Source: Bacillota bacterium
Lineage (GTDB): Bacteria; Bacillota; Limnochordia; Darwinibacteriales; Darwinibacteriaceae
Reading direction: 5' to 3'
Assembly (NCBI GenBank): GCA_030054835.1
Contig: JASGVS010000021.1
Coordinates: 6,079-70,078, forward strand
DNA: 64,000 bases
In this document: positions 1 to 64,000 of the stretch, in pieces
How positions within the stretch are numbered: position 1 is the stretch's first letter
Layout of the letters: each line of letters opens with the position of its first letter
Notes under the pieces: generated by a model
Databases searched by the model: none
The model's input: only the letters and a program-made list of their open reading frames with translations
Told to the model about the DNA's origin: nothing
Translations under genes and position numbers: made by a program

Positions 1-419
1 TGACGCTGCCACTCACGGCCTCGGTGCTCAGCGGTTTCTTCTTGGGCGCTTACAGCCGGCGTACCTTCTTCCTGATCTATTCCGAGGAAGACTACGTAGA
101 AATGGCCAAAGCCAAGGGGTTGTCCGCGCGGGCGATTGAACGCCGCTACATCCTGCGGCCAACGCTGCCTCCTATCATCACGGGCTTTGCTTTGGCATTA
201 ATTGGACAATGGGTAGGGGCAACGATCTTGGAGACGGTATTCAACTGGCCCGGTTTGGGGCGTCTACTGAGGGAAGCGATCGGCCTCTACGATACTCCCG
301 TAATTGTAGGGGAAGCGGTAATCTACGGTTATCTGCTGGCTGCAACCGTGTTCTTGCTGGACATTATCTACGCCATAGTTGACCCGCGGGTCAAGGTTGG
401 CGCAGGGGGTGGACAATGA
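1..419 (+). CDS. ABC peptide transporter permease, OppB/DppB-like (C-terminal part, 5'-truncated by window edge)
   Basis: ORF 24-419 ends with the typical BPD-transporter C-terminus (FNWPGLGRLL...IVDPRV); reading frame is open to the window start; stop overlaps start of next permease (ATGATGA). Confidence 0.8.
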   Translation, partial: TLPLTASVLSGFFLGAYSRRTFFLIYSEEDYVEMAKAKGLSARAIERRYILRPTLPPIITGFALALIGQWVGATILETVFNWPGLGRLLREAIGLYDTPVIVGEAVIYGYLLAATVFLLDIIYAIVDPRVKVGAGGGQ

Positions 420-1765
420 TGACGAAAGTGAAAGGATTCTTTACCAATCTCAGACAGTATCCGTCAGCGGTGGTGGGCTTTGCCATCATCCTGTTTCTGA
501 TCGGGCTGTCTATCTTTACCATGATTTATATTCCCTACGACGAAGCAATTGAACTCTGGAAGGGATCAAATCCCATCTGGCTCGAATACCCGCGCCACGC
601 CAAGCCGGCCTGGATCAACATCTTTCCTGGCGTGAACAAGCCAAAGACTATTATGGTTGATTCCAGAGAGGCAGCTGCAACAAAAGAAATTTTGTACTCA
701 GAGGATGGCTTTACCGAGTCAGTGGTGACGCTGCCCTTCGATTTTACCTACGACGATTTCCCAACTGAAATCAACGTTTCCTTCTATTCCGAATTTGAAG
801 AGATTAGACCCCACGTGGACCTCTATTGGCGCACACCAGACGGCAACCAGATTCCCCTGGGCGGTCTATCCGTGGGTAGAGAACTGCTCCACAGGCTGTC
901 CCAAAACACCCAACTCCAGCGGCGCTTGGGGGGATTGATTCCTCACGTTGGGCTCTTTGCCGGCTCTAACCCGGATAGGGATAATCTAAAACCGGTCAAG
1001 GGTAGATACGAACTGGTGATTGAGGGTCTAACCTTTGAAGAGGGATCCAATTTTGAAGCCAAACTAATTGTTTACGGACAGGTGCACGGCATCGCCGGTA
1101 CCGACCATCTCCGCCGTGACCTGAGTATTGCCCTGTTGTGGGGTACTCCCATCGCCCTGGCATTTAGCCTGGCCGCAGCGGTTGGCACGAGTATTTCGGG
1201 CCTAGTCCTAGGTGCCATCGGCAGCTGGTTTGGCGGCTGGGTTGATTCACTCATCCAGCGCTTGACTGAACTGACCATGATCCTGCCGGCTCTGCCCATT
1301 TACATTATGGTTGGCCTGTTCTTCTCCCGCAGCCTCTGGGTGATTTTGGCCACAGCCATAGTACTAAGCCTATTCGGGGGATCTAAGAGCTATCGGTCCA
1401 TGTTCATTCAGATTAAGGAAGCTCCGTACATCGAAGCTGCTCGGGCCTATGGGGCCAGCAACACCCGGATCATCTTCCGGTACTTGATTCCCAGGGTAAT
1501 CCCGACCCTGATACCCAGCTTCGTAACGGCTGTACCGGGGTTTATCTTCCTGGAATCGGGTTTGGCTATCCTGGGCGTCGGCGACCCCGTTCTGCCTACC
1601 TGGGGCAAAATCATTGACGAAGCCCAAAGACGAGGCGCCCTTTACAACGGACATTACTACTGGATGCTCGAACCCTTGGCCATGCTGCTTGTTACCTCGC
1701 TGGCCTTTGCAGCATTCGGTTTCGCCTTGGATAGGATCTTTAATCCCAGGCTGAGGAGGTTGTAG
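416..1765 (+). CDS. ABC peptide transporter permease, OppC/DppC-like with long N-terminal extracytoplasmic segment
   Basis: 449 aa; N-terminal TM then ~230-aa loop, C-terminal core with EAA-like region (YIEAARAYGAS) typical of OppC; operon context with two OppD/F ATPases. Confidence 0.8.
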   Translation: MMTKVKGFFTNLRQYPSAVVGFAIILFLIGLSIFTMIYIPYDEAIELWKGSNPIWLEYPRHAKPAWINIFPGVNKPKTIMVDSREAAATKEILYSEDGFTESVVTLPFDFTYDDFPTEINVSFYSEFEEIRPHVDLYWRTPDGNQIPLGGLSVGRELLHRLSQNTQLQRRLGGLIPHVGLFAGSNPDRDNLKPVKGRYELVIEGLTFEEGSNFEAKLIVYGQVHGIAGTDHLRRDLSIALLWGTPIALAFSLAAAVGTSISGLVLGAIGSWFGGWVDSLIQRLTELTMILPALPIYIMVGLFFSRSLWVILATAIVLSLFGGSKSYRSMFIQIKEAPYIEAARAYGASNTRIIFRYLIPRVIPTLIPSFVTAVPGFIFLESGLAILGVGDPVLPTWGKIIDEAQRRGALYNGHYYWMLEPLAMLLVTSLAFAAFGFALDRIFNPRLRRL

Positions 1766-1766
1766 T

Positions 1767-2732
1767 ATGAGTGTAGAAAAACTATTCAGAGTTGAAGACC
1801 TCCAGCTGTATTTCCAAACAACCCGGGGCTTTGTCCAGGCGGTTGACAAGGTGTCCTTCAACCTGGTCTCGGGCAAAACGGTTGTCTTCGTGGGTGAGTC
1901 GGGCTGCGGTAAGACTTCGCTTGCCAGGGCTATTCTCAGGCTTCTGCCCCGCAACGTCCATACCTACGAAGGTAGTGTCTACCTGAACGGCCAGGACATT
2001 ATGGCCTTAGACGATGAGAAGTTTAGGCGGGATATCCGCTGGGTTAAAGCGGCCATGGTACCCCAGGCAGCAATGAATGCCTTGAACCCCGTGATCAAGA
2101 TCGAAGATCAGATCGCTGAACCGCTTCTGATCCATGACCTGGTGGATACCAAGGAAGAGGCTATGGAAAAGGTAAAGCAGGCCTGTACCCTGGTTGGCCT
2201 GCCCCTTGACTTTTTGTCCCGCTATCCCTTTGAGCTGAGCGGCGGCATGCGCCAGCGGGCAGCCATTGCCATGGCACTCGCCACGGAGCCCGATTTGATT
2301 GTCCTGGACGAACCGACCTCAGCCTTGGATCTGTTGACACAGGCCAATATCATGAACGTATTGAAGCGGCTGAAGCAGTCCACTGGAATTACGTTTATCC
2401 TCATTACGCATGACATCGCCACCTCAAGTGAGTTGGCGGACTTTGCGTCGATTATGTACGCTGGGCAGATTGTGGAGTACTCGGATGCAGAACACTTCTT
2501 CACCAAGCCTCTCCATCCTTACGCGGAGAAGCTGATGGCGAGTGTCCCCACTCTGCGGGAAGACAAGGAACTGGACTTCATTCCCGGCCAGCCGCCCAGC
2601 TTGATCAATCCCCCAACTGGATGCCGCTTTTATGACCGCTGCCACAGAAGATTTGAAAAATGCCGGCAGGAACCGCCCATGGTGCAAGTGGATGAACACC
2701 ACCACTTAGTCAAATGCTGGCTGTACGTGTGA
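1767..2732 (+). CDS. oligopeptide/dipeptide ABC transporter ATP-binding protein (OppD/DppD-like)
   Basis: Walker A GESGCGKTS, signature LSGGMRQR, Walker B LIVLDEPTSALD, C-terminal oligopeptide-transporter extension with Cys cluster; RBS GAGGAGG. Confidence 0.9.
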   Translation: MSVEKLFRVEDLQLYFQTTRGFVQAVDKVSFNLVSGKTVVFVGESGCGKTSLARAILRLLPRNVHTYEGSVYLNGQDIMALDDEKFRRDIRWVKAAMVPQAAMNALNPVIKIEDQIAEPLLIHDLVDTKEEAMEKVKQACTLVGLPLDFLSRYPFELSGGMRQRAAIAMALATEPDLIVLDEPTSALDLLTQANIMNVLKRLKQSTGITFILITHDIATSSELADFASIMYAGQIVEYSDAEHFFTKPLHPYAEKLMASVPTLREDKELDFIPGQPPSLINPPTGCRFYDRCHRRFEKCRQEPPMVQVDEHHHLVKCWLYV

Positions 2733-2742
2733 GGTGAAATGG

Positions 2743-3762
2743 ATGCAAAACTTAGCAGTACAACCGGAGGCAGTTCAAAAGGACGTCCTTTTACAGGTCA
2801 AAGACCTGCGAACCTATTTTGAGATAAAAAAATGGGGTTTTATCACGGTTGGGCACGTGCGGGCAGTAGATAGGGTCAGCTTCAACCTGCATAAGGGGGA
2901 GGCCATCTCCATTGTGGGCGAGAGCGGCTGCGGTAAGAGTACGCTGGCCAGGACTATCCTAGGCCTGCATAAGCCAACCGGCGGAGATATTGTCTACAAC
3001 GGCGAAAGCATCGCCAGCTATGATAAGAATCAGGTTAAAAAGTACCGTGCTGACCTTGGCTTTGTCCAGCAGGATCCTTACGGGGCCCTGCCCCCGTTCA
3101 TGAACATCCACCGCATCCTGGCGGAACCGCTCATCGTGAACGGAATTAAGGATAAGGGGCAACAGGATGAACTGATCAGAAAGGCCTTGACCGATCTCAA
3201 GCTCACGCCGGTGGAGGATTTCCTCAATAAATTCCCCCACATGCTCAGCGGCGGGCAGCAACAGAGGGTGGTCATTGCCCGCTCCAAGATCCTGAACCCA
3301 AGTCTGATCGTTGCCGACGAGCCAGTCTCCATGCTGGATGCGTCCGTGCGGATTGAGATCCTCCAGCTCATGCAGCAGCTGCAGGAGGAGTACAACCTGG
3401 CCGTGATCTACATTACCCATGACCTTTCCACTGTCCGCTACTTCTCGGAGCGTATTCTAATAATGTACGGCGGCAAGGTTGTGGAACAGGGGCCGGTAAG
3501 GGAATTCTTAGAAAACCCAGCCCACCCGTACACCCAGGCACTCTTGGAGGCCACGTCCGATCCGGATCCGGAAAACGTGAAGACATTCAAAAAGGTACCC
3601 AGCGGCGAGCCGCCCAGCCTGTTGAATCCGCCTGAAGGATGCCGGTTCCATCCCCGCTGCGACCGTATGATAGCTGGGCTGTGCGATCAGCAGGAGCCGC
3701 CCGATTTCGAACTGAAGGAAGGACATTTGGCCGCTTGCTGGCTGTACAAAGAGGAAGCATGA
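2743..3762 (+). CDS. oligopeptide/dipeptide ABC transporter ATP-binding protein (OppF/DppF-like)
   Basis: Walker A GESGCGKST, LSGGQQQR, IVADEPVSMLD; start placed at ATG 2743 (RBS GAGGTGA, 5-nt spacer) rather than the GTG inside the RBS at 2734. Confidence 0.85.
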   Translation: MQNLAVQPEAVQKDVLLQVKDLRTYFEIKKWGFITVGHVRAVDRVSFNLHKGEAISIVGESGCGKSTLARTILGLHKPTGGDIVYNGESIASYDKNQVKKYRADLGFVQQDPYGALPPFMNIHRILAEPLIVNGIKDKGQQDELIRKALTDLKLTPVEDFLNKFPHMLSGGQQQRVVIARSKILNPSLIVADEPVSMLDASVRIEILQLMQQLQEEYNLAVIYITHDLSTVRYFSERILIMYGGKVVEQGPVREFLENPAHPYTQALLEATSDPDPENVKTFKKVPSGEPPSLLNPPEGCRFHPRCDRMIAGLCDQQEPPDFELKEGHLAACWLYKEEA

Positions 3763-3992
3763 AAGATACCAGAAGAAACTTGATAGCAGCGGGTTCGATC
3801 ATGATGATCGCGGGCTGGTCCATGGTAATGCTCATGATCGTCGGTGTATTCAGGACAACCTATCCCCTCTCCATCACTGCATTCGTGGTGTTCACGATAG
3901 GATTTGCCATGGGTGGCCTGGCCCTGGCCTCCTATTTCCAAGAGGAGAGGAAAAAGCGGGAACACAGAAAAAAATGGGAAGACCCCTTTTAG
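3759..3992 (+). CDS. small membrane protein (2 TM), hypothetical
   Basis: ATG 3759 overlaps oppF stop (ATGA); two hydrophobic helices then KKREHRKKWEDPF tail; followed by a strong terminator. Confidence 0.5.
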   Translation: MKDTRRNLIAAGSIMMIAGWSMVMLMIVGVFRTTYPLSITAFVVFTIGFAMGGLALASYFQEERKKREHRKKWEDPF

Positions 3993-4011
3993 AGCCTTCC
4001 CAGAAATACAA

Positions 4012-4040
4012 AAAAGCGCGCCCCTGCGGCGCGCTTTTCT
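4012..4040. terminator. bidirectional rho-independent terminator
   Basis: AAAAAAGCGCGCC-CCTGC-GGCGCGCTTTTCTTATTT hairpin between convergent genes. Confidence 0.8.
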
Positions 4041-4438
4041 TATTTAACAGTCCAGGAGATATTATAGCTGCCCCGGGCCTTTTGACCCCTGATTTTGAGC
4101 GTGTGTCTACCACTCTCGCTGATAACTGCTGTCTCTTCTCCCTTGGAGCTCGCTTCTACTTCGAATACGGTATCGCCGGACGGAGCGATGAGGGTTACGG
4201 TTAATTCTCCCTTTTCCGCCTTCAGTTCATACTGAAACGAAACCACATCGCCCTCTGTCAGCTTGATGTATTTCGTATTGGTCCCAGACAGCAGAATAAA
4301 CTTAGCCGACATCTTGTTCCCCATCGCCGAAGAGCGGTAACCTATCCTAAAGCCGCTGCGATGGGCACAGCCCGTGAGTACAACTGCAAGTAGTAGAAAG
4401 GTGAGAAAAAGAATCTGGACTTTTCTCCGTCTTTTCAC
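4040..4438 (-). CDS. lipoprotein, hypothetical
   Basis: Signal peptide with lipobox LTGC; 132 aa, no recognisable domain. Confidence 0.6.
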   Translation of the reverse strand: MKRRRKVQILFLTFLLLAVVLTGCAHRSGFRIGYRSSAMGNKMSAKFILLSGTNTKYIKLTEGDVVSFQYELKAEKGELTVTLIAPSGDTVFEVEASSKGEETAVISESGRHTLKIRGQKARGSYNISWTVK

Positions 4439-4526
4439 CTGCCCGGCCCCCTTACATTTACGTTCCTAGTTTCACAATCTTATTCAAGAAAAAAGGACAG
4501 TTCCCTCCCTTCCGCCTGAATTTGAC

Positions 4527-5240
4527 CTAGGCCAGGGCGGGAAGCTTCCGCAAATACTCAAGCAGCCCCTGCCGATCGCCATGGGGAAAGTGGGAATAAT
4601 CCTCACCACTGACATTAATCAAGTCGTCCGTAACCAGAAAGACAGGAATGCCCAAACGGGCTGCCACGAGATCCTCCTGCACATCGTTCCCCACCATGAG
4701 GCAGTCCTCCGGCTTAAGCTGGAGTTTATCTAAGATTTCCTGGTAATAGCCTAGATTGGGTTTGGCGTAGCGGGAGTTCTCATAGGTTGTGATCAGGCTG
4801 AAGTCAGCTGGATTCAGACCTGCCCAGCGCATACGCTCCAAAGTGGCTACCCGGGGAAAGATGGGGTTGGTGGCCAGCACCACCTGGTAACCCTTCTCCT
4901 TGAGAAGCTGGACTGCCTGATGGGCCAGGGGTGTGGGCTGAACCGCCTCAGCTACCCTGGCAAACTCTGTTTGGTAAAAGAGCTCGAATTGAAGTATGTA
5001 ATCTTCAGGTGTGCCCCCGAAAACACCTAGAAAGAGCTGCCAAAAGCGTTCTTCGTTCGTAATCGTACCGTCATTGGCAGCCATCACAGCGGCGCCCTTA
5101 AGCACCACTTCCACCAGTCTCTGGGCCTCAAAGCCTAAGGCCGGCGCCTTGAGCCCCAATTCCTTCACATAAGCTTGGACGAATACGTCCTGATCCATGG
5201 GGAGTAGCGTCCCATCAAGATCGAATAAAACTGTATTCAC
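4527..5240 (-). CDS. HAD-superfamily hydrolase (phosphatase-like)
   Basis: Motif I FDLDGTLL near N-terminus, motif IV MVGNDVQED; start set at GTG 5240 (RBS AGGAGGAG) so that the DxDGT motif is N-terminal. Confidence 0.8.
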   Translation of the reverse strand: MNTVLFDLDGTLLPMDQDVFVQAYVKELGLKAPALGFEAQRLVEVVLKGAAVMAANDGTITNEERFWQLFLGVFGGTPEDYILQFELFYQTEFARVAEAVQPTPLAHQAVQLLKEKGYQVVLATNPIFPRVATLERMRWAGLNPADFSLITTYENSRYAKPNLGYYQEILDKLQLKPEDCLMVGNDVQEDLVAARLGIPVFLVTDDLINVSGEDYSHFPHGDRQGLLEYLRKLPALA

Positions 5241-5250
5241 TAATCTCCTC

Positions 5251-5901
5251 CTAGACCTTCCCAGCCCCAACCGGCTGCAATTCTTTCACCACATCGGTAA
5301 AAACCCTGCCTGCCGAAAAGCTTTCCTGCACTGCGGTGTGGAAATAACCAGACTGGAACAGTTTTCTTCCTACTGCAACCGCTCTCGGGTTAGCCTGTTC
5401 ATAGATGGCCACAACCCGATCCCGTGGGCGGCTGTCACTAAGTTCATAAGCCGCGACTAAGACCAGCTGGAAGTCCTCCAACACGGGATCGCCATACTCG
5501 ATAGTATACCGCTTACTTCTAAGGTAGGGCGTGGCTTCTGCCAGCACCAGTGAACCGGCGATTGCATCCCTGGCACCGCACCGTATCCTGCGTACATGCA
5601 TCATGTTAATGGCACCAAAACACATGGGACACGGCTCTAAGCTCGTGTACAGGGTGTATTCCCGGATATTCGGATGCTCACTTTCCCGGATCCGGCTCAA
5701 CGCCATCATTTCCGCATGGGCAAGATTACTGCCGGCAAAGGGCCAGGGATAATCCCTGTCATAAATGGCGTTACGGCCCTCTGCCACGATCCGGCACTCA
5801 GTGTCCACAATCACGCACCCCACTGGTACCGTGCCAACGCAGAACGCCTCCCATGCCAGCTCCAAGGTACGCTGCCAGCTTAATTCAAGGTTCTCCCACA
5901 C
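5251..5901 (-). CDS. CMP/dCMP-deaminase-fold nucleoside/nucleotide deaminase (TadA/GuaD-like)
   Basis: Zinc-binding motifs HAEMMAL ... PCPMC; GTG start coupled to upstream gene stop (GGGGAGGAGATAGctGTG). Confidence 0.75.
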   Translation of the reverse strand: MWENLELSWQRTLELAWEAFCVGTVPVGCVIVDTECRIVAEGRNAIYDRDYPWPFAGSNLAHAEMMALSRIRESEHPNIREYTLYTSLEPCPMCFGAINMMHVRRIRCGARDAIAGSLVLAEATPYLRSKRYTIEYGDPVLEDFQLVLVAAYELSDSRPRDRVVAIYEQANPRAVAVGRKLFQSGYFHTAVQESFSAGRVFTDVVKELQPVGAGKV

Positions 5902-5903
5902 AG

Positions 5904-6560
5904 CTATCTCCTCCCCTCGCCGAACACCGCCCGATGGACCTGGTAAATGCGCTGAAGTTCAGTGATGGGCGTTGGGTGATCGTCCACACGTAGATCTATT
6001 TTCACATCGTTAAAACCACCGTAGCCTGCCCCTTCCTGCACCACTAAAAGGGCTGCCGCCTGCTGGCCACGGGCGTCTCCACCGGCGTTCTGCCCCGCCT
6101 CTAACGCGGCAAGGAGCCGTTCTGCCAAGGGGCCTTCACTGGTCTCAAACGTTCTGGCCATAGCTTGTACCGTCTCTTCGCTGACCAAAATGTTTCCCTG
6201 GGCAGTGTAGTTCTCCCCTGTTACTCCCCCAGCCCAGTCATGGCATTCAGAGCCGGTGAAGGTAGCCGCATTGCCCCGGGAGTCGACGATGCCCACCTGG
6301 CGTTTTTCCCGGCCTGGATCAGAAGCAAGGAGGATGTCCAACACTTCCTGGGCGCTTTTCCCTGCCGCCAACAGCTCCAGTCCCCTTGGCCCAAAACTAG
6401 TATTGGCATAGGATTGGGTGCTTATTGCCCCCACCCCTGCCTTGGCCCAGGGGCAGACCGCTCCAACAGCCACAAACTTGGACTGTACTGCTACTCCCCA
6501 TTCCTTGGTTTCCGGATCAAACCCTACGATGGAAAAGGTGGCCACGATTTTATCTTCCAT
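5904..6560 (-). CDS. DUF1028-family protein (Ntn-hydrolase-like), hypothetical
   Basis: N-terminus TFSIVGFD...GVAVQSKF.AVGA.CPWA.AGVGAISTQS resembles DUF1028; RBS GGGAGGGA. Confidence 0.55.
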   Translation of the reverse strand: MEDKIVATFSIVGFDPETKEWGVAVQSKFVAVGAVCPWAKAGVGAISTQSYANTSFGPRGLELLAAGKSAQEVLDILLASDPGREKRQVGIVDSRGNAATFTGSECHDWAGGVTGENYTAQGNILVSEETVQAMARTFETSEGPLAERLLAALEAGQNAGGDARGQQAAALLVVQEGAGYGGFNDVKIDLRVDDHPTPITELQRIYQVHRAVFGEGRR

Positions 6561-6620
6561 GCCGATCCCTCCCTGTGTTATTGGCTATATTCCCTGTTTT
6601 TTCCAAAAGTCCTTGCACGC

Positions 6621-7244
6621 TCATTCTACCGCTTGCGCGCTAATACTCCCCCTCAGCCTGTACATCTGTCCCGGTGGGAAATGGGACTCGGGTAGTTTCA
6701 GGAATTCGTCCTTCAACAGGGCGAAAATCAAGACGTCTTCCCAAGCATCCCGGTAGCGGACGTAGGTATACTGCTTTAGCACACCTTCCTGCCTAAAGCC
6801 AAACTTCCGCAACAGGCGGATGGAAGGCTCATTGCCAGGGAAGACAGTTGCCTGAATGCGGTGCATTTCCAGTTCGTGAAAGCCAAAGGGAATCACAGCC
6901 CGTACCGCTTCACTCATAATCCCCTGCCCTTGGTAAGCAGCGGATAGCTCATAACCCAGTTCCGCCCGGGAAAAGTGTTCGAAATCGCTAAAACCGATGG
7001 TGCCAATTACCTTGTCATGGGGTTTAAGGGTAATGCCCCAACGGATAGACTGTTCTTCCGCAAAGCCCGTCTTGAAAAAACGGACAAAGCCCCTCCCTTC
7101 CGCTTCCGTTTTGGGCCACCAGTCGTAATACCGGGCTAGTTCTTCTGTAAAATAGGCATGGATGTCTGCGCCGTCCTCATACCGCAGCTGGCGCAGGATT
7201 AGTCGTTCTGTTTCAAGCACAGGAAACTGCGCAAAAAAAGGCAT
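6621..7244 (-). CDS. GNAT family N-acetyltransferase (RimJ/RimL-like)
   Basis: LETERLILRQL N-terminus and acetyl-CoA binding region typical of RimL-type GNATs. Confidence 0.8.
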   Translation of the reverse strand: MPFFAQFPVLETERLILRQLRYEDGADIHAYFTEELARYYDWWPKTEAEGRGFVRFFKTGFAEEQSIRWGITLKPHDKVIGTIGFSDFEHFSRAELGYELSAAYQGQGIMSEAVRAVIPFGFHELEMHRIQATVFPGNEPSIRLLRKFGFRQEGVLKQYTYVRYRDAWEDVLIFALLKDEFLKLPESHFPPGQMYRLRGSISAQAVE

Positions 7245-7337
7245 ACAAGTACCAATCCACCTTACTCTGATCTCTAATATCCATATTCTACTACATTCTA
7301 CACAAAATATAGAGCAAAACCTTACCGATCTTCGGAG

Positions 7338-8633
7338 CTATTCCAGCCCCAGGCGGGAAAAGATCAAATCCAGGTGTTTGAGGTGACGATTGTAGTCAAA
7401 GCAGGCCTTGACCTCCTCCGGACTGAGCCAATTGCCCACTTCAGATGCGGCCAGAACGATGGGCAGGAAGGACTTTTGTTTCTCCCACGCTTCCATGGCC
7501 AACGGTTGAACGATGTTATAGGCCTCCTCCCGGGAAAGTCCCTTATCAACTAAGGCCAGCATCACCTGCTGGGAATAGATCAGCCCCAGGGACAGATCCA
7601 TGTTGCGCTTCATCATGTCCGGAAAGACAACTAACTGCTCCACAATGCGGCGGAAACGGTTGAGCATGTAGTTCATGAGAATAGTGGCATCGGGTAGGAT
7701 GATGCGCTCGGCCGAGGAATGGGAGATATCCCTTTCGTGCCAGAGCGCCACATTTTCATAGGCGGTGAGCATGTAACCTCTCATCACCCTGGCCACACCG
7801 GTCATGTTCTCCGAGCCGATGGGATTGCGCTTGTGGGGCATGGCTGACGAACCGGTCTGCTTGGGTGAGAAATACTCCTCCACTTCCCTCGTTTCCGTCT
7901 TCTGCAGACCACGTATTTCAATGGCAAACTTCTCGATGGAAGTGGCCATTAGGGCTAGCGTGCCTAGGTATTGGGCATGACGGTCGCGCTGGAGTGTTTG
8001 GGTTGAGATCAGGGCACGCTTAAGCCCAAGTTTCTCGCACACATACTCCTCCACAAAGGGATCAATATTGGCATAGGTACCCACCGCACCCGAGATTTTG
8101 CCCACTTCTATGTTCTCAGCCGCAGCCTTAAAGCGCTGTAAGTTCCGCCCCATTTCGTCATACCACAGGGCGAGCTTCAAACCAAAGGTGGTGGGCTCGG
8201 CATGGACCCCATGGGTGCGGCCGATCATTACCGTGTCTTTGTGTTCAACCGCCCGTTCTTTCAATACCGCTAGCAGGCTTTCCAGATCCCGCAGGAGAAT
8301 CTGGTTCGCCTGTTTGATCAAATAAGACTGGGCAGTGTCTACCACGTCCGTGGATGTGAGCCCGTAATGGATCCACTTACGCTCCTCCCCCAGTGTTTCT
8401 GACACAGCCCGGGTGAAGGCCACAACATCGTGACGCGTTTCCGCTTCTATGGCACGGATGCGGTCCAGATCAAAACCTGCGTTTTTGCGAATTTTCTCCA
8501 CGTCTGCCCAGGGGATCACACCTAACTGGGCCCAGGCCTCACAGGCTAGAATTTCCACCTCCAGCCAAGCCCTAAAGCGGTTCTCTTCACTCCAAACCGA
8601 ACCCATTTCCGGTCTTGTATAACGTTCCAACAT
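7338..8633 (-). CDS. purB: adenylosuccinate lyase
   Basis: [15 protein letters not shown]-terminus and fumarate-lyase signature [11 protein letters not shown]; 431 aa from ATG 8633 (RBS AAGGGTGG). Confidence 0.92.
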
Positions 8634-8659
8634 ACACCTAACCACCCTTGTCTTGTCAT

Positions 8660-8693
8660 AAATACAGGTGTCTCTCCCGCAGGAAAGACACCA
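8660..8693 (-). terminator. putative terminator after chemoreceptor gene
   Basis: GGTGTCT(C)-TTCCTGCGGGA-GAGACACC hairpin followed by TGTATTTAT on minus strand. Confidence 0.4.
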
Positions 8694-8713
8694 CAGATTT
8701 GTCCTTACAGCAT

Positions 8714-10300
8714 CTAGTCCAAACCGTAGAAGTTTTCCACCTGCTCCTGTAGGCGCTGGGCCAACAGTTCCAGCCTCTGGGCGTCTCCGGCGATCTGATT
8801 AATTACCGCTGACTGCTCCTCCGTGGAAGCGGCTATTTCCTCGCTGCCCCTGCCCACATCTTCCGCTGCCCTGGTGATGGCGTTTACCTGTTCCACTACC
8901 TCCCGGAACACCCTACCTATTTCAGCAAACTTCTCACCTGTTACGTTGATGCGGTCCTCAACCTGATCAACACTGCGTCCAGTCAGCTCCATGCGCTGCA
9001 GCGTCTGCTGGGTCTCCTGCAGGATCTGCTGGATCAAAACGGCAATTTCCCCGGAGAAGCGGTGTGCTTCTTCCGCCAGTTCCCGGACCTGGGCTGCCAC
9101 CACCGCAAAACCGCGGCCGTCTTCTCCTGCCCTAGCCGCTTCAATGGCCGCATTGAGGGCCAACAGGTTAGTCTGCTCGCTGATATCGGCTATGGCGCCA
9201 ACGATGCCGCTGATCTGCTGGGAATGGACAGCCAGCTCATCCACTGTGATGGACAGGTCATTCACGTCCCTACGGGCACTGCCCACATCCTGGATCGCCT
9301 GGCGCAGCAGCTCTAGACCGTCCTCCAGCTCATTGAGGGCCCGCTGTGTGTTGGTTTTCATAGTCCCTGCGTTCTCCGCCATGGTCACGGACGTACTGGC
9401 AAACTGGTTGGAAGCGCTGGCCACTTCGTGCACCGCCGCTCCCGTCTCAACTGCGGCACTGGACAGGCCCTCTGACAGATAGTTTACTTCTTGACTGGTC
9501 TGGCGGATGCCCAAAACCAGCCTGCGCAGTCCCGCCAGCATCTTTTCAACCGAACCGGATAAGGAACCGATTTCATCCCGGGAGCGGATATTCCATTCGG
9601 TACCCAAATCACCTGCGCCGATCCTACTAACCGCTTCGCCCAGGACGTGCATGGGCCCAATAATGGATCGGGTCACCAACGCAGCGATCACGATACCTAA
9701 GACTGTAGCGGCAGTAAGGAGAATTCCATTTTGGGTGATCAAGCTGCCAGTTCCCCGCTCAATGTCTGTCTCAACTTGGCCAATCTGCAGTCGAATGGCT
9801 TCCCTATTTGCCAGGAGCAGACGAGCGATTTCTTCCAGTGCAGCTTCCGTGATACCGTTGTAGGTTTCTGCTGCCTCGGCCACCCTGCCCTGACTCAACA
9901 GCTCCCTGATTGTTTGGGCTGACTGGTGCAGAGTGTTATGGGGTTCGTGTAGGGCCGCAAACCCCTCCTTCAGGTGGGGATAACGGGCTACAACGTCTTC
10001 CAACTCCTCACCCAAGAGCCATTTACCCAAATTGCACTGGGTCGGATCGAGTTCAATACTGAAGTTATCAGCTGTTCCATCGATTATGTAGTCCTGCAGG
10101 TGGAGGGACCAGCGCACATGTTCCACTTCCCTCTGCACGAGCGATGCGTAGATCTGCTCCGCCGCCTGGATGCGGGAGGCGGCCTCCCTTGTCTTCTGAA
10201 TTCCATTGATACTGATGCCCGTTGTGATCAGGGCCATTACAATCAAAAACAAGAACCCTATTCTCAGTTTAGTGCGAATCGTTATCCTCCAACGCGACAT
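8714..10300 (-). CDS. methyl-accepting chemotaxis protein (2 TM, periplasmic sensor with CZB-like motif, HAMP, MA domain)
   Basis: Highly conserved MCP signalling domain ([21 protein letters not shown]), HAMP after TM2; periplasmic C-x3-GKWL ... H-x-P-H-x3-H motif; start ATG 10300 (RBS GGGAGGAG, 6-nt spacer). Confidence 0.85.
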
Positions 10301-10490
10301 TATCATCTCCTCCCATTGGATTTCTTCTAAAGAACAGTTCTTGATAACTAACATTATTCCTGTCAAAAAACACCAACTACTCGTGAAATGGGTCACAGCA
10401 CAGCATTTCCCTTGAATCTTCCACTTCTTCCCCGCAGGATTTCATCCTGTTGTCGAGTAATCAAAAACCAATAAATGTAATTGACTTGAA

Positions 10491-12755
10491 TTGAAGTATA
10501 AGGAGGGGATCATTCTGTTTAATCGACAAAACGGTGACAGCGTCAGTCTTCGGCCTTACATACTCCCTGTTGCCCTGATTATTATCACCCTAATCGTGGG
10601 TGGCGGGTTTGTGTTGCGGGCTGTACGTAATTTCCATTTCCGCGTCCTCAATGAACAGTCTGTCCAATACGCTCACAGTTACGCCGATGGCATCACGAAA
10701 ACGGCCCAGGCTACCGCCGCCATCGATGAACTCTTGGAAGCAAAGCTTCTCACCGCAGGCAGAACGATCGCCCTTTACGAAGAGGAAGTGAGTGGAGAGA
10801 GCCTGGCAGCTCTGGCCGCTTCCCTGGAACTGGATGAGGTCTACTACTTCAACGCCGAGGGGGAAATACTCTTCTCAAACCACGGCCGTTATATAGGTTG
10901 GCGCCCACCTATTGGCCACCCAGTGGAAGATTTCATGCTGAGTGGAGATCAAATCAGGGTAGAAGAAATCCGGCCCGATACGGAATCGGGCAATCTGTTT
11001 AAGTATGCGTATATCCGCTCAGGCGGCGGGTTTTTTCAAATAGGTATTTCCGCCCAGACAGTGGAAGGGCTACTGCACGCCTTTCGGCCCGTCACCATTC
11101 TACGGGAAATCGCGGAGGGTTCTGAACACGTAGACAGCATCAGTTTCGTCAACAACGACTTTCGCATTGAAGAAAGCTCCGACCCTGCCCTAATCGGCCT
11201 CGAGCTCGATTCGCCTGACTTAAGGACTGGGCTGGCGGGCAGTGACGCCTTTTCCTTTGTTTACGCCCTGCAGGATGAGCCGTATTACTACGTCCACGCA
11301 CCTGTCATTGTAGATGGAGAAAGGGTGGGCGGCCTACTCATCAGCCGCTCCTTGGAAAACACCAACCGCCTGGTGCGCCAAACCACCGCCCTGGGCCTTG
11401 CTGCCTTTTCCATTGTTGGCTTGGCCCTGTTCTATGCCCTATACATGACTTACCGCCGGAAAAAGGAGTTGTACCAGCTGTCCAACCTGCATAGTGCGAC
11501 CGGTCTGCCTAACCGTCGCTCACTCCATAGGAGAATATCCAGGTGCAGCCAGCCCGGCTCTGCCCTGTTCTTAATACACATATACCGTTTGGACAACCTG
11601 GACCACACCTACGGTCACCGCTTTGTGGAAGGTTTCTTTCAAGACTTAGCCCGGCACCTGCAGGAAGCCTTCTCCCATCAATATGAGTTTGTCCATTACG
11701 CCGATAACCGCCTTGCCCTTTTCATCGAGGATGCCCTGAGTAGAGATACACTGGAAGATCTGGCCCAGCAGTTCAGCAATTCGGTTCTGGACTTTTTTGG
11801 CCAGATGGGTCTCTTGAAACAGTTGGGCGTTGGTGTCGCCATCGTGCAGGTAGGAGAAAACAACCACACTCCAGAAGAGCTCTTTGCCGATGGGGCCATT
11901 ACCCTTTTGAACCACTCCGAAGATTCTCCGTTGCCCTATACCTTTTTCAGCCAGTCCATGAAGGAAAGACTGCAGCGGGAAAACGCCATTTCTGAGGAGC
12001 TGCGCACATTCTTAATCGGCCAGAGGGACCAACTGCTTGCGGTGGAATTCCAGCCCATCCTCGATCTGGCAACCGGTGAAATAGCTGCCTTTGAAGCATT
12101 AACCCGTATGCGTTCACCTAATCTGGGTCAGGTTAGCCCGTTGGAGTTTATCTCCATCGCCGAAAGGGAGCAGCTCATTGGCGAGCTGGACCTGTGGGTG
12201 CTGAAGCAAGGCTGCCTCTTTCTCCGAAGGCTGGAACAGAGCGGTTTCCCCCAAGTCAGTGTGGCAGTCAACATCTCCGGGAAAGAGCTGTACAACCCCG
12301 CCTTCCCCAGCCGCGTTGGACTCGTCGTCCAGGAACACGGGATCAATCCGGCCCGCCTTGTCCTGGAGATTACCGAGTCCATCATGTTTGAGTCTTTTGC
12401 GGAAATCTCGGCAGCTATCAGGGAACTGAAAAAACACGGTGTGGAAATTGCCATTGATGACTTCGGGGTAGGCTACTCTTCCTTTGCCAGGCTGGAAGAG
12501 CTGCCCGTTGATGAGGTGAAAATCGATAAGTCCTTTATCGACGGCATTCTCACAAAAGACCGCGACCGCCTGATCATCGGTGAACTAGTGGCCATGTGTC
12601 ATAAACTCGGCTTAAGGGTTGTGGCGGAAGGGGTCGAAGAAGAAGAACAAAGGCAGTACCTCCGGGAACAGGGCTGCGATATGATGCAGGGCTTCCTGTT
12701 CAGCCGTTCACTGCCTATAGATACCGCTATAAACAAACTTAAGGGCGTGGTCTAG
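10491..12755 (+). CDS. membrane sensor protein with degenerate GGDEF and intact EAL domain (c-di-GMP phosphodiesterase-type)
   Basis: N-terminal TM + extracytoplasmic domain + TM; EAL motifs EALTR, DDFGVGYSS, KIDKSF; GGDEF region lacks GG(D/E)EF. Start codon uncertain: TTG 10491 vs CTG/ATT after AGGAGGGG RBS at 10501-10507. Confidence 0.8.
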   Translation: MKYKEGIILFNRQNGDSVSLRPYILPVALIIITLIVGGGFVLRAVRNFHFRVLNEQSVQYAHSYADGITKTAQATAAIDELLEAKLLTAGRTIALYEEEVSGESLAALAASLELDEVYYFNAEGEILFSNHGRYIGWRPPIGHPVEDFMLSGDQIRVEEIRPDTESGNLFKYAYIRSGGGFFQIGISAQTVEGLLHAFRPVTILREIAEGSEHVDSISFVNNDFRIEESSDPALIGLELDSPDLRTGLAGSDAFSFVYALQDEPYYYVHAPVIVDGERVGGLLISRSLENTNRLVRQTTALGLAAFSIVGLALFYALYMTYRRKKELYQLSNLHSATGLPNRRSLHRRISRCSQPGSALFLIHIYRLDNLDHTYGHRFVEGFFQDLARHLQEAFSHQYEFVHYADNRLALFIEDALSRDTLEDLAQQFSNSVLDFFGQMGLLKQLGVGVAIVQVGENNHTPEELFADGAITLLNHSEDSPLPYTFFSQSMKERLQRENAISEELRTFLIGQRDQLLAVEFQPILDLATGEIAAFEALTRMRSPNLGQVSPLEFISIAEREQLIGELDLWVLKQGCLFLRRLEQSGFPQVSVAVNISGKELYNPAFPSRVGLVVQEHGINPARLVLEITESIMFESFAEISAAIRELKKHGVEIAIDDFGVGYSSFARLEELPVDEVKIDKSFIDGILTKDRDRLIIGELVAMCHKLGLRVVAEGVEEEEQRQYLREQGCDMMQGFLFSRSLPIDTAINKLKGVV

Positions 12756-12760
12756 AGCGC

Positions 12761-14539
12761 CTAGCGCGCTCCACCACCGCCGCCGCCAAAGCCGCCGCCT
12801 CCACCACCGGTAAAGCCTCCCCCGGTTCCTGTGGTAGCTATGGACTGGGTTAGGGACGACTCAAAAGAATTGGTGAACCTTGTGAAGCGGCTGCTGGAGA
12901 AGGTATGGTAGTAGATGAACCAGCCGCTGCCGAAATTGTAAGCCCCGTCCCGGAGATCGGGGAAAACGAGATTAAGCTGATTGAGCAGCTGATCCCCAAC
13001 GCCCAGGATGTAGGCATAGGGTACATACTCTTCCCAGATGCCCAGGCTGCCAATGCGGCTGGTATCCACCCGGGAGAAGTCCTTCAGGTAGCGGCGAAGG
13101 GCACGCCACTTAGTGTACTGGGCCTGACCCTGGGGCGTCCGCCGCTCTGCCCCGAAGGCGGCCATAAAAAAGGTGACCAGGCCCATAATCAGGCAGGCAA
13201 TACCGGTAAGGAACATATCGAGGCTGAAGGGAATCCCGCAGCCGATGAAAAGGAGCGTGCCAGGGACAAGGAACCAGTACACGCGCTTATTGCCCTCAAA
13301 AAACTGATATTTTTTCCCTTCGGCATCGATCTCCTTTGACCATTCCTGCCAAAACTCGCGAAAATCCTTCTTCTCATCCCTAACGTACTCCTCAATTTCC
13401 GTTAAGCTGATGCGGTCCCGCTCCGTCCTTTCAAACAGGAAGGACAGGAGCTTTTGTTCATAACCGGAAAGCTTATCCCCGGCCGATTCGCTCCTTTCCC
13501 TACGGATAAAGGCGTAGTCGGCCTCATCTTTCCGCCTGCCTGCTTCAGGTGTTTCCTCAATTTGCAGATACCCACGCCGGGCAAGGTCTAATACAGTTGC
13601 CATGAACGTCTGTCCGTCAATGGGACGCTGCCAGAGGACACCCAATACAGCCGGGGGATACTTGGCGGGGAGTTCCTTGTAATACTTGTCTTTGAAACCC
13701 GGGTGGGGTTTGGCGTAGTTGTAGTAGATATAGGCGTTGAGGAGATAAAAGACTGCCACCACAATTAGGGCAGCATAGGGATCGAACTTCTTCAGTCTCT
13801 CCCGCCTTTCCCGCCTCTCAATCTTGCCCTCTTCCTCAGCCACAATCCCCGCCAAACCATCCTTGTTGGTGGTTCGTTCAGCCAGAGGCACAAGCCTGGT
13901 GGGAAAGACTACCCTGCCTTCCACGAAGGTGCGGGAGGGCAGATCGTCCACTTCCCAAACGATTTCCTGGGGTGAAGCAATGGTAACAACGCCCTGACGC
14001 GGCCCATGTCCCCAGGCCAGGATTTCATCCTGCTGAGCACCGTAAGGCAGCCACAGGGTTATCCGCACGTGATCTCTAGGCTTCTCCCACTGATCGCCGA
14101 CGAATTGGTAGTAAAACTCGGCCACATCGTTATGTTTCAAGACCACATTATCCAGTACATAGCTCAGCTGAAAGATCCGGATCTCATCTTCCGCCTCGAA
14201 ACTCCAGTCTATGTAAAGCTGGCCGTCCTTAGTGGTGACGAAGTAGGTGCCGGTCGGACCCGGTGAATCCCGCTCTAAGCGGGTGTAGGGAACCGAGTTT
14301 TCCGAGATGACCACATCCCGCACTTCCAAACCGCGGTCCAAATCGATCCACTGGTACATTCCCGTGTACCTGCCGTTGAACTGGACAGTGTGGGTTTCCG
14401 TTACACGCACAATACCGTCCGCACCGAGGCGAGCATCAATCTCCAGATCCAAAAAGTGATAGGAGCGCGCCAAAACCGGTTGTGCCAACAGTAACAGTAG
14501 AAGCAGTGGTAATATGAATAGCGCGGGTTTTCGCTGCAT
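12761..14539 (-). CDS. DUF2207-family membrane protein with C-terminal Gly-rich tail
   Basis: Signal peptide, large extracytoplasmic N-domain, 3 TM, C-terminal GGGFTGGGGGGFGGGGGG tail characteristic of DUF2207 proteins. Confidence 0.65.
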   Translation of the reverse strand: MQRKPALFILPLLLLLLLAQPVLARSYHFLDLEIDARLGADGIVRVTETHTVQFNGRYTGMYQWIDLDRGLEVRDVVISENSVPYTRLERDSPGPTGTYFVTTKDGQLYIDWSFEAEDEIRIFQLSYVLDNVVLKHNDVAEFYYQFVGDQWEKPRDHVRITLWLPYGAQQDEILAWGHGPRQGVVTIASPQEIVWEVDDLPSRTFVEGRVVFPTRLVPLAERTTNKDGLAGIVAEEEGKIERRERRERLKKFDPYAALIVVAVFYLLNAYIYYNYAKPHPGFKDKYYKELPAKYPPAVLGVLWQRPIDGQTFMATVLDLARRGYLQIEETPEAGRRKDEADYAFIRRERSESAGDKLSGYEQKLLSFLFERTERDRISLTEIEEYVRDEKKDFREFWQEWSKEIDAEGKKYQFFEGNKRVYWFLVPGTLLFIGCGIPFSLDMFLTGIACLIMGLVTFFMAAFGAERRTPQGQAQYTKWRALRRYLKDFSRVDTSRIGSLGIWEEYVPYAYILGVGDQLLNQLNLVFPDLRDGAYNFGSGWFIYYHTFSSSRFTRFTNSFESSLTQSIATTGTGGGFTGGGGGGFGGGGGGAR

Positions 14540-14685
14540 TGCAACCCCTCCTTTGCTAGTTTATTTCTACTAACAAATTCCCATTCCTCCCCCCTAAACG
14601 GGGCCATCGGTGCAGGATTCCCTGGACGTTAGTTGAATAGAAGGGTAAATTGCGAAATAAAGCACAAACAGGGAAGTGATCTGAG

Positions 14686-16611
14686 TTGCGGGTTAAAAGA
14701 ATCCTTTGGTCTGTACTCCTTGCCCTCCTGCTGGTTTCTGGTCTAGCTGCGGCCCAGGAAGTGCTGGGGGACGATTGGTATGTTATCGAGCAGGACGGGG
14801 TGGCCAGCGGCTATGGCCGCGACCAATGGTACAAAACGGAAGACGGGTATTATTTCAGCAGTTTCTTCGAGCTTAATCTTGAGTTCCTGGGCACAGCCTA
14901 CGTGCATCTAGAACATATAGACGCCTGGACAGATGCCGATTACAGGCTGATTAAAGTGCTGCGCATCAGCAGCATCGATGGTGCCCAGACCAGGCACGAA
15001 GCAGTGTTTACATATCATGAAAACAGCACCGAAATCGCTGTGACCAACACGGATACAACGGGCACAGAAAAGACCAGGGTGATTGAGCTGGCTGGAGCAA
15101 CACCCATCTACCTCAGCGATTCTTTCCTAGCAAAGCTCTTCAGCGAAGGAAAATTAGCTGTAGGCCAAACCTACACCTTTGCCCAGTGGGAACTGGACGA
15201 AGTGGTGGAAATGGAAATGCGGATTGACGAGGTCAAAGCATTCGAATACGCCGGTGAGGCAGTTGAGGTCTTTGTAGTCTTCCAGGATACGGGCTCCCTG
15301 GAAGCCACGGTTTGGGTTGACGCAGAGGGTCACACCTATCACTCCGAATCACTAGGGGGCAGCCTGGTCATTCGTAAGGTAGACCCCAACAATCTGCCCG
15401 AACTGCAGACTATGGCAGCTGATGTACTGATGGTGCCAGGCAACATTGCGGTCCAAAACCCCCACCGCAGCGAAGCCAGTCTTATCACAGTGGAATGGAA
15501 AGACATTCCCCTTGGTGATTTGTCCCTAACAGATAACCGTCAGACTATTACCCAGTCCCTTTCTAACACCTCTGTTCAGCTGGCAATTAAGCGGGAGGAA
15601 AGGGATTTTACCGGCCAAGTGCTGCTTCCCGTGCAAGATCCGACCTTTGCCCCCTACCTCGCGGATACGGACTACATCAGCCCATCAAACCCGGAGGTTC
15701 AGAACCTGGTTGAGGAGATCCTGGCAGGAGAAACGGACGGCTGGCAGGCTGCCCAGCTCATTTTGGCATGGGTTTACAACAACATCACCGCCCGGCTTGT
15801 GGCCCGCAATCTGACCACAGAGGAGATCCTGGCGGAGCGGGCTGGTAAATGCGCCGAGTATGCTACGCTGTACGCTGCCCTGGCCCGGGCGGCTGGGCTT
15901 CCCACCAAACTGGTTGTGGGGGAACGCTACATGGGCAGTATGTGGATCGCCCATATGTGGAATGAAATCTGGTTGGGTGAGTGGATCGCCGTTGACGCCT
16001 CCCATAATCAGATTGCCCCCGATGCCCTTTTGGTCAAGTTCACCGCGGGCGACACGCTGATCGGCACCAGGGATATCCGCCTCAGATTGGTAAGCAAACT
16101 AAGTATCACGATTGATGAGGTTAAAATGGCCGAATTGGGTATGGGGCCAGCAGTCAAAACGGGCCGGGACGGGCAGACGTACTATAACGCCGAGTACTAC
16201 TGTGAGATCGCAGTGCCGGAAGGTTGGATCACCATGGAAGGGGAAGACCAAGGCTTTCCCCTTTTGATCCTGGAAAACCCCCGGGATAGGAACTTTTCAG
16301 CCATTCTGGTCATGATGGGGGTTCCGAAAGGAACGAGAGCGGACCAGATCATGGCAGCGAGGATTGCCGCCATGCCCACCCTCCTCCCCAATTTCAAGTT
16401 CATTGGGGAAGGAACAGCTGTAATTCAAGGGGAGCTCGCTGCTGCGGCTTATTGGGCATACGGAAACGAGCCTCGCCTCAAACAGGCAAACCAGCTTCTG
16501 ATCAAAGAAGATGTGGCCTATATCTTTATCTTTACCGCCCTGGAAGAGGTGTGGGAGGATTACGAGTACCTGATTGAGACAATTACAGCCGGTTTTAAAA
16601 GTTATTTATAA
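14686..16611 (+). CDS. secreted transglutaminase-like superfamily protein
   Basis: Signal peptide; Cys-His-Asp core (GKCAEYATLYAALARAAGLP ... HMWNEIWL ... AVDAS) typical of transglutaminase-like cysteine protease domain; TTG start. Confidence 0.7.
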   Translation: MRVKRILWSVLLALLLVSGLAAAQEVLGDDWYVIEQDGVASGYGRDQWYKTEDGYYFSSFFELNLEFLGTAYVHLEHIDAWTDADYRLIKVLRISSIDGAQTRHEAVFTYHENSTEIAVTNTDTTGTEKTRVIELAGATPIYLSDSFLAKLFSEGKLAVGQTYTFAQWELDEVVEMEMRIDEVKAFEYAGEAVEVFVVFQDTGSLEATVWVDAEGHTYHSESLGGSLVIRKVDPNNLPELQTMAADVLMVPGNIAVQNPHRSEASLITVEWKDIPLGDLSLTDNRQTITQSLSNTSVQLAIKREERDFTGQVLLPVQDPTFAPYLADTDYISPSNPEVQNLVEEILAGETDGWQAAQLILAWVYNNITARLVARNLTTEEILAERAGKCAEYATLYAALARAAGLPTKLVVGERYMGSMWIAHMWNEIWLGEWIAVDASHNQIAPDALLVKFTAGDTLIGTRDIRLRLVSKLSITIDEVKMAELGMGPAVKTGRDGQTYYNAEYYCEIAVPEGWITMEGEDQGFPLLILENPRDRNFSAILVMMGVPKGTRADQIMAARIAAMPTLLPNFKFIGEGTAVIQGELAAAAYWAYGNEPRLKQANQLLIKEDVAYIFIFTALEEVWEDYEYLIETITAGFKSYL

Positions 16612-16615
16612 AGAT

Positions 16616-16645
16616 AAGGCGCGGACAAAATCCGCGCCTATTTTA
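16616..16645. terminator. bidirectional rho-independent terminator
   Basis: AGGCGCGGA-CAAAA-TCCGCGCCT hairpin flanked by A/T runs between convergent genes. Confidence 0.8.
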
Positions 16646-17510
16646 ACAGTAAGATGGGTATAAGCACAAAGCTGAGGGCAGTGGGTACCAACACGCCTAA
16701 GGTGGCCAGCTCCTCGTCTGCCCCCAACGTTGAGGCAACCATGGCGGTGGTCAAGAGCGGGGGCATGGCCAGCATCAAAAGGAGTATTTCCCGAAGGGGC
16801 TCCGCCAGATCCAAAAAGAGCAGAAAGGGAAGCCCGATGAGGGGACTTAGCACAAGGCGGTGCAGGACCACTCCCCACACTTCCCTACGCCAGGCCTTGG
16901 TCTCCAGCGTTATTGCCAGCAGCGAGCCTAAGATAAGCATGGCCGAAACAACGCACATACCGCTCAGAAGCTCCAATGCACCAAGGATGGGTTGGTATAA
17001 TTTCAGGCCTGACAGGCCTGCCGCTAAACCGGCGAGCAGGGCGAAGATGTTCCAGTTAAAGAGGCGCTTCAGACTGAACTTTGGCCCCTCCCTAAGTTCT
17101 GACACGCCGTAGCTCCAGTAATAAAGGGCGGCACCCAGTTCAAATAAGAAGGCGTAGACAACGTATTCGTCGCCAAATAGGGTCAGAATGATGGGCATGG
17201 GCAAAAAGATGTTGTTGCCATTGGTACAGAGAATCCCGTATAGGCCCTGTACCTTGCCCTCCAAGCCCAACTTGCGGCCGCTCCAGCGGGCGGTGAAGGC
17301 GAGCACAACGGAAACAATCAGGCCGATAACAACAAAAACCCAACCTTGACGCAGGGCGTCAAGTTCAATGTTTTTATACATGGATACAAACAGGAGGGCG
17401 GGAAAAGCAACCCGCACCACCAACCTACTCAGCTTGCGGTCGAAGCCTATATCCAATACACCCAGGCGGTGCAGGCCCATTCCCGTTAGTATCAACAGGA
17501 TAAGCATCAC
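16638..17510 (-). CDS. AEC (auxin efflux carrier) family membrane transporter
   Basis: ~290 aa, 8-10 TM helices, conserved central GILCTNGNNIFLPMPI region as in MleP/AEC permeases; GTG/ATG start. Confidence 0.6.
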   Translation of the reverse strand: MMLILLILTGMGLHRLGVLDIGFDRKLSRLVVRVAFPALLFVSMYKNIELDALRQGWVFVVIGLIVSVVLAFTARWSGRKLGLEGKVQGLYGILCTNGNNIFLPMPIILTLFGDEYVVYAFLFELGAALYYWSYGVSELREGPKFSLKRLFNWNIFALLAGLAAGLSGLKLYQPILGALELLSGMCVVSAMLILGSLLAITLETKAWRREVWGVVLHRLVLSPLIGLPFLLFLDLAEPLREILLLMLAMPPLLTTAMVASTLGADEELATLGVLVPTALSFVLIPILLLK

Positions 17511-17691
17511 AAAAGGTTCAATGATCTGCAGCGGTGATCCCCCTCTTCTAAGACTTAGCTAAACCCTGCTGTCAATCTTACCACTTCGGACCCCGGGCCT
17601 CAAGTACCATTCTTTTTGAGCCTGAACGGCAGGTATTAGCGCTAAAAGCACGAATTATCTAGCATAACCTTGTCCTTAAAGGAGCGATTGC

Positions 17692-18258
17692 ATGTCTAAG
17701 TATGAACGGTTGATAATCTACCCGTTGCTGTTCATTGCCCTCTTCTGCGCGTTGACAGGCGTGAATATGGTCAACGCAACTCAGCAGTTCATAGACAAAA
17801 TAGTGGCGAAGGAAATCGTGGTGATCAACGATGCAGGGGATACCGTGGCATCGTTCAAATACGATCAGGAAAAAGAAAACGTGAGTTTGGAGATGTATAA
17901 TGGGGACGGAGTCCGTACCCTCTCCCTCCTCTCCTACGATGACGGAGGGGCCATCGGCCTCTTTAACCGGGAAGGCTACCTCACAACGGCTATTCAAAAC
18001 GATGGCCAAGCTGGGACCCTTCACCTGTACAACGGCACGAGCAAGGAGACAAAACTGGTTGGCCTGCGCAGCGGCCTTTACGGCGGTGTGGTAGAAGTGA
18101 ATAACGCCAGGGGTCTTCCCACAGCCATCCTGGGCAACAACGCCCACAACAACGGCTATCTGGGTCTCTTTAGGGGAGAATTACTCGGCTTCTTAAGCCC
18201 CCAGATCATTCTGAATGTGGGTGAAACAGAAGCAACGATCGAAACTGCTAAGAAATAA
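17692..18258 (+). CDS. hypothetical membrane-anchored/secreted protein with ~20-aa Gly/Leu/Asn-rich internal repeats
   Basis: N-terminal hydrophobic anchor; four repeats of G-x-[LI]-x-L-[FY]-N-x-x-G; no known domain recognised. Confidence 0.5.
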   Translation: MSKYERLIIYPLLFIALFCALTGVNMVNATQQFIDKIVAKEIVVINDAGDTVASFKYDQEKENVSLEMYNGDGVRTLSLLSYDDGGAIGLFNREGYLTTAIQNDGQAGTLHLYNGTSKETKLVGLRSGLYGGVVEVNNARGLPTAILGNNAHNNGYLGLFRGELLGFLSPQIILNVGETEATIETAKK

Positions 18259-18276
18259 GACGGCACAAATATTGAA

Positions 18277-18320
18277 GCTCCTATTAGTGCAGCACACTGC
18301 GCTAATAGGAGCTTTTTTAT
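18277..18320 (+). terminator. rho-independent terminator
   Basis: AGCTCCTATTAGTGC-AGCACACT-GCGCTAATAGGAGCT followed by TTTTTTA. Confidence 0.9.
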
Positions 18321-18577
18321 TGACTCAGAGCCTGCCGCCCTTTTGCAGTGATGGCCAGGGTTGAAAGGGAAACCCGATTGCACATGGATGCGTAAGGACA
18401 GCCGCCGCAGGGCAGCTCGCAATCTGCCGGCCCATCATCCCTCTCCACAAAACCCAAACGGACAAGTTCATCCAAGGCCGCATCCACCAAGGCCAAGGGT
18501 TTACCAAGCTTGACTGCCAACTCCGGTTTGGACACGTACTCTCCGCTGGCCAAGGCCAGGAGCAGTTCCTTAATCAT
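18317..18577 (-). CDS. feoC: FeoC-like winged-helix protein with C-terminal Cys cluster
   Basis: 86 aa, HTH-like N-part and CELPCGGCPYASMC cluster; immediately downstream of feoB in same operon. Confidence 0.6.
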   Translation of the reverse strand: MIKELLLALASGEYVSKPELAVKLGKPLALVDAALDELVRLGFVERDDGPADCELPCGGCPYASMCNRVSLSTLAITAKGRQALSQ

Positions 18578-18594
18578 TCCTTTACCTCCAAACT

Positions 18595-20607
18595 CTAGGC
18601 AAAGCCCAGAAGCAAGCCGACGCGGTAAACCAAGACTGCGGCGAACCAGCCCAGGACGAAGGTATACACGGCACTAAAGGCCATCCATTTGGTGGAGCCC
18701 GTTTCCTTTTTGATGGTACCGAGCGTTGCCACACAGGGTGTGTAGAGCAGCGTCATCACCATAAAGGAAACGGCTGTAAGGGGTGTAAAGACAGAGCGAA
18801 TGGCCTCAATCAATTCTACGCCACTGTCCACCCCAGCATATACCATACCTAAAGTGGCTACTACCGATTCCTTAGCCGCAATACCTGAGAACAGGCCAAC
18901 GGCTGCCTGCCAGGTGCCGAAGCCGGCTGGGCGGAAAATGGGGGCAACAAACGTGCCGATTCTGCCTAAAATGCTTGCGGGACCGTAAGGTTCCACGCCG
19001 GTGGGCAGTACAGCTAAGATCCAGAGCAAACTTACAACCGCAAAAATGACCGTTCCGGCCCGTACCAAAAAACCGGACACGTTATCCCACATGTTACGCA
19101 GCACATTGCGTAGGGTAGGTTTGCGGTAAGGGGGCAGCTCCAGGATAAAGTGGGAGACTTCACCCTTAAACAGCGTTGCACTGAACAGCTTGCCCATAAG
19201 AAGGGCCACAATAATACCTAGACCGTAAACGGAAAACATAACTAGACCACCGTGCTCCGGGAAAAACGCCCCGATAAAGACCAGATAAATGGGTATCTTT
19301 GCCCCACAGGACATGAAGGGGTTAATCAAGATGGCGATCATCCTGTCCTTCTTATTCTCCAGGGTGCGGGTAGCCATTACCCCCGGCACGTTACAGCCGA
19401 AGCCCACCAGCATGGAGATGAAGCTTTTACCCTGCAGCCCCACTGCACGCATTATGTTATCCATAACATAGGCGGCCCGGGCCATATACCCGCTGTCCTC
19501 TAAAAAACCCATGAGCATATACAAAACTACGATTAATGGTACAAACTCCACTACCGCACCGAGACCGGCAAACACACCTTCAGAAAGGAAAGAAATAAGC
19601 CACTCAGGTGCACCCATTGTGGATAGTCCGCCCGTCACAAACTCGCCTAAAACCCCAATCCACCCTGCCACTATCCCGCCGAGCAGTTCTTCACCAATGG
19701 CAAAGGTGAGCTGAAACACGCCCAGCATGATCAGGGCGAAAATGGGCAGGCCGAAGTATTTATGGGTCACGATTTTATCGATCTTATCAGTCAAAGTTGG
19801 CACAGCCTCATCGGGCCGGCAGACCGTATCCGCTGTTACTTCACTGATAAACCTGTACCTATAATCTACAATTTCCAGCTGATACTGCTCCGCCCGAGGT
19901 TTGAGTTCACTCAGGAAAGCGGCGAGCTCCTGGGAGGATTTGAGCACCTCGTTTTCCTGCATGAGCCGCTCCGCGTATCCATCGCCCTCCAACAGCTGAA
20001 GAGCAAGCCACTGCCGGGGATAGTCGAGCCTCAGGCCGTCTAATAGATCCTGCAGTCTAGCCAGCTTGCCATCTAGGTCTTCTCCGTAGGTAATATGGGG
20101 GCGGCCGTTTAAAGGCGCGTTAATCAAGTCCGCAGCCGTGTCAAGGAGTATATCTATTCCCTTACGCCGGGAGGCTACGGTGGGTACAACAGGTACTCCC
20201 AGTCTTTCTGAGATGCCAGCCAGATCGACTTTGATCTGCTTTGCTTCCGCCTCATCAACCATATTCAAGGCCAGAACGACCTTGACGTTCATCTCCAGGA
20301 GCTGGGTAGTAAGGTATAAGTTCCGTTCAATATTAGTGGCGTCAACTACGTTGATCACCACATCCGCCCCTTGGCTGAGGATGAATTCCCGGGCGATCCT
20401 CTCGTCTTCTGCGTACGCCCCTAGGCTGTACGTGCCGGGCAGGTCAACGATCTCATACTCAACCCCTCCGTGGCGAACATAACCCACCTTTTTCTCCACC
20501 GTCACGCCGGGCCAGTTGCCCACATGGTGGTTAGAGCCGGTTAGGGCGTTAAAGAGTGTTGTTTTGCCGCTGTTTGGATTACCTACTAAGGCAATCGTCT
20601 TGCTCAT
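18595..20607 (-). CDS. feoB: ferrous iron transporter B
   Basis: N-terminal G-domain MSKTIALVGNPNSGKTTLFNALTG, followed by large polytopic membrane domain; 670 aa. Confidence 0.93.
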   Translation of the reverse strand: MSKTIALVGNPNSGKTTLFNALTGSNHHVGNWPGVTVEKKVGYVRHGGVEYEIVDLPGTYSLGAYAEDERIAREFILSQGADVVINVVDATNIERNLYLTTQLLEMNVKVVLALNMVDEAEAKQIKVDLAGISERLGVPVVPTVASRRKGIDILLDTAADLINAPLNGRPHITYGEDLDGKLARLQDLLDGLRLDYPRQWLALQLLEGDGYAERLMQENEVLKSSQELAAFLSELKPRAEQYQLEIVDYRYRFISEVTADTVCRPDEAVPTLTDKIDKIVTHKYFGLPIFALIMLGVFQLTFAIGEELLGGIVAGWIGVLGEFVTGGLSTMGAPEWLISFLSEGVFAGLGAVVEFVPLIVVLYMLMGFLEDSGYMARAAYVMDNIMRAVGLQGKSFISMLVGFGCNVPGVMATRTLENKKDRMIAILINPFMSCGAKIPIYLVFIGAFFPEHGGLVMFSVYGLGIIVALLMGKLFSATLFKGEVSHFILELPPYRKPTLRNVLRNMWDNVSGFLVRAGTVIFAVVSLLWILAVLPTGVEPYGPASILGRIGTFVAPIFRPAGFGTWQAAVGLFSGIAAKESVVATLGMVYAGVDSGVELIEAIRSVFTPLTAVSFMVMTLLYTPCVATLGTIKKETGSTKWMAFSAVYTFVLGWFAAVLVYRVGLLLGFA

Positions 20608-20620
20608 CCTGTTTCCTCCC

Positions 20621-20857
20621 CTACAACCGCTCCAATTTCTTTACCAGCATTTTCTCGGCCAAACCCCGACCTAAAGCAATTTTGTTCCCTTCCAGAGCAA
20701 CAATTAAAGGTCCGAAGTCATTTTTCATGACCCGCACCTGAGCACCAGTGTTAAAACCCATTTCATAAAGGCGTTTTGTAGCATTTGCCCCCGCCGCTAT
20801 TCTCTGCACTCTGCCACATTCACCTGCTGCTAAGTCTACTAACGATCTGAGCTCCAT
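20621..20857 (-). CDS. feoA: ferrous iron transport protein A
   Basis: 79-aa FeoA/SH3-like domain (GECGRVQRI...G...G..V); start ATG 20857 with GGGGAGGG RBS. Confidence 0.85.
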   Translation of the reverse strand: MELRSLVDLAAGECGRVQRIAAGANATKRLYEMGFNTGAQVRVMKNDFGPLIVALEGNKIALGRGLAEKMLVKKLERL

Positions 20858-20892
20858 GGAAAAGAAGACCCTCCCCGCCGCACCCATAAATG

Positions 20893-20925
20893 ACTGAAAA
20901 TGATTCTCATAGTCATGATATTATA
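20893..20925. promoter_or_regulatory. candidate Fur box in feoA promoter region
   Basis: TGAAAATGATTCTCA (20895-20909) matches the 7-1-7 Fur consensus TGATAATnATTATCA at 12/14 positions; 14/19 to the 19-mer; 38-70 bp upstream of feoA start. Confidence 0.55.
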
Positions 20926-21099
20926 GACACGCCCAGCCTGTCAAGCCCAGCTCTACTGGATTTGCGATTATTTTCTCTAATGCCGTTGTCCGGGCCACTG
21001 CGTTTACGACTTCCGCCTTGGCCCCCCTTCCTTTTAGAAGGAAATCATTAATTCAAAAAGAATAAGGTAATTGTTAAAAACTTTACGGAGGTGATGCAA

Positions 21100-23172
21100 A
21101 TGCGTATTCAAAGCCATCCCATCCTGGAAGCCCCAACCGGCCGCGAGGTCACCTTCACGTTTGACGGCCAAACGCTCACAGGACGCAAAGGAGAGATGGT
21201 CTCATCCGCTTTATTTGCCAACGGCATCCGCACTTTTTCCATTCATAAAGCAGAAGATGCCCCCCAGGGTATTTTTTGTGCCGATGGCCAGTGTGCCCAA
21301 TGTACTGTAGTAATCGACGGCGTGCCGGTGAAAAGCTGCGTCACACCTCTGCGGGAAGGGATGGAGATTCAAACGCTCGTCCATGACCCTGAACTCCCTG
21401 CAGATGACGAATGGCGCCCATCCTACCGGCCGGAGGAGCTTTCCTGCCAGGTTTTGATCGTGGGCGGCGGACCCTCAGGTATTACAGCCGCTTTGGAACT
21501 GGCTGGGCTCGGCGTTTCAGTTATTCTGGTAGACGACAAGGACAGGCTGGGAGGCAAACTCGTCCTCCAAACCCACAAGTTCTTCGGATCCATGGCGGAC
21601 TGCTACGCCGGTACCAGGGGTACTGACATTGCCCGCATCTTGGAAGAAGAGGCGCGCAGCCATGAGAACATCACCACCCTGACCAACGCCACTGCCGCCG
21701 CCATTTTCAGCGATAAAAAGGCAGGCGTATACATTAACCAAGAGAAATACATTCACATAGCCTTTGAGGCCCTAATGGTCTCCACCGGCGCCAGGGAACG
21801 TTCCCTGGTCTTCCCCGGTAACGACCTGCCCGGCGTATTTGGCGCAGGTGCCTTCCAGACCTTAGTGAACAGAGACTTGGTCAAATCATCCAACCGAGTG
21901 CTTATTGTAGGGTGTGGAAATGTGGGCTTAATTGCGGCCTACCACGCCCTGCAGGCAGGTATCTCGGTGGTTGGTATAATTGATATCGCCTCCGAAGTAA
22001 CCGGTTACAAAGTACACGCCGACAAAATCAAACGCATGGGCGTACCCATCTACCTGAACCACACCATTTTGGGGGTTACGGGCGATGGGAAGGTGGAAAA
22101 GGCCACCATTGCCCAGGTGGATGAAGACTGGAACCCCATCGCAGAAACGGCCAAGACGTTCGCAGTTGATACTGTGCTCATCGCAGTGGGCCTTTCTTCC
22201 GCCGATGAATTTTTCAAGCTGGGTGAACAGGGCGGTTTCCCGGTTATGAAAGCGGGCGATGCGGAAGAAATCGCAGAGGCATCATCGGCCATGATCGGCG
22301 GCAGGGTTGCGGGGCGGAAAATGGCCCAAACCCTTGGGGTGGAAACAACTATCCCAGCTGAGTGGCTGGAAAAGGCGGAAATTCTCAAGAGCCCACCGGG
22401 TCAAACATTTGCCCGGAGCCACAGCCTGCCGGAAGGGGATGGCTGGGAGCCCATTATCCACTGCTACCAGGAAATTCCCTGCAATCCGTGTACCACCGTC
22501 TGCCCTTACGATTCCATTCAACTCAGGGGCGAGACAGGTACCATCATGGACCTCCCCTATTTCTCCGGCAAGTGTATTGGCTGCGGTCAGTGCCTTTTGA
22601 TCTGCCCTGGCCTGGCCATCACCCTTGTGCGGAGGTCCAAAAACGAAGGGTATGCGGAAGTGATGCTGCCCCATGAATACAACCACCGCTTTGAAGCGGG
22701 AGAAGAAGTCCCCCTGCGGGATCAGGATGGTAGTTCCCTGACTGTGGGTAAAGTACTGCGCACCCGCTTCAGTAAAAAACACCGGACCCATGTGATCACA
22801 GTGGAAGTGCCGGAAGAGTTGGCTGTAAATGTAGCCGGGATCTTGGTCCAAGCAGAAGGGGTAACGGAGCCCTTACCCGAAGCAAACCTTACCTTTCTGC
22901 CTGATAACGCCATCGTCTGCCGCTGCGAGCGGATCAGCCTGGGCGAAATTAAAGAGTTCATTAAAGAAAACCGGGTGAATGATCTCAATCAGTTGAAAAT
23001 ACCGCGGGTGGCCATGGGTGCCTGCGGTGGTAAGACGTGTCTCGATCTCCTCCCCCGTGTTCTGGCGGAGGCGGGTGTGGACAGGGATAAAATTCGTCCG
23101 GCAGTGATCCGCCCCTTGGCTGTGGAAGTACCTATGAAAGCGATTGCTAATCAAGGCGGTGAAGACAGGTGA
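21100..23172 (+). CDS. fused alpha-type subunit of heteromeric FAD-dependent amino-acid (proline/sarcosine/opine-type) dehydrogenase: 2Fe-2S domain + FAD/NAD(P) oxidoreductase + 4Fe-4S ferredoxin + BFD-like [2Fe-2S] domain
   Basis: N-terminal C..DGQCAQC..V.DG....SC motif; Rossmann LIVGGGPSGITAALELAG; CIGCGQCLLICP ferredoxin motif; CRCERISLGEIKEFIK BFD-like motif; RBS GGAGGTGA; start ATG 21100. Confidence 0.75.
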   Translation: MRIQSHPILEAPTGREVTFTFDGQTLTGRKGEMVSSALFANGIRTFSIHKAEDAPQGIFCADGQCAQCTVVIDGVPVKSCVTPLREGMEIQTLVHDPELPADDEWRPSYRPEELSCQVLIVGGGPSGITAALELAGLGVSVILVDDKDRLGGKLVLQTHKFFGSMADCYAGTRGTDIARILEEEARSHENITTLTNATAAAIFSDKKAGVYINQEKYIHIAFEALMVSTGARERSLVFPGNDLPGVFGAGAFQTLVNRDLVKSSNRVLIVGCGNVGLIAAYHALQAGISVVGIIDIASEVTGYKVHADKIKRMGVPIYLNHTILGVTGDGKVEKATIAQVDEDWNPIAETAKTFAVDTVLIAVGLSSADEFFKLGEQGGFPVMKAGDAEEIAEASSAMIGGRVAGRKMAQTLGVETTIPAEWLEKAEILKSPPGQTFARSHSLPEGDGWEPIIHCYQEIPCNPCTTVCPYDSIQLRGETGTIMDLPYFSGKCIGCGQCLLICPGLAITLVRRSKNEGYAEVMLPHEYNHRFEAGEEVPLRDQDGSSLTVGKVLRTRFSKKHRTHVITVEVPEELAVNVAGILVQAEGVTEPLPEANLTFLPDNAIVCRCERISLGEIKEFIKENRVNDLNQLKIPRVAMGACGGKTCLDLLPRVLAEAGVDRDKIRPAVIRPLAVEVPMKAIANQGGEDR

Positions 23173-24314
23173 AGACTTACGATGTGGTAATTATCGGTGC
23201 CGGTAGTGTGGGACTCCCCGTTGCCTACAGTTTGGGTGCAAGGGGCCTCAAAGTGGCTGTCCTGGACAAAAGAGCTTCTGTGGGGCAGGGTGAAAACAAG
23301 GCGGCTATTGGGGGAATCCGCGCCACCCACTCAGACCGGGCTAAGATCAAGATCGGTCAAGCGTCCCTTGATTTCGTCCGCAGGCTGAAGCCGGAATTTG
23401 GTTATGATGTGGACTTCATTGAAGGGGGCTACCTCTTCCCCGCCTATGACCCCAAAATCGCCGAGAATCTGAAAGGCCTCCTGCCCATCCAGAAAAGCTT
23501 TGGCTTGGAAATTGACTGGATTGGGCCGGAAGAGGTGAGGGAGAGAGTACCGGGAATTCGTGCCGAAGGTCTTTTAGGCGGCACGTTCTCGCCCAAAGAC
23601 GGCCACCTCTGCTCCCTCAAATTGGCAGGTGCCTTTTACCGTATGGCCCTTAAGGCAGGGGTAGAGTTTTTCTTCGAGACAGAGGTCACAGATATTAAGG
23701 TGGCAAACGGCAAGGTAACCCACGTGGCTACCAATGGCACTACATTTAGTGCAGGCTGCGTTGTTAACGCTGCAGGCGCAGCCGGGCGGGACATTGCCCT
23801 TTTGGTGGGTACCGATCTACCCGTTTACCCGGACTCACACGAGGCCGGCGTTACCGAGCCTGTTAAACGGTTTATGCTGCCCATGATCGTGGATATAGCC
23901 CCCGACGAAAACTCTGACAACTACTATTTCTACCAAAGCATGGCGGGCAACATCATCTTCTGTATTACCCCCAGGCCCCAGCGGTGGGGTAGGGATCGCC
24001 GCTCCACTTCAGAGTTTTTGCCCATGGTGATCCCCCGTATGCTGAATTTGTATCCTAGGCTCCGCAACCTGAAGGTGCGGCGCACCTGGGGTGGGCTCTA
24101 TCCCATGACGCCCGATGCCAAACCAATCGTGGGCTTTGATCGGGATGTGGAAGGCCTTTTCCACGCGGTGGGTATGTGCGGCCAGGGCCTGATGCTTGGG
24201 CCGGGACTGGCGGAAATAGCGGCTGAGGCCATAACAGAAGGGAAAGAACAACCCGAGATATTTGAAGATCTATCTCCCTATCGTGATTTCAGCGGTGAGG
24301 AACTTCTGCAGTAA
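23169..24314 (+). CDS. FAD-dependent oxidoreductase, beta-type subunit (sarcosine oxidase beta / archaeal L-proline dehydrogenase beta-like)
   Basis: DAO-family Rossmann YDVVIIGAGSVGLPVAYSL...VAVLDK; 381 aa; 4-nt overlap with upstream gene. Confidence 0.8.
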   Translation: MKTYDVVIIGAGSVGLPVAYSLGARGLKVAVLDKRASVGQGENKAAIGGIRATHSDRAKIKIGQASLDFVRRLKPEFGYDVDFIEGGYLFPAYDPKIAENLKGLLPIQKSFGLEIDWIGPEEVRERVPGIRAEGLLGGTFSPKDGHLCSLKLAGAFYRMALKAGVEFFFETEVTDIKVANGKVTHVATNGTTFSAGCVVNAAGAAGRDIALLVGTDLPVYPDSHEAGVTEPVKRFMLPMIVDIAPDENSDNYYFYQSMAGNIIFCITPRPQRWGRDRRSTSEFLPMVIPRMLNLYPRLRNLKVRRTWGGLYPMTPDAKPIVGFDRDVEGLFHAVGMCGQGLMLGPGLAEIAAEAITEGKEQPEIFEDLSPYRDFSGEELLQ

Positions 24315-24338
24315 AATAATCAAGGAGAGGTGATCGTT

Positions 24339-25970
24339 GTGTTAAACGGAATTCCGATCATGCCCCGCCCCAAAAACGAACCCGTTTTTGGTTATGGGCC
24401 GGGCAGCCCGGAGCGGGCAAAGCTGAAAGCAGCCCTGGCTGAGCTGAGCAGCAGGGAACTGGAAATCCCCTTGGTGATCGGTGGTAAAGAGGTCCGAACT
24501 GGGAAAATGGGCGACTGCGTCATGCCCCATGCCCACCAGCACCGCTTAGCCACGTATCACCAGGCTGGACCAGAGGAAGTGGAAGCGGCCATTGAAGCGG
24601 CTTTGGCAGCCAGGCAGGAATGGGCTAACATGCCCTGGGAGCAGCGGGCCGGTATTTTCATGAAGGCAGCAGAAATCCTGTCTAATGAAAAACGCTATCT
24701 GCTCAACGCAGCCACCATGCTCGGCGTCAGTAAAACACCTGTCCAAGCCGAAATCGACTCTGCCTGCGAGCTGATCGACTTCTGGCGTTTCAACGTATCT
24801 TATATGGAAGACATTTATCGGCAGCAGCCCAACTCCACTCCCTTGAGCTGGAACCGCCTGGAGCATAGGGGCCTAGAGGGCTTTATCTTTGCCGTTACTC
24901 CCTTTAACTTTACAGCCATTGCGGGCAATCTACCCACCGCTCCGGCTATGATGGGCAACACTGTGGTCTGGAAGCCGGCTTCTTCTGCCGTTTATCCCGC
25001 TTACCATGTCCTTAAGATTCTAGAAGAAGCGGGACTCCCTCCCGGCGTAATCAACTTCATACCCGGGCCAGGCAGCGTAGTGGGTGATTTGGTAATCAAG
25101 CACCCTGATTTGGCAGGTATCCATTTTACGGGCAGTACTGAAGTGTTCCAGAATATGTGGCAGAGTGTGGGCCACAACATCCACAACTACAAGACCTATC
25201 CCCGTATCGTAGGTGAAACGGGCGGTAAGGACTTCGTCTTTGCCCACAGCAGCGCAGATGTCCCTGCCCTGACGGTAGCACTGGTCAGGGGCGCTTTTGA
25301 GTTCCAGGGTCAGAAATGCTCCGCCGCTTCCCGGGCTTACATCCCCAGAAGCATTTGGCCGGAGCTGAAGGAGCGCCTCATTGCCATGACAGAGGAACTG
25401 ACAATTGGCGATGTCCGGGATTTCACCAACTTCATGGGTGCGGTGATCGATCGCAGTGCCTTTAATAGGATCGTGTCTTACATCGAATACGCTAAACAGT
25501 CGCCTGAGGCAGAAATACTTGTTGGTGGTACCTATGACTATTCCGTTGGTTATTTTATCGACCCCACCATTGTGGTAACAACTAATCCAAAAATGAAGTT
25601 GATGGAAGAAGAGATCTTCGGGCCTGTCCTAACCATCTATGTCTACGAAGACGACAAGCTCGCTGAAACGCTCGAGCTCTGCGACAAGACCTCACCCTAC
25701 GGCCTAACAGGGGCAATCTTTGCCCAGGATAGAAGGGCAATCGTTTACATGACAGATGCCCTACGGGAGGCAGCCGGTAACTTCTACATCAACGACAAAC
25801 CAACCGGTGCAGTTGTGGGCCAACAGCCCTTCGGCGGTGCCCGTGCCTCTGGCACAAACGACAAAGCAGGCAGTATGTTCAATCTTCTCAGGTGGGTTTC
25901 CCAGCGGGCTATTAAGGAGAACCTCTTGCCGCCTACCTGCTACCGTTACCCATACCTAGATGAAGAATAG
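24339..25970 (+). CDS. 1-pyrroline-5-carboxylate dehydrogenase (aldehyde dehydrogenase family, RocA/PruA-like)
   Basis: ALDH superfamily with RocA-like N-terminus (EIPLVIGGKEV); catalytic region FQGQKCSAASR; start probably GTG 24339 (AAGGAGAGG + 8 nt). Confidence 0.85.
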   Translation: MLNGIPIMPRPKNEPVFGYGPGSPERAKLKAALAELSSRELEIPLVIGGKEVRTGKMGDCVMPHAHQHRLATYHQAGPEEVEAAIEAALAARQEWANMPWEQRAGIFMKAAEILSNEKRYLLNAATMLGVSKTPVQAEIDSACELIDFWRFNVSYMEDIYRQQPNSTPLSWNRLEHRGLEGFIFAVTPFNFTAIAGNLPTAPAMMGNTVVWKPASSAVYPAYHVLKILEEAGLPPGVINFIPGPGSVVGDLVIKHPDLAGIHFTGSTEVFQNMWQSVGHNIHNYKTYPRIVGETGGKDFVFAHSSADVPALTVALVRGAFEFQGQKCSAASRAYIPRSIWPELKERLIAMTEELTIGDVRDFTNFMGAVIDRSAFNRIVSYIEYAKQSPEAEILVGGTYDYSVGYFIDPTIVVTTNPKMKLMEEEIFGPVLTIYVYEDDKLAETLELCDKTSPYGLTGAIFAQDRRAIVYMTDALREAAGNFYINDKPTGAVVGQQPFGGARASGTNDKAGSMFNLLRWVSQRAIKENLLPPTCYRYPYLDEE

Positions 25971-25986
25971 ATTCGACACAAACAGT

Positions 25987-26018
25987 GGGCCTGTACTAGC
26001 GACAGGCCCCTTTTTTTA
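25987..26018 (+). terminator. rho-independent terminator
   Basis: GGGCCTGT-ACTAGCG-ACAGGCCC followed by CTTTTTTTAG. Confidence 0.9.
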
Positions 26019-26039
26019 GATGGAGGAAGGAGAAGACTG

Positions 26040-26834
26040 ATGCTGTTTGGAGCAAGTACCATGACGTTTTTCCGCCGCCCAATTCTAGAAGCACTAGAGG
26101 CCGTTTTCCGCTGCGGTTTCGATTACGCGGAGATTTGGGTCGATCACGCCTGGGATGAACGGCAGGGAGCAGATAACGAAGCGATCCGCCGTCAATTAGA
26201 GCGCTTGGGCTTGAGGGCAACTGTCCACTGCCCCATCTTGGACATAAACATCACCAGTGCCAACCGGGGGATCCGGCGGGAGTCGGTCCGCCAGAACCTA
26301 CTGACGATAGACTTCGCCCGGGAAGTTGGCGCCCAACTAGTAGTAATCCATCCGGGAAGCAGGTTTTCAGTGCGAGAATCCCTTGAGGCCCACTGGGATT
26401 ACCAGATCCAATCAATAAAGGAGATACTAGCTTACGCCGAAGAGCAAGGGGTCATGGCAGCGGTGGAGAACATGGACAGCGGCAAAGAGGTTGTTTCGGT
26501 TAAAAATGACGAAGATCTCAAACGCCTTTTCACTTTGTGCGAAAGGGAAAATGGGCTGGTCACATTGGACACAACCCATCTCGGTACGACGGAAAAGGTG
26601 TTAGAATTCATCGACGCCCTAGGCAGCCAAATAGCCCATCTACACCTCAGTGATGCGCTAGGGGATAAGATGCACCTCCGCCTGGGAGAAGGCAATCTAG
26701 ACTTAAGGGCAGTAGCTAAGCAGCTCCAGACAGCAGGTTACACCGGAGTCTGCTCCTTAGAGTGTTTTGTCCCCAATGATGAAGGAATGCTCAAAAACGA
26801 GCTGGCAAAAGCGCGTGAGCTGTTCTCTGCCTAA
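26040..26834 (+). CDS. sugar phosphate isomerase/epimerase (xylose-isomerase-like TIM barrel)
   Basis: AP-endonuclease-2/XylA-like TIM-barrel pattern (..IHPG.., ..H.HLSD..); RBS GGAGGAAGGAG. Confidence 0.7.
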   Translation: MLFGASTMTFFRRPILEALEAVFRCGFDYAEIWVDHAWDERQGADNEAIRRQLERLGLRATVHCPILDINITSANRGIRRESVRQNLLTIDFAREVGAQLVVIHPGSRFSVRESLEAHWDYQIQSIKEILAYAEEQGVMAAVENMDSGKEVVSVKNDEDLKRLFTLCERENGLVTLDTTHLGTTEKVLEFIDALGSQIAHLHLSDALGDKMHLRLGEGNLDLRAVAKQLQTAGYTGVCSLECFVPNDEGMLKNELAKARELFSA

Positions 26835-28039
26835 GCGGCACTGGCGGCCGACCACTGGACCGCCTCGAGGTATGCTTCCGTAAGCACTCGAGGCGCCAAA
26901 GCAAGGGCAGCTGCCTGGTCCTCAATTCCCCGCCATCTGCCCTTTTCGTAGGCCAACACCACTTCCCATAGGTCTTGGAAGGGTCCGGTGCCGTAAATGA
27001 GCAGCTCCTGCATGGGAGCGGGTGCAGCTATTTCCTCTAAAATGTCTGGCATGGGCTTTTGCAACAGGACATCCAGCAGAGAAAAAAGCCCGGCTAGAAA
27101 CAGCATTCCCTGGTAAGGACGCCATTTTGTCCGGGCTGCTAACAGCTCAATAAACCTGGCTCTAACCATAGAAGTTACCACCGCGATTCCCGGTTTGGTT
27201 ACACTGATCCGCCGCAGGGCAACTAAAGACACCCATTTCCTGATCTCGCGTTCGCCTAAATAAACAAGGGCGTGTTTGATCGAAGTAATAGTCTCCCGCT
27301 TGGCAAAGGCGGCAGAGTTGACAAGTCTGATTAGGCTGTAAGAGAGGGAGACATCGCGGGAGATAATTTCAGCTAGCTCGTCAAAGTCAAACTCGGGCTC
27401 ATTCACTTTGCTGATTAACCTAAGGCAGCTGATTTGGAGAGGATCGAGTTTTTTCGCTGTGACAATTTCCGGCCTGCTGAAGAAGTAGCCCTGAAAGAGG
27501 CGGAAACCTATATCCCGTGTAAGGCGGAACTGATCCCAGGTTTCGACCTTTTCGGCCAGTAGTGTGTAACGCTTATCCTTCAGGGATTGGATAAACTTCA
27601 CCAAAGCGTTACCTTCCACAGCCTGCAGGTCGATTTTGATAATATCCGCCAAATCGAGGAGGGGCATGAGGTTTTCTTGAAAGGCAAAGTCATCGAGGGC
27701 GAGTTTGTAACCTGCCTCCTTCAAACGGCGGCAATTCTGCACCGTGTTTTCATCGGCTACGACTGTTTCTAAGATCTCAATCACCAAATTCTCCGCAGGA
27801 AAGAGGGTGGCAATTTCCCTTTGCAGCAGGGCTGTGGAGAAATTGATGAAGGCGGGCTTGCCGTCAGTTAAACTGCTCAGCCCCAAGTTTTGGAAGGTAT
27901 CGACAATTACTTCCGTGGAAGCTTCGTCGGCATTAACACCTGTGTAATGGTTGGTGAAGCCGCTGCGGTAAAACAGTTCATAACCGAAAACATTCAAATT
28001 GGCATCTAGAATCGGTTGGCGGGCCAGAAATACTGTCAT
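26831..28039 (-). CDS. EAL-HDOD two-domain protein (c-di-GMP-related)
   Basis: N-terminal EAL fold (MTVFLARQPILD..., QGYFFSRP) and C-terminal HDOD domain; 402 aa. Confidence 0.75.
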   Translation of the reverse strand: MTVFLARQPILDANLNVFGYELFYRSGFTNHYTGVNADEASTEVIVDTFQNLGLSSLTDGKPAFINFSTALLQREIATLFPAENLVIEILETVVADENTVQNCRRLKEAGYKLALDDFAFQENLMPLLDLADIIKIDLQAVEGNALVKFIQSLKDKRYTLLAEKVETWDQFRLTRDIGFRLFQGYFFSRPEIVTAKKLDPLQISCLRLISKVNEPEFDFDELAEIISRDVSLSYSLIRLVNSAAFAKRETITSIKHALVYLGEREIRKWVSLVALRRISVTKPGIAVVTSMVRARFIELLAARTKWRPYQGMLFLAGLFSLLDVLLQKPMPDILEEIAAPAPMQELLIYGTGPFQDLWEVVLAYEKGRWRGIEDQAAALALAPRVLTEAYLEAVQWSAASAA

Positions 28040-28147
28040 TCATTTCACCCATTATCACCATTTGATACATTTGGTGTATTGTTATGAATGTTGATTCTGC
28101 CCCCGAACATCTTTCTCCTCCAAACCACCCCGTCCAAACACAACAAA

Positions 28148-28176
28148 AAAGGCGTGGACTTAGCCACGCCTTAATT
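28148..28176 (-). terminator. rho-independent terminator after secreted-protein cluster
   Basis: On minus strand AAGGCGTGGCTAAGTCCACGCC followed by TTTTTTTG. Confidence 0.8.
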
Positions 28177-28190
28177 CGAAATCTTGTTGT

Positions 28191-28918
28191 TTACTGGGGG
28201 TTAACGGTCAAAGTGATCTCAGCCGTATAGTGCCCAGCACGTTGATCCGAGATGCCGCCCGTTCCTGCGAAACCAAAGACCTGGTAAGCGTAGATCCCTT
28301 CTCTGTCTATGCTAGTCTCTTGTGCTGCTGCAACAGCGCCTGCAGTGGGGTAGAATCTACCGCTCTTGAAGAGGCCCAAGAGAGCAAGTAACGCATCTTC
28401 GGGTACTTCAACAAACTCCGTTTCGTGGTCACTATACCACGGTGTCTCGTACAGCAGCGCATGGTTTAGGTCAGCGAAATAGCCGATTTCCCATTTGGGT
28501 AGAATCTGTTCCGGAGGAAGCATGAACCGGGGCAGATCGTCCACACCCCACGACTGAAATACCCAATAAGTGGTGAGCATCTTGCTGTCATCGTAGACTT
28601 CATGCTGGAGCGCAGTTCCCGTAAAGACGAGATCCACGGGAGCATTCGTCTCCACGATAAAGCAGTTGGTATCGGTGAACTTCCTTTGGTTGGCAACCCC
28701 TGAATAATACTGGAAGTTCATGTTGGGTTCATCCTCCTGCCACTCCCCGATTGGGATGATGAAGAACCAGCCTGTCTGATGCCACTTGGTCTTCTGCGCC
28801 TTTACGCTAGCATAGGGTGCCACTTTGGCTCCGACCTCAATCTCTCCCTTATCCAGGGCAAACGCAGCGGTGCCCAAGACTAAAACCAGCGCCAAAACTA
28901 GAATCAAAGTCTTTTTCA
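28191..28918 (-). CDS. secreted beta-rich protein G of secretin cluster (hypothetical)
   Basis: ATG 28918 with GGAAGGGTGGAAGGA RBS; signal peptide MKKTLILVLALVLVLGTAAFA; C-terminal strand HYTAEITLTVNPQ. Confidence 0.6.
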
Positions 28919-28973
28919 TTCTATCCTTCCACCCTTCCAAGGTTGGTCTTCTTTGGGACAAAGCCCACTATTA

Positions 28974-29447
28974 TTAGAGTTCTTCTACCGTGATTTCAAT
29001 GACCGTTTCGTAATCACCGGCTGCAATGGAGCTGATAGATGGAATCTCGATCCAACCCTTAACGGTGTATTCCTTTACACCTTTAGCATAGAGCTGGTTC
29101 CAGCCAACCGAAGCATTACTCTTTGTGATTTCATAGCCTTCCACCAAGAATTTGTAGGGTACGGGAACCCATTCATTGTCTTCCAGTGTTAAAGTCAGCT
29201 TGACGTCACAGTTGGCTTCTACCGTAAACACTCCATTTGTAAGGGAGTCAAACTCGCCCGCCTTACCTTCCAGATCGAAGAAGATGCCATCGCTGACCAC
29301 CAACACTTGAGCATAGGCTCCGATGGTTGCTTCGATCGGGATAGTGTCTTTCAACAAAGGGGAAGGAGGCCCCTCCACGGCGAAGGCAGTAGCCCCCAGA
29401 ACAAGGACCAAAACGAGCATTAGACTCATGCTTGCATATTTTTTCAT
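28974..29447 (-). CDS. secreted beta-rich protein F of secretin cluster (hypothetical)
   Basis: Signal peptide MKKYASMSLMLVLVLVLGATAFA nearly identical in style to protein G; C-terminal DYETVIEITVEEL. Confidence 0.6.
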   Translation of the reverse strand: MKKYASMSLMLVLVLVLGATAFAVEGPPSPLLKDTIPIEATIGAYAQVLVVSDGIFFDLEGKAGEFDSLTNGVFTVEANCDVKLTLTLEDNEWVPVPYKFLVEGYEITKSNASVGWNQLYAKGVKEYTVKGWIEIPSISSIAAGDYETVIEITVEEL

Positions 29448-29707
29448 TATTGTTCCTCCTTAATAATGTTTCTCTGACCAATGTTTTTGTGATAGTCTGA
29501 ACTGAACCGTGTGCTACTTTGCCATGCCCACCTCCCTTGTTTGTCGCACTTGGGTCTGTTACGGCCCAAGTCTCTGTACAAGTGTGGTACAAGCTCCATG
29601 TGTAGGTTATGTATTTCGTAGGAAACTTATACCAACTCAGCCGCAAATGCTACAAAATTTCCTGCAAATCGTTTCTGGACCACAGACCATTTCTATGGAA
29701 ACCATTC

Positions 29708-31246
29708 CTATTCGGTGACCATAATCTCCCTGGTCTCCACAAGGATCTCCTGAGATCCATCCCTGATGGTAAACTCGCCTGTTAAGATGCCCGCAGGTAG
29801 CTCTGGGGCCAATGCAGTTGTGTGAACTGACTGGCCGGGCAGAAGTTTGGTCATGCCTTCCGGCAGTTCAAAGGCCAATCGGTCAATGTATGCTCCTTCT
29901 TCGTCCAGCAGTACCAGGGTTACTTCAGGCAGAAACGCCGCATTGCCGGTGTTCACCAAGTCCAGCGACAAGTAAGTACCTTCATTGGCCACCAGTTTGC
30001 CCCCTACACTGCGGATCTCAATCGCCTTTTGCAGGTCCGTGCCAATGGAAAGGTCAACGGGTGCCACCGTTTCACTCAGAGGCTCGTTGGTGACAGCGTC
30101 AAAGGCTTTAAAGACCACTTGCCCGTGGTACGTTCCGTCCTCCGCTTCCCTAGGTACCGCTATCGTTACTGCGAAGCGGGCCTTGGTTCTGGCCGGCAGT
30201 TCAAATTCATTGCCCGTACGCAGTTCCAGCCACTCATGGGCAGCGTGTTCATCGCTTGTTGGGGCTCTGCCCAAGGCTATCTCTATGCGCAGCGGGCTGG
30301 TCAATATGTTTTCCACTTCGAAGATCTGCGTTTTTCTTTCCCCAGCCCTGAGCTGGTGTTCCGCTTGGGTTGGGCTGACAGCAAGGGCAGCCCCTTCCGC
30401 CAGACCTTTGTAGGTGAACTGTCCAGGCTCAACCGTTAGCGTTTCAGTACGCAAAATCTGGCCACTCTCACCGTAGCGGAAGAAAATTTGTAACGAGTAC
30501 TCCCCTGGCAGCAGTGGTCGATCTATTTCTCCCTTAAATAACACCTCAGTGCCTGGATAAATTCTTGTGGCATCGGTTCCAGCCGTATGGCCGGACTCCG
30601 TTCTGAGCGTAACCCGCTCCACCAAACGCCGGTCCTTATCCCGAATTGCCACTTCACCAGAGGCCAAATAATCTAGGGGTGAATCGTTGAGGAACCTAGC
30701 TTGGATCTCAGGTTCCCCCTGTTCATTGGCCACAACCGCAAAATCCGACAACTGAGCCGACGGACGAAGACCGGCCCTTTCCACCCGAATACTTAGACGC
30801 ACTGCATAACGAATCTTAAAGCCGATGCCCGATGTTATTTCAGGTGGCCTGGGCTCAACCATCACAATCACCGTATGGGAGCCGCTGGCTGAATAAGGAA
30901 CACGTATCGTTCCCCTAACCTCAGGCTTTTCACCCGGCCTCACTTTGACCACATCACTGTCCAATGTGACCCAGCTGGTGGCAGAAAAGGCCGGGTTGGT
31001 AGGCAGCTGATAAGCAAGTCCACCGCTCAGCTGCTGCACGGGCTCGTACAAAGCCAAATCAACCGTCTCTTCCTCTTCACCGGGCAAAAGCTCAATCACA
31101 AACTCCCTTTGGTCGCCGGGCCTCACATTCAGCTCGATAACTAGGGGGCGAACGCCCACCGCTTCTACCACAGGCCCATCAGTCAACAAAACAAGTGCTA
31201 TGACAGCAATGAACAATAATGTAAATTTGCGTCTCTGCAAAGACAT
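29708..31246 (-). CDS. large secreted multi-domain protein E of secretin cluster (hypothetical, ~4 Ig-like repeats)
   Basis: Signal/anchor peptide; repeated 'PGE ... G-[ST]-[YH]-x-[GV]-x-[IV]-x-[FV]' strand motifs (GSHTVIVMVEP, GEYSLQIFFRY, GTYHGQVVFKAF, LTGEFTIRDGS); RBS GGGAGGGAG, 17 nt after upstream stop. Confidence 0.6.
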   Translation of the reverse strand: MSLQRRKFTLLFIAVIALVLLTDGPVVEAVGVRPLVIELNVRPGDQREFVIELLPGEEEETVDLALYEPVQQLSGGLAYQLPTNPAFSATSWVTLDSDVVKVRPGEKPEVRGTIRVPYSASGSHTVIVMVEPRPPEITSGIGFKIRYAVRLSIRVERAGLRPSAQLSDFAVVANEQGEPEIQARFLNDSPLDYLASGEVAIRDKDRRLVERVTLRTESGHTAGTDATRIYPGTEVLFKGEIDRPLLPGEYSLQIFFRYGESGQILRTETLTVEPGQFTYKGLAEGAALAVSPTQAEHQLRAGERKTQIFEVENILTSPLRIEIALGRAPTSDEHAAHEWLELRTGNEFELPARTKARFAVTIAVPREAEDGTYHGQVVFKAFDAVTNEPLSETVAPVDLSIGTDLQKAIEIRSVGGKLVANEGTYLSLDLVNTGNAAFLPEVTLVLLDEEGAYIDRLAFELPEGMTKLLPGQSVHTTALAPELPAGILTGEFTIRDGSQEILVETREIMVTE

Positions 31247-31263
31247 AACATCTCCCTCCCTGT

Positions 31264-32109
31264 TTAATCTTCCATCCTAACGTCAATTCTTATCTCACCA
31301 ACATAGCTACCGGCCCGGTGTTCCCAACCTGCCTTTGTTTGCAGCCCAAAACTGAGTTCGGTACTCCCACTACCCGAAATTGTTACTCCATCCATTAAGG
31401 GTTGTGGTTCTTCCTCGACAAGCCATAACATTAGAGGTGGATAGGGGGTTGCTTCCGCCCATACGGACGGGATATCAGCCTCTTCGGTTTTATAAAACAA
31501 ACCCTTTGAGGAGAGTGTAATAGTCCAGCTTACGTTGGCCTGAACGTTAATTGTCATGGGCGTCTCCGTCTCCCAGACCCCGGGCCCAGGTATGTCCATT
31601 TCTATTTGCTCTGGATCGGTGGTAACTTCGATATAAGGCTCTACAGTGATTTCAACCGGAATGTCCGGACCATGGGGTGAGCTGAGCGTACCCTGGTAAG
31701 TACCTGCCCAAACCTCCTCATCGTACTTCACACCGAATTTCACCTCAGCGTATTCATCGCTGCCCGCAAGCAGTCGGAATTGATAGAAAGCCCACCTAAC
31801 GGTCTGTACCTGCGAATCATAGGGTGTCTCCACTAAAAGCAGGTGGTTGGGAAAGGGGTTCCCATCTGCGTCAACCAATTGGGAGAGGGTGAAATCCAGG
31901 GGCAAGGTATCCTCGCCCACCCTCACCAGCTTGAACTCTACAAACTCAACCCTATCTCGAGCAGGCGGTCCAACCAGTTCTAACTGTATGGGCCCATCCT
32001 CCACTTCGTACTGAGCCTTGTCCGCTGCCAAAGTCCAATTTGAGGCTGTAAACATGAGTATTATGAGCAGCACGAGCCATTTTGTTGGCCTCAGGCCTGT
32101 CTTCCTCAC
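31264..32109 (-). CDS. secreted protein D of secretin cluster (hypothetical)
   Basis: Start reassigned to GTG 32109 (RBS GGGGGA + 6 nt) giving signal peptide MRKTGLRPTKWLVLLIILMFTASNWTLAA; C-terminal GSYVGEIRIDVRMED. Confidence 0.55.
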   Translation of the reverse strand: MRKTGLRPTKWLVLLIILMFTASNWTLAADKAQYEVEDGPIQLELVGPPARDRVEFVEFKLVRVGEDTLPLDFTLSQLVDADGNPFPNHLLLVETPYDSQVQTVRWAFYQFRLLAGSDEYAEVKFGVKYDEEVWAGTYQGTLSSPHGPDIPVEITVEPYIEVTTDPEQIEMDIPGPGVWETETPMTINVQANVSWTITLSSKGLFYKTEEADIPSVWAEATPYPPLMLWLVEEEPQPLMDGVTISGSGSTELSFGLQTKAGWEHRAGSYVGEIRIDVRMED

Positions 32110-32184
32110 CGTCAATCCCCCGTTTCCCCTTCCATAGGTAGTATTTCCCTCATTTGCCAAACTATCCAAAGAGGGGCTGTCAGC

Positions 32185-33507
32185 CTAGAATCTCAGTCGC
32201 AGCCCCGCGGTTATGGTGCTACCTGCACTATCCTGCCAGGACCAGGCCAGATAAGCTCCCAGTGGCATTTGCCGCCGCAGGGCAAGACCCGCTTCATGGC
32301 GTACATCCTTCCCCGCCCATTTCTCAGCCTGATACCAGAGGGATGCTGACTTTATGTCCTGTTCCAGGCGGAGCCGCCAATCCAGCTCCAATCGCTTGGC
32401 CGGTTCGGCCATGGTAAAGCGGATAGGAAGGACAGCAGCGGAAATCCGAGTTCCTTCTCCCAAATTGAGCTGGTCACAGAGACCCACCAAAAGGGCCTGT
32501 TCTTGCCCCACCAACTCCACAATAAGGTATAAATCCTCGTTGATCGCACCTTCCGCACCGATGACGTAAGCAGACTCAGGCAGCGTCTGAACTGAGGCAT
32601 AGATTCTGTTCCTTGGGCTTAGTGGCACAGACCCGGCTGCATCTATTCCTCGCCTCTCCCCGGCAAGCATTACACCCGCCTCCAGCTCCATAGGAGGCCG
32701 GACCTGATACTCCCCTTCCATAAACCGCCGCAGGCCAGCAATTGAACCTACTGACAGGAACGGGACATCAGCGGGCAGGGTCTCAACTGAAAAGGGTGCC
32801 CCAGCTAGATAGAGGGCGAAGTACTGCTTTTCAGTTCTACTGCCAACCTGAACTTCTCGAGATACGACCGAGATGGGGCGTTTCGGGTCCCGACCCACCG
32901 GAACGGTTGCGGAAGCACTGACCGCACTGCCATCTAAAGTCGCATAAACAAGACCCACTTCTGACTCAATCTGGCCTGCTTGTTCCCTTATCCTAAGGGG
33001 CAGCAGGCTGATCTCCAGCCTATCCTCCTTGTGACTTTGGGAGTTGACCGGTAGGGGCGTGCTGGAGATGTTCACAACTAACGGTTCACCTTCCAGCGTG
33101 AGCAGCCATGAGTTGTATCCGCCTTCTTCCTGCGACCAGCCCCAGTTAGCTTGTAGACTGGGATTGAAGTGGTAGTCACTCTCAAAGAGGAGGTCAAAGG
33201 CGAAGTCCTCGTCCATTAACAACCACAAGCCATTTCCTTCCCTGCTCGTATCCACATCCAGGCCCAGGCTGAGTAGGGCCCAAGCTTCCTTTTTTAACTC
33301 CACGAAATGAAGGGCATAGCCAACCACTGCTTTCCCTGGAGAGGCTGTCCAATTCTCCCAACCGTCTGTCAGAAGCTGTTGGGCAATCTCAACTGTCCAG
33401 CCCGAGTCGGTGTCCTGTGCTGCAGCGATGGGCACTAGCGACAACAAGCAGGCTAAGCAGACCAAGATATGAATGATAGGTGAATGGACATTCCATGCAA
33501 TTCTCAC
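32185..33507 (-). CDS. predicted outer-membrane beta-barrel protein C (C-terminal Phe)
   Basis: GTG start with GGGGGA + 6 nt RBS, 13 nt after secretin stop; signal peptide; alternating hydrophobic C-terminal strand STITAGLRLRF ending in Phe. Confidence 0.55.
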   Translation of the reverse strand: MRIAWNVHSPIIHILVCLACLLSLVPIAAAQDTDSGWTVEIAQQLLTDGWENWTASPGKAVVGYALHFVELKKEAWALLSLGLDVDTSREGNGLWLLMDEDFAFDLLFESDYHFNPSLQANWGWSQEEGGYNSWLLTLEGEPLVVNISSTPLPVNSQSHKEDRLEISLLPLRIREQAGQIESEVGLVYATLDGSAVSASATVPVGRDPKRPISVVSREVQVGSRTEKQYFALYLAGAPFSVETLPADVPFLSVGSIAGLRRFMEGEYQVRPPMELEAGVMLAGERRGIDAAGSVPLSPRNRIYASVQTLPESAYVIGAEGAINEDLYLIVELVGQEQALLVGLCDQLNLGEGTRISAAVLPIRFTMAEPAKRLELDWRLRLEQDIKSASLWYQAEKWAGKDVRHEAGLALRRQMPLGAYLAWSWQDSAGSTITAGLRLRF

Positions 33508-33520
33508 TGTTGATCCCCCA

Positions 33521-34696
33521 TTACTTGAGCACGGGAGTGACGAAAATCAGTAACTCCTTCTCGGCTGCTAGAGTTGTATCGCTTCTAAAGAGCCAGCGGA
33601 TGATGGGAATGCTGCCCAAAACGGGTACCTTCCGGCTCTGTTCCCCCGCCTCTTCCAATGTCATACCGGCCAGTACCGCAGTCTGTCCATTCTGCAACTG
33701 CACGGTAGTGGAAACGGAAGACTGCTTCACCACCAGGTTGCTGCGGGATTCACTGACCAAATGGCTCATCTCCGGTGCGATGGTGAGGATGATTTGCTCA
33801 CCGAAAACCTGCGGTGTTACCTTCAGACTCATCCCCACTTCAACCCGCTCGACCCGGGTGGCCTTGTCACCCGAATCGGCCAGTAGCAAAATTTGCCTGT
33901 CACCCACAAACAGGTGGGCTGCCTGTCCATCGCTTACCAAAACCCGTGGATCGGCGTGGACCTTAGCCTCATTGGTCTCCTCCAGGGCCTTAAGGTTGAG
34001 GAGGAGATTGCCCAGGGCGTTTGTCTCCAAGAAGTGGAGGTTATCCCTTAGGTTCAAACCACCAGCCCAGGTTTCAGCCTTACCGTTTTGCCCCGTTGTG
34101 GCGAGCTGGAATAAGTTAGTGCCCAGCTCTTTCAAGGCCTTGGTGGACACCTCTGTAATGATCACTTGGATTTCCACCTGCTTTTGGGGTTGATCCAGCT
34201 CCTCGATGAACTTTAGAATCTTCTCCAGTTCCCTCGGCGGTGCTGTGATAGTGAGAACGCTGCTGCTCCGGTCCCCCTTAACGTAACTGAGCAGAAAGGA
34301 TGGTAGCATTGACATCACCCGGTCTGCTGTTACGTGTTTCAAAAAGACCAGCTCTGTGTCGGCCAGCTCCGCAAAGGTACTGCTGCGGGGATCGGGAAGA
34401 CCAACAAGATAAAAGTCATCGATTTTGCGAAAAGTGAAACCTCCACCGATTAGGATCAGGCGCAGCGCTTCCTCCAGGGGTACATCCACCAGGTCGGCCG
34501 TGACCACACCGCTCACAGTGGAATCGGGAATGATGTTGATCCCAGTCTGAAGTGTGATCTCATTTAAGGCATCCTTAATGCCTGTCTCAAACAAAAACAG
34601 ATTGACGCGGGGCTCCTCCACCTCCGCTGCCCGAGCCGCCCCGCCCAGCAGCACAAGAAAAACTAGTACGAGCAGGAATAAACGTCGTTCTTTCAT
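33521..34696 (-). CDS. secretin family protein B (two secretin-N domains + C-terminal secretin domain, short GspD/PilQ/RcpA-like)
   Basis: Signal peptide; N-domains (VDVPLEEALRLIL..GF.F...DDFYLV; ITAPPRELEKILKFIEELD); C-terminal secretin signature VPVLGSIPIIRWLFRSD...ELLIFVTPVL. Confidence 0.8.
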   Translation of the reverse strand: MKERRLFLLVLVFLVLLGGAARAAEVEEPRVNLFLFETGIKDALNEITLQTGINIIPDSTVSGVVTADLVDVPLEEALRLILIGGGFTFRKIDDFYLVGLPDPRSSTFAELADTELVFLKHVTADRVMSMLPSFLLSYVKGDRSSSVLTITAPPRELEKILKFIEELDQPQKQVEIQVIITEVSTKALKELGTNLFQLATTGQNGKAETWAGGLNLRDNLHFLETNALGNLLLNLKALEETNEAKVHADPRVLVSDGQAAHLFVGDRQILLLADSGDKATRVERVEVGMSLKVTPQVFGEQIILTIAPEMSHLVSESRSNLVVKQSSVSTTVQLQNGQTAVLAGMTLEEAGEQSRKVPVLGSIPIIRWLFRSDTTLAAEKELLIFVTPVLK

Positions 34697-34739
34697 TGAT
34701 TGTCCCTCCAGTTTTGACTGTCTTTGGGTTTTGATTTGC

Positions 34740-35261
34740 TTACGGATTATCGGGTACCACCGTCAACAAAATCTCGCCGGTATAGGTCTCGGCCGGGTTC
34801 TCCCAGGTTGCAATAAGCTGGAAGTCAAAGGTTACTTCCGCCACACCTGGAGGACCGCTCATCACCGGCCTGCGCTCCAGGGTTATCTCTTTCCACGCTT
34901 CCACGTCCGAATCAGGCGGCAGACGCCAGCGAAGTTGGGAAATGTGGATCAGCCCACCCCGCTGCCCAAAGAAATATTCCTCAGGCGCAGAGATCAGAAG
35001 CGTATAGGGTACATTACCTGATACGGTGGCGAGTAAAGCTCGCTTTTTAGTGGCCACAACCCCTGTTTTGGTCCGTTCAGCCGTGCCCATGATGTAATCA
35101 AAGTCCTCAGGCTCAAAGACCAATTCCCCCGCATCCAACTCCAGGTGAATCATCTGGGGGACGATGGCCGAGACCGACATGTTAGCCCGATCCAGGGCAT
35201 GGGCTGCGCTGCCTGCCAGGAGCAGCAGTGTTAATGCAATACTTGTGGCATACCTTCCCAC
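34740..35261 (-). CDS. secreted protein A of secretin cluster (hypothetical)
   Basis: GTG start with GGTGAGGAGG RBS; signal peptide ...LLLAGSAAHA; C-terminal TYTGEILLTVVPDNP. Confidence 0.55.
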   Translation of the reverse strand: MGRYATSIALTLLLLAGSAAHALDRANMSVSAIVPQMIHLELDAGELVFEPEDFDYIMGTAERTKTGVVATKKRALLATVSGNVPYTLLISAPEEYFFGQRGGLIHISQLRWRLPPDSDVEAWKEITLERRPVMSGPPGVAEVTFDFQLIATWENPAETYTGEILLTVVPDNP

Positions 35262-35367
35262 GTCCGCACCTCCTCACCTATACTATTTCCCAATTCTTAC
35301 CTGTTATGCGAAAATTTACTTTTAATTTTTCCGCCTCTAAAACCGAGCCCAAACCGCCCGGCAGGCA

Positions 35368-35412
35368 CAAAAAAACACCGCAGGCAACACTTAGAGTGTC
35401 ACCTGCGGTGTC
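35368..35412 (-). terminator. rho-independent terminator after rnz
   Basis: On minus strand GACACCGCAGG-17 nt loop-CCTGCGGTGT followed by TTTTTTTG. Confidence 0.8.
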
Positions 35413-35423
35413 TCACGCTTCTC

Positions 35424-36350
35424 TTATTCAGTTAAGGGTATTGCAAAGGATGAATGGTCTTCGGCCAGATAGGTGTTGGGAAACACGGTGCGCGCTTCAC
35501 CAACAAGTTTCTGGTATGTTTGGGGCGTATAGCGGGAGCTGAAATGGGTGAGGATGAGCATTTTGACATCAGCATCCTTGGCGATTTGGGCCGCCTGGAG
35601 CGTTGTGGAATGGAAGAACTCGTACGCCCTATCCTCCAGTTTGCCCCCAAAGGTTGCTTCATGGACAAGTACATCCGCTTCTTTGGCCAGCTTCAGGGAA
35701 GCTGCTGTGTAACGGGTGTCACCTAGAATCACCACGTGCCTGCCCCTACGGGGCGGCCCCACAAAATCTTGACCATTGATTACTCTACCATCATCCAGCG
35801 TCACTGTCTCCCCTGCCTTCAGGAGTCCGTAAATGGGTCCGGGCGGAACCTTGAGTTCCTTGAGACGCTCCGCATCGAGCCTGCCGGGTCGATCCGGTTC
35901 TTCCAGCCGGTACCCATAGCTGGGCAGACCGTGTTCTAATAGGGCGAGCCTTACTCGCCAATCTTCGATTTCCAATTCCTCGTCTGGACGGAGCTCCCTG
36001 ATCTCCAGGGGGTAGCTCAAACGGGTACCACTCACATCCAGGGCCGTTTCCACAAAACGGCGCAGGCCCATGGGACCATACAGGTTCAAAGGCACATCCT
36101 TAGACGAAAAGGACCTGCTGGCCAAAAGGCCGGGCAGACCGAAGATGTGGTCCCCGTGGAGGTGGGTGACAAAAATTCGAGTCACTTTGCGCAAGCTCCA
36201 GGGGGAAGCCAATATTTGATGCTGCGTTCCCTCCCCGCAGTCAAAAAGCCAAACGTCACCGGGCGGCGCAGGCATGCGCAGAGCCAAGCTGGTCACATTG
36301 CGCTCCAACGAAGGTTTACCTGCCCCAGTGCCGAGAAAGTATAAAAGCAC
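35424..36350 (-). CDS. rnz: ribonuclease Z (tRNA 3' endonuclease, metallo-beta-lactamase fold)
   Basis: MLLYFLGTGAGKPSLERNVTS...HLHGDHIFGLPGLL and ~308 aa length typical of short RNase Z. Confidence 0.88.
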   Translation of the reverse strand: MLLYFLGTGAGKPSLERNVTSLALRMPAPPGDVWLFDCGEGTQHQILASPWSLRKVTRIFVTHLHGDHIFGLPGLLASRSFSSKDVPLNLYGPMGLRRFVETALDVSGTRLSYPLEIRELRPDEELEIEDWRVRLALLEHGLPSYGYRLEEPDRPGRLDAERLKELKVPPGPIYGLLKAGETVTLDDGRVINGQDFVGPPRRGRHVVILGDTRYTAASLKLAKEADVLVHEATFGGKLEDRAYEFFHSTTLQAAQIAKDADVKMLILTHFSSRYTPQTYQKLVGEARTVFPNTYLAEDHSSFAIPLTE

Positions 36351-36364
36351 TAGATATAATCCTC

Positions 36365-37924
36365 CTAATTCAGTTCAGTTTCCAGAAACTGTTCGTAATC
36401 GATCAACTGAAGTCCTTCCGGGCTCAAGAGAAAAACTTGTTCAAAGACTTCTTTAATGAACTTGCGGTCATGGGAGACCGCGATAATACAACCGGTGAAG
36501 CGCTGCAGAGCCGAACGGATCTCCGGGCCCGACAGCGGTGACAAATTCCGCGTCGGCTCATCGAGCACCAAAACCTCAGCCCGATCCAGAATCATTTTGG
36601 CAAAATACAGCTTAGCCCGCTGCCCCCCGGATAATTCCCACAGGGGATGGAGCATTTCATCCTTGGTGAAATTCATGCTGCCCAGATACGTCCGCACCTT
36701 AGTGAGCTCTTCCTTCTTCTGGGAAGAGGCCAAAAACTCAACCGCATTTTTCTCCCGTTCCATCACTTCCGCGTAATCCTGGGGCATGTACCCGTAGCGG
36801 ATGGACGTCTGCTCCAATTCTCTTAGAATGCGCTTGATCAGAGTGGTCTTGCCGCAACCGTTCTCTCCAATTATACAGATTTTTCTGGGTCCCACAACAC
36901 TCAACTGGATGTTTTGAGCCAACACCAGATCTCCTGCCTTAAGCTGATCTAGGTGCAGATCTAGAATCCTCTTTCCGTTGGGAACCAGTATCTCTTCACT
37001 GAATTCAATGTCAATGCTTTCTTCAAAGTCGGGTTTTTTTGCCAGCTGCTCCTTTTCCCGCTCAAAGCGCTTGCCCATGGACTTCACCGAGCGCATTTTA
37101 TCCTTTAGATTCTTAGCCACAGAAGGAGCCTGCCGGGAGACAGTGCGCAGCTCATGCTGCACCCGCTGGTAGATCTGGCGATAGCGCTCCAACTTGGCAT
37201 CGAACTCCTCCTTCTCCTTCTTGGCCAGCTTGGTCTGTCTGATTATCTGCTCTTCCCGGTTCTGAACGTACTCACTGTAGGGCAGGCCCGCAATGGTGTG
37301 CTGGGGCTTGCTCTTTTTAATGAGCTGCTCCAGATGGATAATTGTGTTGGCGCAGTTCTCCAGGAGCAGTTCATCGTGGGAGACAAACATGACCGGGATC
37401 TCTAGACCTATGATGAACTTCTCCAGCCACTTTATGGAGGTGAGGTCCAGATCATTGCTGGGCTCATCCAAAAGCAGCAGCGTGGGCTGGCGCAGCATTT
37501 CACAGAGGAGCTGGAATTTGATCTTTTCACCGCCCGAAAGCTGCCTTAATGTGATCTGCTCTGATATTCTCCCTTCTGGAAAGTCCATCTCCTTGAGAAG
37601 CTGGTAATACAGGCGGTAGTCCAGATCTGCCCAACCGACACGCTGACGGAAATAAGTTTCAACCGTCTGGTCGAGTATCTCGTCTTCCAACACCTGGGGA
37701 AGGTAACCGATCACTTCTCCCTGAGTTATAATCTCGCCCTTTATTTCCACGTAAGCCTGCAGGGAAGCAGGATCGGCTATTGCCTTCAACAGAGTTGATT
37801 TTCCATTCCCCTCTTCCCCGATTACGGCCACCTTCATTCCGTCCAGCAGAGAAAAGCTGAAATCTGCCAAGATTGTCCGCAGATCCTTGGTCAGGTACAA
37901 TGATAAGTCTTTGATAATTAACAT
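36365..37924 (-). CDS. ABC-F family ATPase (two ABC domains, ~100-aa K/R-rich helical linker; ARE/Vml-Lsa-like ribosomal protection candidate)
   Basis: Two Walker A (GEEGNGKS, GENGCGKTT), two signatures (LSGGEK, LSGGQRAK), no TM domain; long charged inter-domain linker; RBS AAGGGGG. Confidence 0.75.
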   Translation of the reverse strand: MLIIKDLSLYLTKDLRTILADFSFSLLDGMKVAVIGEEGNGKSTLLKAIADPASLQAYVEIKGEIITQGEVIGYLPQVLEDEILDQTVETYFRQRVGWADLDYRLYYQLLKEMDFPEGRISEQITLRQLSGGEKIKFQLLCEMLRQPTLLLLDEPSNDLDLTSIKWLEKFIIGLEIPVMFVSHDELLLENCANTIIHLEQLIKKSKPQHTIAGLPYSEYVQNREEQIIRQTKLAKKEKEEFDAKLERYRQIYQRVQHELRTVSRQAPSVAKNLKDKMRSVKSMGKRFEREKEQLAKKPDFEESIDIEFSEEILVPNGKRILDLHLDQLKAGDLVLAQNIQLSVVGPRKICIIGENGCGKTTLIKRILRELEQTSIRYGYMPQDYAEVMEREKNAVEFLASSQKKEELTKVRTYLGSMNFTKDEMLHPLWELSGGQRAKLYFAKMILDRAEVLVLDEPTRNLSPLSGPEIRSALQRFTGCIIAVSHDRKFIKEVFEQVFLLSPEGLQLIDYEQFLETELN

Positions 37925-38025
37925 TAAAAAACCCCCTTAAGCGGCTGCCGGGGATTGAGTAACGCAAAGGAGCGACGGAAACAATGTTCCCGTGCGGAAA
38001 GACGAAAAGCTACTCAATATGGCAA

Positions 38026-38100
38026 CCAAAAACAAGCCCACTTGGGCTGCGTCTTCAGTTACAACACTGCCATATTGATTAGCTGTTCATTGCCCTCCTC
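38026..38100 (-). promoter_or_regulatory. leader element: mini-uORF (MNS*) plus GC-hairpin/U-tract (tRNA terminator and/or ABC-F attenuator)
   Basis: GGAGG + 6 nt + ATG AAC AGC TAA (38090-38079), then AGCCCAAGTGGGCT hairpin and TGTTTTTGG (38048-38026) on minus strand; no separate promoter evident before ABC-F gene. Confidence 0.4.
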
Positions 38101-38122
38101 CAATCTCTGCGGAGTATTTAAA

Positions 38123-38198
38123 TGGCGGGCCCGAGACGAATCGAACGTCCGACACATGGTTTAGGAGACCATTGCTCTATCCACTGAGCTACGGGCCC
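38123..38198 (-). tRNA. tRNA-Arg (anticodon CCT)
   Basis: Cloverleaf GGGCCCG/CGGGCCC acceptor, D-arm TAGCTCAGTGGATAGAGCA, anticodon stem ATGGT/ACCAT with loop CTCCTAA, T-loop GTTCGATTC, encoded CCA. Confidence 0.9.
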
Positions 38199-38209
38199 AA
38201 TGCAAATTT

Positions 38210-38238
38210 AGTATAACATAGGCCAAAACAGATTTCAA
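38210..38238 (-). promoter_or_regulatory. sigma-A-type promoter of tRNA-Arg
   Basis: Minus strand TTGAAA-17 nt-TATACT, 11 nt upstream of tRNA 5' end. Confidence 0.75.
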
Positions 38239-38261
38239 TAAATTTTCGCGCGTGCTTCAGG

Positions 38262-38903
38262 CTACTCCCCGTTAGAATCACGCTTTCTCACAAGCTCCCT
38301 GGTGTTACCGGCAATGTCAACCAACACAACCACCAGTTCAGCTGAATAATAGAACACAACCAGGGCCACAAAGCCCAACAGAAAACCGGACAGAATCGCC
38401 ACAAGGCCACCGAGAAAACCCGCAGATGCGGGTGAAAGACCGCCCAGCTGCAGTGATCCCAAACCCAAGAGGTGCAGTATATTCCGGCCTGCGATCCAAA
38501 TAGACAGGCCGCCGGCTAAGCCAGAAAAAACAGATGCACAAGCCATGAGCTCCCCAACCAGCTTGAGCGTGACGGAAAAGATGGGAGCAATCACATAACC
38601 CGTGTCAGTAAGTTCTTCCACTGTACGGGCCCGGAGCCAAATGGTGTGTATCCAGCAGTAGAGCAGAACAATGAGCAAAATCTGCACCACAACTCCCGCC
38701 AGTGTAGCGCTGCCTGAGATGGAGTAGTAATACCCTAACCTTCGGAGCTCAGCTACCTCACTCCAGCGACCAACCCACAGGGCAGCACCGCCCACTCCCA
38801 CCAAGATGGCAACCGCCCGCAGGATACCTGCGTATACCCTTCTGAATACCAAGCCCGAACTGAGCATGGACAAAACCCGCTGCATGAAAAAGAATCGAGA
38901 CAC
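38262..38903 (-). CDS. polytopic membrane protein, hypothetical
   Basis: ~6 hydrophobic helices, Gly-rich; start tentatively GTG 38903 (RBS GGAGGGGG + 7 nt). Confidence 0.5.
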   Translation of the reverse strand: MSRFFFMQRVLSMLSSGLVFRRVYAGILRAVAILVGVGGAALWVGRWSEVAELRRLGYYYSISGSATLAGVVVQILLIVLLYCWIHTIWLRARTVEELTDTGYVIAPIFSVTLKLVGELMACASVFSGLAGGLSIWIAGRNILHLLGLGSLQLGGLSPASAGFLGGLVAILSGFLLGFVALVVFYYSAELVVVLVDIAGNTRELVRKRDSNGE

Positions 38904-39006
38904 CGTCGTACCCCCTCCAGGAATTCCGTTATCTGATGTTTCCACGCGCTGCAGGCGAATCCTTCCTTTAGGGGTACAACAAAGCCGGGCGTTATACCCG
39001 GCCTTC

Positions 39007-39216
39007 TTAAGGTTCTTCCGTTGTACTACTCTCCAGTTTATCCTCGAGGCTGCGAATCATTTCTTCCCTGTGCTTTGTCTTTTCAATAACCCTCCTTTCC
39101 TGATCCTCAGGTAGTTCGCCTGTTTTCAACCTGTCTAGTGCTTCATCCATCCGTTCCCTGGTGTTCTCTAACTGTTCTTTATAAGTCTGTGCACCCTTCT
39201 GCCTCTTCTTGTCCAT
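39007..39216 (-). CDS. Tlp-like small acid-soluble spore protein paralogue
   Basis: 69 aa highly charged; shares L-P-E-[DE]-Q-x-R ... REE-x-I pattern with adjacent tlp; RBS AAGGAGA. Confidence 0.55.
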   Translation of the reverse strand: MDKKRQKGAQTYKEQLENTRERMDEALDRLKTGELPEDQERRVIEKTKHREEMIRSLEDKLESSTTEEP

Positions 39217-39230
39217 CACGGTCTCCTTTG

Positions 39231-39485
39231 TCAACTGTGGTGGGGATCGTTTTCCCGCCTCTGGCGAAACTCCCATTCATCCTTTATCTCTTTCCGCTTG
39301 CCAGCTATTGCCTCTTCGCGCCTGCGGTTCTTGGCCAGAAGTGCCTGACGCTGCTCTTCAGGCAGATCCTGCTGGAGAAGATCGTGCGCTTCCTCCAAAT
39401 TCTCAATGGTATTTACCACCTGTTCCTGCAGCTTTTCCGCGTTATCACTGCGATCGTCCGGTTTCGGCCTGCGGTCTCGGCCCAT
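39231..39485 (-). CDS. tlp: small acid-soluble spore protein Tlp (thioredoxin-like protein)
   Basis: PDDRSDNAEKLQEQVVNTIENLEEAHD closely matches B. subtilis Tlp ([27 protein letters not shown]); RBS AAGGAGGAG. Confidence 0.8.
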   Translation of the reverse strand: MGRDRRPKPDDRSDNAEKLQEQVVNTIENLEEAHDLLQQDLPEEQRQALLAKNRRREEAIAGKRKEIKDEWEFRQRRENDPHHS

Positions 39486-39599
39486 GATGCTCCTCCTTTC
39501 CAGGGAGTGTCTCTTCACCGTTAGTTTTCGCAGTCTGCGCATTTTTAGTCAAAAAAACACCTTCCCAACGGGAAGGCGCTTCTTTGCATTAGTGTTAAT

Positions 39600-40712
39600 T
39601 TAAGCCTGGTTCTGGCGGTACCGCAGATCCTGGATGCGGTCCGAAGCCAGCCGCTTGTGGCGGGGGTCTCCCCCGGTCATGGTGGCTGCCCTGTGGAAAT
39701 TGTTGAAAGCAGCACCGGTATTCCCCAACCGCAGTTCAAGCTCACCCAAGAGAATGTAAAGTTGCTGATCACCGGCCGCACTGCGGGCGCTTGTGGACAT
39801 GGCTTCCGCAAAGTAATCCCGGGCCTTTTCTGCCGCCGCTAGGGCCAGCTCCCCTTCCTCCAGATCTTCATAGATCCAGACCAAACGGAGCCAGAGGTTC
39901 GCCCACTGCTCTAATGTGGCTCCCACAATTTCAAAGCTGCGCATCGCTAGGTAATAGGAGATGATCACCTGTTGGATGGTGCGCTGGCCGTCAAAGGCGA
40001 AGTTGAAGTCCACTGGATTTCCCAACAGTACCTCCCGCCCCTTTTCCACTGCAGTACGCCGCAGCCGGTTAAAGCGTCGGGCAGGGTAGGCGAACGAACA
40101 CTGGGGGCAGACCCAGATGTAATAGAAATTAGGTTCAAAATTGCGATAGACCGTCCGAAAGTCGGGATCATGCCTTTCCATCTGCAGACGGGAAGTACGT
40201 TCCCTCAAGCCGGTAAACTCAGTACTGCAGATGGGGCAGGTCACTTCGGTAGGGAACACATACTCACCGTATTCCGCCGGTACCCTAGTGTTGAAAGTGG
40301 GGTGGCCTTCTGGCAGCAGATCACCTAACGTGCTTACCCTCTCTTCCTGCCCTTCCTGTACCCCCTGGAAGAAATTCATCGCTCCTTCATCGCTCACCCT
40401 GCGTGCCAGCTCGGAAAGCAGGGAACAGGCGAGACGGGGCTGACCCGCGAGGATACTGGTGATATTGTCCTTATTCAGCTCCAATACTTTGACATCTGTG
40501 GCACAGACCGCAGCATAGCTGTGGGTCGCCTCTTGGAAGAAGGCAACATCGCCAACAATTCCTGCCGGGCCCAGCAGTACCTGTTGGTCCCCTTTGGTCA
40601 CAATGATCCGACCGTCTAAGATGATGTAGACGGACGAAGCAGGATTGCCGGGAACAAACAGCACAGTTCCTTTAGCGTATGCTTGTACAAAATCAACTGC
40701 CAATGCTATCAT
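39600..40712 (-). CDS. cyclic-nucleotide-binding domain fused to DUF2225 (zinc-ribbon + TPR-like) protein
   Basis: N-terminal cNMP-binding beta-barrel pattern (VLFVPGNPASSVYIILDGRIIV...), then CPICSTEF...CPQCSFAY zinc ribbon and helical C-terminus as in DUF2225. Confidence 0.6.
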   Translation of the reverse strand: MIALAVDFVQAYAKGTVLFVPGNPASSVYIILDGRIIVTKGDQQVLLGPAGIVGDVAFFQEATHSYAAVCATDVKVLELNKDNITSILAGQPRLACSLLSELARRVSDEGAMNFFQGVQEGQEERVSTLGDLLPEGHPTFNTRVPAEYGEYVFPTEVTCPICSTEFTGLRERTSRLQMERHDPDFRTVYRNFEPNFYYIWVCPQCSFAYPARRFNRLRRTAVEKGREVLLGNPVDFNFAFDGQRTIQQVIISYYLAMRSFEIVGATLEQWANLWLRLVWIYEDLEEGELALAAAEKARDYFAEAMSTSARSAAGDQQLYILLGELELRLGNTGAAFNNFHRAATMTGGDPRHKRLASDRIQDLRYRQNQA

Positions 40713-40805
40713 CCTTTACCTCGGTAAACTATGCTTGACCTAGCACTTCTCCTTGCGAAGGAGAATTCCTGTTAAAAGGAAAAAGGGGGCACAGTGCCCC
40801 CTTTA

Positions 40806-41669
40806 CTACACTTTGAAACTCTCCACTAAGGCATGCACCACAGCCGTATCCCGTTCCTGCCTGACCAGGGGCGTTGTTAAGATGCCGCTGTACTGATCGG
40901 CAAGGGTCGGCCGTTCAACCTGGTAGAGAATGCCGATGGGGATCCGGTCCCCCCATTCCCAGCTCTTTTCCCAAGCCGCCTTGCGATCGGTACGGTCATA
41001 ACTCCCATCCTGGTCCAGATCGTACACCCGCTCCCGGTAATACTGGTAGGTGTTGATCTTGTTGAAGGTCACACAGGGTTGGAGAATGTCCACCAGGGCA
41101 AAGCCCCGATGCTGCACCGCGGCTTTAATGGTCCGCGTTAGGTGCTGCTGATCCCCTGCGTAACTGCGGGCAACAAAGCCGCCGTTTAGGGTGATGGCGG
41201 TAGCCAGCGGGTTAAACGCTTCGTTGGCCACACCCGCAGGCGTAGTTCCGGTCACCATACCCTGATCAGAACGGGGTGAGGCTTGTCCCTTAGTTAGACC
41301 AAATACCTGGTTATCATGGACCAAATAGGTAATGTCCACGTTCTTGCGAATGGCATGGAGGAAGTGGTTCCCTCCCTCGGCGTAGCCGTCACCGTCGCCG
41401 CCGATGGCAAACACGGTCAGGTCGCCGTTCGCCAGTTTCGCCCCGGTAGCGGTGGGAAGTGTTCGCCCGTGGAGCGTGTTCAGCACGTTACCGGCGATGT
41501 AGTGGGGCGTTTTGCCCGCCTGCCCAATGCCTGAGACATAAAGAACGTCTTGGGGCCTCAGCTCCAGTTCCTCCAGAGCCCGGCTCAGGGCACGCAGGAT
41601 ACCGAAGTTACCGCAGCCCGGGCACCAAGCCGTCTCTTTGGCAGTGACAAAGCCAATATCCTTAGTCAC
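40806..41669 (-). CDS. korB: 2-oxoacid:ferredoxin oxidoreductase beta subunit (TPP-binding)
   Basis: CPGCGNFGIL motif, GDG..Y.EG TPP-binding pattern; start GTG 41669 (RBS AAGGAGGTG + 6 nt), 8-nt overlap with alpha subunit stop. Confidence 0.85.
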   Translation of the reverse strand: MTKDIGFVTAKETAWCPGCGNFGILRALSRALEELELRPQDVLYVSGIGQAGKTPHYIAGNVLNTLHGRTLPTATGAKLANGDLTVFAIGGDGDGYAEGGNHFLHAIRKNVDITYLVHDNQVFGLTKGQASPRSDQGMVTGTTPAGVANEAFNPLATAITLNGGFVARSYAGDQQHLTRTIKAAVQHRGFALVDILQPCVTFNKINTYQYYRERVYDLDQDGSYDRTDRKAAWEKSWEWGDRIPIGILYQVERPTLADQYSGILTTPLVRQERDTAVVHALVESFKV

Positions 41670-43392
41670 AGGCGCCACCTCCTTTAAGCTCATTCAGGAT
41701 GTAGCAGGCGTTAATGGGTCTGCCATCATAGCGCCGCACACACCCGGTGGGTTTCCAGGCAAAGCGGGAGGCAATGAGTGCCTGCAGCTGGCCGGAAGCG
41801 TTTCCTTCCACCACATATTTCTCACCCGGCCCGGTCAAGATTTCCTCTAGACTGGCTGGCAGAGGGAAAACCTGCGGTAGGTGCACGCCTTGGGCTCTTG
41901 TACCGCGCTCATTTAAGTTGGCTACCGCTTCTGCAATAGCCCCTTTAGTGGAGCCGAAACCGATCAGCACCAGCTCGGGATCTTCGACGCCGCATATAAC
42001 CGGAGGAAGAGCCTCCTCTTCCACCAACTTCTGCTTGGCCATGCGCTTTTCCACCATTTTCCTCCGCATTTCCCCATCTTCCGTCAGGTGGCCCTTTTCA
42101 TCATGTTCGTCGCCGGCACTGATTACCAGCCCATCCCCGAAACCGGGGTAGAGCCTGGGTGAAATGCCGTCCTCGGTGAGCTTATAGCGGAGGTAGTCCG
42201 GTCCCCCTTCGGCTCCGGAGACCACTTTACCCCGATCGATCTCTACCCTATCTACGGAAAAGGGAGTCACAGTGGTATAGGAGTCGGCCAGGTGCTGATC
42301 GCTCAGTACCACAACGGGCATCTGATACCGTTCAGCCAAGTTAAAGGCATCGCCCATGAGATAGAAAGCTTCTTCCACGTCACCGGGGGCCAACACAGCC
42401 CGGGGGAAATCCCCGAAGGACATGGCCACCGCAAACGTTAGGTCTCCCTGTTCCGTCCTGGTGGGTAGTCCGGTACTGGGTCCCGGGCGCTGGGCATTCA
42501 CCACTACAATGGGGATTTCGGCTGAGCCAGCTAAACTGAGCGCCTCAGTCATTAAGGCAAAGCCCCCGCCCGAGGTGGCGGTCATGGCCCGTACCCCGGC
42601 AAAGCTTGCTCCAATTGCCATATTGATGGCAGAGATTTCATCTTCCGCTTGTTCCATCACAACGGAAGCCTTCCTGCCATTACGGGAGATGTATTCGGTC
42701 ACTCCCGTGGACGGCGTCATGGGATAGGCACTCATGAACTTAACACCGGCAGCTAACGCACCTAAGGGCAGGGCATCATTGCCGCTGAGCAGAATCCGCT
42801 CAGCGGGATGTTCCGGTCTTGCAGGTTTCTGCCTCTTGGAAGCAAGCCCCTGCACCCTGTCAAAGCCTGCTTTAGCAACCAATTGATTGCCTTCCACAAT
42901 CTCCGCACCACGGCGTCCGAAAAGTTCGCCTAAAACATCAGCCAAAACGGAAAAGTCATCGCTGAGGAATGCCCAAATGGCCCCGGCCGCAACTGCGTTA
43001 GCCATAATCCGCGGCTGGCCCAGCTCTTCCGTTACCTGGGCAAAGGGTAGGGCGATGTAATTCTCACCTGGGGTAAAGGGCAGCTCCTCGTTTCTGAAAA
43101 CGTCCGGATCGTAGATTACCAAACTGTCCTCGGTCAAATTCTTCCTGGCTCGACCAATGGTGGCCCGATCGAGGGAGACAGTTAAATCAAGCTTGTCCAC
43201 CCAAGTGGCAATCGGTTCATTGGCCAAGCGAATCTGGAAGTAGTTGTTCCCACCGCGGATCCTCGATTCATAGTCCTGGTGGGCGAACAGATACCAACCT
43301 TCCCGGGCAATCGCTCGCAGCAAAATGCTGCCTATGGATACCAGCCCTTGCCCCGCTTCGCCTCCAATTCTGATGTTAAAGGTGTTTGACAT
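41662..43392 (-). CDS. korA: 2-oxoacid:ferredoxin oxidoreductase alpha subunit (N-terminal gamma-like domain fused)
   Basis: MSNTFNIRIGGEAGQGLVSIGSIL (gamma-type start) followed by PFOR alpha domains; 576 aa. Confidence 0.85.
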   Translation of the reverse strand: MSNTFNIRIGGEAGQGLVSIGSILLRAIAREGWYLFAHQDYESRIRGGNNYFQIRLANEPIATWVDKLDLTVSLDRATIGRARKNLTEDSLVIYDPDVFRNEELPFTPGENYIALPFAQVTEELGQPRIMANAVAAGAIWAFLSDDFSVLADVLGELFGRRGAEIVEGNQLVAKAGFDRVQGLASKRQKPARPEHPAERILLSGNDALPLGALAAGVKFMSAYPMTPSTGVTEYISRNGRKASVVMEQAEDEISAINMAIGASFAGVRAMTATSGGGFALMTEALSLAGSAEIPIVVVNAQRPGPSTGLPTRTEQGDLTFAVAMSFGDFPRAVLAPGDVEEAFYLMGDAFNLAERYQMPVVVLSDQHLADSYTTVTPFSVDRVEIDRGKVVSGAEGGPDYLRYKLTEDGISPRLYPGFGDGLVISAGDEHDEKGHLTEDGEMRRKMVEKRMAKQKLVEEEALPPVICGVEDPELVLIGFGSTKGAIAEAVANLNERGTRAQGVHLPQVFPLPASLEEILTGPGEKYVVEGNASGQLQALIASRFAWKPTGCVRRYDGRPINACYILNELKGGGACD

Positions 43393-43404
43393 AACAACCC
43401 CCTT

Positions 43405-43908
43405 TTAGAAGGATACGAACCTATCTTTCTTAGCACTGCAGATCGGGCATTTTTCAGGAATTTCGCCGTCAACGGTGTAACCGCAGATGTCGCAGATGTG
43501 GATTGTGCCGATCTCGATGTCCGACTTCTCCATAACTACCTTCTTGGCGTCAGTATACATTTGCGCGTGGATTTTCTCTGCTTCTAGGGCGTAATGGGTG
43601 GAACGGACCGCTCCCTTTTCTTCCTGCAGTTCGGCCACGGCTTTGTAAGCTGGGTACATTTCTTCGATTTCGAAGTTTTCACCGTCAATACCATCCTGGA
43701 GATTGGCAACTGAATCGTTGATGCCGCCAAGTTCCTTGAGGTGGTTGCGAGCGTGTACCAGTTCGGCGTAAGCAATTGCTTTAAAGAGCCGTGCTACATT
43801 GGGAAAGCCCTCTTTCTCTGCCACGTCGCTGTACAGCAGGTACTTCATGTGTGCTTGGCTTTCGCCTGCAAAAGCATCCCTTAAGTTCTGTTCCGTCATA
43901 ATTCTCAT
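43405..43908 (-). CDS. rubrerythrin
   Basis: Diiron ferritin-like ExxH motifs plus C-terminal rubredoxin CDICGYT...CPICSA; start ATG 43908 with TAGGAGGAA RBS. Confidence 0.88.
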   Translation of the reverse strand: MRIMTEQNLRDAFAGESQAHMKYLLYSDVAEKEGFPNVARLFKAIAYAELVHARNHLKELGGINDSVANLQDGIDGENFEIEEMYPAYKAVAELQEEKGAVRSTHYALEAEKIHAQMYTDAKKVVMEKSDIEIGTIHICDICGYTVDGEIPEKCPICSAKKDRFVSF

Positions 43909-43952
43909 CTGTGCATTCCTCCTATATGTTTTTATTTTCTTTGGTGTCAAGT

Positions 43953-44507
43953 TTAGCTTTCGGGTGGGGTTACCCTCCGCCCGGATATGTAGTACTGGTT
44001 ACCGCCCAGATGGTGGAGCAGCTCGGCGTCTTCTACCCAGTGGCCCCCGACAAAGAGGTCGTCGCGGGCACTAGCCGCCACAATTTCACCCACAAACAGG
44101 TGATGATCACCAATCACGTGGGTCTCCACAACCCTGCATTCCACATGGGCCAGACATTCTTCAGTCGAGGGGGCACCCACCACACTGCTGGGTACAGCAG
44201 TCAGCTCAATGTCCTGGAACTTATCCACATCCCGGCCCGAAACCCTGCCGCACCTAGCTACCTGGGTCAGGAGATCGGCACCGGCCACGTTGAGCACGAA
44301 TTCCCCGCTTTCTCCGATCAGTTCTGTTGTAAACCGCCCGTTCCCAACCGCTATGCCTAAGAGCCGCGGCTGAGCGGAGATGGGAGTCTGCCAGGCCAGT
44401 GTCATGATGTTAGTGTGCCCTCGCGCTGCACTGGTGACCAAAAGCACGCTGCCGGCATTGAGGATTCGGTGTGCCGATTGAATTGGTACCGCTTTTTTCA
44501 ATTCCAC
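43953..44507 (-). CDS. flavin reductase-like FMN-binding protein (flavoredoxin-type)
   Basis: Flavin_Reduct split-barrel pattern (IMTLAWQTPIS...GESGEFVLNV...); candidate promoter TTGAAG-17-TAAAAT upstream (44532-44560). Confidence 0.75.
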   Translation of the reverse strand: MELKKAVPIQSAHRILNAGSVLLVTSAARGHTNIMTLAWQTPISAQPRLLGIAVGNGRFTTELIGESGEFVLNVAGADLLTQVARCGRVSGRDVDKFQDIELTAVPSSVVGAPSTEECLAHVECRVVETHVIGDHHLFVGEIVAASARDDLFVGGHWVEDAELLHHLGGNQYYISGRRVTPPES

Positions 44508-44707
44508 TTCCTCCCCCTTCCCGAAAACTAAGTAGTCTCCTCTATTTTATATCATAATTCGTCCCACTTCAATCTTGTTAACCCATTGTTATTTCTTTCA
44601 CTCTTGCTATACATTCCCATTTAACCAACTACTAAATGCTGGGGTAAAACACATGTTTTCCACATAATGTTGTGGGCAACTTGTGTATAATGTGGATAAC
44701 TATTTAT

Positions 44708-45379
44708 TCAGCCCACTTGATGGAGGATGGAATTGCCCTGTCTACCTGCCTCTAAGAGCCAACCCGCCTTCCTCAGCGTGTATGTAACCTTGCGGGCGGC
44801 CTGTTCCGATATCCGCGCCATATCTGCCAACTGTTTGTTTGTAAAGGGCTCAGGCAGATCGGACGGCAGTACTGACAGATAGTCCCCCGCTGACCCAAAC
44901 ACTTGCTTACCCGTCACTGCACAGAGGCGCCGATCTACGATGCTCACTCCCCTGCGACGCCAGCTGCCCCTGCCGTCATCGCAGCGGATCTCTTCCTCCA
45001 CTATATACACTGCTTCCACTGTTAGATTGGGATGGGGAAGGAATTGGGGAATGCGAATCAGCTCCCCGAAGAGATCGTAGATCGTGCCCTTTTTGGGTGA
45101 TCTGCGCCTGGTCAGCACCTCACCGGTAGTCTGATCCACATAAACGAGATACCGCTCCAGGGGGATGGGGAAAACCACATGGAGCCTGTAATTGGGCAGC
45201 AGGCTCCTTAGCTTTGGCTTCAGGGCAGAAAAATTGCCCGTTTGAATTTCAAGCAGGCAGTCCCCTTGGACCAGGTCGATAATGTAGCCATCCACTTCCG
45301 CTTCCACCCGAGCCCCGGGACGCCTGTAGTATTCCTTCAGACCCCCATGGAGGGAACCCTCGTTGCGGGTGCCGATCAT
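44708..45379 (-). CDS. hypothetical protein, PD-(D/E)XK nuclease-like N-region with C-terminal winged-helix-like segment
   Basis: GYIIDLVQGDCLLEIQTG resembles D...E.Q/K nuclease core; start ATG 45379 overlapping upstream stop as ATGA. Confidence 0.4.
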   Translation of the reverse strand: MIGTRNEGSLHGGLKEYYRRPGARVEAEVDGYIIDLVQGDCLLEIQTGNFSALKPKLRSLLPNYRLHVVFPIPLERYLVYVDQTTGEVLTRRRSPKKGTIYDLFGELIRIPQFLPHPNLTVEAVYIVEEEIRCDDGRGSWRRRGVSIVDRRLCAVTGKQVFGSAGDYLSVLPSDLPEPFTNKQLADMARISEQAARKVTYTLRKAGWLLEAGRQGNSILHQVG

Positions 45380-46653
45380 GCCCCTAGTCCCCAGAGCAGC
45401 CACACCAGCACATAACCGGTGGTAACGGCGGCCAAGGTGAAGGGAACGCTGAGCTTCATGAACTCCCCTGCCCCAACTTGGTACCCTTCCTTACTCAAAA
45501 GACCAAGGCCAGTAATATTGGCGGAAGCGCCGATGGGCGTTAAGTTCCCACCGAGGGTTGCTCCAATCAAGAGGGCGAAGTAAAGCAGATTGGGCTCGAC
45601 CCCTAAAAGGTTCGCTACGCCCTGTACCACTGGAAGCATGGTTGCCACATATGGTATGTTATCCACAAAGCCCGAAACTACAACCGAAAGCCAAACGATA
45701 ACGGTGTAAACGACAAAAACATTGCCCTGACCCAAGTTCGCAATGAACGAACTGATGCGGTCAATCACACCTACCTGGGTAAGGCCGCCGATCACAATGA
45801 AAAGACCGCCCAACAGAGCTAAGGTGAAGTAATCAATATCTACCAGCACGTCTTTAATGACCTGGGCACCTTTGCCTTTGGCCACCTCCCGCAGCAGACC
45901 TACTACTAACAGGGCTACGCAGATAAGTCCATTGGTGATGTCAGGCTTGTTCGGTATAAAGGAAGCTAGAATAAGTAGTACAATCATGGCAACCAACAGA
46001 TAGCCGGGGAAATAGTCCGTTACCTCCGTGCGCTCCTGGGGAGTAACCTCCTGTTTGTTGCTGCGCAGTACGAAAAAGAGGACTGCGGTGGCAGCGATGG
46101 CTCCAGCCTGAACAATCCAAAAAAGACCAGGTTTTCCCTGAATAAAGAAGAAGTCCAAAAAGTCCAAGCCCGCATGTCCACCCAGCATAATGGATGTGGC
46201 ATCACCAACTAGTGTGGCTGCCCCCTGTAGGTTTGAAGCGATGGACACTGCAATTACGCTGATCACCGGTGACACATTCTGCTTCTTGGCCACAGTGATG
46301 GCAATGGGAGCAACGATTAAAACGGTGGCAACATTATCCACAAAAGCGGAAATGGCGCCGGAAAACAGGGACAAGGCCACAATCGCCCAGCGGATGGTGG
46401 GGGTTTTTTCCAAAATCAGGTCGGCCAATAAAGCGGGCATGCCCGTGGCGATGAACATGGAGACAATCCCCATCGTCCCGGAAATCATTAAAATAACATT
46501 CCAATCAATGAATCCCAAGGCCGCGCTGCCGGGAACGATGCCGAGCACGATAAAAAGGAGGGCTGCCAGTACAGCCACATGGGCCCGGATCCGGGGAAAA
46601 GCGAGTAGTAATACGTAAGTTACGGCAAAGATAATTAAAGCAGTCTGCTCCAA
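45376..46653 (-). CDS. ArsB/NhaD-superfamily anion/cation permease (YbiR-like)
   Basis: 425 aa, ~12 TM with internal repeat typical of ArsB/NhaD/CitMHS superfamily. Confidence 0.65.
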   Translation of the reverse strand: MEQTALIIFAVTYVLLLAFPRIRAHVAVLAALLFIVLGIVPGSAALGFIDWNVILMISGTMGIVSMFIATGMPALLADLILEKTPTIRWAIVALSLFSGAISAFVDNVATVLIVAPIAITVAKKQNVSPVISVIAVSIASNLQGAATLVGDATSIMLGGHAGLDFLDFFFIQGKPGLFWIVQAGAIAATAVLFFVLRSNKQEVTPQERTEVTDYFPGYLLVAMIVLLILASFIPNKPDITNGLICVALLVVGLLREVAKGKGAQVIKDVLVDIDYFTLALLGGLFIVIGGLTQVGVIDRISSFIANLGQGNVFVVYTVIVWLSVVVSGFVDNIPYVATMLPVVQGVANLLGVEPNLLYFALLIGATLGGNLTPIGASANITGLGLLSKEGYQVGAGEFMKLSVPFTLAAVTTGYVLVWLLWGLGA

Positions 46654-46773
46654 CTTAAAAACCCTTCCTTCTATTTTGTTCCGTTCCTCAATTTACTTCT
46701 TCTTATCCCTGTAAATTCCTGTCGCATCTCGCAGGTCCCATCCCTTGGGGAAATCTGCTAGTGTGTGAAATCC

Positions 46774-46802
46774 TTGACTTAATTGCTGGGTATGATATGA
46801 TT
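46774..46802 (+). promoter_or_regulatory. candidate promoter for riboswitch-led transcript
   Basis: TTGACT at 46774-46779 followed 16-18 nt later by TATGAT/ATGATT/TGATTA; orientation fits downstream riboswitch. Confidence 0.4.
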
Positions 46803-46829
46803 ATTAAGGTAATCAAAAAACTCAAACTT

Positions 46830-46960
46830 TTTCACTCCGAATTTCCATCGGAAAGCGGGAGACCCATCTTTTTTTGGGGTGAATCCTGTTCATCAGGTAG
46901 GGCAGCTTGGGAGCCCGAACCCGTCAGCTAACCCCGTAGGAGTACCCCAGGCGTAGTGCT
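46830..46960 (+). promoter_or_regulatory. c-di-AMP riboswitch (ydaO/kimA class, RF00379-like)
   Basis: Contains the conserved ydaO-motif blocks GGGGTGAATCC, GGGAGCC and CCGAACCCGTCAGCTAACCCCGTAGG in the expected order; lies 5' of the mrp operon on the same strand. Confidence 0.65.
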
Positions 46961-47077
46961 TGCTTTTTGCAGCCTGCGCTTTTTCAATTGTCTGGAAAAA
47001 TTGCTGTGGGGTGATCTCTTGCTGACACGATGGGAAGTTTCTTTGCCATATTTCGGATACACATACAAGCCGTGTGA

Positions 47078-47125
47078 GGGGAAGGCCCGGCGCCAAACCC
47101 CGCCTTCCCGTACGGCTATATTTGT
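47078..47125 (+). terminator. hairpin + T-tract (possible expression-platform terminator)
   Basis: GGGGAAGGC-15 nt loop-GCCTTCCC stem followed by TATATTTGTGATTTTTTT, ~70 nt before mrpE start. Confidence 0.45.
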
Positions 47126-47194
47126 GATTTTTTTAACTTAGTGTTTTTCAACGATTTTGGTCTTACTACAAGTTCATGAAGAAGGTGGTTTAGC

Positions 47195-47773
47195 GTGAGT
47201 AAACGGTCCCTAACCCTAGCAGTTTTACTTTTGGCCTTTTGGCTCATCGCTGCGGGCAGCCTCAGCTGGCAGCATATTCTGGCCGGCGCAGTACTCAGTG
47301 TCATTACGATCTGGTTCTGGCACGACCTGGGGCCCCAGCTTCCTCGACTCCTGTCCTGGAGAGAGCTGGTTCAGCTGGGGAAATGCCTCATTCTCTTAAT
47401 CTATTATGTACTCCAATCCAACTTTGCAGTAATTAAAACGATAGTGTTTAACGTCCCCCGGGTGAGCCCCGTGTTTCTAGTGCTGGATCCCCCCTTGGAA
47501 ACCAATTGGGGCAGAGTGTTTTTGGCAACCTGCATCACTTTGACACCAGGGTCAGTCACGGTCGACGTTGACCCGAAGTCGGGGCGCTTCATCATCCACG
47601 CCCTGACTGAAGAAACCGCCATTGGTGTCATTTATTGGCGGATGATCGATGAAATAAGGAAGTTAGAAACTTACAGGCAGAGGAGGAGTGCCCATGTGGT
47701 GGATACTAGCAGGGCTTATGGTTCTGATTCTCGCAGTGCTCTTGCGGGCAATTCTGGGACCAACAGTAATTGA
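47195..47773 (+). CDS. mrpE: Mrp/Mnh antiporter subunit E (MbhA-like)
   Basis: GTG start with GAAGGTGG RBS; N-terminus LTLAVLLLAFWLIAAGSLSWQHIL typical of MrpE; 192 aa with ~30-aa C-terminal extension overlapping mrpF. Confidence 0.8.
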   Translation: MSKRSLTLAVLLLAFWLIAAGSLSWQHILAGAVLSVITIWFWHDLGPQLPRLLSWRELVQLGKCLILLIYYVLQSNFAVIKTIVFNVPRVSPVFLVLDPPLETNWGRVFLATCITLTPGSVTVDVDPKSGRFIIHALTEETAIGVIYWRMIDEIRKLETYRQRRSAHVVDTSRAYGSDSRSALAGNSGTNSN

Positions 47774-48005
47774 TCGCATGATCTCTATCAACGCCATAAC
47801 AAGTAAAATCAGTGCACTGATCCTGCTCACTGCGTTCGCTGGGGGCGAGTACGCCTTTGTGGATGTGGCTTTTGTATTTATGCTCTGCGGTTTTGCGGGC
47901 AGCCTCTGGATCATTAGAGTGCTTACCCCGGGAGACTGGCAGCTGAGAATACCGGGGCTGGCCGGATTTGAAGGTAACGGAGAGGAGGAAAAGGCCCATG
48001 ATTAA
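47694..48005 (+). CDS. mrpF: Mrp/Mnh antiporter subunit F (MbhB-like)
   Basis: GPTVIDRMISINAITSK matches MrpF signature GPT..DR..A.D; ATG 47694 with AGGAGGAG RBS. Confidence 0.8.
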   Translation: MWWILAGLMVLILAVLLRAILGPTVIDRMISINAITSKISALILLTAFAGGEYAFVDVAFVFMLCGFAGSLWIIRVLTPGDWQLRIPGLAGFEGNGEEEKAHD

Positions 48006-48309
48006 TTTTCTGGTCAACATCTGCTTTGCAGTATCATTGGTCGGCTTTATCCTAGGCGTTGTGGGCCTTTTTAGGTTTCCCGATCCCTACACGCGGATGC
48101 ACGCCATCTCGGTGGGCGACACACTGGGCATGGGTTCTGCCGTAATTGGGCTCCTGCTGCTCAGCCCCACCTGGATGATCCGACTCAAGCTCATCGTTAT
48201 GCTGTTTCTATTCTGGTTAATCAACCCCACCATGTCCCATTTGGTGGCCAAAGCGGGTTTATTACACGGAACGGAGCCTGTCCAGGGCACCAGATTGAGA
48301 AAGGGGTAG
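47998..48309 (+). CDS. mrpG: Mrp/Mnh antiporter subunit G (MbhC-like)
   Basis: RMHAISVGDTLG motif typical of MrpG; ATG 47998 with GGAGGAAAAGG RBS. Confidence 0.8.
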   Translation: MINFLVNICFAVSLVGFILGVVGLFRFPDPYTRMHAISVGDTLGMGSAVIGLLLLSPTWMIRLKLIVMLFLFWLINPTMSHLVAKAGLLHGTEPVQGTRLRKG

Positions 48310-48313
48310 GCAG

Positions 48314-48583
48314 ATGCAGTTTGTAGCTGTAGATTATTGGATTATGGCCCTGTCCTTAATCTTAATGGGCGCATCCTTGGCCCTGTTCTTTATTAAAGAC
48401 CTTATCCACGCAGTCATTGTCTATGGCGCCTATTCAGTCACCATGGCCGTTATTTGGCTGCTGATGAATACGCCTGACCTAGCCATTACGGAAGCGGCTG
48501 CGGGAATCTGTACCACTGTAATGATGATGGTGGCCATTTACCGCACGCGCCGCCCAAAAAAGGGGAACAAGGATGAAAATTAG
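48314..48583 (+). CDS. MrpB-related small membrane subunit (DUF4040, MbhD-like)
   Basis: 89 aa, 3 TM; position and size as MbhD in Mbh/Mrp modules. Confidence 0.65.
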   Translation: MQFVAVDYWIMALSLILMGASLALFFIKDLIHAVIVYGAYSVTMAVIWLLMNTPDLAITEAAAGICTTVMMMVAIYRTRRPKKGNKDEN

Positions 48584-48869
48584 ACACATTTTCGTTGCAG
48601 TCGTTGTCCTTTTGGCCCTGTTTGGCATGCTTTTGATGGTGGCCGAGCTGCCTCCTTACGGCAGCGCGGACAATCCTGGGCAGAACATGGTTGCCCAGCG
48701 TTACATCAATGATGCGCTGGAAGATACGGGCGTGCCCAACATGGTTACTGCCGTTGTCCTGGATTACCGCGCCTATGACACCATGTTTGAAACGATCGTT
48801 CTCTTCACCGCCGCTTTAGCAGTGGTGGTAGCGCTCAAACCAGCCGAAGAGGAAGGTGATGACGCATGA
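48573..48869 (+). CDS. small membrane subunit (MbhE-like)
   Basis: 98 aa, 2 TM, overlapping neighbours by 4-11 nt within the mrp module. Confidence 0.6.
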   Translation: MKIRHIFVAVVVLLALFGMLLMVAELPPYGSADNPGQNMVAQRYINDALEDTGVPNMVTAVVLDYRAYDTMFETIVLFTAALAVVVALKPAEEEGDDA

Positions 48870-49291
48870 GAGACTTTATCTTAAAACGCATGATTGCAGT
48901 CATCTTGGCTTTTATCTTTGTTTATGGTTTCTATGTTATCCTCCACGGCCACATTTCTCCCGGCGGGTCTTTTGCGGGGGGAATTATCGTGAGCTTAAGC
49001 TTTATTGCCTTTGCCACAGTCTACGGCATTGACAAAGGCAAGGAAAAACTCCCCGAGAAATTCCTGGTCTGGGTAGAAAGCTATGGGACTCTCTGGTACG
49101 GCCTGATGGGTCTGGTAGGCATCTGCAAAGGGGCCCCGTTTCTGGCCAACAAGCTGGCTGGAATTGACTTAGGTGTACCGGGTACGCTCTCCTCCGGCGG
49201 CCTGATCGGGCTCATCGGCTTCGGCGTGGGAATTAGGGTAGCAAGTACCATGATCACCTTATTTTACACGTTGATGGAGGGAGATGCGTGA
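48866..49291 (+). CDS. Mrp/Mnh antiporter subunit B-like (MbhF-like)
   Basis: 141 aa, 4 TM; MnhB-domain-like; ATGA overlap with upstream gene. Confidence 0.65.
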   Translation: MRDFILKRMIAVILAFIFVYGFYVILHGHISPGGSFAGGIIVSLSFIAFATVYGIDKGKEKLPEKFLVWVESYGTLWYGLMGLVGICKGAPFLANKLAGIDLGVPGTLSSGGLIGLIGFGVGIRVASTMITLFYTLMEGDA

Positions 49292-49665
49292 CAACGTTCC
49301 TTGAGAAACTTCTCATAAATTATCCCTATGTTATTTCCGTAATCCTATTTTTCATCGGCACACTCATCATCTTGACCCAGTCTAATCTATTCAAAAAGCT
49401 TCTGGGCATCAACGTGATGGAAACGGCCACTTTCCTGATGTTTATTGCCGCGGGCAACATCCGGGGCGGCGCTGTTCCTATCCTTAGTGATACGAACGCC
49501 CCTTACATCAATCCCCTCCCGTCCGCTTTGATGCTTACGGGCATTGTGGTCAGCATCAGCGTCACCGCCTTTGCCCTGGCGCTAATTCTGCGTCTTTACA
49601 GGGAATACGGTACGGTGGACGCCAATGAAATCGCCCGGTTGAGAAATGGGGGGATGGAAAAATGA
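49288..49665 (+). CDS. mrpC: Mrp/Mnh antiporter subunit C (NuoK-like)
   Basis: 125 aa, 3 TM, NuoK/MnhC-like conserved Glu-containing helices (NVMETATFLMFIAAGN). Confidence 0.8.
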   Translation: MTTFLEKLLINYPYVISVILFFIGTLIILTQSNLFKKLLGINVMETATFLMFIAAGNIRGGAVPILSDTNAPYINPLPSALMLTGIVVSISVTAFALALILRLYREYGTVDANEIARLRNGGMEK

Positions 49666-51158
49666 TGACAAGCTGGACTACCCATCTACCTGTATTTGTT
49701 GTCATCCTACCCCTTTTTGTAGGCTTTATTCTACCCACCCTGGCCCGCAGACTGAGGCTGGTTGAGAACTTGGTTATCGCAGTTGAAGTAGTCAGTTTCG
49801 TTATGGCAGCTGCCCTTGCGGTACTCCTTTTCAAACAGAACGGCAGCCCCATTCCCTATGCCATGGGCGGCTGGCCCGCTCCCTGGGGAATCCGCATTAT
49901 TGCCGATAACTTGGGCGTCCTGTTCCTGTTGGTTATAGCCATTGTAGGTCTGCCTATTGCCCTCTATACCAAGGGTAATTTAAAGGAAGAAGTTGGCGGG
50001 CGAAGCAGAACGGCTCGTTTCTACGCCCTCTATCTGCTGCTGATGGGAGCCCTGGCCGGGATGGCCGTCACCAACGACCTTTTCAACGTCTTTGTGTTGG
50101 TAGAGGTAGCCACCCTCAGCGCCTGCGGCCTGGTGAGTGCCCATAGAAATCCCAGAGCGGCAGAAGCTGCTTTCAACTACCTGATCCTAGCCACACTGGG
50201 TTCGGGCCTGGTCATGGGCAGCATCGGCTTTCTGTACATCACAACCGGTCATTTAAACATGGAGTTTGCGGCCCGGGAGCTTGCCCAAGTTTGGCAGCAC
50301 AGCCCACATGTGGTCTGGATGGCGGCCAGTTTTATGCTCACTGGCTTTGGCGTGAAGGCGGCTATGTTTCCGCTCCACGTTTGGCTGCCCGACGCCCACT
50401 CCATGGCACCCACTCCGGGCAGTGCGGTTTTGTCTGGACTAGCGGTTAAGGGCTACTTGATCTGCCTTTTGAAGATTTTGTACAACGTATTCGGCCAGAC
50501 GCTCATGCGCCACTTCACCATGCACCACGTGTTAACGGCGGCAGGCATCGCAGCCATTCTCGCCGGCTCCATCCTGGCCTTGAGACAGGATGAACTGAAA
50601 CGCAGATTGGCCTATTCCACCGTTGCCCAGGTTGGCTACATTATTCTCGGCTTCGGTTTTGTGAATCAAAGGGGATTAGCTGGCTCCCTCTTTTACCTGG
50701 CGAGCCACGCCTTGATCAAATCCACCCTGTTCCTGACGGCCGGTGCCATTATCAGTGCCACGGGCAAGACCAAGGTGAGTGAACTAGCGGGTGTTGGCCG
50801 GAAGATGCCCTTGACGATGGGTGCCTTTACGGTAGCCAGTTTGGGGCTCGTGGGTATTCCCCTCTTTTCCGGTTTTGTGGGCAAATGGCACCTGCTATTG
50901 GGCAGCTTCGAATCGGGCAACTTCGCTGCTGCCGCGGTGATCCTGGCAGGCAGCGTGTTCTGCGCAGCCTACCTATTCCCCATCCTGCGTAACGCATATT
51001 TCCAAGAGGCACCGGGCGAGAATTGGCAGGATCCCGGTATGGCTCAAAGGGCCGCCTTTGTGCTGTTGAGTGCAGCCATCATCTTTTTTGGCATCCTGCC
51101 TACACCACTACTAACCCTGGCTCAGCGAGCCGCGGCGGATCTGCTGTTCTTGCAGTAG
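49662..51158 (+). CDS. mrpD: Mrp/Mnh antiporter subunit D (NuoM/N-like proton-conducting subunit), copy 1
   Basis: 498 aa, 14 TM, conserved FPLHVWLPDAHS and Lys/Glu helices. Confidence 0.85.
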   Translation: MMTSWTTHLPVFVVILPLFVGFILPTLARRLRLVENLVIAVEVVSFVMAAALAVLLFKQNGSPIPYAMGGWPAPWGIRIIADNLGVLFLLVIAIVGLPIALYTKGNLKEEVGGRSRTARFYALYLLLMGALAGMAVTNDLFNVFVLVEVATLSACGLVSAHRNPRAAEAAFNYLILATLGSGLVMGSIGFLYITTGHLNMEFAARELAQVWQHSPHVVWMAASFMLTGFGVKAAMFPLHVWLPDAHSMAPTPGSAVLSGLAVKGYLICLLKILYNVFGQTLMRHFTMHHVLTAAGIAAILAGSILALRQDELKRRLAYSTVAQVGYIILGFGFVNQRGLAGSLFYLASHALIKSTLFLTAGAIISATGKTKVSELAGVGRKMPLTMGAFTVASLGLVGIPLFSGFVGKWHLLLGSFESGNFAAAAVILAGSVFCAAYLFPILRNAYFQEAPGENWQDPGMAQRAAFVLLSAAIIFFGILPTPLLTLAQRAAADLLFLQ

Positions 51159-51177
51159 GGGCGAGGAGGAGGAGAAA

Positions 51178-52623
51178 ATGATAAATCTGATCTTAGCCTT
51201 ATTAAGCGGAGTGGTTGGGGCACTTCTCACTGCCCTCATTCCCGCTAAAAACGACCGCCTGCGCACAACGGTTGTGTTTGCAGCCTTGGCATCCGCCCTG
51301 ATTTTCAGCTGGCGCACCGCCCTGCTCGTCTTCGCCGGAGCGGAGTTGGAGCTCACCTTTGGGCTCGCAGGTCTAACGTGGCGTTTGGCCCCGGATCCGC
51401 TGGGAGCCATGTTTGTCCTGATTGCCTCCACGCTCTGGTTGGTGGCAGGTCTTTATTCAGCGGGCTACATGGCAGGAAAAAGGAACCTCAAGAGCTATTA
51501 CTCCTTTTTCCTACTCGCCAACAGCATCACCTTAGGGGTAGCCTGCGCAGGCAACTTGGTCGCTTTATACTTGTTCTATGAGCTTTTGACATTGTCAACC
51601 TATCCTTTGGTAATTCACGAACGTTCGGCGGAAGCGGTGAAAGCTGGCGCAAAATACATCATTTACAGCCTATCAGGCGCAGGAGCGCTGCTGGCCGCAA
51701 TAGTCATTACCCATGCATTAACGGGCCATTCCGATTTCACCTCTGTTCCCGTTTTGGCAGGGCAGACTGGGAAAGGCCTGAACTGGCTGTTAGCCCTGTT
51801 TATTGCAGGTTTTGGTGTTAAAGCGGCGATTATGCCGCTCCACCGCTGGCTGCCAGAGGCCATGGTGGCACCGACGCCCATCAGTGCCCTGCTCCATGCG
51901 GTCGCAGTGGTTTATTCCGGGGTCTACGGGATTATTCGGGTTGTATACACCGTGTTTGGGCCTGAACTCATGTCCAGCCTGACCTTTGCCAAGGCTTTGC
52001 CTTGGATCGCTTCCTTTACCATTCTAGTTGGCGTCATGATAGCCACCAGGCAGGATGTACTGAAGAAACGCTTGGCTTACCATACTATCAGTCAGCTATC
52101 CTATATACTCTTGGGCGCCTTTACGCTCCAGCCTTTAGGCCTGAGCGGTGCCATGCTGCACATGATCAGCTATTCCCTTCTCAAAGTAACCCTTTTCTTC
52201 TGTGCGGGCATCATCGCCGAACAGACAGGTGAAACGGTCGTGAGCCGGATGGGAGGGGTCGGCTGGAGCCTGCCCAAGACGATGGCCGCCTTTGGCGTGG
52301 CCAGTCTGGGTATGGTGGGCATGCTGCCGCTGAACACCTTTTGGAGTAAGTACTACCTGATGCGGGGAGGCGTTGCCTCAGGCAGCTGGCCCCTGGCATT
52401 AGTCTTGATTACGAGCGGAATCATCAACGCTGTCTGCTTTATTCCCACAGTGGTTGCAGCCTTCAAGGGAGAAAGCCAAGGACGTGTCCATTTAGAGAGC
52501 GGCAGCAGCGTTTCCCTCATGCTCGTTCCTACCGTGCTTTTAGCAGGTATTTCCCTTTTAATTGGCCTCTGGCCCGGCCTAGTCTGGGACGGGGTGCAGG
52601 CTGTTGTTAACTCGTTTTTCTAG
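51178..52623 (+). CDS. Mrp/Mnh antiporter subunit D-like, copy 2
   Basis: 481 aa; MPLHRWLPEAMVAPTP motif; NuoM/MrpD family. Confidence 0.85.
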   Translation: MINLILALLSGVVGALLTALIPAKNDRLRTTVVFAALASALIFSWRTALLVFAGAELELTFGLAGLTWRLAPDPLGAMFVLIASTLWLVAGLYSAGYMAGKRNLKSYYSFFLLANSITLGVACAGNLVALYLFYELLTLSTYPLVIHERSAEAVKAGAKYIIYSLSGAGALLAAIVITHALTGHSDFTSVPVLAGQTGKGLNWLLALFIAGFGVKAAIMPLHRWLPEAMVAPTPISALLHAVAVVYSGVYGIIRVVYTVFGPELMSSLTFAKALPWIASFTILVGVMIATRQDVLKKRLAYHTISQLSYILLGAFTLQPLGLSGAMLHMISYSLLKVTLFFCAGIIAEQTGETVVSRMGGVGWSLPKTMAAFGVASLGMVGMLPLNTFWSKYYLMRGGVASGSWPLALVLITSGIINAVCFIPTVVAAFKGESQGRVHLESGSSVSLMLVPTVLLAGISLLIGLWPGLVWDGVQAVVNSFF

Positions 52624-52634
52624 CGAAAGGAGGT

Positions 52635-54545
52635 ATGGTCATGCTGCTTTTACTACTTGTGCTGCTTCCCTTGGTGGGGGCACTGGCTCTGCTTTTTGAT
52701 AAAAAGCGGGCATGGAATATCCCCCTGCTCACGTGCAGCCTTGTTCTGGCACTGGCCATTTTCGGGCTCAAGCCAGTCTTTGGGGGAGGTACAATCAGCT
52801 ACACACTGAACCTGCCGGGGCCCTTCGCCCCTGTACTGCAGGCCGATCCCCTCACAGCCATTTTCGTCATACTCGCGGCTCTCCTGTGGTTCGCGGTAGC
52901 CATCTACGCGCCCAAGTACATGGTACATGAAGGGAAGGTCAAGTTCTTTGAACTGGTCACCCTGCTCACCTATTCGGCTGTTCTGGGCGTCTTTCTAGCA
53001 GGCGATCTTGTGACAATGCTCCTGTTCTTTGAACTGATGACAATTACGTCTTTCTTCTGGGTTGTCCATCGCTGGAACCGGGAAGCGATCAGAGCCGGTT
53101 ACTTTTACCTGTTCTTCAGCATCATCGGCGGACTGCTCATCGCGCTAGCCATAGTGTTTCTGGGTGCATCTGCGGGACTACCCCTGCCCCTTGGGGCTGG
53201 TAGGCTGACGCCCTCTAACCCAACTCTTTTTGCTTGGGCTATTGGTCTTCTGCTAGCAGGTTTCGGCATCAAGGGCGGGATGGCCCCGCTCCATGTGTGG
53301 CTTCCCCACGCCCACTCCAACGCCCCCACACCGGGTAGTGCCCTGTTATCCGGTCTGCTCATTAAAGTGGGTGCTTACGGCTTGATCCGTGTGGGCGAAC
53401 TGGCCGGCTGGGGTATCACTTTAGGAGCCGGTACCGCTTGGCTCAGTACAACCATAACGCTGCTGGGCCTTTTGACCATGTTGGTTGGTGTGGCCGCAGC
53501 TCTGCTGCAGGGTGACGGCAAAAGGCTCCTTGCCTACCACAGCGTGAGCCAGATGGGTTATATTATCCTGGGCATTGGTGTCGGTCTCTACCTGGGACCG
53601 GATGGCGGACTGGGACTGGTCGGCAGCGTTTATCATATTGTGAACCACGCCCTCTTTAAAGCCACCCTCTTTTTGGGTGTGGGCGTTATCTACATCCATA
53701 CTAAAGAAACGGACCTTTACAAACTCGGCGGTCTTTGGCGTCGTTTCCCCGTGACAGCTGCGCTCATGTTCCTCGCTGCCCTGGGCATTGCGGGAGCTCC
53801 CGGGCTGAATGGTTATGCTAGTAAGACGGTGCTGCACCATGCGGTAAGCGCCGCGGCAGCAAGCGGAGAGACATGGCTGATTTGGGTAGAGAGGCTCTTT
53901 AACCTGGTGGGAATCGGCACCGCCGCTTCCTTCGCTAAGCTTTTTTACCTCATCTTCCTCGGTAAACCGACGGAGCTGGAAGTGGCGGAAAACGAATCAC
54001 CCCGCCTGCAGATAGCCATGGGGGTGTTAGCAGCTGTTATGCTCACCATCGGGCTTGCACCCCAGCTGTTCCCTAACGTTTTGGGTCTGCCCGCAGCGGA
54101 GTCTTTGGGTTTTGCTAAGCTTGAACCCATCCCAGGTTCCCTCTTCTGGAACTTCACCGACCTGAAGGGTATTGCCATCACCCTGGCCTTAGGTATTGGC
54201 GTGTGCTGGGCTGGGCTAAAAAGCGGTGCATTCCACTGGCACCCGCCCCTTTGGCTCAGTCTGGAAGGCCTGGGCGGTAAGGTATACCTGGCAGTGGCCT
54301 TCCTCTGGACAAAGGGAATCGCCCTTTACCACAGCCTAACCAAAGGCCTGGGCAGGGCAGGAAGATTCTTGGCAGGCAAGGTGTCCGCCGCTTACAGCGA
54401 CTTGGTCAACCCTAAGGATGGGGCGGCCTTAACAGGCATCAGCGCAACTGCTGCACTTTTGATCCTGACACTACTGGCCCTAATTGCCTGGTACACCATG
54501 ATCAATCCGGTGTTTAATGTAGTGAAGATTGTGCTTCAGTGGTAA
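52635..54545 (+). CDS. MrpA/NuoL-like large antiporter subunit (third NuoL-family subunit)
   Basis: 636 aa; APLHVWLPHAHSNAPTP motif, extra C-terminal TM segments; RBS GGAGGT. Confidence 0.8.
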   Translation: MVMLLLLLVLLPLVGALALLFDKKRAWNIPLLTCSLVLALAIFGLKPVFGGGTISYTLNLPGPFAPVLQADPLTAIFVILAALLWFAVAIYAPKYMVHEGKVKFFELVTLLTYSAVLGVFLAGDLVTMLLFFELMTITSFFWVVHRWNREAIRAGYFYLFFSIIGGLLIALAIVFLGASAGLPLPLGAGRLTPSNPTLFAWAIGLLLAGFGIKGGMAPLHVWLPHAHSNAPTPGSALLSGLLIKVGAYGLIRVGELAGWGITLGAGTAWLSTTITLLGLLTMLVGVAAALLQGDGKRLLAYHSVSQMGYIILGIGVGLYLGPDGGLGLVGSVYHIVNHALFKATLFLGVGVIYIHTKETDLYKLGGLWRRFPVTAALMFLAALGIAGAPGLNGYASKTVLHHAVSAAAASGETWLIWVERLFNLVGIGTAASFAKLFYLIFLGKPTELEVAENESPRLQIAMGVLAAVMLTIGLAPQLFPNVLGLPAAESLGFAKLEPIPGSLFWNFTDLKGIAITLALGIGVCWAGLKSGAFHWHPPLWLSLEGLGGKVYLAVAFLWTKGIALYHSLTKGLGRAGRFLAGKVSAAYSDLVNPKDGAALTGISATAALLILTLLALIAWYTMINPVFNVVKIVLQW

Positions 54546-54547
54546 GG

Positions 54548-54580
54548 CGGGGCCGCTTAGGCGGCCTCTTCTTTATCTAA
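54548..54580 (+). terminator. rho-independent terminator after mrp module
   Basis: GGCGGGGCCGC-TTAG-GCGGCCTC followed by TTCTTTATCT. Confidence 0.7.
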
Positions 54581-54603
54581 TTTGGCTGATTGCACTAATT
54601 TCT

Positions 54604-54632
54604 TTGACATTGAGCAGCGGAATTGGTACAAT
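54604..54632 (+). promoter_or_regulatory. sigma-A promoter of leuS leader
   Basis: TTGACA-17 nt-TACAAT. Confidence 0.8.
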
Positions 54633-54639
54633 AATACTG

Positions 54640-54872
54640 ATATACAAAAATCGATGCAACGACGATGAACAGGAGTAGTACGGAAACCTTTTCAGAGAGT
54701 TGTTGGGTGGTGGAAAACAACATTCTTCCGGAACTCGCCTGGGAGTTGCTGGAGTGAATTTGATTAACCCCAGCCGGTCATTCCGTTATCATGTCGAGGG
54801 GGCGGCTGTTTGCCGTCAATTAGAGTGGTACCGCGGATCTTCCGTCTCTAGCTAGAGAGGAAGATTTTTTAT
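54640..54872 (+). promoter_or_regulatory. T-box riboswitch leader (Leu, specifier CUC)
   Basis: Stem I with GA/K-turn (GATGAAC...GAGTAGTA) and AGAGA element, specifier GAA-CUC-G (54734-54736), T-box sequence AATTAGAGTGGTACCGCGG (54818-54836), terminator GATCTTCCGTCTCTAGCTAGAGAGGAAGATTTTTT. Confidence 0.9.
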
Positions 54873-54907
54873 ATATCCAGTCACGCAGATTCAGGGAGGC
54901 GATCATC

Positions 54908-57319
54908 TTGCCAAAATACAATCCACAAACAATAGAAAAGAAATGGCAGAATATCTGGGACAACGAGCAGGTTTTTCGCACCAGCGACGATCGCAGTAAG
55001 AAGAAATTCTATGCTCTGGTGGAGTTCCCCTATCCATCGGGGGAAGGCCTGCATGTGGGGCACCCACGCCCTTATACTGCCATGGACGTAGTCGCCCGTA
55101 AACGCCGCCTGGAAGGTTACAATGTCCTCTTCCCCATGGGTTGGGACGCCTTCGGACTGCCGGCGGAGAACTACGCCATTCAAACTAAGATCCATCCGTC
55201 AATTGTTACGGAGCAGAACATTGCCCGCTTTAAGCAGCAGCTGCAATCCTTAGGTTTTTCCTTTGATTGGTCCCGGACAGTGAACACTACTGATCCCCAC
55301 TATTTCAAGTGGACCCAGTGGATCTTCCTCAAGCTGTTCGAAAAGGGCCTTGCTTACAAAGCGGAAATGCCCATCAACTGGTGCCCCCGCTGTAAGATCG
55401 GCTTGGCCAATGAAGAAGTGGTGGACGGAGCCTGCGAGCGCTGTGGTAACGAAACGGAAGTCAGGGTGAAGAACCAGTGGATGCTGAAAATTACCGCTTA
55501 CGCCGAGCGGTTGATTGAAGATCTGGATCTGGTCGATTACATTGAACGGGTTAAAATCCAACAGCGCAACTGGATCGGCCGCTCCGAAGGGGCGGATGTA
55601 ACCTTCAAACTGAAAGATACCGCTGAAGAGCTGGTAGTCTTTACAACCAGGCCCGATACGTTGTTCGGCGCCACCTATATGGTCATTTCGCCTGAACATC
55701 CCATTTTGGCGAAGCTGCAGGATCGCATTACCAACATGGATGAAATCGAGGCTTACCAAAGGGAAGCTCGGAAAAAGACCGAATTCGAACGGGCCGAGTT
55801 GAACCAAGATAAAACGGGTGTGCCCGTGAAAGGCGTAACCGCTATCAATCCGGTTAATAACGAAGAGATTCCGGTTTGGATCTCCGACTACGTACTGATG
55901 AGCTACGGCACTGGAGCGATTATGGCTGTTCCCGGCCACGACCAGCGGGACTGGGAATTTGCTAAAGAGTTCGATCTGCCCATTATTGAAGTGGTCCAGG
56001 GCGGAGATGTGACCCAGGAGGCTTACACCGATACCCAGAGCGGAATAATGGTCAACTCGGGCTTCCTCAACGGATTGGAAGTAGCAGAGGCCCAGAAGAA
56101 GATTATTGCCTGGCTCGAGGAAAAGGGTCTCGGTACTCCTAAAGTCAACTACAAGCTGAGGGACTGGGTTTTCTCCAGACAGCGCTACTGGGGTGAACCG
56201 ATTCCCCTTGTTCACTGTAAAGAATGCGGCTGGGTCCCGGTTCCCGAGGAGGAACTGCCGGTACGCCTGCCCCAGGTGGCCAATTACGAGCCTACCGACA
56301 CTGGTGAATCGCCCCTGGCTAACATTAGGCATTGGGTAGAAACCAGCTGCCCCAAATGCGGTGGCCCGGCTGAGCGGGAAACGGATACCATGCCCCAGTG
56401 GGCCGGTTCTTCCTGGTACTTCCTGCGCTACACCGATCCCCATAACGATAACGAACTTGCGAGCCGGGAAAACCTTGATTACTGGCTGCCGGTGGATTGG
56501 TACAACGGTGGTATGGAGCACACAACCCTCCATCTTCTGTACAGCCGCTTCTGGCATAAATTCCTCTACGACATTGGGGTTGTCCCCGGTCCCGAGCCTT
56601 ACCAAAAGCGGACCAGCCACGGCATGATCTTGGGTGAAAACAATGAGAAGATGTCCAAGTCCAGGGGCAACGTGGTTAATCCCGATGACGTGGTGAACGA
56701 ATACGGAGCGGATACGCTGCGCATGTATGAGATGTTTATTGGCGACTTTGAAAAGAGCGTACCGTGGAGTACGGATGGGGTGCGGGGCTGCCGCCGCTTC
56801 CTAGACAGGGTCTGGAAACTGCAGCCCATGCTCGTGCGGGGTACAGCTTACAGCTCTGAACTGGAAACGCTCATGCATCAGACGATAAAAAAGGTAAGCA
56901 ATGACTACGAAGAACTCAAGTTCAACACAGCCATTGCCCAACTCATGACCTTCGTGAACGAAGTGTACCATCTGGGCCGGATCAATGAGGCGGAAATGAA
57001 AACCTTCCTGATTCTGCTCAACCCGGTTGCTCCCCACATTACGGAGGAGATCTGGGAAAGGCTCGGCTTTCCGGGCATGCTCAACGAACAGAGCTGGCCC
57101 ACTTACGACGAGGCCAAAACAATTGCCCAGACCATCGCCATCGGCGTCCAGGTTAACGGGCGAGTTCGGGGCGAGATCACGGTCAACATCGACGACCCGG
57201 TGGAAGTGGCTAGGCAAAAGGTGATGGAAAACGAAAACGTTCGCCGCATGATCGAAGGCAAACAGATTGTCAAAGAAATCTATGTTCCAGGCCGCATTTA
57301 CAACATCGTGGTAAAATAA
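54908..57319 (+). CDS. leuS: leucine--tRNA ligase
   Basis: 803 aa; HVGHPRPYT (HIGH), KMSKS present; N-terminus near-identical in pattern to B. subtilis LeuS; TTG start with AGGGAGG RBS. Confidence 0.95.
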
Positions 57320-57370
57320 GAAAAGCAGTCCCGCAATGACTGCCACAGTGGAAATAACTAGAATATTCAG

Positions 57371-57403
57371 GAGCACCAATCCCAGCGGTTGGTGCTCTTT
57401 TCC
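57371..57403 (+). terminator. rho-independent terminator after leuS
   Basis: GAGCACCAA-TCCCAGCGG-TTGGTGCTC followed by TTTTCC. Confidence 0.85.
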
Positions 57404-57553
57404 TGCTATCTTCTCCCATCGACTCATATTTGGCTATCCACCGCTTTATGGTACGAAACACTCGATCGTCCCATAAAAAAACTCCCCCTGCCATAGACAA
57501 TTTTATCATCTCAACTGTCTACCACAAGGGGAGCAGATCAGAAGGGATCGTTT

Positions 57554-58150
57554 CTATTCTCGCAAGTAGCCTTTGGCAATGGCATCAACAAGCAAGCCCT
57601 CAACATACTCTCCCAGCTCCGGGCAGATCTCTGCCACCGGGGCCATACGCCTGCGAACCTGGTCGCTGGTGACAGGGTGCATCTTCCAGGTTCCCCCTCG
57701 GTTGAGGTAGTTGAGGAGAAAGGGTTGAACCCTATCCAGGCACGCGGCAAAACGAGCTTCCGCCGTTTTCCGCTCCTCAAATTCATGCCAGAGACCCCGA
57801 AGCTCTGCTTCTTGATCCGCAGGCAGTAAGCTGTAAAGCCGCTGGGCTGCTTCTTTTTCCCGGGCTTCCTTATCCTTAACCGCTTCTTCGTCGTAGCAGA
57901 ACGTATCTCCGGCATACACTTCCACCAGGTCGTGGATCAAAAGCATTTTGATCACTTTCTCCAGATCCACCGGTTCCTCCGCATACTCCCGCAGAAGTAC
58001 TGCCATGAGCGCAATATGCCAAGAGTGCTCTGCGTCGTTCTCCCGGCGGGAAGTATCGGCAATCAGGTTTTGGCGGTAAATCTGCTTCAGCTTATCAATT
58101 TCCATCACAAACTCAATTTGCTGCCTTAAGCGCTCTGGCACCAGCTCCAT
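57554..58150 (-). CDS. HD-domain phosphohydrolase (YfbR/YpgQ-like 5'-deoxynucleotidase)
   Basis: ENDAEHSWHIALMAVLL ... LIHDLVEVYAGD HD motif; ATG 58150 with AGGTGA RBS. Confidence 0.8.
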   Translation of the reverse strand: MELVPERLRQQIEFVMEIDKLKQIYRQNLIADTSRRENDAEHSWHIALMAVLLREYAEEPVDLEKVIKMLLIHDLVEVYAGDTFCYDEEAVKDKEAREKEAAQRLYSLLPADQEAELRGLWHEFEERKTAEARFAACLDRVQPFLLNYLNRGGTWKMHPVTSDQVRRRMAPVAEICPELGEYVEGLLVDAIAKGYLRE

Positions 58151-58167
58151 AACAATCACCTAGCTTT

Positions 58168-58947
58168 TCAACCCTTTAACCACTCTGTGGGAATGGGCTC
58201 TTTGTCCAAAAACAAATCCGGCTCCCTTTTCAAAAACTCCAACGTCAAATCACACATGGGCTTAATGTCAATAAGAATGCTTTTAGCATCGCCAATTTTT
58301 CCTTCCACTGCAATGCCCAACTCCAGCAGGGGTTTGGTGAGTTTCACGTAATTCTCGTGAATGTTTGGAACGGGTGCGCCGTGCCTTCTCATGGGCCGAT
58401 CAATCAGCCTACCATCTGGAGTGCGGACTTGCAGCGCTTGAGGGGCAGTCAAGCGATTAGTAATGTTGGCCCATTCTTCCACCCCATGGATAATAGTATT
58501 TCGGTTCAGCTCTACGCCTAAGAAGAGCACCCTAGCCCCCCGATCATAGAGCTTGCCGTAGCAGCCCTCGCGAGCGCATGGACTATCAAAGCGTTCTTCA
58601 CCCTGGATAAACTCCTCTGCACCTTGGCCCAAGGCCGCCAGCGAGTGGGTGGGATGCCAAGAACGCACAACGCCTGGTCGTTTGCGGAAAAGTTCAGTGA
58701 GAATACCCACACAAGATGGTTCGTTTTCCACGTCAAACACTCTGTATTGGTCGTTCATCTGTGCCCAAGTATGGGTGGGTAAAACCAAAAGACCCTGGGA
58801 TAAGTACTCACTAAAGGCGTCTAATACAGTATCTGCTCCCCCGTCCACCTCACCAACCGCTTTCATGGAGGAGTGTATTAGGAGCGTGTCTGTGGGCCTA
58901 AGTCCCAATTCACGCAGGTGGTTAATCAAGTCTTGTTTGCTGTACAT
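58168..58947 (-). CDS. AAC(3)-family aminoglycoside N-acetyltransferase-like protein (YokD-like)
   Basis: Antibiotic_NAT fold N-terminus (LINHLRELGLRPTDTLLIHSSMKAVGEVDGGADTVLDAF); ATG 58947 with AAAGAGGGAG RBS. Confidence 0.75.
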   Translation of the reverse strand: MYSKQDLINHLRELGLRPTDTLLIHSSMKAVGEVDGGADTVLDAFSEYLSQGLLVLPTHTWAQMNDQYRVFDVENEPSCVGILTELFRKRPGVVRSWHPTHSLAALGQGAEEFIQGEERFDSPCAREGCYGKLYDRGARVLFLGVELNRNTIIHGVEEWANITNRLTAPQALQVRTPDGRLIDRPMRRHGAPVPNIHENYVKLTKPLLELGIAVEGKIGDAKSILIDIKPMCDLTLEFLKREPDLFLDKEPIPTEWLKG

Positions 58948-59020
58948 ATGCTGCTCCCTCTTTTCCAATTGATACAAATACCCTTGGTACGCATTTGGAT
59001 TGTCTGTTTTGGATTATAGC

Positions 59021-59617
59021 TTAAGGCCTGATGACCTTCGTGGCCTCCATTTGGCTTTGGGCTATCTCGTACATATTGGTGACAGAACCCACTCCCAGCT
59101 CAGATTTGAGCTGGTAAAAATCCAAGCATGTACCACAACTAAGGATTTCCACTCCCTGTTCGGCCAACTTCTTCAGGTCGGCTAAACTGTCCGAACCCTC
59201 AACTGCCAGCTTCACTCCCCCATTATACAACAAAACCTTGCTGGGTAACTGGGGAAGTTCCGTGAGGGCATAAACAAAGGATTTCATCAGAATCTTACCC
59301 AACTCAGGATCGCCCGCCCCCATCTCGTTCGCAGAGATAACCACAACCGTCTTGTCCCCTTGTCCCGCGGAGCTGGGCGACTCCTGCCCTGCTTCTTGTG
59401 GGCCATCGACCATGATGGTGATCACATGCTGATCCGCGCTAACCGTCTTCAGCTCATAGCTGAGGGCCATCTGCTTGGCCATCTTCTCCAGGTTCTGCAG
59501 GGCAATCTCGTTATCTACAATAACCTCCAGCACACCTTCCGTGTTTTGCAGTGCTTTTTTCGCTTCAATAACCGGCAGGGGACAGTCTAAACCTCTGGCA
59601 TCAACTGTTTTTTTCAT
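59021..59617 (-). CDS. yedF: selenium metabolism protein YedF (TusA-like + DsrE/DsrF-like domains)
   Basis: N-terminal TusA motif [11 protein letters not shown] and C-terminal DsrE-like domain; 4-nt overlap with selD. Confidence 0.8.
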
Positions 59618-60636
59618 CGCACCATAATCTCCTTTGCTTTCCTTTCCACGATCTCGCCCACAATCGCAGCAGGGAGATCTAACTTACTCAGCTCCGCCAC
59701 TAACTCTTCCCCAACTGCCCTAGGGACGCTTACCAACAGCCCTCCTGAGGTTTGGGGATCCAAAAGGAGCTCCTCCATGGCAAACTCCACATTGGATCCA
59801 AAATCAAGATAGTTCGCCAAATGGTTGCGGTTCCGTTGGGCTGCCCCAGTGATCAAAAACTCCGCCGCATATTCCAGTGCTTCAGGAATATGTGGAATCT
59901 GCTCTGTATAAACCACCGCCGAGACTTCCCCTAACATTTCGTGGAGATGGCCCAAAAAGGCAAATCCGGTCACATCGGTTGAGGCGTGGACTGGAAACTT
60001 ACGGATTATCTCAGCTGCGTATTTGTTCAAGGTTGTCATGGACTTAACCGCCTGCTCCATGGCCTGTGGCGAAGCTTCACCCACGCGCTCAGCGGTGCAC
60101 ACTATCCCTACGCCAAGGGGTTTGGTTAGAATCAAGACATCGCCAGGCCGGGCGCCCCTGTTGGTGTAAACCTGTTTGGGATGCACAATTCCAGTCACAG
60201 ACAGGCCGTATTTCACATCCACATCGGTGATGGAATGGCCGCCGGCCAAGACTGCGCCTGCTTCCACCACTTTTTCACTGCCGCCTCGCAGCACTTGACC
60301 TAAGATTTCCACATCCATTTTCGCAGGAAAGCAAACAATATTGAGCGCTGTTTTGGGCTCGGCACCCATGGCGTAAATATCGCTCAGGGAATTGGCCGCA
60401 GCAATCTGACCGAACAGATAAGGGTCTTCCACCATGGGCGGGAAGAAGTCCAAAGTCTGAACAATAGCTAAGTCCTCGGTAAGCTGGTACACTGCAGCGT
60501 CGTCGGCATGCTCAAATCCCACGAGAAAATTGGGGTCCGCAACCCTAGGCAGTCTAGCTAAAATGTCTTCCAGGACCGCCGGTCCAAGTTTAGCTGCTCA
60601 ACCACCGCCTGTGCAGAAACGAATCTCGTCACTCAT
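59614..60636 (-). CDS. selD: selenide, water dikinase SelD, selenocysteine-containing (in-frame UGA at 60598-60600)
   Basis: ATG 60636 (RBS GTGAGGTGAG) gives [26 protein letters not shown]...[20 protein letters not shown], the canonical SelD N-terminus with Sec replacing Cys; ORF track only shows the part after the UGA. Confidence 0.85.
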
Positions 60637-60647
60637 CACAGCTCACC

Positions 60648-60899
60648 TCACTTCAGTTCCACAAGCCGTTCGTACTTCAAACCTAGTTTCTGGGCTTGCT
60701 CTAAAAGCCTGTTCCTATCTTCCGGCCCAATCAGCCAGGCCAAACCGCACTGGGCACTTATGGCCACGGGCATGGGTATCAACCTGCCTGGCAGGCCCAG
60801 CTCTTTACATGCCCGTTCAAAAGCCATGGCCTCAGTTGTGCTGTGAAAGGTAAGCACAGCCTGCACCTCAGCCATCTCCTTCCGGTCCGTATTCTTCAC
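60648..60899 (-). CDS. DUF3343-family small protein (putative Se/S relay protein)
   Basis: ~80 aa, pattern seen next to yedE/yedF genes; start GTG 60899 or ATG 60875 uncertain. Confidence 0.6.
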   Translation of the reverse strand: MKNTDRKEMAEVQAVLTFHSTTEAMAFERACKELGLPGRLIPMPVAISAQCGLAWLIGPEDRNRLLEQAQKLGLKYERLVELK

Positions 60900-62025
60900 T
60901 GATCTCTGCCAGGGCTTGTACTGCCACTTCCAGCTCCGCTTTGCTGTTGAAATGGGAAAAACTAAAACGGACCAATCCCGTTTTATCCGTCTGCAGTGCC
61001 CGGTGCATTAGGGGGGCACAGTGCCCACCGGAACGGGTGGCAATATTGTATTTCTCCGCCAGAAGCTGACTCAAAAAGCTGGAATCCACACCGGCAATAT
61101 TGAGGGCCACAATTGGGCAGCGCTCCTGGTCCGTGAAATCACCGTAGACGGTCACTCCAGGGATTTCCTTCACCTCTGCAAAGAAAAATTGGGTTAGCTC
61201 CCCTTCAACCTTCCGCACGTGAGCCAGTCCTACCTCCCGCAGATAACGCACTCCTGCGGCTAAACCTGCAACCCCTGGGGTATTCAGAGTACCCGCCTCC
61301 AGTGCTTCGGGCATAGTCTCGGGATGGGTTTTGGAAAAGGTCTTAATTCCACTTCCGCCCGTTTTTAGGGGACGTAGTTTTAAGCCTGGCCGCACATAAA
61401 TCCCGCCCACTCCTTGGGGACCCAATAGGGCCTTATGCCCTGTGAAACAGAGGATGTCAATGGGCTGTTTAGTTAGGTTATAAGGATACCAGCCTGCAGT
61501 TTGGGCCCCATCTATGATTGAAACCAATCTCTGACGCTGACAAAAATCTAATACATAATCCAAATCAATGACATTGCCTGTCACGTTGGAGGCGTGGGTA
61601 CAGACAACCGCTTTAGTGTTGGGCTGGCTAGCTGCAGCTAAAGCGCTAAAATCCACTCTGCCCTGGTAATCGGCGGGTAAAACGGTTACTTCCACGCCCC
61701 TTTTCTGCAGAAGATAAAGGGGTCTGAGCACGCTGTTATGCTCCAGCTCAGTTGTGACCACATGATCCCCCGGCTCCAACAGACCCAGCAGGGCCATATT
61801 TAAACTCTCGGTGGCGTTGGCAGAAAAGGCAATTTGGCTGGGATCGGAAGCGCCAAAAAACTCGGCCAACTCCCAGCGGGCTTGATAGATCAGCCTACTT
61901 GCCGCAAGGCTCATCCCATGGACTCCCCGCCCGCTGTTGCCCGCCGTTGCGAGGGCAGAACAGACTGCCTCAATAACGGCGGCAGGCTTGGGATAGGATG
62001 TGGCTGCTTGATCAAGGTATATCAC
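60868..62025 (-). CDS. class-V aminotransferase-fold cysteine desulfurase / selenocysteine lyase-like protein
   Basis: MIYLDQAATSYPKP N-terminus, PLP-Lys region FTGHKALLGPQGVGGIYV, conserved C-terminal Cys (GGHCAPL); GTG start with AAGGAAAAGGGGGG RBS. Confidence 0.85.
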   Translation of the reverse strand: MIYLDQAATSYPKPAAVIEAVCSALATAGNSGRGVHGMSLAASRLIYQARWELAEFFGASDPSQIAFSANATESLNMALLGLLEPGDHVVTTELEHNSVLRPLYLLQKRGVEVTVLPADYQGRVDFSALAAASQPNTKAVVCTHASNVTGNVIDLDYVLDFCQRQRLVSIIDGAQTAGWYPYNLTKQPIDILCFTGHKALLGPQGVGGIYVRPGLKLRPLKTGGSGIKTFSKTHPETMPEALEAGTLNTPGVAGLAAGVRYLREVGLAHVRKVEGELTQFFFAEVKEIPGVTVYGDFTDQERCPIVALNIAGVDSSFLSQLLAEKYNIATRSGGHCAPLMHRALQTDKTGLVRFSFSHFNSKAELEVAVQALAEISEEYGPEGDG

Positions 62026-62044
62026 ACCCAGCCCCCCTTTTCCT

Positions 62045-63661
62045 TTACCAAACTACTACTGCACCGTCAATCCTGGGCTCGGTAGCCCCTACCAACACGT
62101 CTCTGTCCCTGAACACGATCTGACCCCTGCCGTAACCCACGTTTTCTTTCGTCACGGTCACTTCGTGGCCCCGCTTCACCAAACCGTTAATGATCTCCGC
62201 CGGCAGAGTGTTCTCCAAATTGACCTTTCTTCCCCGCATCCACTGCCAGCGGGGCGCATCCAAGGCTGCCTGGGGGTTATGGGCAAAGTCGACGAGGTTC
62301 ATCACAACCTGGACATGCCCTTGGGGCTGCATAAACCCACCCATGACGCCAAAGGGACCCACAGGCTGGCCGTCCTTGCTGAGGAAGCCGGGAATAATTG
62401 TATGGTAGGGACGTTTGTTAGGCTCTAGGCAGTTATCATGCTCGGGATCGAAGGAGAAGTTGTGGCCGCGGTTGTGCAGGGCAATACCGGTACCTGGCAC
62501 AACCATACCCGAGCCAAAACCGTTGTAATTGCTTTGAATGAGGGAAACCATGTTTCCTTCTCCATCGGCTGCAGCCAGATAAACGGTACCGCCGTCCTGT
62601 TCCCTGCTGGGCAGGGGTTCCAGGGCCCGTTCCCCAATTCTTCTGCGCCTCTCGGCGGCCCAATCGTCTGAAAGCAGCTCTTCCACTGTCACCTTCATCT
62701 TCTTTGGATCGGTCACATAGCGCTGGGCGTCCTCAAAGGCCAGCTTGATCGCCTCAATCTGCCGGTGATATGTTACAACATCGTTCTTCTCAGTGAAGTC
62801 AAAGCCCTTTAGGATGTTGAGCGCCATCAAGGCCACAATCCCCTGACCGTTAGGCGGTATTTCCCAAACCTCATAACCCCTGTAATCCACCGAGATAGGA
62901 TCCACCCATTCAACGTCAAAACGGCTCAGATCCTCTCCCCGCAGGTAGCCGCCGTGCTGCCGGGAAAAGGCGTCGATTTTCTCCGACAACTCACCGCTGT
63001 AAAAGGCCTCTGCACCCGTTGCCGCAATCAAAGCTAATGTCTCTGCATGATGGGGCAGCCTAACAATTTCACCTGGCATGGGCGCCCTGCCGCCGGGAGC
63101 GAACGTGTCAAACCAAGGTTTGAATTCTTCTCCCTTATACCGGCTGTAAACTTGAGCCGCCCGCTGCCAGCCCCTGCTCAAGAGGTTAGAAACGGCATAG
63201 CCTTCTGCGGCGTAGTTAACAGCCGGGGCAAACACATCTGTTAGGGGCAGTCTACCAAAGCGCTTAGATAGGGCAGCCCAGCCGGCCGGGGCACCCGGCA
63301 CATTCACCGGAGCCAAACCATAGCGCGGTATTTCCTTATGTCCCGCTTGCTTTAGTCTATCAATGGAAATGAGCTCAGGGGAAGGCCCACTGGCATTTAA
63401 CCCGTACAGCTCGCCTTCGAAATGGACTATGGCGAACAGATCACCGCCAATACCGTTGGAAGTAGGTTCGCACACTGTTAAACAGGCGGCAGCAGCTAAT
63501 GCTGCATCCACAGCGTTGCCTCCCCGTTTCAGCATGTCCATTCCCGCCATGGCTGCAAAGCGATTGGACGTGGCAACCATGCCCCTGCGTCCGTAGGCGG
63601 GATAGCGGAAACTAGGATACGCTTGCCCTATATCATGGAAATTCATATTAATTGGACTCAC
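62045..63661 (-). CDS. ggt: gamma-glutamyltranspeptidase
   Basis: GGT family blocks (GNAVDAALAAAACLTVCEP, catalytic Thr in GGTVYLAAAD, GMVVPGTGIALHNRG); start GTG 63661 or ATG 63646. Confidence 0.88.
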   Translation of the reverse strand: MSPINMNFHDIGQAYPSFRYPAYGRRGMVATSNRFAAMAGMDMLKRGGNAVDAALAAAACLTVCEPTSNGIGGDLFAIVHFEGELYGLNASGPSPELISIDRLKQAGHKEIPRYGLAPVNVPGAPAGWAALSKRFGRLPLTDVFAPAVNYAAEGYAVSNLLSRGWQRAAQVYSRYKGEEFKPWFDTFAPGGRAPMPGEIVRLPHHAETLALIAATGAEAFYSGELSEKIDAFSRQHGGYLRGEDLSRFDVEWVDPISVDYRGYEVWEIPPNGQGIVALMALNILKGFDFTEKNDVVTYHRQIEAIKLAFEDAQRYVTDPKKMKVTVEELLSDDWAAERRRRIGERALEPLPSREQDGGTVYLAAADGEGNMVSLIQSNYNGFGSGMVVPGTGIALHNRGHNFSFDPEHDNCLEPNKRPYHTIIPGFLSKDGQPVGPFGVMGGFMQPQGHVQVVMNLVDFAHNPQAALDAPRWQWMRGRKVNLENTLPAEIINGLVKRGHEVTVTKENVGYGRGQIVFRDRDVLVGATEPRIDGAVVVW

Positions 63662-64000
63662 TCCTTGCCAGGCCCCTTCTGAAATCGCTAAGGGCCGGGT
63701 TGGTATACAGAGAACGGAGATACCAGCCTGCCAGAATCAGGCCCTTGAATATACTGGTTATACTCACCGCCCACCAGACTCCCTTAAGCCCAAGGGAGGT
63801 TGCGGACAATAACAGTGCACCGGGAATCCGCAGGGCGTTAAAGGTAATACTGATAATCGCCGGCGGGGCCGTCCTGCCCTGCCCGATGAAAGCCCCTGCC
63901 GTCAGGATTTCAACCGCCATCCAGAACTGGGAAACGCTGAGGATGCGCAGATAAACAACGCCTAGGGCAATCGCTTCCGCTTCCGGGATAAAAATGGCAA
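63648..64000 (-). CDS. C-terminal part of a polytopic membrane protein (MATE/MOP-superfamily-like), 5' end outside window
   Basis: Hydrophobic helices (GVWWAVSITSIFKGLILAGWYL); reading frame continues to window edge. Confidence 0.4.
   Translation of the reverse strand, partial: AIFIPEAEAIALGVVYLRILSVSQFWMAVEILTAGAFIGQGRTAPPAIISITFNALRIPGALLLSATSLGLKGVWWAVSITSIFKGLILAGWYLRSLYTNPALSDFRRGLARSESN

Follow-up and report, generated by a model that had tools for sequence, protein, structure and literature searches.

In Gram-positive bacteria, c-di-AMP is the essential second messenger for osmotic and K+ control, and the regulon described for its riboswitches consists of importers of K+, transporters of amino acids and osmolytes, and enzymes of the cell wall. 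In Cyanobacteria, the ydaO-yuaA regulon includes a COG1055 NhaD-type Na+/H+ antiporter and a tauCAB-like nitrate/sulfonate/bicarbonate ABC transporter (Sun et al., 2013; PMC3766115, supplementary file 6). In Dehalobacter sp. CF, a Na+ (DUF1646) and a c-di-AMP riboswitch are arranged in tandem as a logic gate (White et al., 2022; PMC9337991). Each of the two aptamers there has a terminator to itself, and the c-di-AMP unit works as an OFF switch with its terminator set apart from the aptamer. Among the papers covered by full-text searches, the original gene lists (Block et al., 2010; Nelson et al., 2013) aside, none was found that connects Mrp/Mnh or SulP with a c-di-AMP riboswitch.

The stretch of DNA analysed here (64,000 nt, hereafter the window) carries a riboswitch of this class upstream of a ten-gene mrp operon. 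We consider it likely that this riboswitch works as an OFF switch on the transcription of a stand-alone Mrp cation/proton antiporter of ten subunits, and that sulP, a SulP/STAS anion-transporter gene, was lost from an ancestral riboswitch-sulP-mrp arrangement. The leader opens with three elements:

46774-46801, + strand: sigma-70-type promoter, TTGACT-16 nt-TATGAT with an extended -10 TG, matching at 10 of 12 positions
46825-46957, + strand: c-di-AMP riboswitch aptamer (Rfam RF00379, ydaO/yuaA class), conserved core at 46835-46940
46949-46985, + strand: T1, intrinsic terminator and riboswitch expression platform, from its fold and terminator score

The original prediction for this DNA had proposed a ydaO-class riboswitch on the basis of conserved blocks, with a TTGACT/-10 candidate upstream, and both proposals held. 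An Rfam covariance-model search significantly matched RF00379 to 46825-46957 on the + strand at 89.6 bits, where the gathering score is 38, and covered positions 1-134 of the 134 in the model (E = 1.2e-19 in the whole window, 1.1e-21 in the leader alone). All of the quoted blocks were located within 46876-46940, namely GGGGTGAATCC (46876-46886), GGGAGCC (46909-46915) and CCGAACCCGTCAGCTAACCCCGTAGG (46915-46940), and the core blocks CCGAAU, GGGGUGAAUCC and CCCGAACCCGUCAGCUAACCnCGUAGG are intact. Alignment of ~32-33 orthologous aptamers showed that the helices are kept, with 20 nested pairs retained and 4 with compensatory changes. At the level of sequence, this confirms a genuine ydaO-class c-di-AMP riboswitch, which is predicted to bind its ligand. 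It is hardly credible that an aptamer-like element at this site senses some other ligand, or none. Variant or degenerate copies do occupy the same genomic position in three relatives (L029, L039 and L046), but the window copy fits RF00379 over the whole model with a score more than double the gathering cut-off, its conserved blocks show no loss, and its single non-canonical pseudoknot pair is also found in the three nearest relatives (L001, L088 and L089).

The promoter at 46774 was the one sigma-70-like site detected on the + strand by a promoter scan of 46400-47400, with a predicted transcription start at ~46808. A TTGACT...TGnTAnnAT promoter at constant spacing and register to the aptamer is present in 41 of 46 distinct orthologous leaders, and the -35 element and its flanks are identical in the three nearest relatives.

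T1 consists of a stem at ~46951-46979 followed by UUUUU at 46980-46984, with a d'Aubenton-type terminator score of +3.9. Its position is directly 3' of the aptamer and clear of the 3' strand of P1, and an adjacent terminator that leaves this strand free is the arrangement described for OFF-acting c-di-AMP riboswitches (PMC9337991). Behind the aptamer, ~40 of 43 distinct leaders carry a homologous element, CCAAGCG...hairpin...GCGCUUUUUU. From this comparison of leaders, T1, and not the hairpin T2 further downstream, is the conserved expression platform. We infer the OFF logic from this architecture together with family precedent. Minimum-free-energy folding of truncated and full leaders revealed no convincing antiterminator, and T1 was present in every such structure. 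The P7-loop core CUUGG (46906-46910), invariant in 20 aligned aptamers and preceded by A or G, is complementary to the T1 5' arm CCAAG (CCAGG in the window, at 46946-46950), and this pairing is an antiterminator candidate only. The outer stem of T1 (AGCG/CGCU) is invariant across leaders and the inner stems are too variable in length to align, so compensatory pairs in T1 are not countable.

Downstream, the leader gives way to the antiporter genes, which extend to a terminator of their own:

47182-47188, + strand: mrpE ribosome-binding site AAGGTGG, six nt before the GTG
47195-47773, + strand: mrpE, GTG start at 47195, 192 aa, Pfam MNHE at 89.5 bits
47718-48005, + strand: mrpF, Pfam MrpF_PhaF
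47998-48309, + strand: mrpG, Pfam PhaG_MnhG_YufB
48314-48583, + strand: mbhD-like gene, Pfam MbhD
48573-48869, + strand: mbhE-like gene, Pfam MbhE
48866-49291, + strand: mnhB, Pfam MnhB
49288-49665, + strand: mnhC, Pfam Oxidored_q2 (MrpC)
49662-51158, + strand: MrpD-like gene, 498 aa, Pfam Proton_antipo_M
51178-52623, + strand: MrpD-like gene, 481 aa, Pfam Proton_antipo_M
52635-54545, + strand: MrpA-N/HyfB-like gene, 636 aa, Pfam Proton_antipo_M
54549-54578, + strand: operon-end intrinsic terminator, GGGGCCGC-TTAG-GCGGCCTC plus TTCTTTATCT, score +19.5

The ten-gene Mrp/Mbh-type operon that had been proposed here is thus seen as ten consecutive + strand ORFs with Pfam matches, and homologues of all seven subunits MrpA-G are encoded in this one operon (47195-54545). 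The GTG start proposed for mrpE also stands: it follows the AAGGTGG site, 6 conspecific contigs carry an identical gene call, and the 28 nt that precede the GTG are 96% identical to L001. Junctions from mrpF to mnhC overlap or are at most 4 nt long, and those of the whole operon overlap or are at most 19 nt. The three antiporter-like (NuoL/M/N-type) subunits match Proton_antipo_M at E values of 1e-50 to 1e-55, the MbhD and MbhE pieces correspond by NCBIfam to the C-terminal part of MrpA, and MrpE carries a conserved C-terminal tail of ~50 aa. None of the operon proteins reaches the NCBIfam equivalog cut-offs. Beyond the operon-end terminator, whose U-tract is interrupted, lie a separate promoter (54604-54632) and then a T-box leader for leuS, while the upstream neighbour of the locus is a divergent CitMHS transporter. 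No hydrogenase or oxidoreductase module adjoins the operon, which by gene content makes it a stand-alone antiporter.

The original prediction had also connected the riboswitch to the control of this Mrp operon, and this link proved to be conserved. Of the 20 best loci, 19 have by Rfam an aptamer on the mrpE strand and upstream of that gene, and an nhmmer profile found one in 49 of 61 loci of the clade, defined as loci with MrpE of at least 44% identity; 3 of these 49 aptamers, those of the three relatives with variant copies, score below the Rfam gathering cut-off. The same profile found an aptamer in 0 of 19 loci with MrpE of at most 39% identity. Among the 12 clade loci without an aptamer, only five carry enough upstream sequence to count (L038, L048, L049, L051 and L053), and the presence of the operon without a detectable aptamer in these relatives indicates that riboswitch control is dispensable. 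In ~30 related species the order is riboswitch, then a SulP/STAS anion-transporter gene, then mrpE, with sulP-mrpE junctions of 7-118 nt that contain no terminators. In 15 lineages the aptamer instead lies 62-424 nt from mrpE, and in several of these the gap is only 62-96 nt, which leaves space for T1 alone. As fourteen lineages besides that of the window have the aptamer directly before mrpE, direct mrp control appears to be a recurrent and stable state. The arrangement is common to ~fifty uncultured species-level genomes from several orders of Bacillota.

Between T1 and mrpE, the window retains traces of the gene that its relatives carry at this position:

46997-47160, + strand: sulP remnant, 165 nt in place of a 1.5-kb SulP/STAS gene, from comparison with the nearest relatives
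47008-47141, + strand: retained sulP translation start and remnant ORF, from MAFFT alignment and an ORF and SD scan
47119-47142, + strand: second sulP relic, ATATTTGTGATTTT, corresponding to STAS-domain codons (I-C-D-F), from blastn-short

The three nearest relatives keep the synteny CitMHS / riboswitch / sulP / mrpE, and the flanks of the remnant align with them while its middle part does not. At its 5' end, the sulP SD sequence GGGGTGATC (47008-47016), the TTG start at 47019 and the first five codons are kept, and in the MAFFT alignment this start coincides with the sulP starts of the three relatives (L-x-x-R-W). The ORF that follows has 40 codons (LLTRWEVSLPYFGYTYKPCEGKARRQTPPSRTAIFVIFLT*), ends with a stop at 47139-47141, and spans T2; a longer ORF from 46956 had no Pfam match. 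The STAS relic matches nt 1311-1324 of L001 sulP at 14 of 14 nt (blastn-short, E 0.004), and the homologous STAS position is also matched in L088 (15 nt, 93%) and L089 (20 nt, 90%). Tblastn detected no SulP coding sequence anywhere in the window, and 46997-47160 encodes neither a Sulfate_transp nor a STAS domain, whereas the intact orthologues in relatives have both. A blastn comparison of the filler with 80 related loci returned nothing beyond chance, and the relics are seen only on direct comparison with the sulP genes of the nearest relatives. Read from synteny and relics together, the ancestral unit of the clade is riboswitch-sulP-mrp, from which the window lineage deleted sulP. The locus thereby presents a gene loss within a riboswitch-controlled operon, in which the translation start and a few codons of the lost gene persist.

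The remnant also contains the hairpin to which the original prediction had drawn attention at 47078-47125:

47060-47134, + strand: T2 hairpin, from folding, lineage-specific and non-canonical as a terminator

Its presence is borne out, with a core stem within 47079-47109 on the + strand and a T-run, but the conserved platform is T1 rather than this hairpin. The core stem of T2, GGGAAGGC/GCCTTCCC (47079-47086/47102-47109), encloses a 15-nt loop, its imperfect outer stems reach 47060/47126, and A plus U7 follow at 47127-47134. The folding energy is -29.7 kcal/mol (z = -3.75 versus shuffles). With two internal loops, T2 departs from the compact GC-rich stem and 3-8 nt loop of canonical intrinsic terminators, its terminator score is -22 to -57 in all registers, whereas T1 scores +3.9 and the terminator at the operon end +19.5, and a terminator scan did not pick it up. 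T2 is absent at the sulP-mrpE junctions of 26 relatives. Since U7 directly follows a weak 4-bp outer stem, partial terminator activity is possible, and T2 could stop a fraction of read-through transcripts.

Other identities were considered for T2 and the filler around it. A cmscan of 46650-47250 returned, besides RF00379, only non-significant matches, one to a group II intron at 14 bits with E 4.8 and one to BTE at 13 bits with E 9.9. The former would make T2 a remnant of group II intron domain V, with the shared sequence AGCCGU.UG...CGUACGGCU; it needs a 19-nt loop insertion, the region otherwise consists of sulP relics, and we treat the match as chance. Neither T2 nor the filler has a second copy in the window at up to 3 mismatches, as a repeated or mobile element might, and the leader holds only two short imperfect direct repeats. 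A search of 46985-47195 with Rfam (E up to 10) for a second aptamer or a Na+ riboswitch (DUF1646 motif) gave nothing significant. Hairpins do precede the ribosome-binding site in four other leaders where the aptamer directly precedes mrpE (L013, L036, L056 and L060), and among such leaders neither a common sequence nor a common ORF design was found.

T2 bears most directly on whether the riboswitch still governs mrp. If T2 ended those transcripts that escape T1, the operon might use its own unrecognised promoter within 47135-47195, or another sigma factor, and the riboswitch would be an orphaned relic that yields only a short RNA. The high stability of T2 and the seven U behind it agree with this, as does the fact that the operon-end terminator of this genome likewise has an interrupted U-tract. 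The five relatives with the operon and no aptamer point the same way, and selection on the aptamer since the loss of sulP is not demonstrable from within-species SNPs, which are too sparse to gauge it (6 in 547 nt). Nevertheless, we regard such orphaning as unlikely. The promoter scan found no sigma-70-like promoter downstream of T2, where only 60 nt are available, and the 15-nt loop, internal loops and negative scores of T2 set it apart from both T1 and the operon-end terminator. Promoter, aptamer and T1 are preserved equally well in sulP-keeping species, and the aptamer stands directly before mrpE in the fourteen other lineages. Moreover, T2 lies inside the remnant ORF with its strong SD, so translating ribosomes would tend to melt it.

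This overlap of ORF and hairpin might alternatively reflect a leader with two checkpoints, in which T1 senses c-di-AMP and T2 is a translation-dependent attenuator of the pyrBI type, opened by a ribosome on the 40-codon ORF (47019-47141). Operon expression would then also depend on translation-transcription coupling. Indeed, the near-perfect SD GGGGTGATC stands 2 nt before the TTG, with its GGAGG-equivalent core 7 nt from the start, and the ORF covers the entire T2 hairpin, its stop falling 5 nt past the U-run. We give this design only a slim chance, however, as the SD and start codon are merely inherited from sulP, the body of the ORF is unique to the species and without homologue, and the placement of an ORF over a hairpin does not recur in the other leaders of direct type. 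The STAS relic that provides the U-run of T2 is out of frame with the remnant ORF, which favours accident over design.

Our preferred reading is an OFF switch at T1. Transcription from the promoter at 46774-46801 would begin at ~46808 and, when c-di-AMP is abundant, the aptamer would fold around its ligand, T1 would form, and RNA polymerase would halt. Low c-di-AMP in Bacillota is a signal of K+ shortage or hyperosmotic stress. At low c-di-AMP, T1 would be bypassed, and the read-through transcript would cross the 165-nt sulP remnant into mrpEFG-mbhDE-mnhBC-mrpDDD. Bypass of T1 and transcription of mrp would in this way switch on Na+ extrusion alongside the K+-uptake and osmolyte systems that are governed by this riboswitch class elsewhere. 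The sequence itself shows the aptamer, the promoter, T1, the gene content, the conservation between species and the sulP relics; that transcripts pass T2, that the ion moved is Na+, and this physiological rationale are inferred.

The riboswitch-Mrp link looks real, as judged from its conservation, and would extend the known c-di-AMP regulon rather than add a new type of element; the accepted workings of riboswitches and Mrp complexes are unchanged by the locus. On this prediction, a drop in c-di-AMP would relieve the repression of Na+ extrusion and of K+ uptake alike, which gives a link from c-di-AMP to the sodium cycle that is concrete and open to test, in uncultured fermenters that are dominant in anaerobic digesters, systems under salt and ammonium stress. 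More tentatively, the c-di-AMP regulon of anaerobic Bacillota may include riboswitch-sulP-mrp as an arm that had gone unrecognised, in which a Na+-coupled SulP importer of bicarbonate or dicarboxylates and a Na+-recycling Mrp complex are co-induced at falling c-di-AMP. The window species would then retain only the Mrp part of this module, with the remnant ORF and hairpin as a possible residual second checkpoint. Were this so, c-di-AMP would be tied to the sodium cycle and to pH or carbon balance, beyond K+ and compatible solutes.

Among described systems, the locus resembles the B. subtilis ydaO(kimA) and ktrAB and the B. thuringiensis kdpFABC riboswitches (PMC6488665). It shares with them an RF00379 aptamer that lies in a 5' leader downstream of a promoter of the sigma-A type, an intrinsic terminator next to the aptamer on its 3' side, probably the OFF mode, and a cation-transport operon of osmotic and K+ homeostasis as target. 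It differs in that the targets are an Mrp cation/H+ antiporter and, ancestrally, also SulP/STAS rather than K+ importers, and in that the host belongs to an uncultured Limnochordia-like Bacillota lineage of anaerobic digesters. The cyanobacterial regulon (PMC3766115) pairs a Na+/H+ antiporter with an anion, possibly bicarbonate, transporter, as sulP and mrp do, but it does so in another phylum with single-subunit secondary antiporters and an ABC system, and neither Mrp nor SulP is listed. As in the Dehalobacter gate (PMC9337991), sodium biology meets c-di-AMP control and the window leader holds two successive hairpin/U-run elements; unlike that gate, it contains no Na+ riboswitch (Rfam, E up to 10), and its second hairpin is a sulP relic.

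Like Bacillus mrpABCDEFG, the operon encodes all seven Mrp subunit families, and its gene order, E-F-G-(MbhD)-(MbhE)-B-C-D, is that of Pyrococcus Mbh (MbhA-H). MrpA is split into NuoL-like and MbhD/MbhE pieces, as in the Mrp-like membrane arm of Pyrococcus Mbh. In contrast to both systems, the operon has three antiporter-like subunits, two of them extra, and no adjacent redox module, and MrpE has its ~50-aa C-terminal tail, with scores under the NCBIfam equivalog cut-offs. For the clade SulP, the nearest solved relatives are SLC26Dg and BicA, with DauA and BicA scores below cut-off. A rationale for the ancestral sulP-mrp operon is offered by the SbtA system, where an Mrp-like complex that extrudes Na+ and a Na+-coupled importer of anions are regulated together; that system uses a protein repressor and SbtA, whereas a riboswitch and SulP take their places here.

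An Rfam scan of the whole window placed three families above their gathering scores, among them RF00379 (the c-di-AMP riboswitch, ydaO/yuaA leader class), which matched over its full model at 46825-46957 on the plus strand (89.6 bits against a gathering score of 38; E = 1.2e-19) and recurred in a permissive rescan restricted to the leader. The original prediction, which placed a ydaO-class riboswitch upstream of a ten-gene Mrp/Mbh-type antiporter operon and named the RF00379 search as its check, is fully confirmed as an observation. Its conserved ydaO blocks lie at 46876-46886, 46909-46915 and 46915-46940, the 3' strand of P1 ends at ~46940, and its promoter candidate is a sigma-70-type sequence (TTGACT-16 nt-TATGAT with a TG extension) at 46774-46801. 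The hairpin with a T-run, the GTG start of mrpE and the ten genes with matching Pfam families were likewise found where predicted.

Features flanking the aptamer (46825-46957, plus strand); sulP is the SulP/STAS anion-transporter gene that lies between riboswitch and mrpE in relatives
45376-46653, minus: divergent CitMHS/ArsB/NhaD-superfamily transporter gene (425 aa), adjoining the riboswitch promoter
46949-46981, plus: T1, terminator hairpin directly after the P1 3' strand, its stem running into GCGCUUUUUC
47019-47141, plus: 40-codon remnant open reading frame headed by retained sulP start signals and running through T2
47079-47086/47102-47109, plus: core arms of T2, the hairpin of the original prediction, within a longer imperfect stem (47060-47126) and followed by A+U7
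47195, plus: GTG start of mrpE, preceded by the ribosome-binding site AAGGTGG
47195-54545, plus: ten consecutive mrp operon genes with Pfam matches
54549-54568, plus: strong operon-end terminator after the last mrp gene
54604-54632: independent, near-consensus promoter (TTGACA-17-TACAAT)
54656-54852: T-box leader (RF00230, 127.8 bits)
54908-57319: leuS, leucyl-tRNA synthetase (803 aa), 3' of the T-box leader

The operon encodes MNHE, MrpF_PhaF, PhaG_MnhG_YufB, MbhD, MbhE, MnhB, Oxidored_q2 (MrpC) and three Proton_antipo_M proteins (498, 481 and 636 aa), with gene junctions that overlap or span at most 19 nt. Since it is followed by a terminator and then by the independent promoter, T-box and leuS, it is a stand-alone Mrp that lacks a redox module, with its genes in an Mbh-like order. 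Proteins identical to this MrpE are annotated in Bacillota and Limnochordia MAGs, and the sequence occurs on 261 contigs; its hydrophilic C-terminal tail of ~50 aa (residues ~142-192, window 47620-47773; consensus ...QRRAxHVVDTGxxYGxDSxGTLAGDxRxDSH) is conserved in the clade and lies outside the MNHE match (residues 10-141). On the other side of the leader, the intergenic stretch 46654-46773 separates the riboswitch promoter from the CitMHS-type gene, which is also divergent and upstream in the related locus L088, and for this reason the stretch probably holds a second promoter on the opposite strand. Elsewhere in the window there is a tRNA-Arg gene (anticodon CCT; 38123-38198, minus strand).

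We then compared the window with 80 loci from species-representative genomes, retrieved with an alignment of MrpE homologues and almost all from Bacillota MAGs of anaerobic digesters. RF00379 was found by Rfam on the same strand upstream of mrpE in 19 of the first 20. Of the 61 loci with an MrpE ≥44% identical to that of the window, 49 carry it according to an nhmmer profile built from the aptamers so found, a count that takes in three sub-threshold copies (L029, L039, L046) and one aptamer region that is partly N-masked (L026). The 12 aptamer-less loci are mostly contigs ending too near mrpE. Five informative ones (L038, L048, L049, L051, L053) carry the same Mrp operon with 1.4-3 kb of upstream sequence and no RF00379 aptamer by nhmmer, as confirmed by Rfam, so some lineages have lost or replaced the riboswitch; no other Rfam family was present there either, and L038 still has sulP. 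No aptamer was detected in the 19 more distant loci (MrpE ≤39% identity).

The three sub-threshold copies are ydaO-like elements in the same position that keep T1 and score below the RF00379 gathering score (L029, 90-211, 32.4 bits; L039, ~2700-2830, and L046, ~2830-2940, no match at E up to 1). They may be decaying copies, or a variant aptamer whose specificity has changed; L029 and L039 share one altered core, with GGGGUGAAUCC replaced and CCCGAACCCGUCAGCUAAC changed to CCCUGUUCCGGCGGAUAAC. The aptamer helices are kept across 33 orthologues, with compensatory changes at four pairs. A different ligand for the aptamer of the window is very improbable. In 41 of 46 leaders the conserved promoter precedes the aptamer by a constant spacing. 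Within the species, the same locus occurs on six contigs, and their leaders, together with a seventh (99%-identical MrpE), differ from the window at six positions only. Two aptamers score well despite large variable-hairpin insertions between GGGGUGAAUCCUG and CAGGUAGGG (L022, 1039-1181, ~40 nt; L040, 1226-1342, ~15 nt). Aptamer distribution, promoter spacing and helix conservation are strong evidence for a conserved regulatory unit made up of the riboswitch and this Mrp clade.

About 30 loci have ~1.7 kb between the aptamer and the downstream mrpE, a gap that encodes a 500-540-aa Sulfate_transp + STAS protein. Among solved structures its closest relatives are SLC26Dg and BicA, and it scores below the NCBIfam cut-offs for DauA and BicA. 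The sulP-mrpE junctions of these loci (7-118 nt) contain no terminator-like element. A shorter distance of 62-424 nt is found in the window and 14 further loci, and sulP is truncated in L015, L035 and L043. A neighbour-joining MrpE tree has the sulP state spread widely and at its base. The direct state, an aptamer in front of mrpE without an intact sulP between, is scattered over at least eight unconnected positions, a pattern indicative of repeated sulP loss; we infer that the ancestral unit is riboswitch-sulP-mrp.

The window itself records such a loss. Its nearest relatives by MrpE identity (L001, 74%; L089, 71%; L088, 70%) all keep sulP, and from the promoter through T1 the window aligns nearly identically with them. 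Homology resumes at GGGGTGATCTCTTG, their sulP Shine-Dalgarno and TTG start, and continues through the first five codons (L-x-x-R-W). A stretch of 14 nt at 47119-47132, ATATTTGTGATTTT, is identical to the STAS-domain codons I-C-D-F of L001 sulP (E 0.004), with matches at the equivalent position of L088 and L089, and the final 28 nt ahead of the mrpE GTG are 96% identical to L001. No SulP is encoded anywhere in the window by tblastn. The shared start signals, STAS relic and mrpE-proximal match, together with this absence, identify 46997-47160 as what internal deletions have left of sulP.

T1, not T2, is the terminator that belongs to the riboswitch. By a rough d'Aubenton-Carafa-type score, T1 reached +3.9 and the operon-end terminator +19.5, whereas T2 ranged from -22 to -57 in every register. 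About 40 of 43 distinct orthologous leaders have a T1 homologue (CCAAGCG...variable hairpin...GCGCUUUUUU) 3' of the aptamer; T2 has no counterpart in any relative and no second copy elsewhere in the window. T2 does fold stably (-29.7 kcal/mol; z = -3.75 against shuffles), and it scores poorly because of a 15-nt loop, internal loops and a weak 4-bp outer stem between the core and the U-run, the latter being an out-of-frame sulP relic. The base of T2 (47068-47117; AGCCGUGUG...CGUACGGCU) also gave a non-significant match to group II intron domain V (14 bits, E 4.8), regarded as a chance likeness given that score and the 19-nt loop insertion needed.

Were T2 to insulate the operon, the riboswitch would be orphaned and mrp would run from an independent promoter. 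This is unlikely: against it stand the poor terminator score, the position of T2 inside an open reading frame with a strong ribosome-binding site, and a promoter scan that found no sigma-70-like promoter in the 60 nt from T2 to mrpE. That T2 serves as a translation-dependent second checkpoint is more doubtful still. T2 may attenuate part of the read-through. The best-supported reading, which we consider probable, is an OFF switch: high c-di-AMP would stabilise the aptamer, T1 would form and transcription would halt, and at low c-di-AMP read-through would carry transcription across what is left of sulP to the mrp genes. Minimum-free-energy folding of the leader found no antiterminator, and T1 was present in every fold. 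The P7 loop (46905-46911), (A/G)CUUGG, has a CUUGG core that is invariant in 20 of 20 aligned mrp-linked aptamers and complementary to the T1 5' arm (46946-46952; CCAAG in relatives, CCAGG in the window); the loop is weakly conserved in the Rfam consensus. This pairing could act as a ligand-sensitive antiterminator or a kissing contact.

As an RNA, the aptamer is a typical representative of a well-known riboswitch class, and the operon is recognisably an Mrp. Their association across about fifty species-level genomes (labels include Limnochordia, Hungateiclostridiaceae, Caldicoprobacterales, Halanaerobiales, Hydrogenispora, Herbinix and Oscillospiraceae) appears to be new, and so does the ancestral sulP-mrp architecture. 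A full-text literature search and a RegPrecise-based regulon paper with its supplements made no mention of Mrp/Mnh or SulP under a c-di-AMP riboswitch, although the search was made without the original gene lists (Block 2010, Nelson 2013) and an earlier passing mention is possible. Since ydaO control of a single-subunit Na+/H+ antiporter was already on record in 2013 (PMC3766115), the Mrp link will seem plausible to a specialist rather than startling. At high c-di-AMP, c-di-AMP riboswitches shut off K+ importers and osmolyte systems (PMC6488665; PMC7266159), and derepression of a Na+-extruding Mrp along with K+ uptake at low c-di-AMP would fit a salt-stress response. The layout of the leader, an aptamer and then a separate terminator, is that of OFF-acting c-di-AMP riboswitches (PMC9337991), and the sulP-mrp pairing has a parallel in Cyanobacteria, where an NhaD-type antiporter and a tauCAB-like transporter are ydaO-linked (PMC3766115, supplementary file 6).

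Follow-up and report, generated by a model that had tools for sequence, protein, structure and literature searches.

A predicted in-frame selenocysteine codon in the selD gene of an uncultured Bacillota from biogas fermenters

RESULTS

The selD locus and its gene neighbourhood

The window, by which we mean the whole 64-kb stretch of DNA analysed, carries on its minus strand a co-directional and tightly spaced block of genes encoding a gamma-glutamyltranspeptidase, a class-V cysteine desulfurase, a DUF3343 protein, SelD and YedF (Table 1). The selD reading frame runs from an initiator ATG (60636-60634, minus strand) to a terminal TGA (59616-59614, minus strand) that shares bases with the yedF ATG in an ATGA overlap. 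Upstream, GAGGTGA at 60649-60643 matches the extended Shine-Dalgarno sequence over 7 nt, separated from the ATG by a 6-nt spacer and overlapping the stop codon of the DUF3343 gene (TGA at 60650-60648), from which it is 11 nt to the selD start. For the DUF3343 gene itself, gene callers give a protein of 72 aa with its start at about 60866.

The first-pass annotation of this DNA had placed the selD start at the same ATG, with a ribosome-binding site and 11 nt past the upstream stop, and had read an in-frame UGA within the gene, which it assigned to a selenium cluster with yedF, DUF3343 and a class-V desulfurase or Sec lyase. The coordinates and sequence strings that it gives are all correct, direct reading and translation bear out the UGA, and profile searches confirm each of the three neighbouring families. 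It had also stated that ORF callers shorten SelD, and the mechanical ORF and the database entries are indeed both 302 aa in length.

In a genome scan with one genome per species, which yielded 80 SelD loci, the gamma-glutamyltranspeptidase gene was present at the selD locus in 10 (L001-L010), a synteny confined to this clade. The whole block is found in these ten loci, in six assemblies nearly identical to the window (L143-L148), where a MurJ/MATE-like gene precedes it, and in three further metagenomic lineages (L149-L153). The selD start of these last three is likewise preceded by GAGGTGAGG.

Table 1. Features of the selD locus, with positions numbered along the window
Feature	Positions	Strand	Evidence and remarks
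Gamma-glutamyltranspeptidase	62045..63661	-	PF01019, 522.9 bits; 19 nt upstream of the desulfurase gene
Class-V PLP cysteine desulfurase, selenocysteine-lyase-like	60868..62025	-	TIGR01977; SclA model 357 bits, below its cut-off
Se/S carrier, DUF3343 (PF11823)	60648..60899	-	80.1 bits; longest ORF 83 aa
selD translation start (Shine-Dalgarno, spacer and ATG)	60634..60649	-	Read from the sequence
selD, full-length CDS	59614..60636	-	340 residues plus stop; predicted Sec at codon 13; TIGR00476, AIRS/AIRS_C and 3U0O matches
In-frame UGA, predicted Sec codon (residue 13)	60598..60600	-	Aligned with catalytic Cys17 of E. coli SelD
Lys16 codon (AAA)	60589..60591	-	Equivalent to Lys20 of E. coli SelD in the glycine-rich N-terminal loop (3U0O alignment)
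Apical hairpin GGACC-GGC-GGUCC, predicted SECIS core	60573..60585	-	Stem invariant in 10/10 Sec forms and L149-L153
Apical hairpin with two flanking pairs (C60588-G60570, U60587-G60571)	60570..60588	-	Pairs across a U/U mismatch; -7.9 kcal/mol (27-nt piece)
Outer stem of the first-pass annotation (AGCUAAA 60595-60589 with UUUAGCU 60562-60556)	60556..60595	-	Not conserved
Shortened ORF, 302 aa, GTG start at 60522	59614..60522	-	Mechanical ORF list and public databases
YedF, sulfurtransferase-like selenium-metabolism protein	59021..59617	-	TIGR03527, 225.4 bits; coupled to selD via ATGA

The read-through product as a SelD protein

For profile and homology searches, a Cys was put in at codon 13 of SelD. 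The resulting read-through product scored 393.8 bits against TIGR00476, the NCBIfam SelD equivalog (cut-off 125), with residues 6-306 matching model positions 4-308, a match that begins upstream of the TGA and spans it. It also reached 327.4 against 299 for NF002098, and contains the Pfam domains AIRS (PF00586, 88.5 bits) and AIRS_C (PF02769, 69.7 bits). The best match among solved structures was E. coli SelD (3U0O, E = 4.7e-65), on which GGG-U13-AA-K16 aligns with GAG-C17-GC-K20, placing Sec13 on Cys17 and Lys16 on Lys20. In the E. coli enzyme both Cys17 and Lys20 have an established catalytic function, and the alignment thus puts the TGA at the catalytic Cys position of SelD, with the partner lysine three residues on. 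A canonical SelD N-terminus with Sec at the catalytic Cys, as had been suggested from the translation of this stretch, agrees with both the TIGR00476 match and the 3U0O alignment.

The 302-aa ORF lacks both Sec13 and Lys16. The closest public entries (P0001-P0003), which are 99% identical, have this same length and begin MGFEHADD, and the six assemblies nearly identical to the window carry the same 302-aa selD gene call. Database versions of other Sec-type relatives begin at one or another downstream start, among them the protein clusters of the three further metagenomic lineages, which are shortened forms of 325-326 aa.

Conservation of the in-frame TGA

When the codon aligned with position 13 was read in each of the 80 SelD loci of the genome scan, TGA was found in 9, which are the nine closest orthologues (L001-L009), and Cys codons in the other 71, more distant loci (TGT in 50 and TGC in 21). 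The SelD proteins of these nine are 73-77% identical in amino acid sequence to that of the window, and identity among the ten Sec forms (the window plus the nine) ranges from 71% to 91%. The in-frame TGA is also kept in the three further metagenomic lineages, at 68-73% identity to the window. Judged from these alignments, the pairing of TGA with Cys codons and the conservation of the TGA are clearly beyond chance, with the agreement of the Sec forms being partly the shared ancestry of one clade.

A single base change would restore a Cys codon, and Cys is the residue of most homologues, so that the TGA has to be weighed as a misread or misassembled TGC or TGT. The same TGA, however, stands in all six independent assemblies that are 99.9% identical to the window, which come from biogas-fermenter and other metagenomes of at least four sequencing projects, and it recurs in the twelve other lineages, leaving an error as a vanishingly improbable source of this codon.

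The region upstream of the TGA bears the marks of coding sequence. The FCxGGG motif is conserved in the Sec forms, and its three Gly codons show third-position variation only across all ten (alignment A1, columns 4-12), indicating that one and the same reading frame is translated on either side of the TGA. The full Sec-type SelD motif with all three Gly codons is TTYTGYNNNGGNGGNGGNTGANCNGCNAAR; a metagenome scan with TTYTGYNNNGGNGGNTGANCNGCNAAR, in which one of the three is missing, returned 62 chance matches and no SelD. In the window, TGA is the terminal stop in 10 of 38 family-supported genes. It is thus an ordinary stop in this genome, and the predicted recoding would be site-specific, with no variant genetic code.

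These observations also bear on whether the UGA could be a true stop, either in a decaying pseudogene or ahead of an N-terminally truncated SelD made from a downstream start such as the GTG at 60522. Such a product would be exactly the 302-aa protein of the gene calls and databases, and an N-terminally truncated A. aeolicus SelD was stable enough to be deposited in the PDB (2ZAU, 311 residues), but it would be without both residues aligned with the catalytic Cys17 and Lys20. The downstream starts, moreover, differ among relatives (MGFEH, MADPNF, MAKLPR and MGPEVL) with none of them conserved, and the 12 codons that precede the TGA are in frame and under protein-level constraint in 13 lineages at 68-91% identity, behind a strong Shine-Dalgarno sequence and ATG of their own. 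Even with Sec machinery not seen in the window or the examined flanks (see below), which would suit a true stop, we regard this explanation as highly improbable.

A hairpin downstream of the UGA and the bacterial SECIS criteria

The apical hairpin downstream of the UGA has a stem of 5 bp, starting 12 nt past the UGA, and a GGC loop (GGA in some relatives) that is closed by a C-G pair and lies 17 nt from the UGA. The bare 5-bp hairpin has a predicted energy of -5.8 kcal/mol. In the first-pass annotation it was drawn as the inner part of a nested SECIS-like hairpin, with an outer stem around it. This nested hairpin is the minimum free energy structure of a 48-nt piece that begins with the UGA (-12.7 kcal/mol), yet with z = -1.2 against dinucleotide shuffles its stability is not unusual, and it loses to other folds when 64 or 141 nt are folded.

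Published criteria for bacterial SECIS (bSECIS) elements give an apical loop of 3-9 nt on an upper stem of 4-16 bp, a G at loop position 1 or 2 (mostly N1-G-[G/U]-N-N2, with N1 and N2 paired), a UGA-to-loop distance of 16-37 nt and a minimum free energy of -7.5 kcal/mol or below (PMC13188914). The selD hairpin falls within all four, with its GGC loop, 5 bp plus two pairs, 17 nt, and -7.9 or -12.7 kcal/mol. A permissive bSECIS-type test that we built from published rules was passed by 15.4% of the window's 1960 TGA triplets and is unspecific; at this chance pass rate a SECIS-like hairpin by itself is weak evidence, as it is likewise considered in the literature. Rfam (release 15) searched over the window at gathering thresholds gave no match to the selD hairpin region, and no SECIS family was reported at E <= 10 over positions 60480-60660. 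This does not weigh against function, as it only says that no curated family reaches threshold.

Comparative evidence for the apical hairpin

Across the ten Sec forms, RNAalifold keeps only the apical GGACC-GGN-GGUCC hairpin and its two flanking pairs. The apical helix has 95.7% of its cells paired, with all five core pairs invariant and the flanking pairs kept in 8/10 and 9/10 of the Sec forms. The stem being invariant, no covariation was found in the apical hairpin among these ten sequences, and there is little room for compensatory changes because several of the paired bases fall at codon positions 1 or 2 of conserved residues.

The codons of the stem are more telling than its pairs. They read GGA-CCG-GNG-GUC-C, with the third base of CCG forming the first loop G, and GGA, CCG and GUC are identical, synonymous sites included, in 10/10 Sec forms. 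Of 111 other conserved codons with four- or six-fold degeneracy, only 1.8% show such identity across the ten, with a mean codon identity between pairs of 0.38. All five pairs are in register in 10/10 Sec forms, as against 2/71 Cys forms (Fisher p = 3.5e-11, a value that overstates independence, since all Sec forms belong to one clade). Of the Cys forms, L010 is the closest, shares the synteny and makes the best natural control; it encodes an identical hairpin peptide with other codons, and its energy is -2.4 versus -7.9 kcal/mol. From this codon comparison, the hairpin is under synonymous-site constraint in the Sec forms only.

One Cys form (L066) still has the hairpin.

Three other pairings were considered and set aside. 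The outer stem AGCUAAA/UUUAGCU has 58.6% of its cells paired, a level reached by shuffles, and is missing from the RNAalifold consensus. A second hairpin, hairpin B (GGCGGUCCUGGAA-GACA-UUUUAG...GACUGCC), shares its 3' arm with the apical hairpin and is the minimum free energy structure of the 64-nt piece (-13 kcal/mol, loop GACA), so that in the window sequence it is predicted to be the more stable of the two; it is 77% paired in relatives, shows no change on both sides, has two stem positions broken in 8/10 sequences, and is likewise not conserved. RNAalifold also proposed a long-range GGNGG/CYNCC pairing around the UGA, the columns of which are protein-fixed Gly and Leu-Pro codons, with one pair broken in 4/10.

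The nested hairpin of the first-pass annotation is therefore upheld in its apical part, which is conserved and within the published bSECIS limits, and its outer stem is specific to the window sequence, where it forms but probably lies outside the functional element. The minimal E. coli fdhF element lies about 11 nt downstream of its UGA and, given such a spacing, the apical hairpin of selD could persist with the UGA in the ribosomal A site. The outer stem, starting 3 nt past the UGA, would be unwound at that point.

Search for the selenocysteine machinery

We did not find tRNA-Sec in the 64-kb window, where one tRNA is present (Arg-CCT), and profile searches of all window ORFs of at least 150 aa revealed neither SelA nor SelB. 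Two ORFs of 481 and 636 aa at 51178-54545, which by size were suspected to be selA and selB, proved to be Mrp/NuoLMN-type antiporter subunits. ARAGORN detected no tRNA-Sec near selD of the nine closest orthologues or of L066, and selA, selB and tRNA-Sec were absent from the flanks of those nine and from the 6.5 kb past the window end, as covered by one of the near-identical assemblies (L143). Among 75 mechanical candidates for other single-TGA split ORFs in the window, none but selD had a convincing coding context.

With Sec machinery not seen in the window or the examined flanks, we also considered that the UGA might be read through without Sec, whether by insertion of Cys via the Sec machinery at low selenium, by near-cognate Trp, or by generic read-through stimulated by the hairpin, as proposed for insect SPS1-UGA. 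Read-through of this kind, aided by an adjacent hairpin, has been discussed for the homologous SPS1 UGA of Hymenoptera (PMC4561486), but the site here is a catalytic position at which only Sec or Cys occurs in the prokaryotic survey of that same study. The 10 of 38 family-supported genes that end in TGA argue against codon reassignment, and in both its G-G loop signature and its spacing the hairpin matches bSECIS elements that depend on SelB. Read-through without Sec is thus very improbable.

Proposed mechanism of selD expression

In our judgement selD, the gene for selenide, water dikinase (selenophosphate synthetase), is very likely a 340-codon gene in which UGA codon 13 is recoded to selenocysteine. 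Translation would start at the ATG at 60636, coupled to the upstream Se/S-carrier gene via GAGGUGA. At the UGA (60600-60598), the hairpin 12 nt downstream would recruit SelB-GTP-Sec-tRNASec, and Sec would be inserted in place of termination. Sec13 and Lys16 would then lie in the glycine-rich N-terminal loop, as Cys17 and Lys20 do in E. coli SelD. Since SelD makes the selenophosphate needed for Sec-tRNASec, the enzyme would depend on its own product, in what we infer to be a positive feedback. Its operon partners, the Sec-lyase-like desulfurase, the DUF3343 carrier and YedF, plausibly deliver selenium to SelD.

A broader proposal is that the block may be dedicated to selenium salvage, leading from gamma-glutamyl- or glutathione-bound compounds to SelD, and that the GGACC-GGN-GGUCC triloop may represent a compact class of SECIS; we consider this unlikely.

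DISCUSSION

Implications for annotation

The predicted Sec recoding of this SelD is an ordinary case of a well-known class, as SelD is already established as a selenoprotein, and it leaves current understanding unchanged. Its main value is in annotation, by way of a corrected gene model for selD. The public entries for the window selD and for most of its Sec-type relatives are N-terminally truncated ORFs of 302-326 aa without the catalytic Sec and Lys. As a consequence, both an intact SelD and the Sec-decoding trait would be under-called by automated pipelines in this uncultured lineage from biogas fermenters. A Sec-type SelD would further imply a full Sec machinery and a dependence on selenium supply, which bears on the trace-element dosing of anaerobic digesters. 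Taken together, the Sec clade, its nearest Cys sister (L010) and the hairpin-bearing Cys form (L066) cleanly illustrate, in natural sequences, how a SECIS is gained, is lost and decays at synonymous sites.

Comparison with known systems

A neighbourhood of Sec lyase, DUF3343, SelD and YedF genes has already been described (Lin et al. 2015, PMC5322559), and here too genes of these four families lie side by side in one orientation. Compared with that arrangement, this clade adds a gamma-glutamyltranspeptidase gene just upstream in the same orientation; the term 'gamma-glutamyl' has 0 occurrences in that paper.

The consensus bSECIS, as in the bSECISearch model with E. coli fdhF as prototype, is a stem-loop directly 3' of the UGA with G-G first in the loop, and the selD hairpin agrees in these respects. 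It differs in being a triloop closed by C-G with only 5 uninterrupted pairs, and it has no evident counterpart of the bulged U of the fdhF SECIS. E. coli SelD (3U0O) belongs to the same family, with the AIRS N- and C-terminal domains, and its GxGC(G/A)xK loop aligns residue for residue with the selD product of the window, but the E. coli gene has Cys in place of the UGA and no SECIS. Mammalian SEPHS2 (SPS2), a SelD homologue, is itself a selenoprotein and so is dependent on its own product; its SECIS, unlike the bacterial one, is of the eukaryotic type, located in the 3' UTR and decoded with SBP2 and eEFSec.

The closest parallels are the Sec-containing SelD proteins of other bacteria. FdhA and SelD were found to be the most widespread bacterial selenoproteins, Clostridia included (Zhang et al. 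2006, PMC1794560); in a more recent review SelD takes second place (PMC9312934). About 19% of prokaryotic SelD genes have Sec, always at the same position, and they are usually mis-annotated (Mariotti et al. 2015, PMC4561486). The known Sec forms (PMC1794560, PMC4561486) have the UGA at the same site in the glycine-rich loop, with Cys in other orthologues, and likewise contain the SECIS within the coding sequence just past the UGA, their genes often being mis-annotated as truncated. The predicted SECIS core described here, with a 5-bp stem and a 3-nt loop, lies towards the lower limit of the sizes allowed. Otherwise nothing essential distinguishes this selD from the known Sec-containing genes, and its host is an uncultured Bacillota from biogas fermenters.

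Gene neighbourhood of selD

When comparing gene order around selD, we found a gamma-glutamyltranspeptidase gene in all ten loci of the window's clade (10/10) versus none of the 70 other SelD loci (0/70). In the window, it is separated by 19 nt from the Sec-lyase-like desulfurase gene downstream on the same strand, and in six near-identical assemblies (L143-L148) it is itself preceded by a MurJ/MATE-like gene with a 1-nt gap. The term 'gamma-glutamyl' is absent from the 2015 survey of selenium-linked genes (PMC5322559). One of these near-identical contigs (79 kb) also encodes a LysR-family regulator (L143:825-1730), outside the window to its right and some 8 kb upstream of selD; a selenium-related LysR subfamily was proposed by Lin et al. 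2015 (PMC5322559).

At the other end of the operon, yedF and an AAC(3)-like acetyltransferase gene are separated in relatives by an additional gene encoding about 270 aa (L003:4985-5803, L149:3078-3875 and L152:3106-3939); in the latter two loci it is called as a xylose-isomerase-like TIM-barrel protein (PF01261). Since yedF and the acetyltransferase gene are only about 43 nt apart in the window (58978-59020), the extra gene is absent there. The SelD reading frame at L007:6001-7125 is 34 codons longer than in relatives, and a 436-aa NCBI SelD entry (P0004) has two internally duplicated segments, one example being a 46-residue repeat, which looks like an assembly artefact.

Other loci in the window

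The T-box leader and leuS are convergent with the selD operon (-), and the products of the antiporter operon include an MrpE-like subunit and three MrpD/NuoLMN-like subunits (498, 481 and 636 aa). A secretin gene was also found; the genome's relatives are labelled Bacillota. It is adjoined on the same strand by three large ORFs (512, 301 and 440 aa), for which a Pfam search at E <= 1e-6 gave no matches; a possible reading of the whole region (29708-34696, minus strand) is a locus for pili or secretion in a diderm Firmicute lineage.

Features in the window and in related SelD loci
Feature	Location	Strand	Evidence or remark
Secretin gene	window 33521-34696	-	PF00263
c-di-AMP (ydaO-type) riboswitch	window 46825-46957	+	89.6 bits
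Multi-subunit Mrp-type cation/proton antiporter operon	window 47195-54545	+	downstream of ydaO-type riboswitch
T-box leader	window 54656-54852	+	127.8 bits; directly upstream of leuS
leuS	window 54908-57319	+	TIGR00396, 1041.9 bits
Gamma-glutamyltranspeptidase gene	window 62045-63661	-	also L001-L010, L143-L153
SelD with Cys codon and hairpin	L066:6034-6100		Candidatus Caccovicinus sp. MAG, JBJELD010000016.1

SECIS-like hairpins in Cys-form SelD

The Candidatus Caccovicinus selD (L066) encodes Cys as the catalytic residue (TGT) but still contains, without any change, the Sec clade's 17-nt CTTGGACCGGCGGTCCT hairpin (-10.1 kcal/mol). This may be a fossil SECIS that outlived a recent switch from Sec to Cys, or it may be due to chance. 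A second Cys-form SelD (L016, TGC) has a GC-rich hairpin with 5/5 pairs in the same register as that of the Sec clade. If the L066 hairpin is a fossil SECIS, it resembles the SECIS remnants after Sec-to-Cys conversion in Fig. 4 of PMC1794560.
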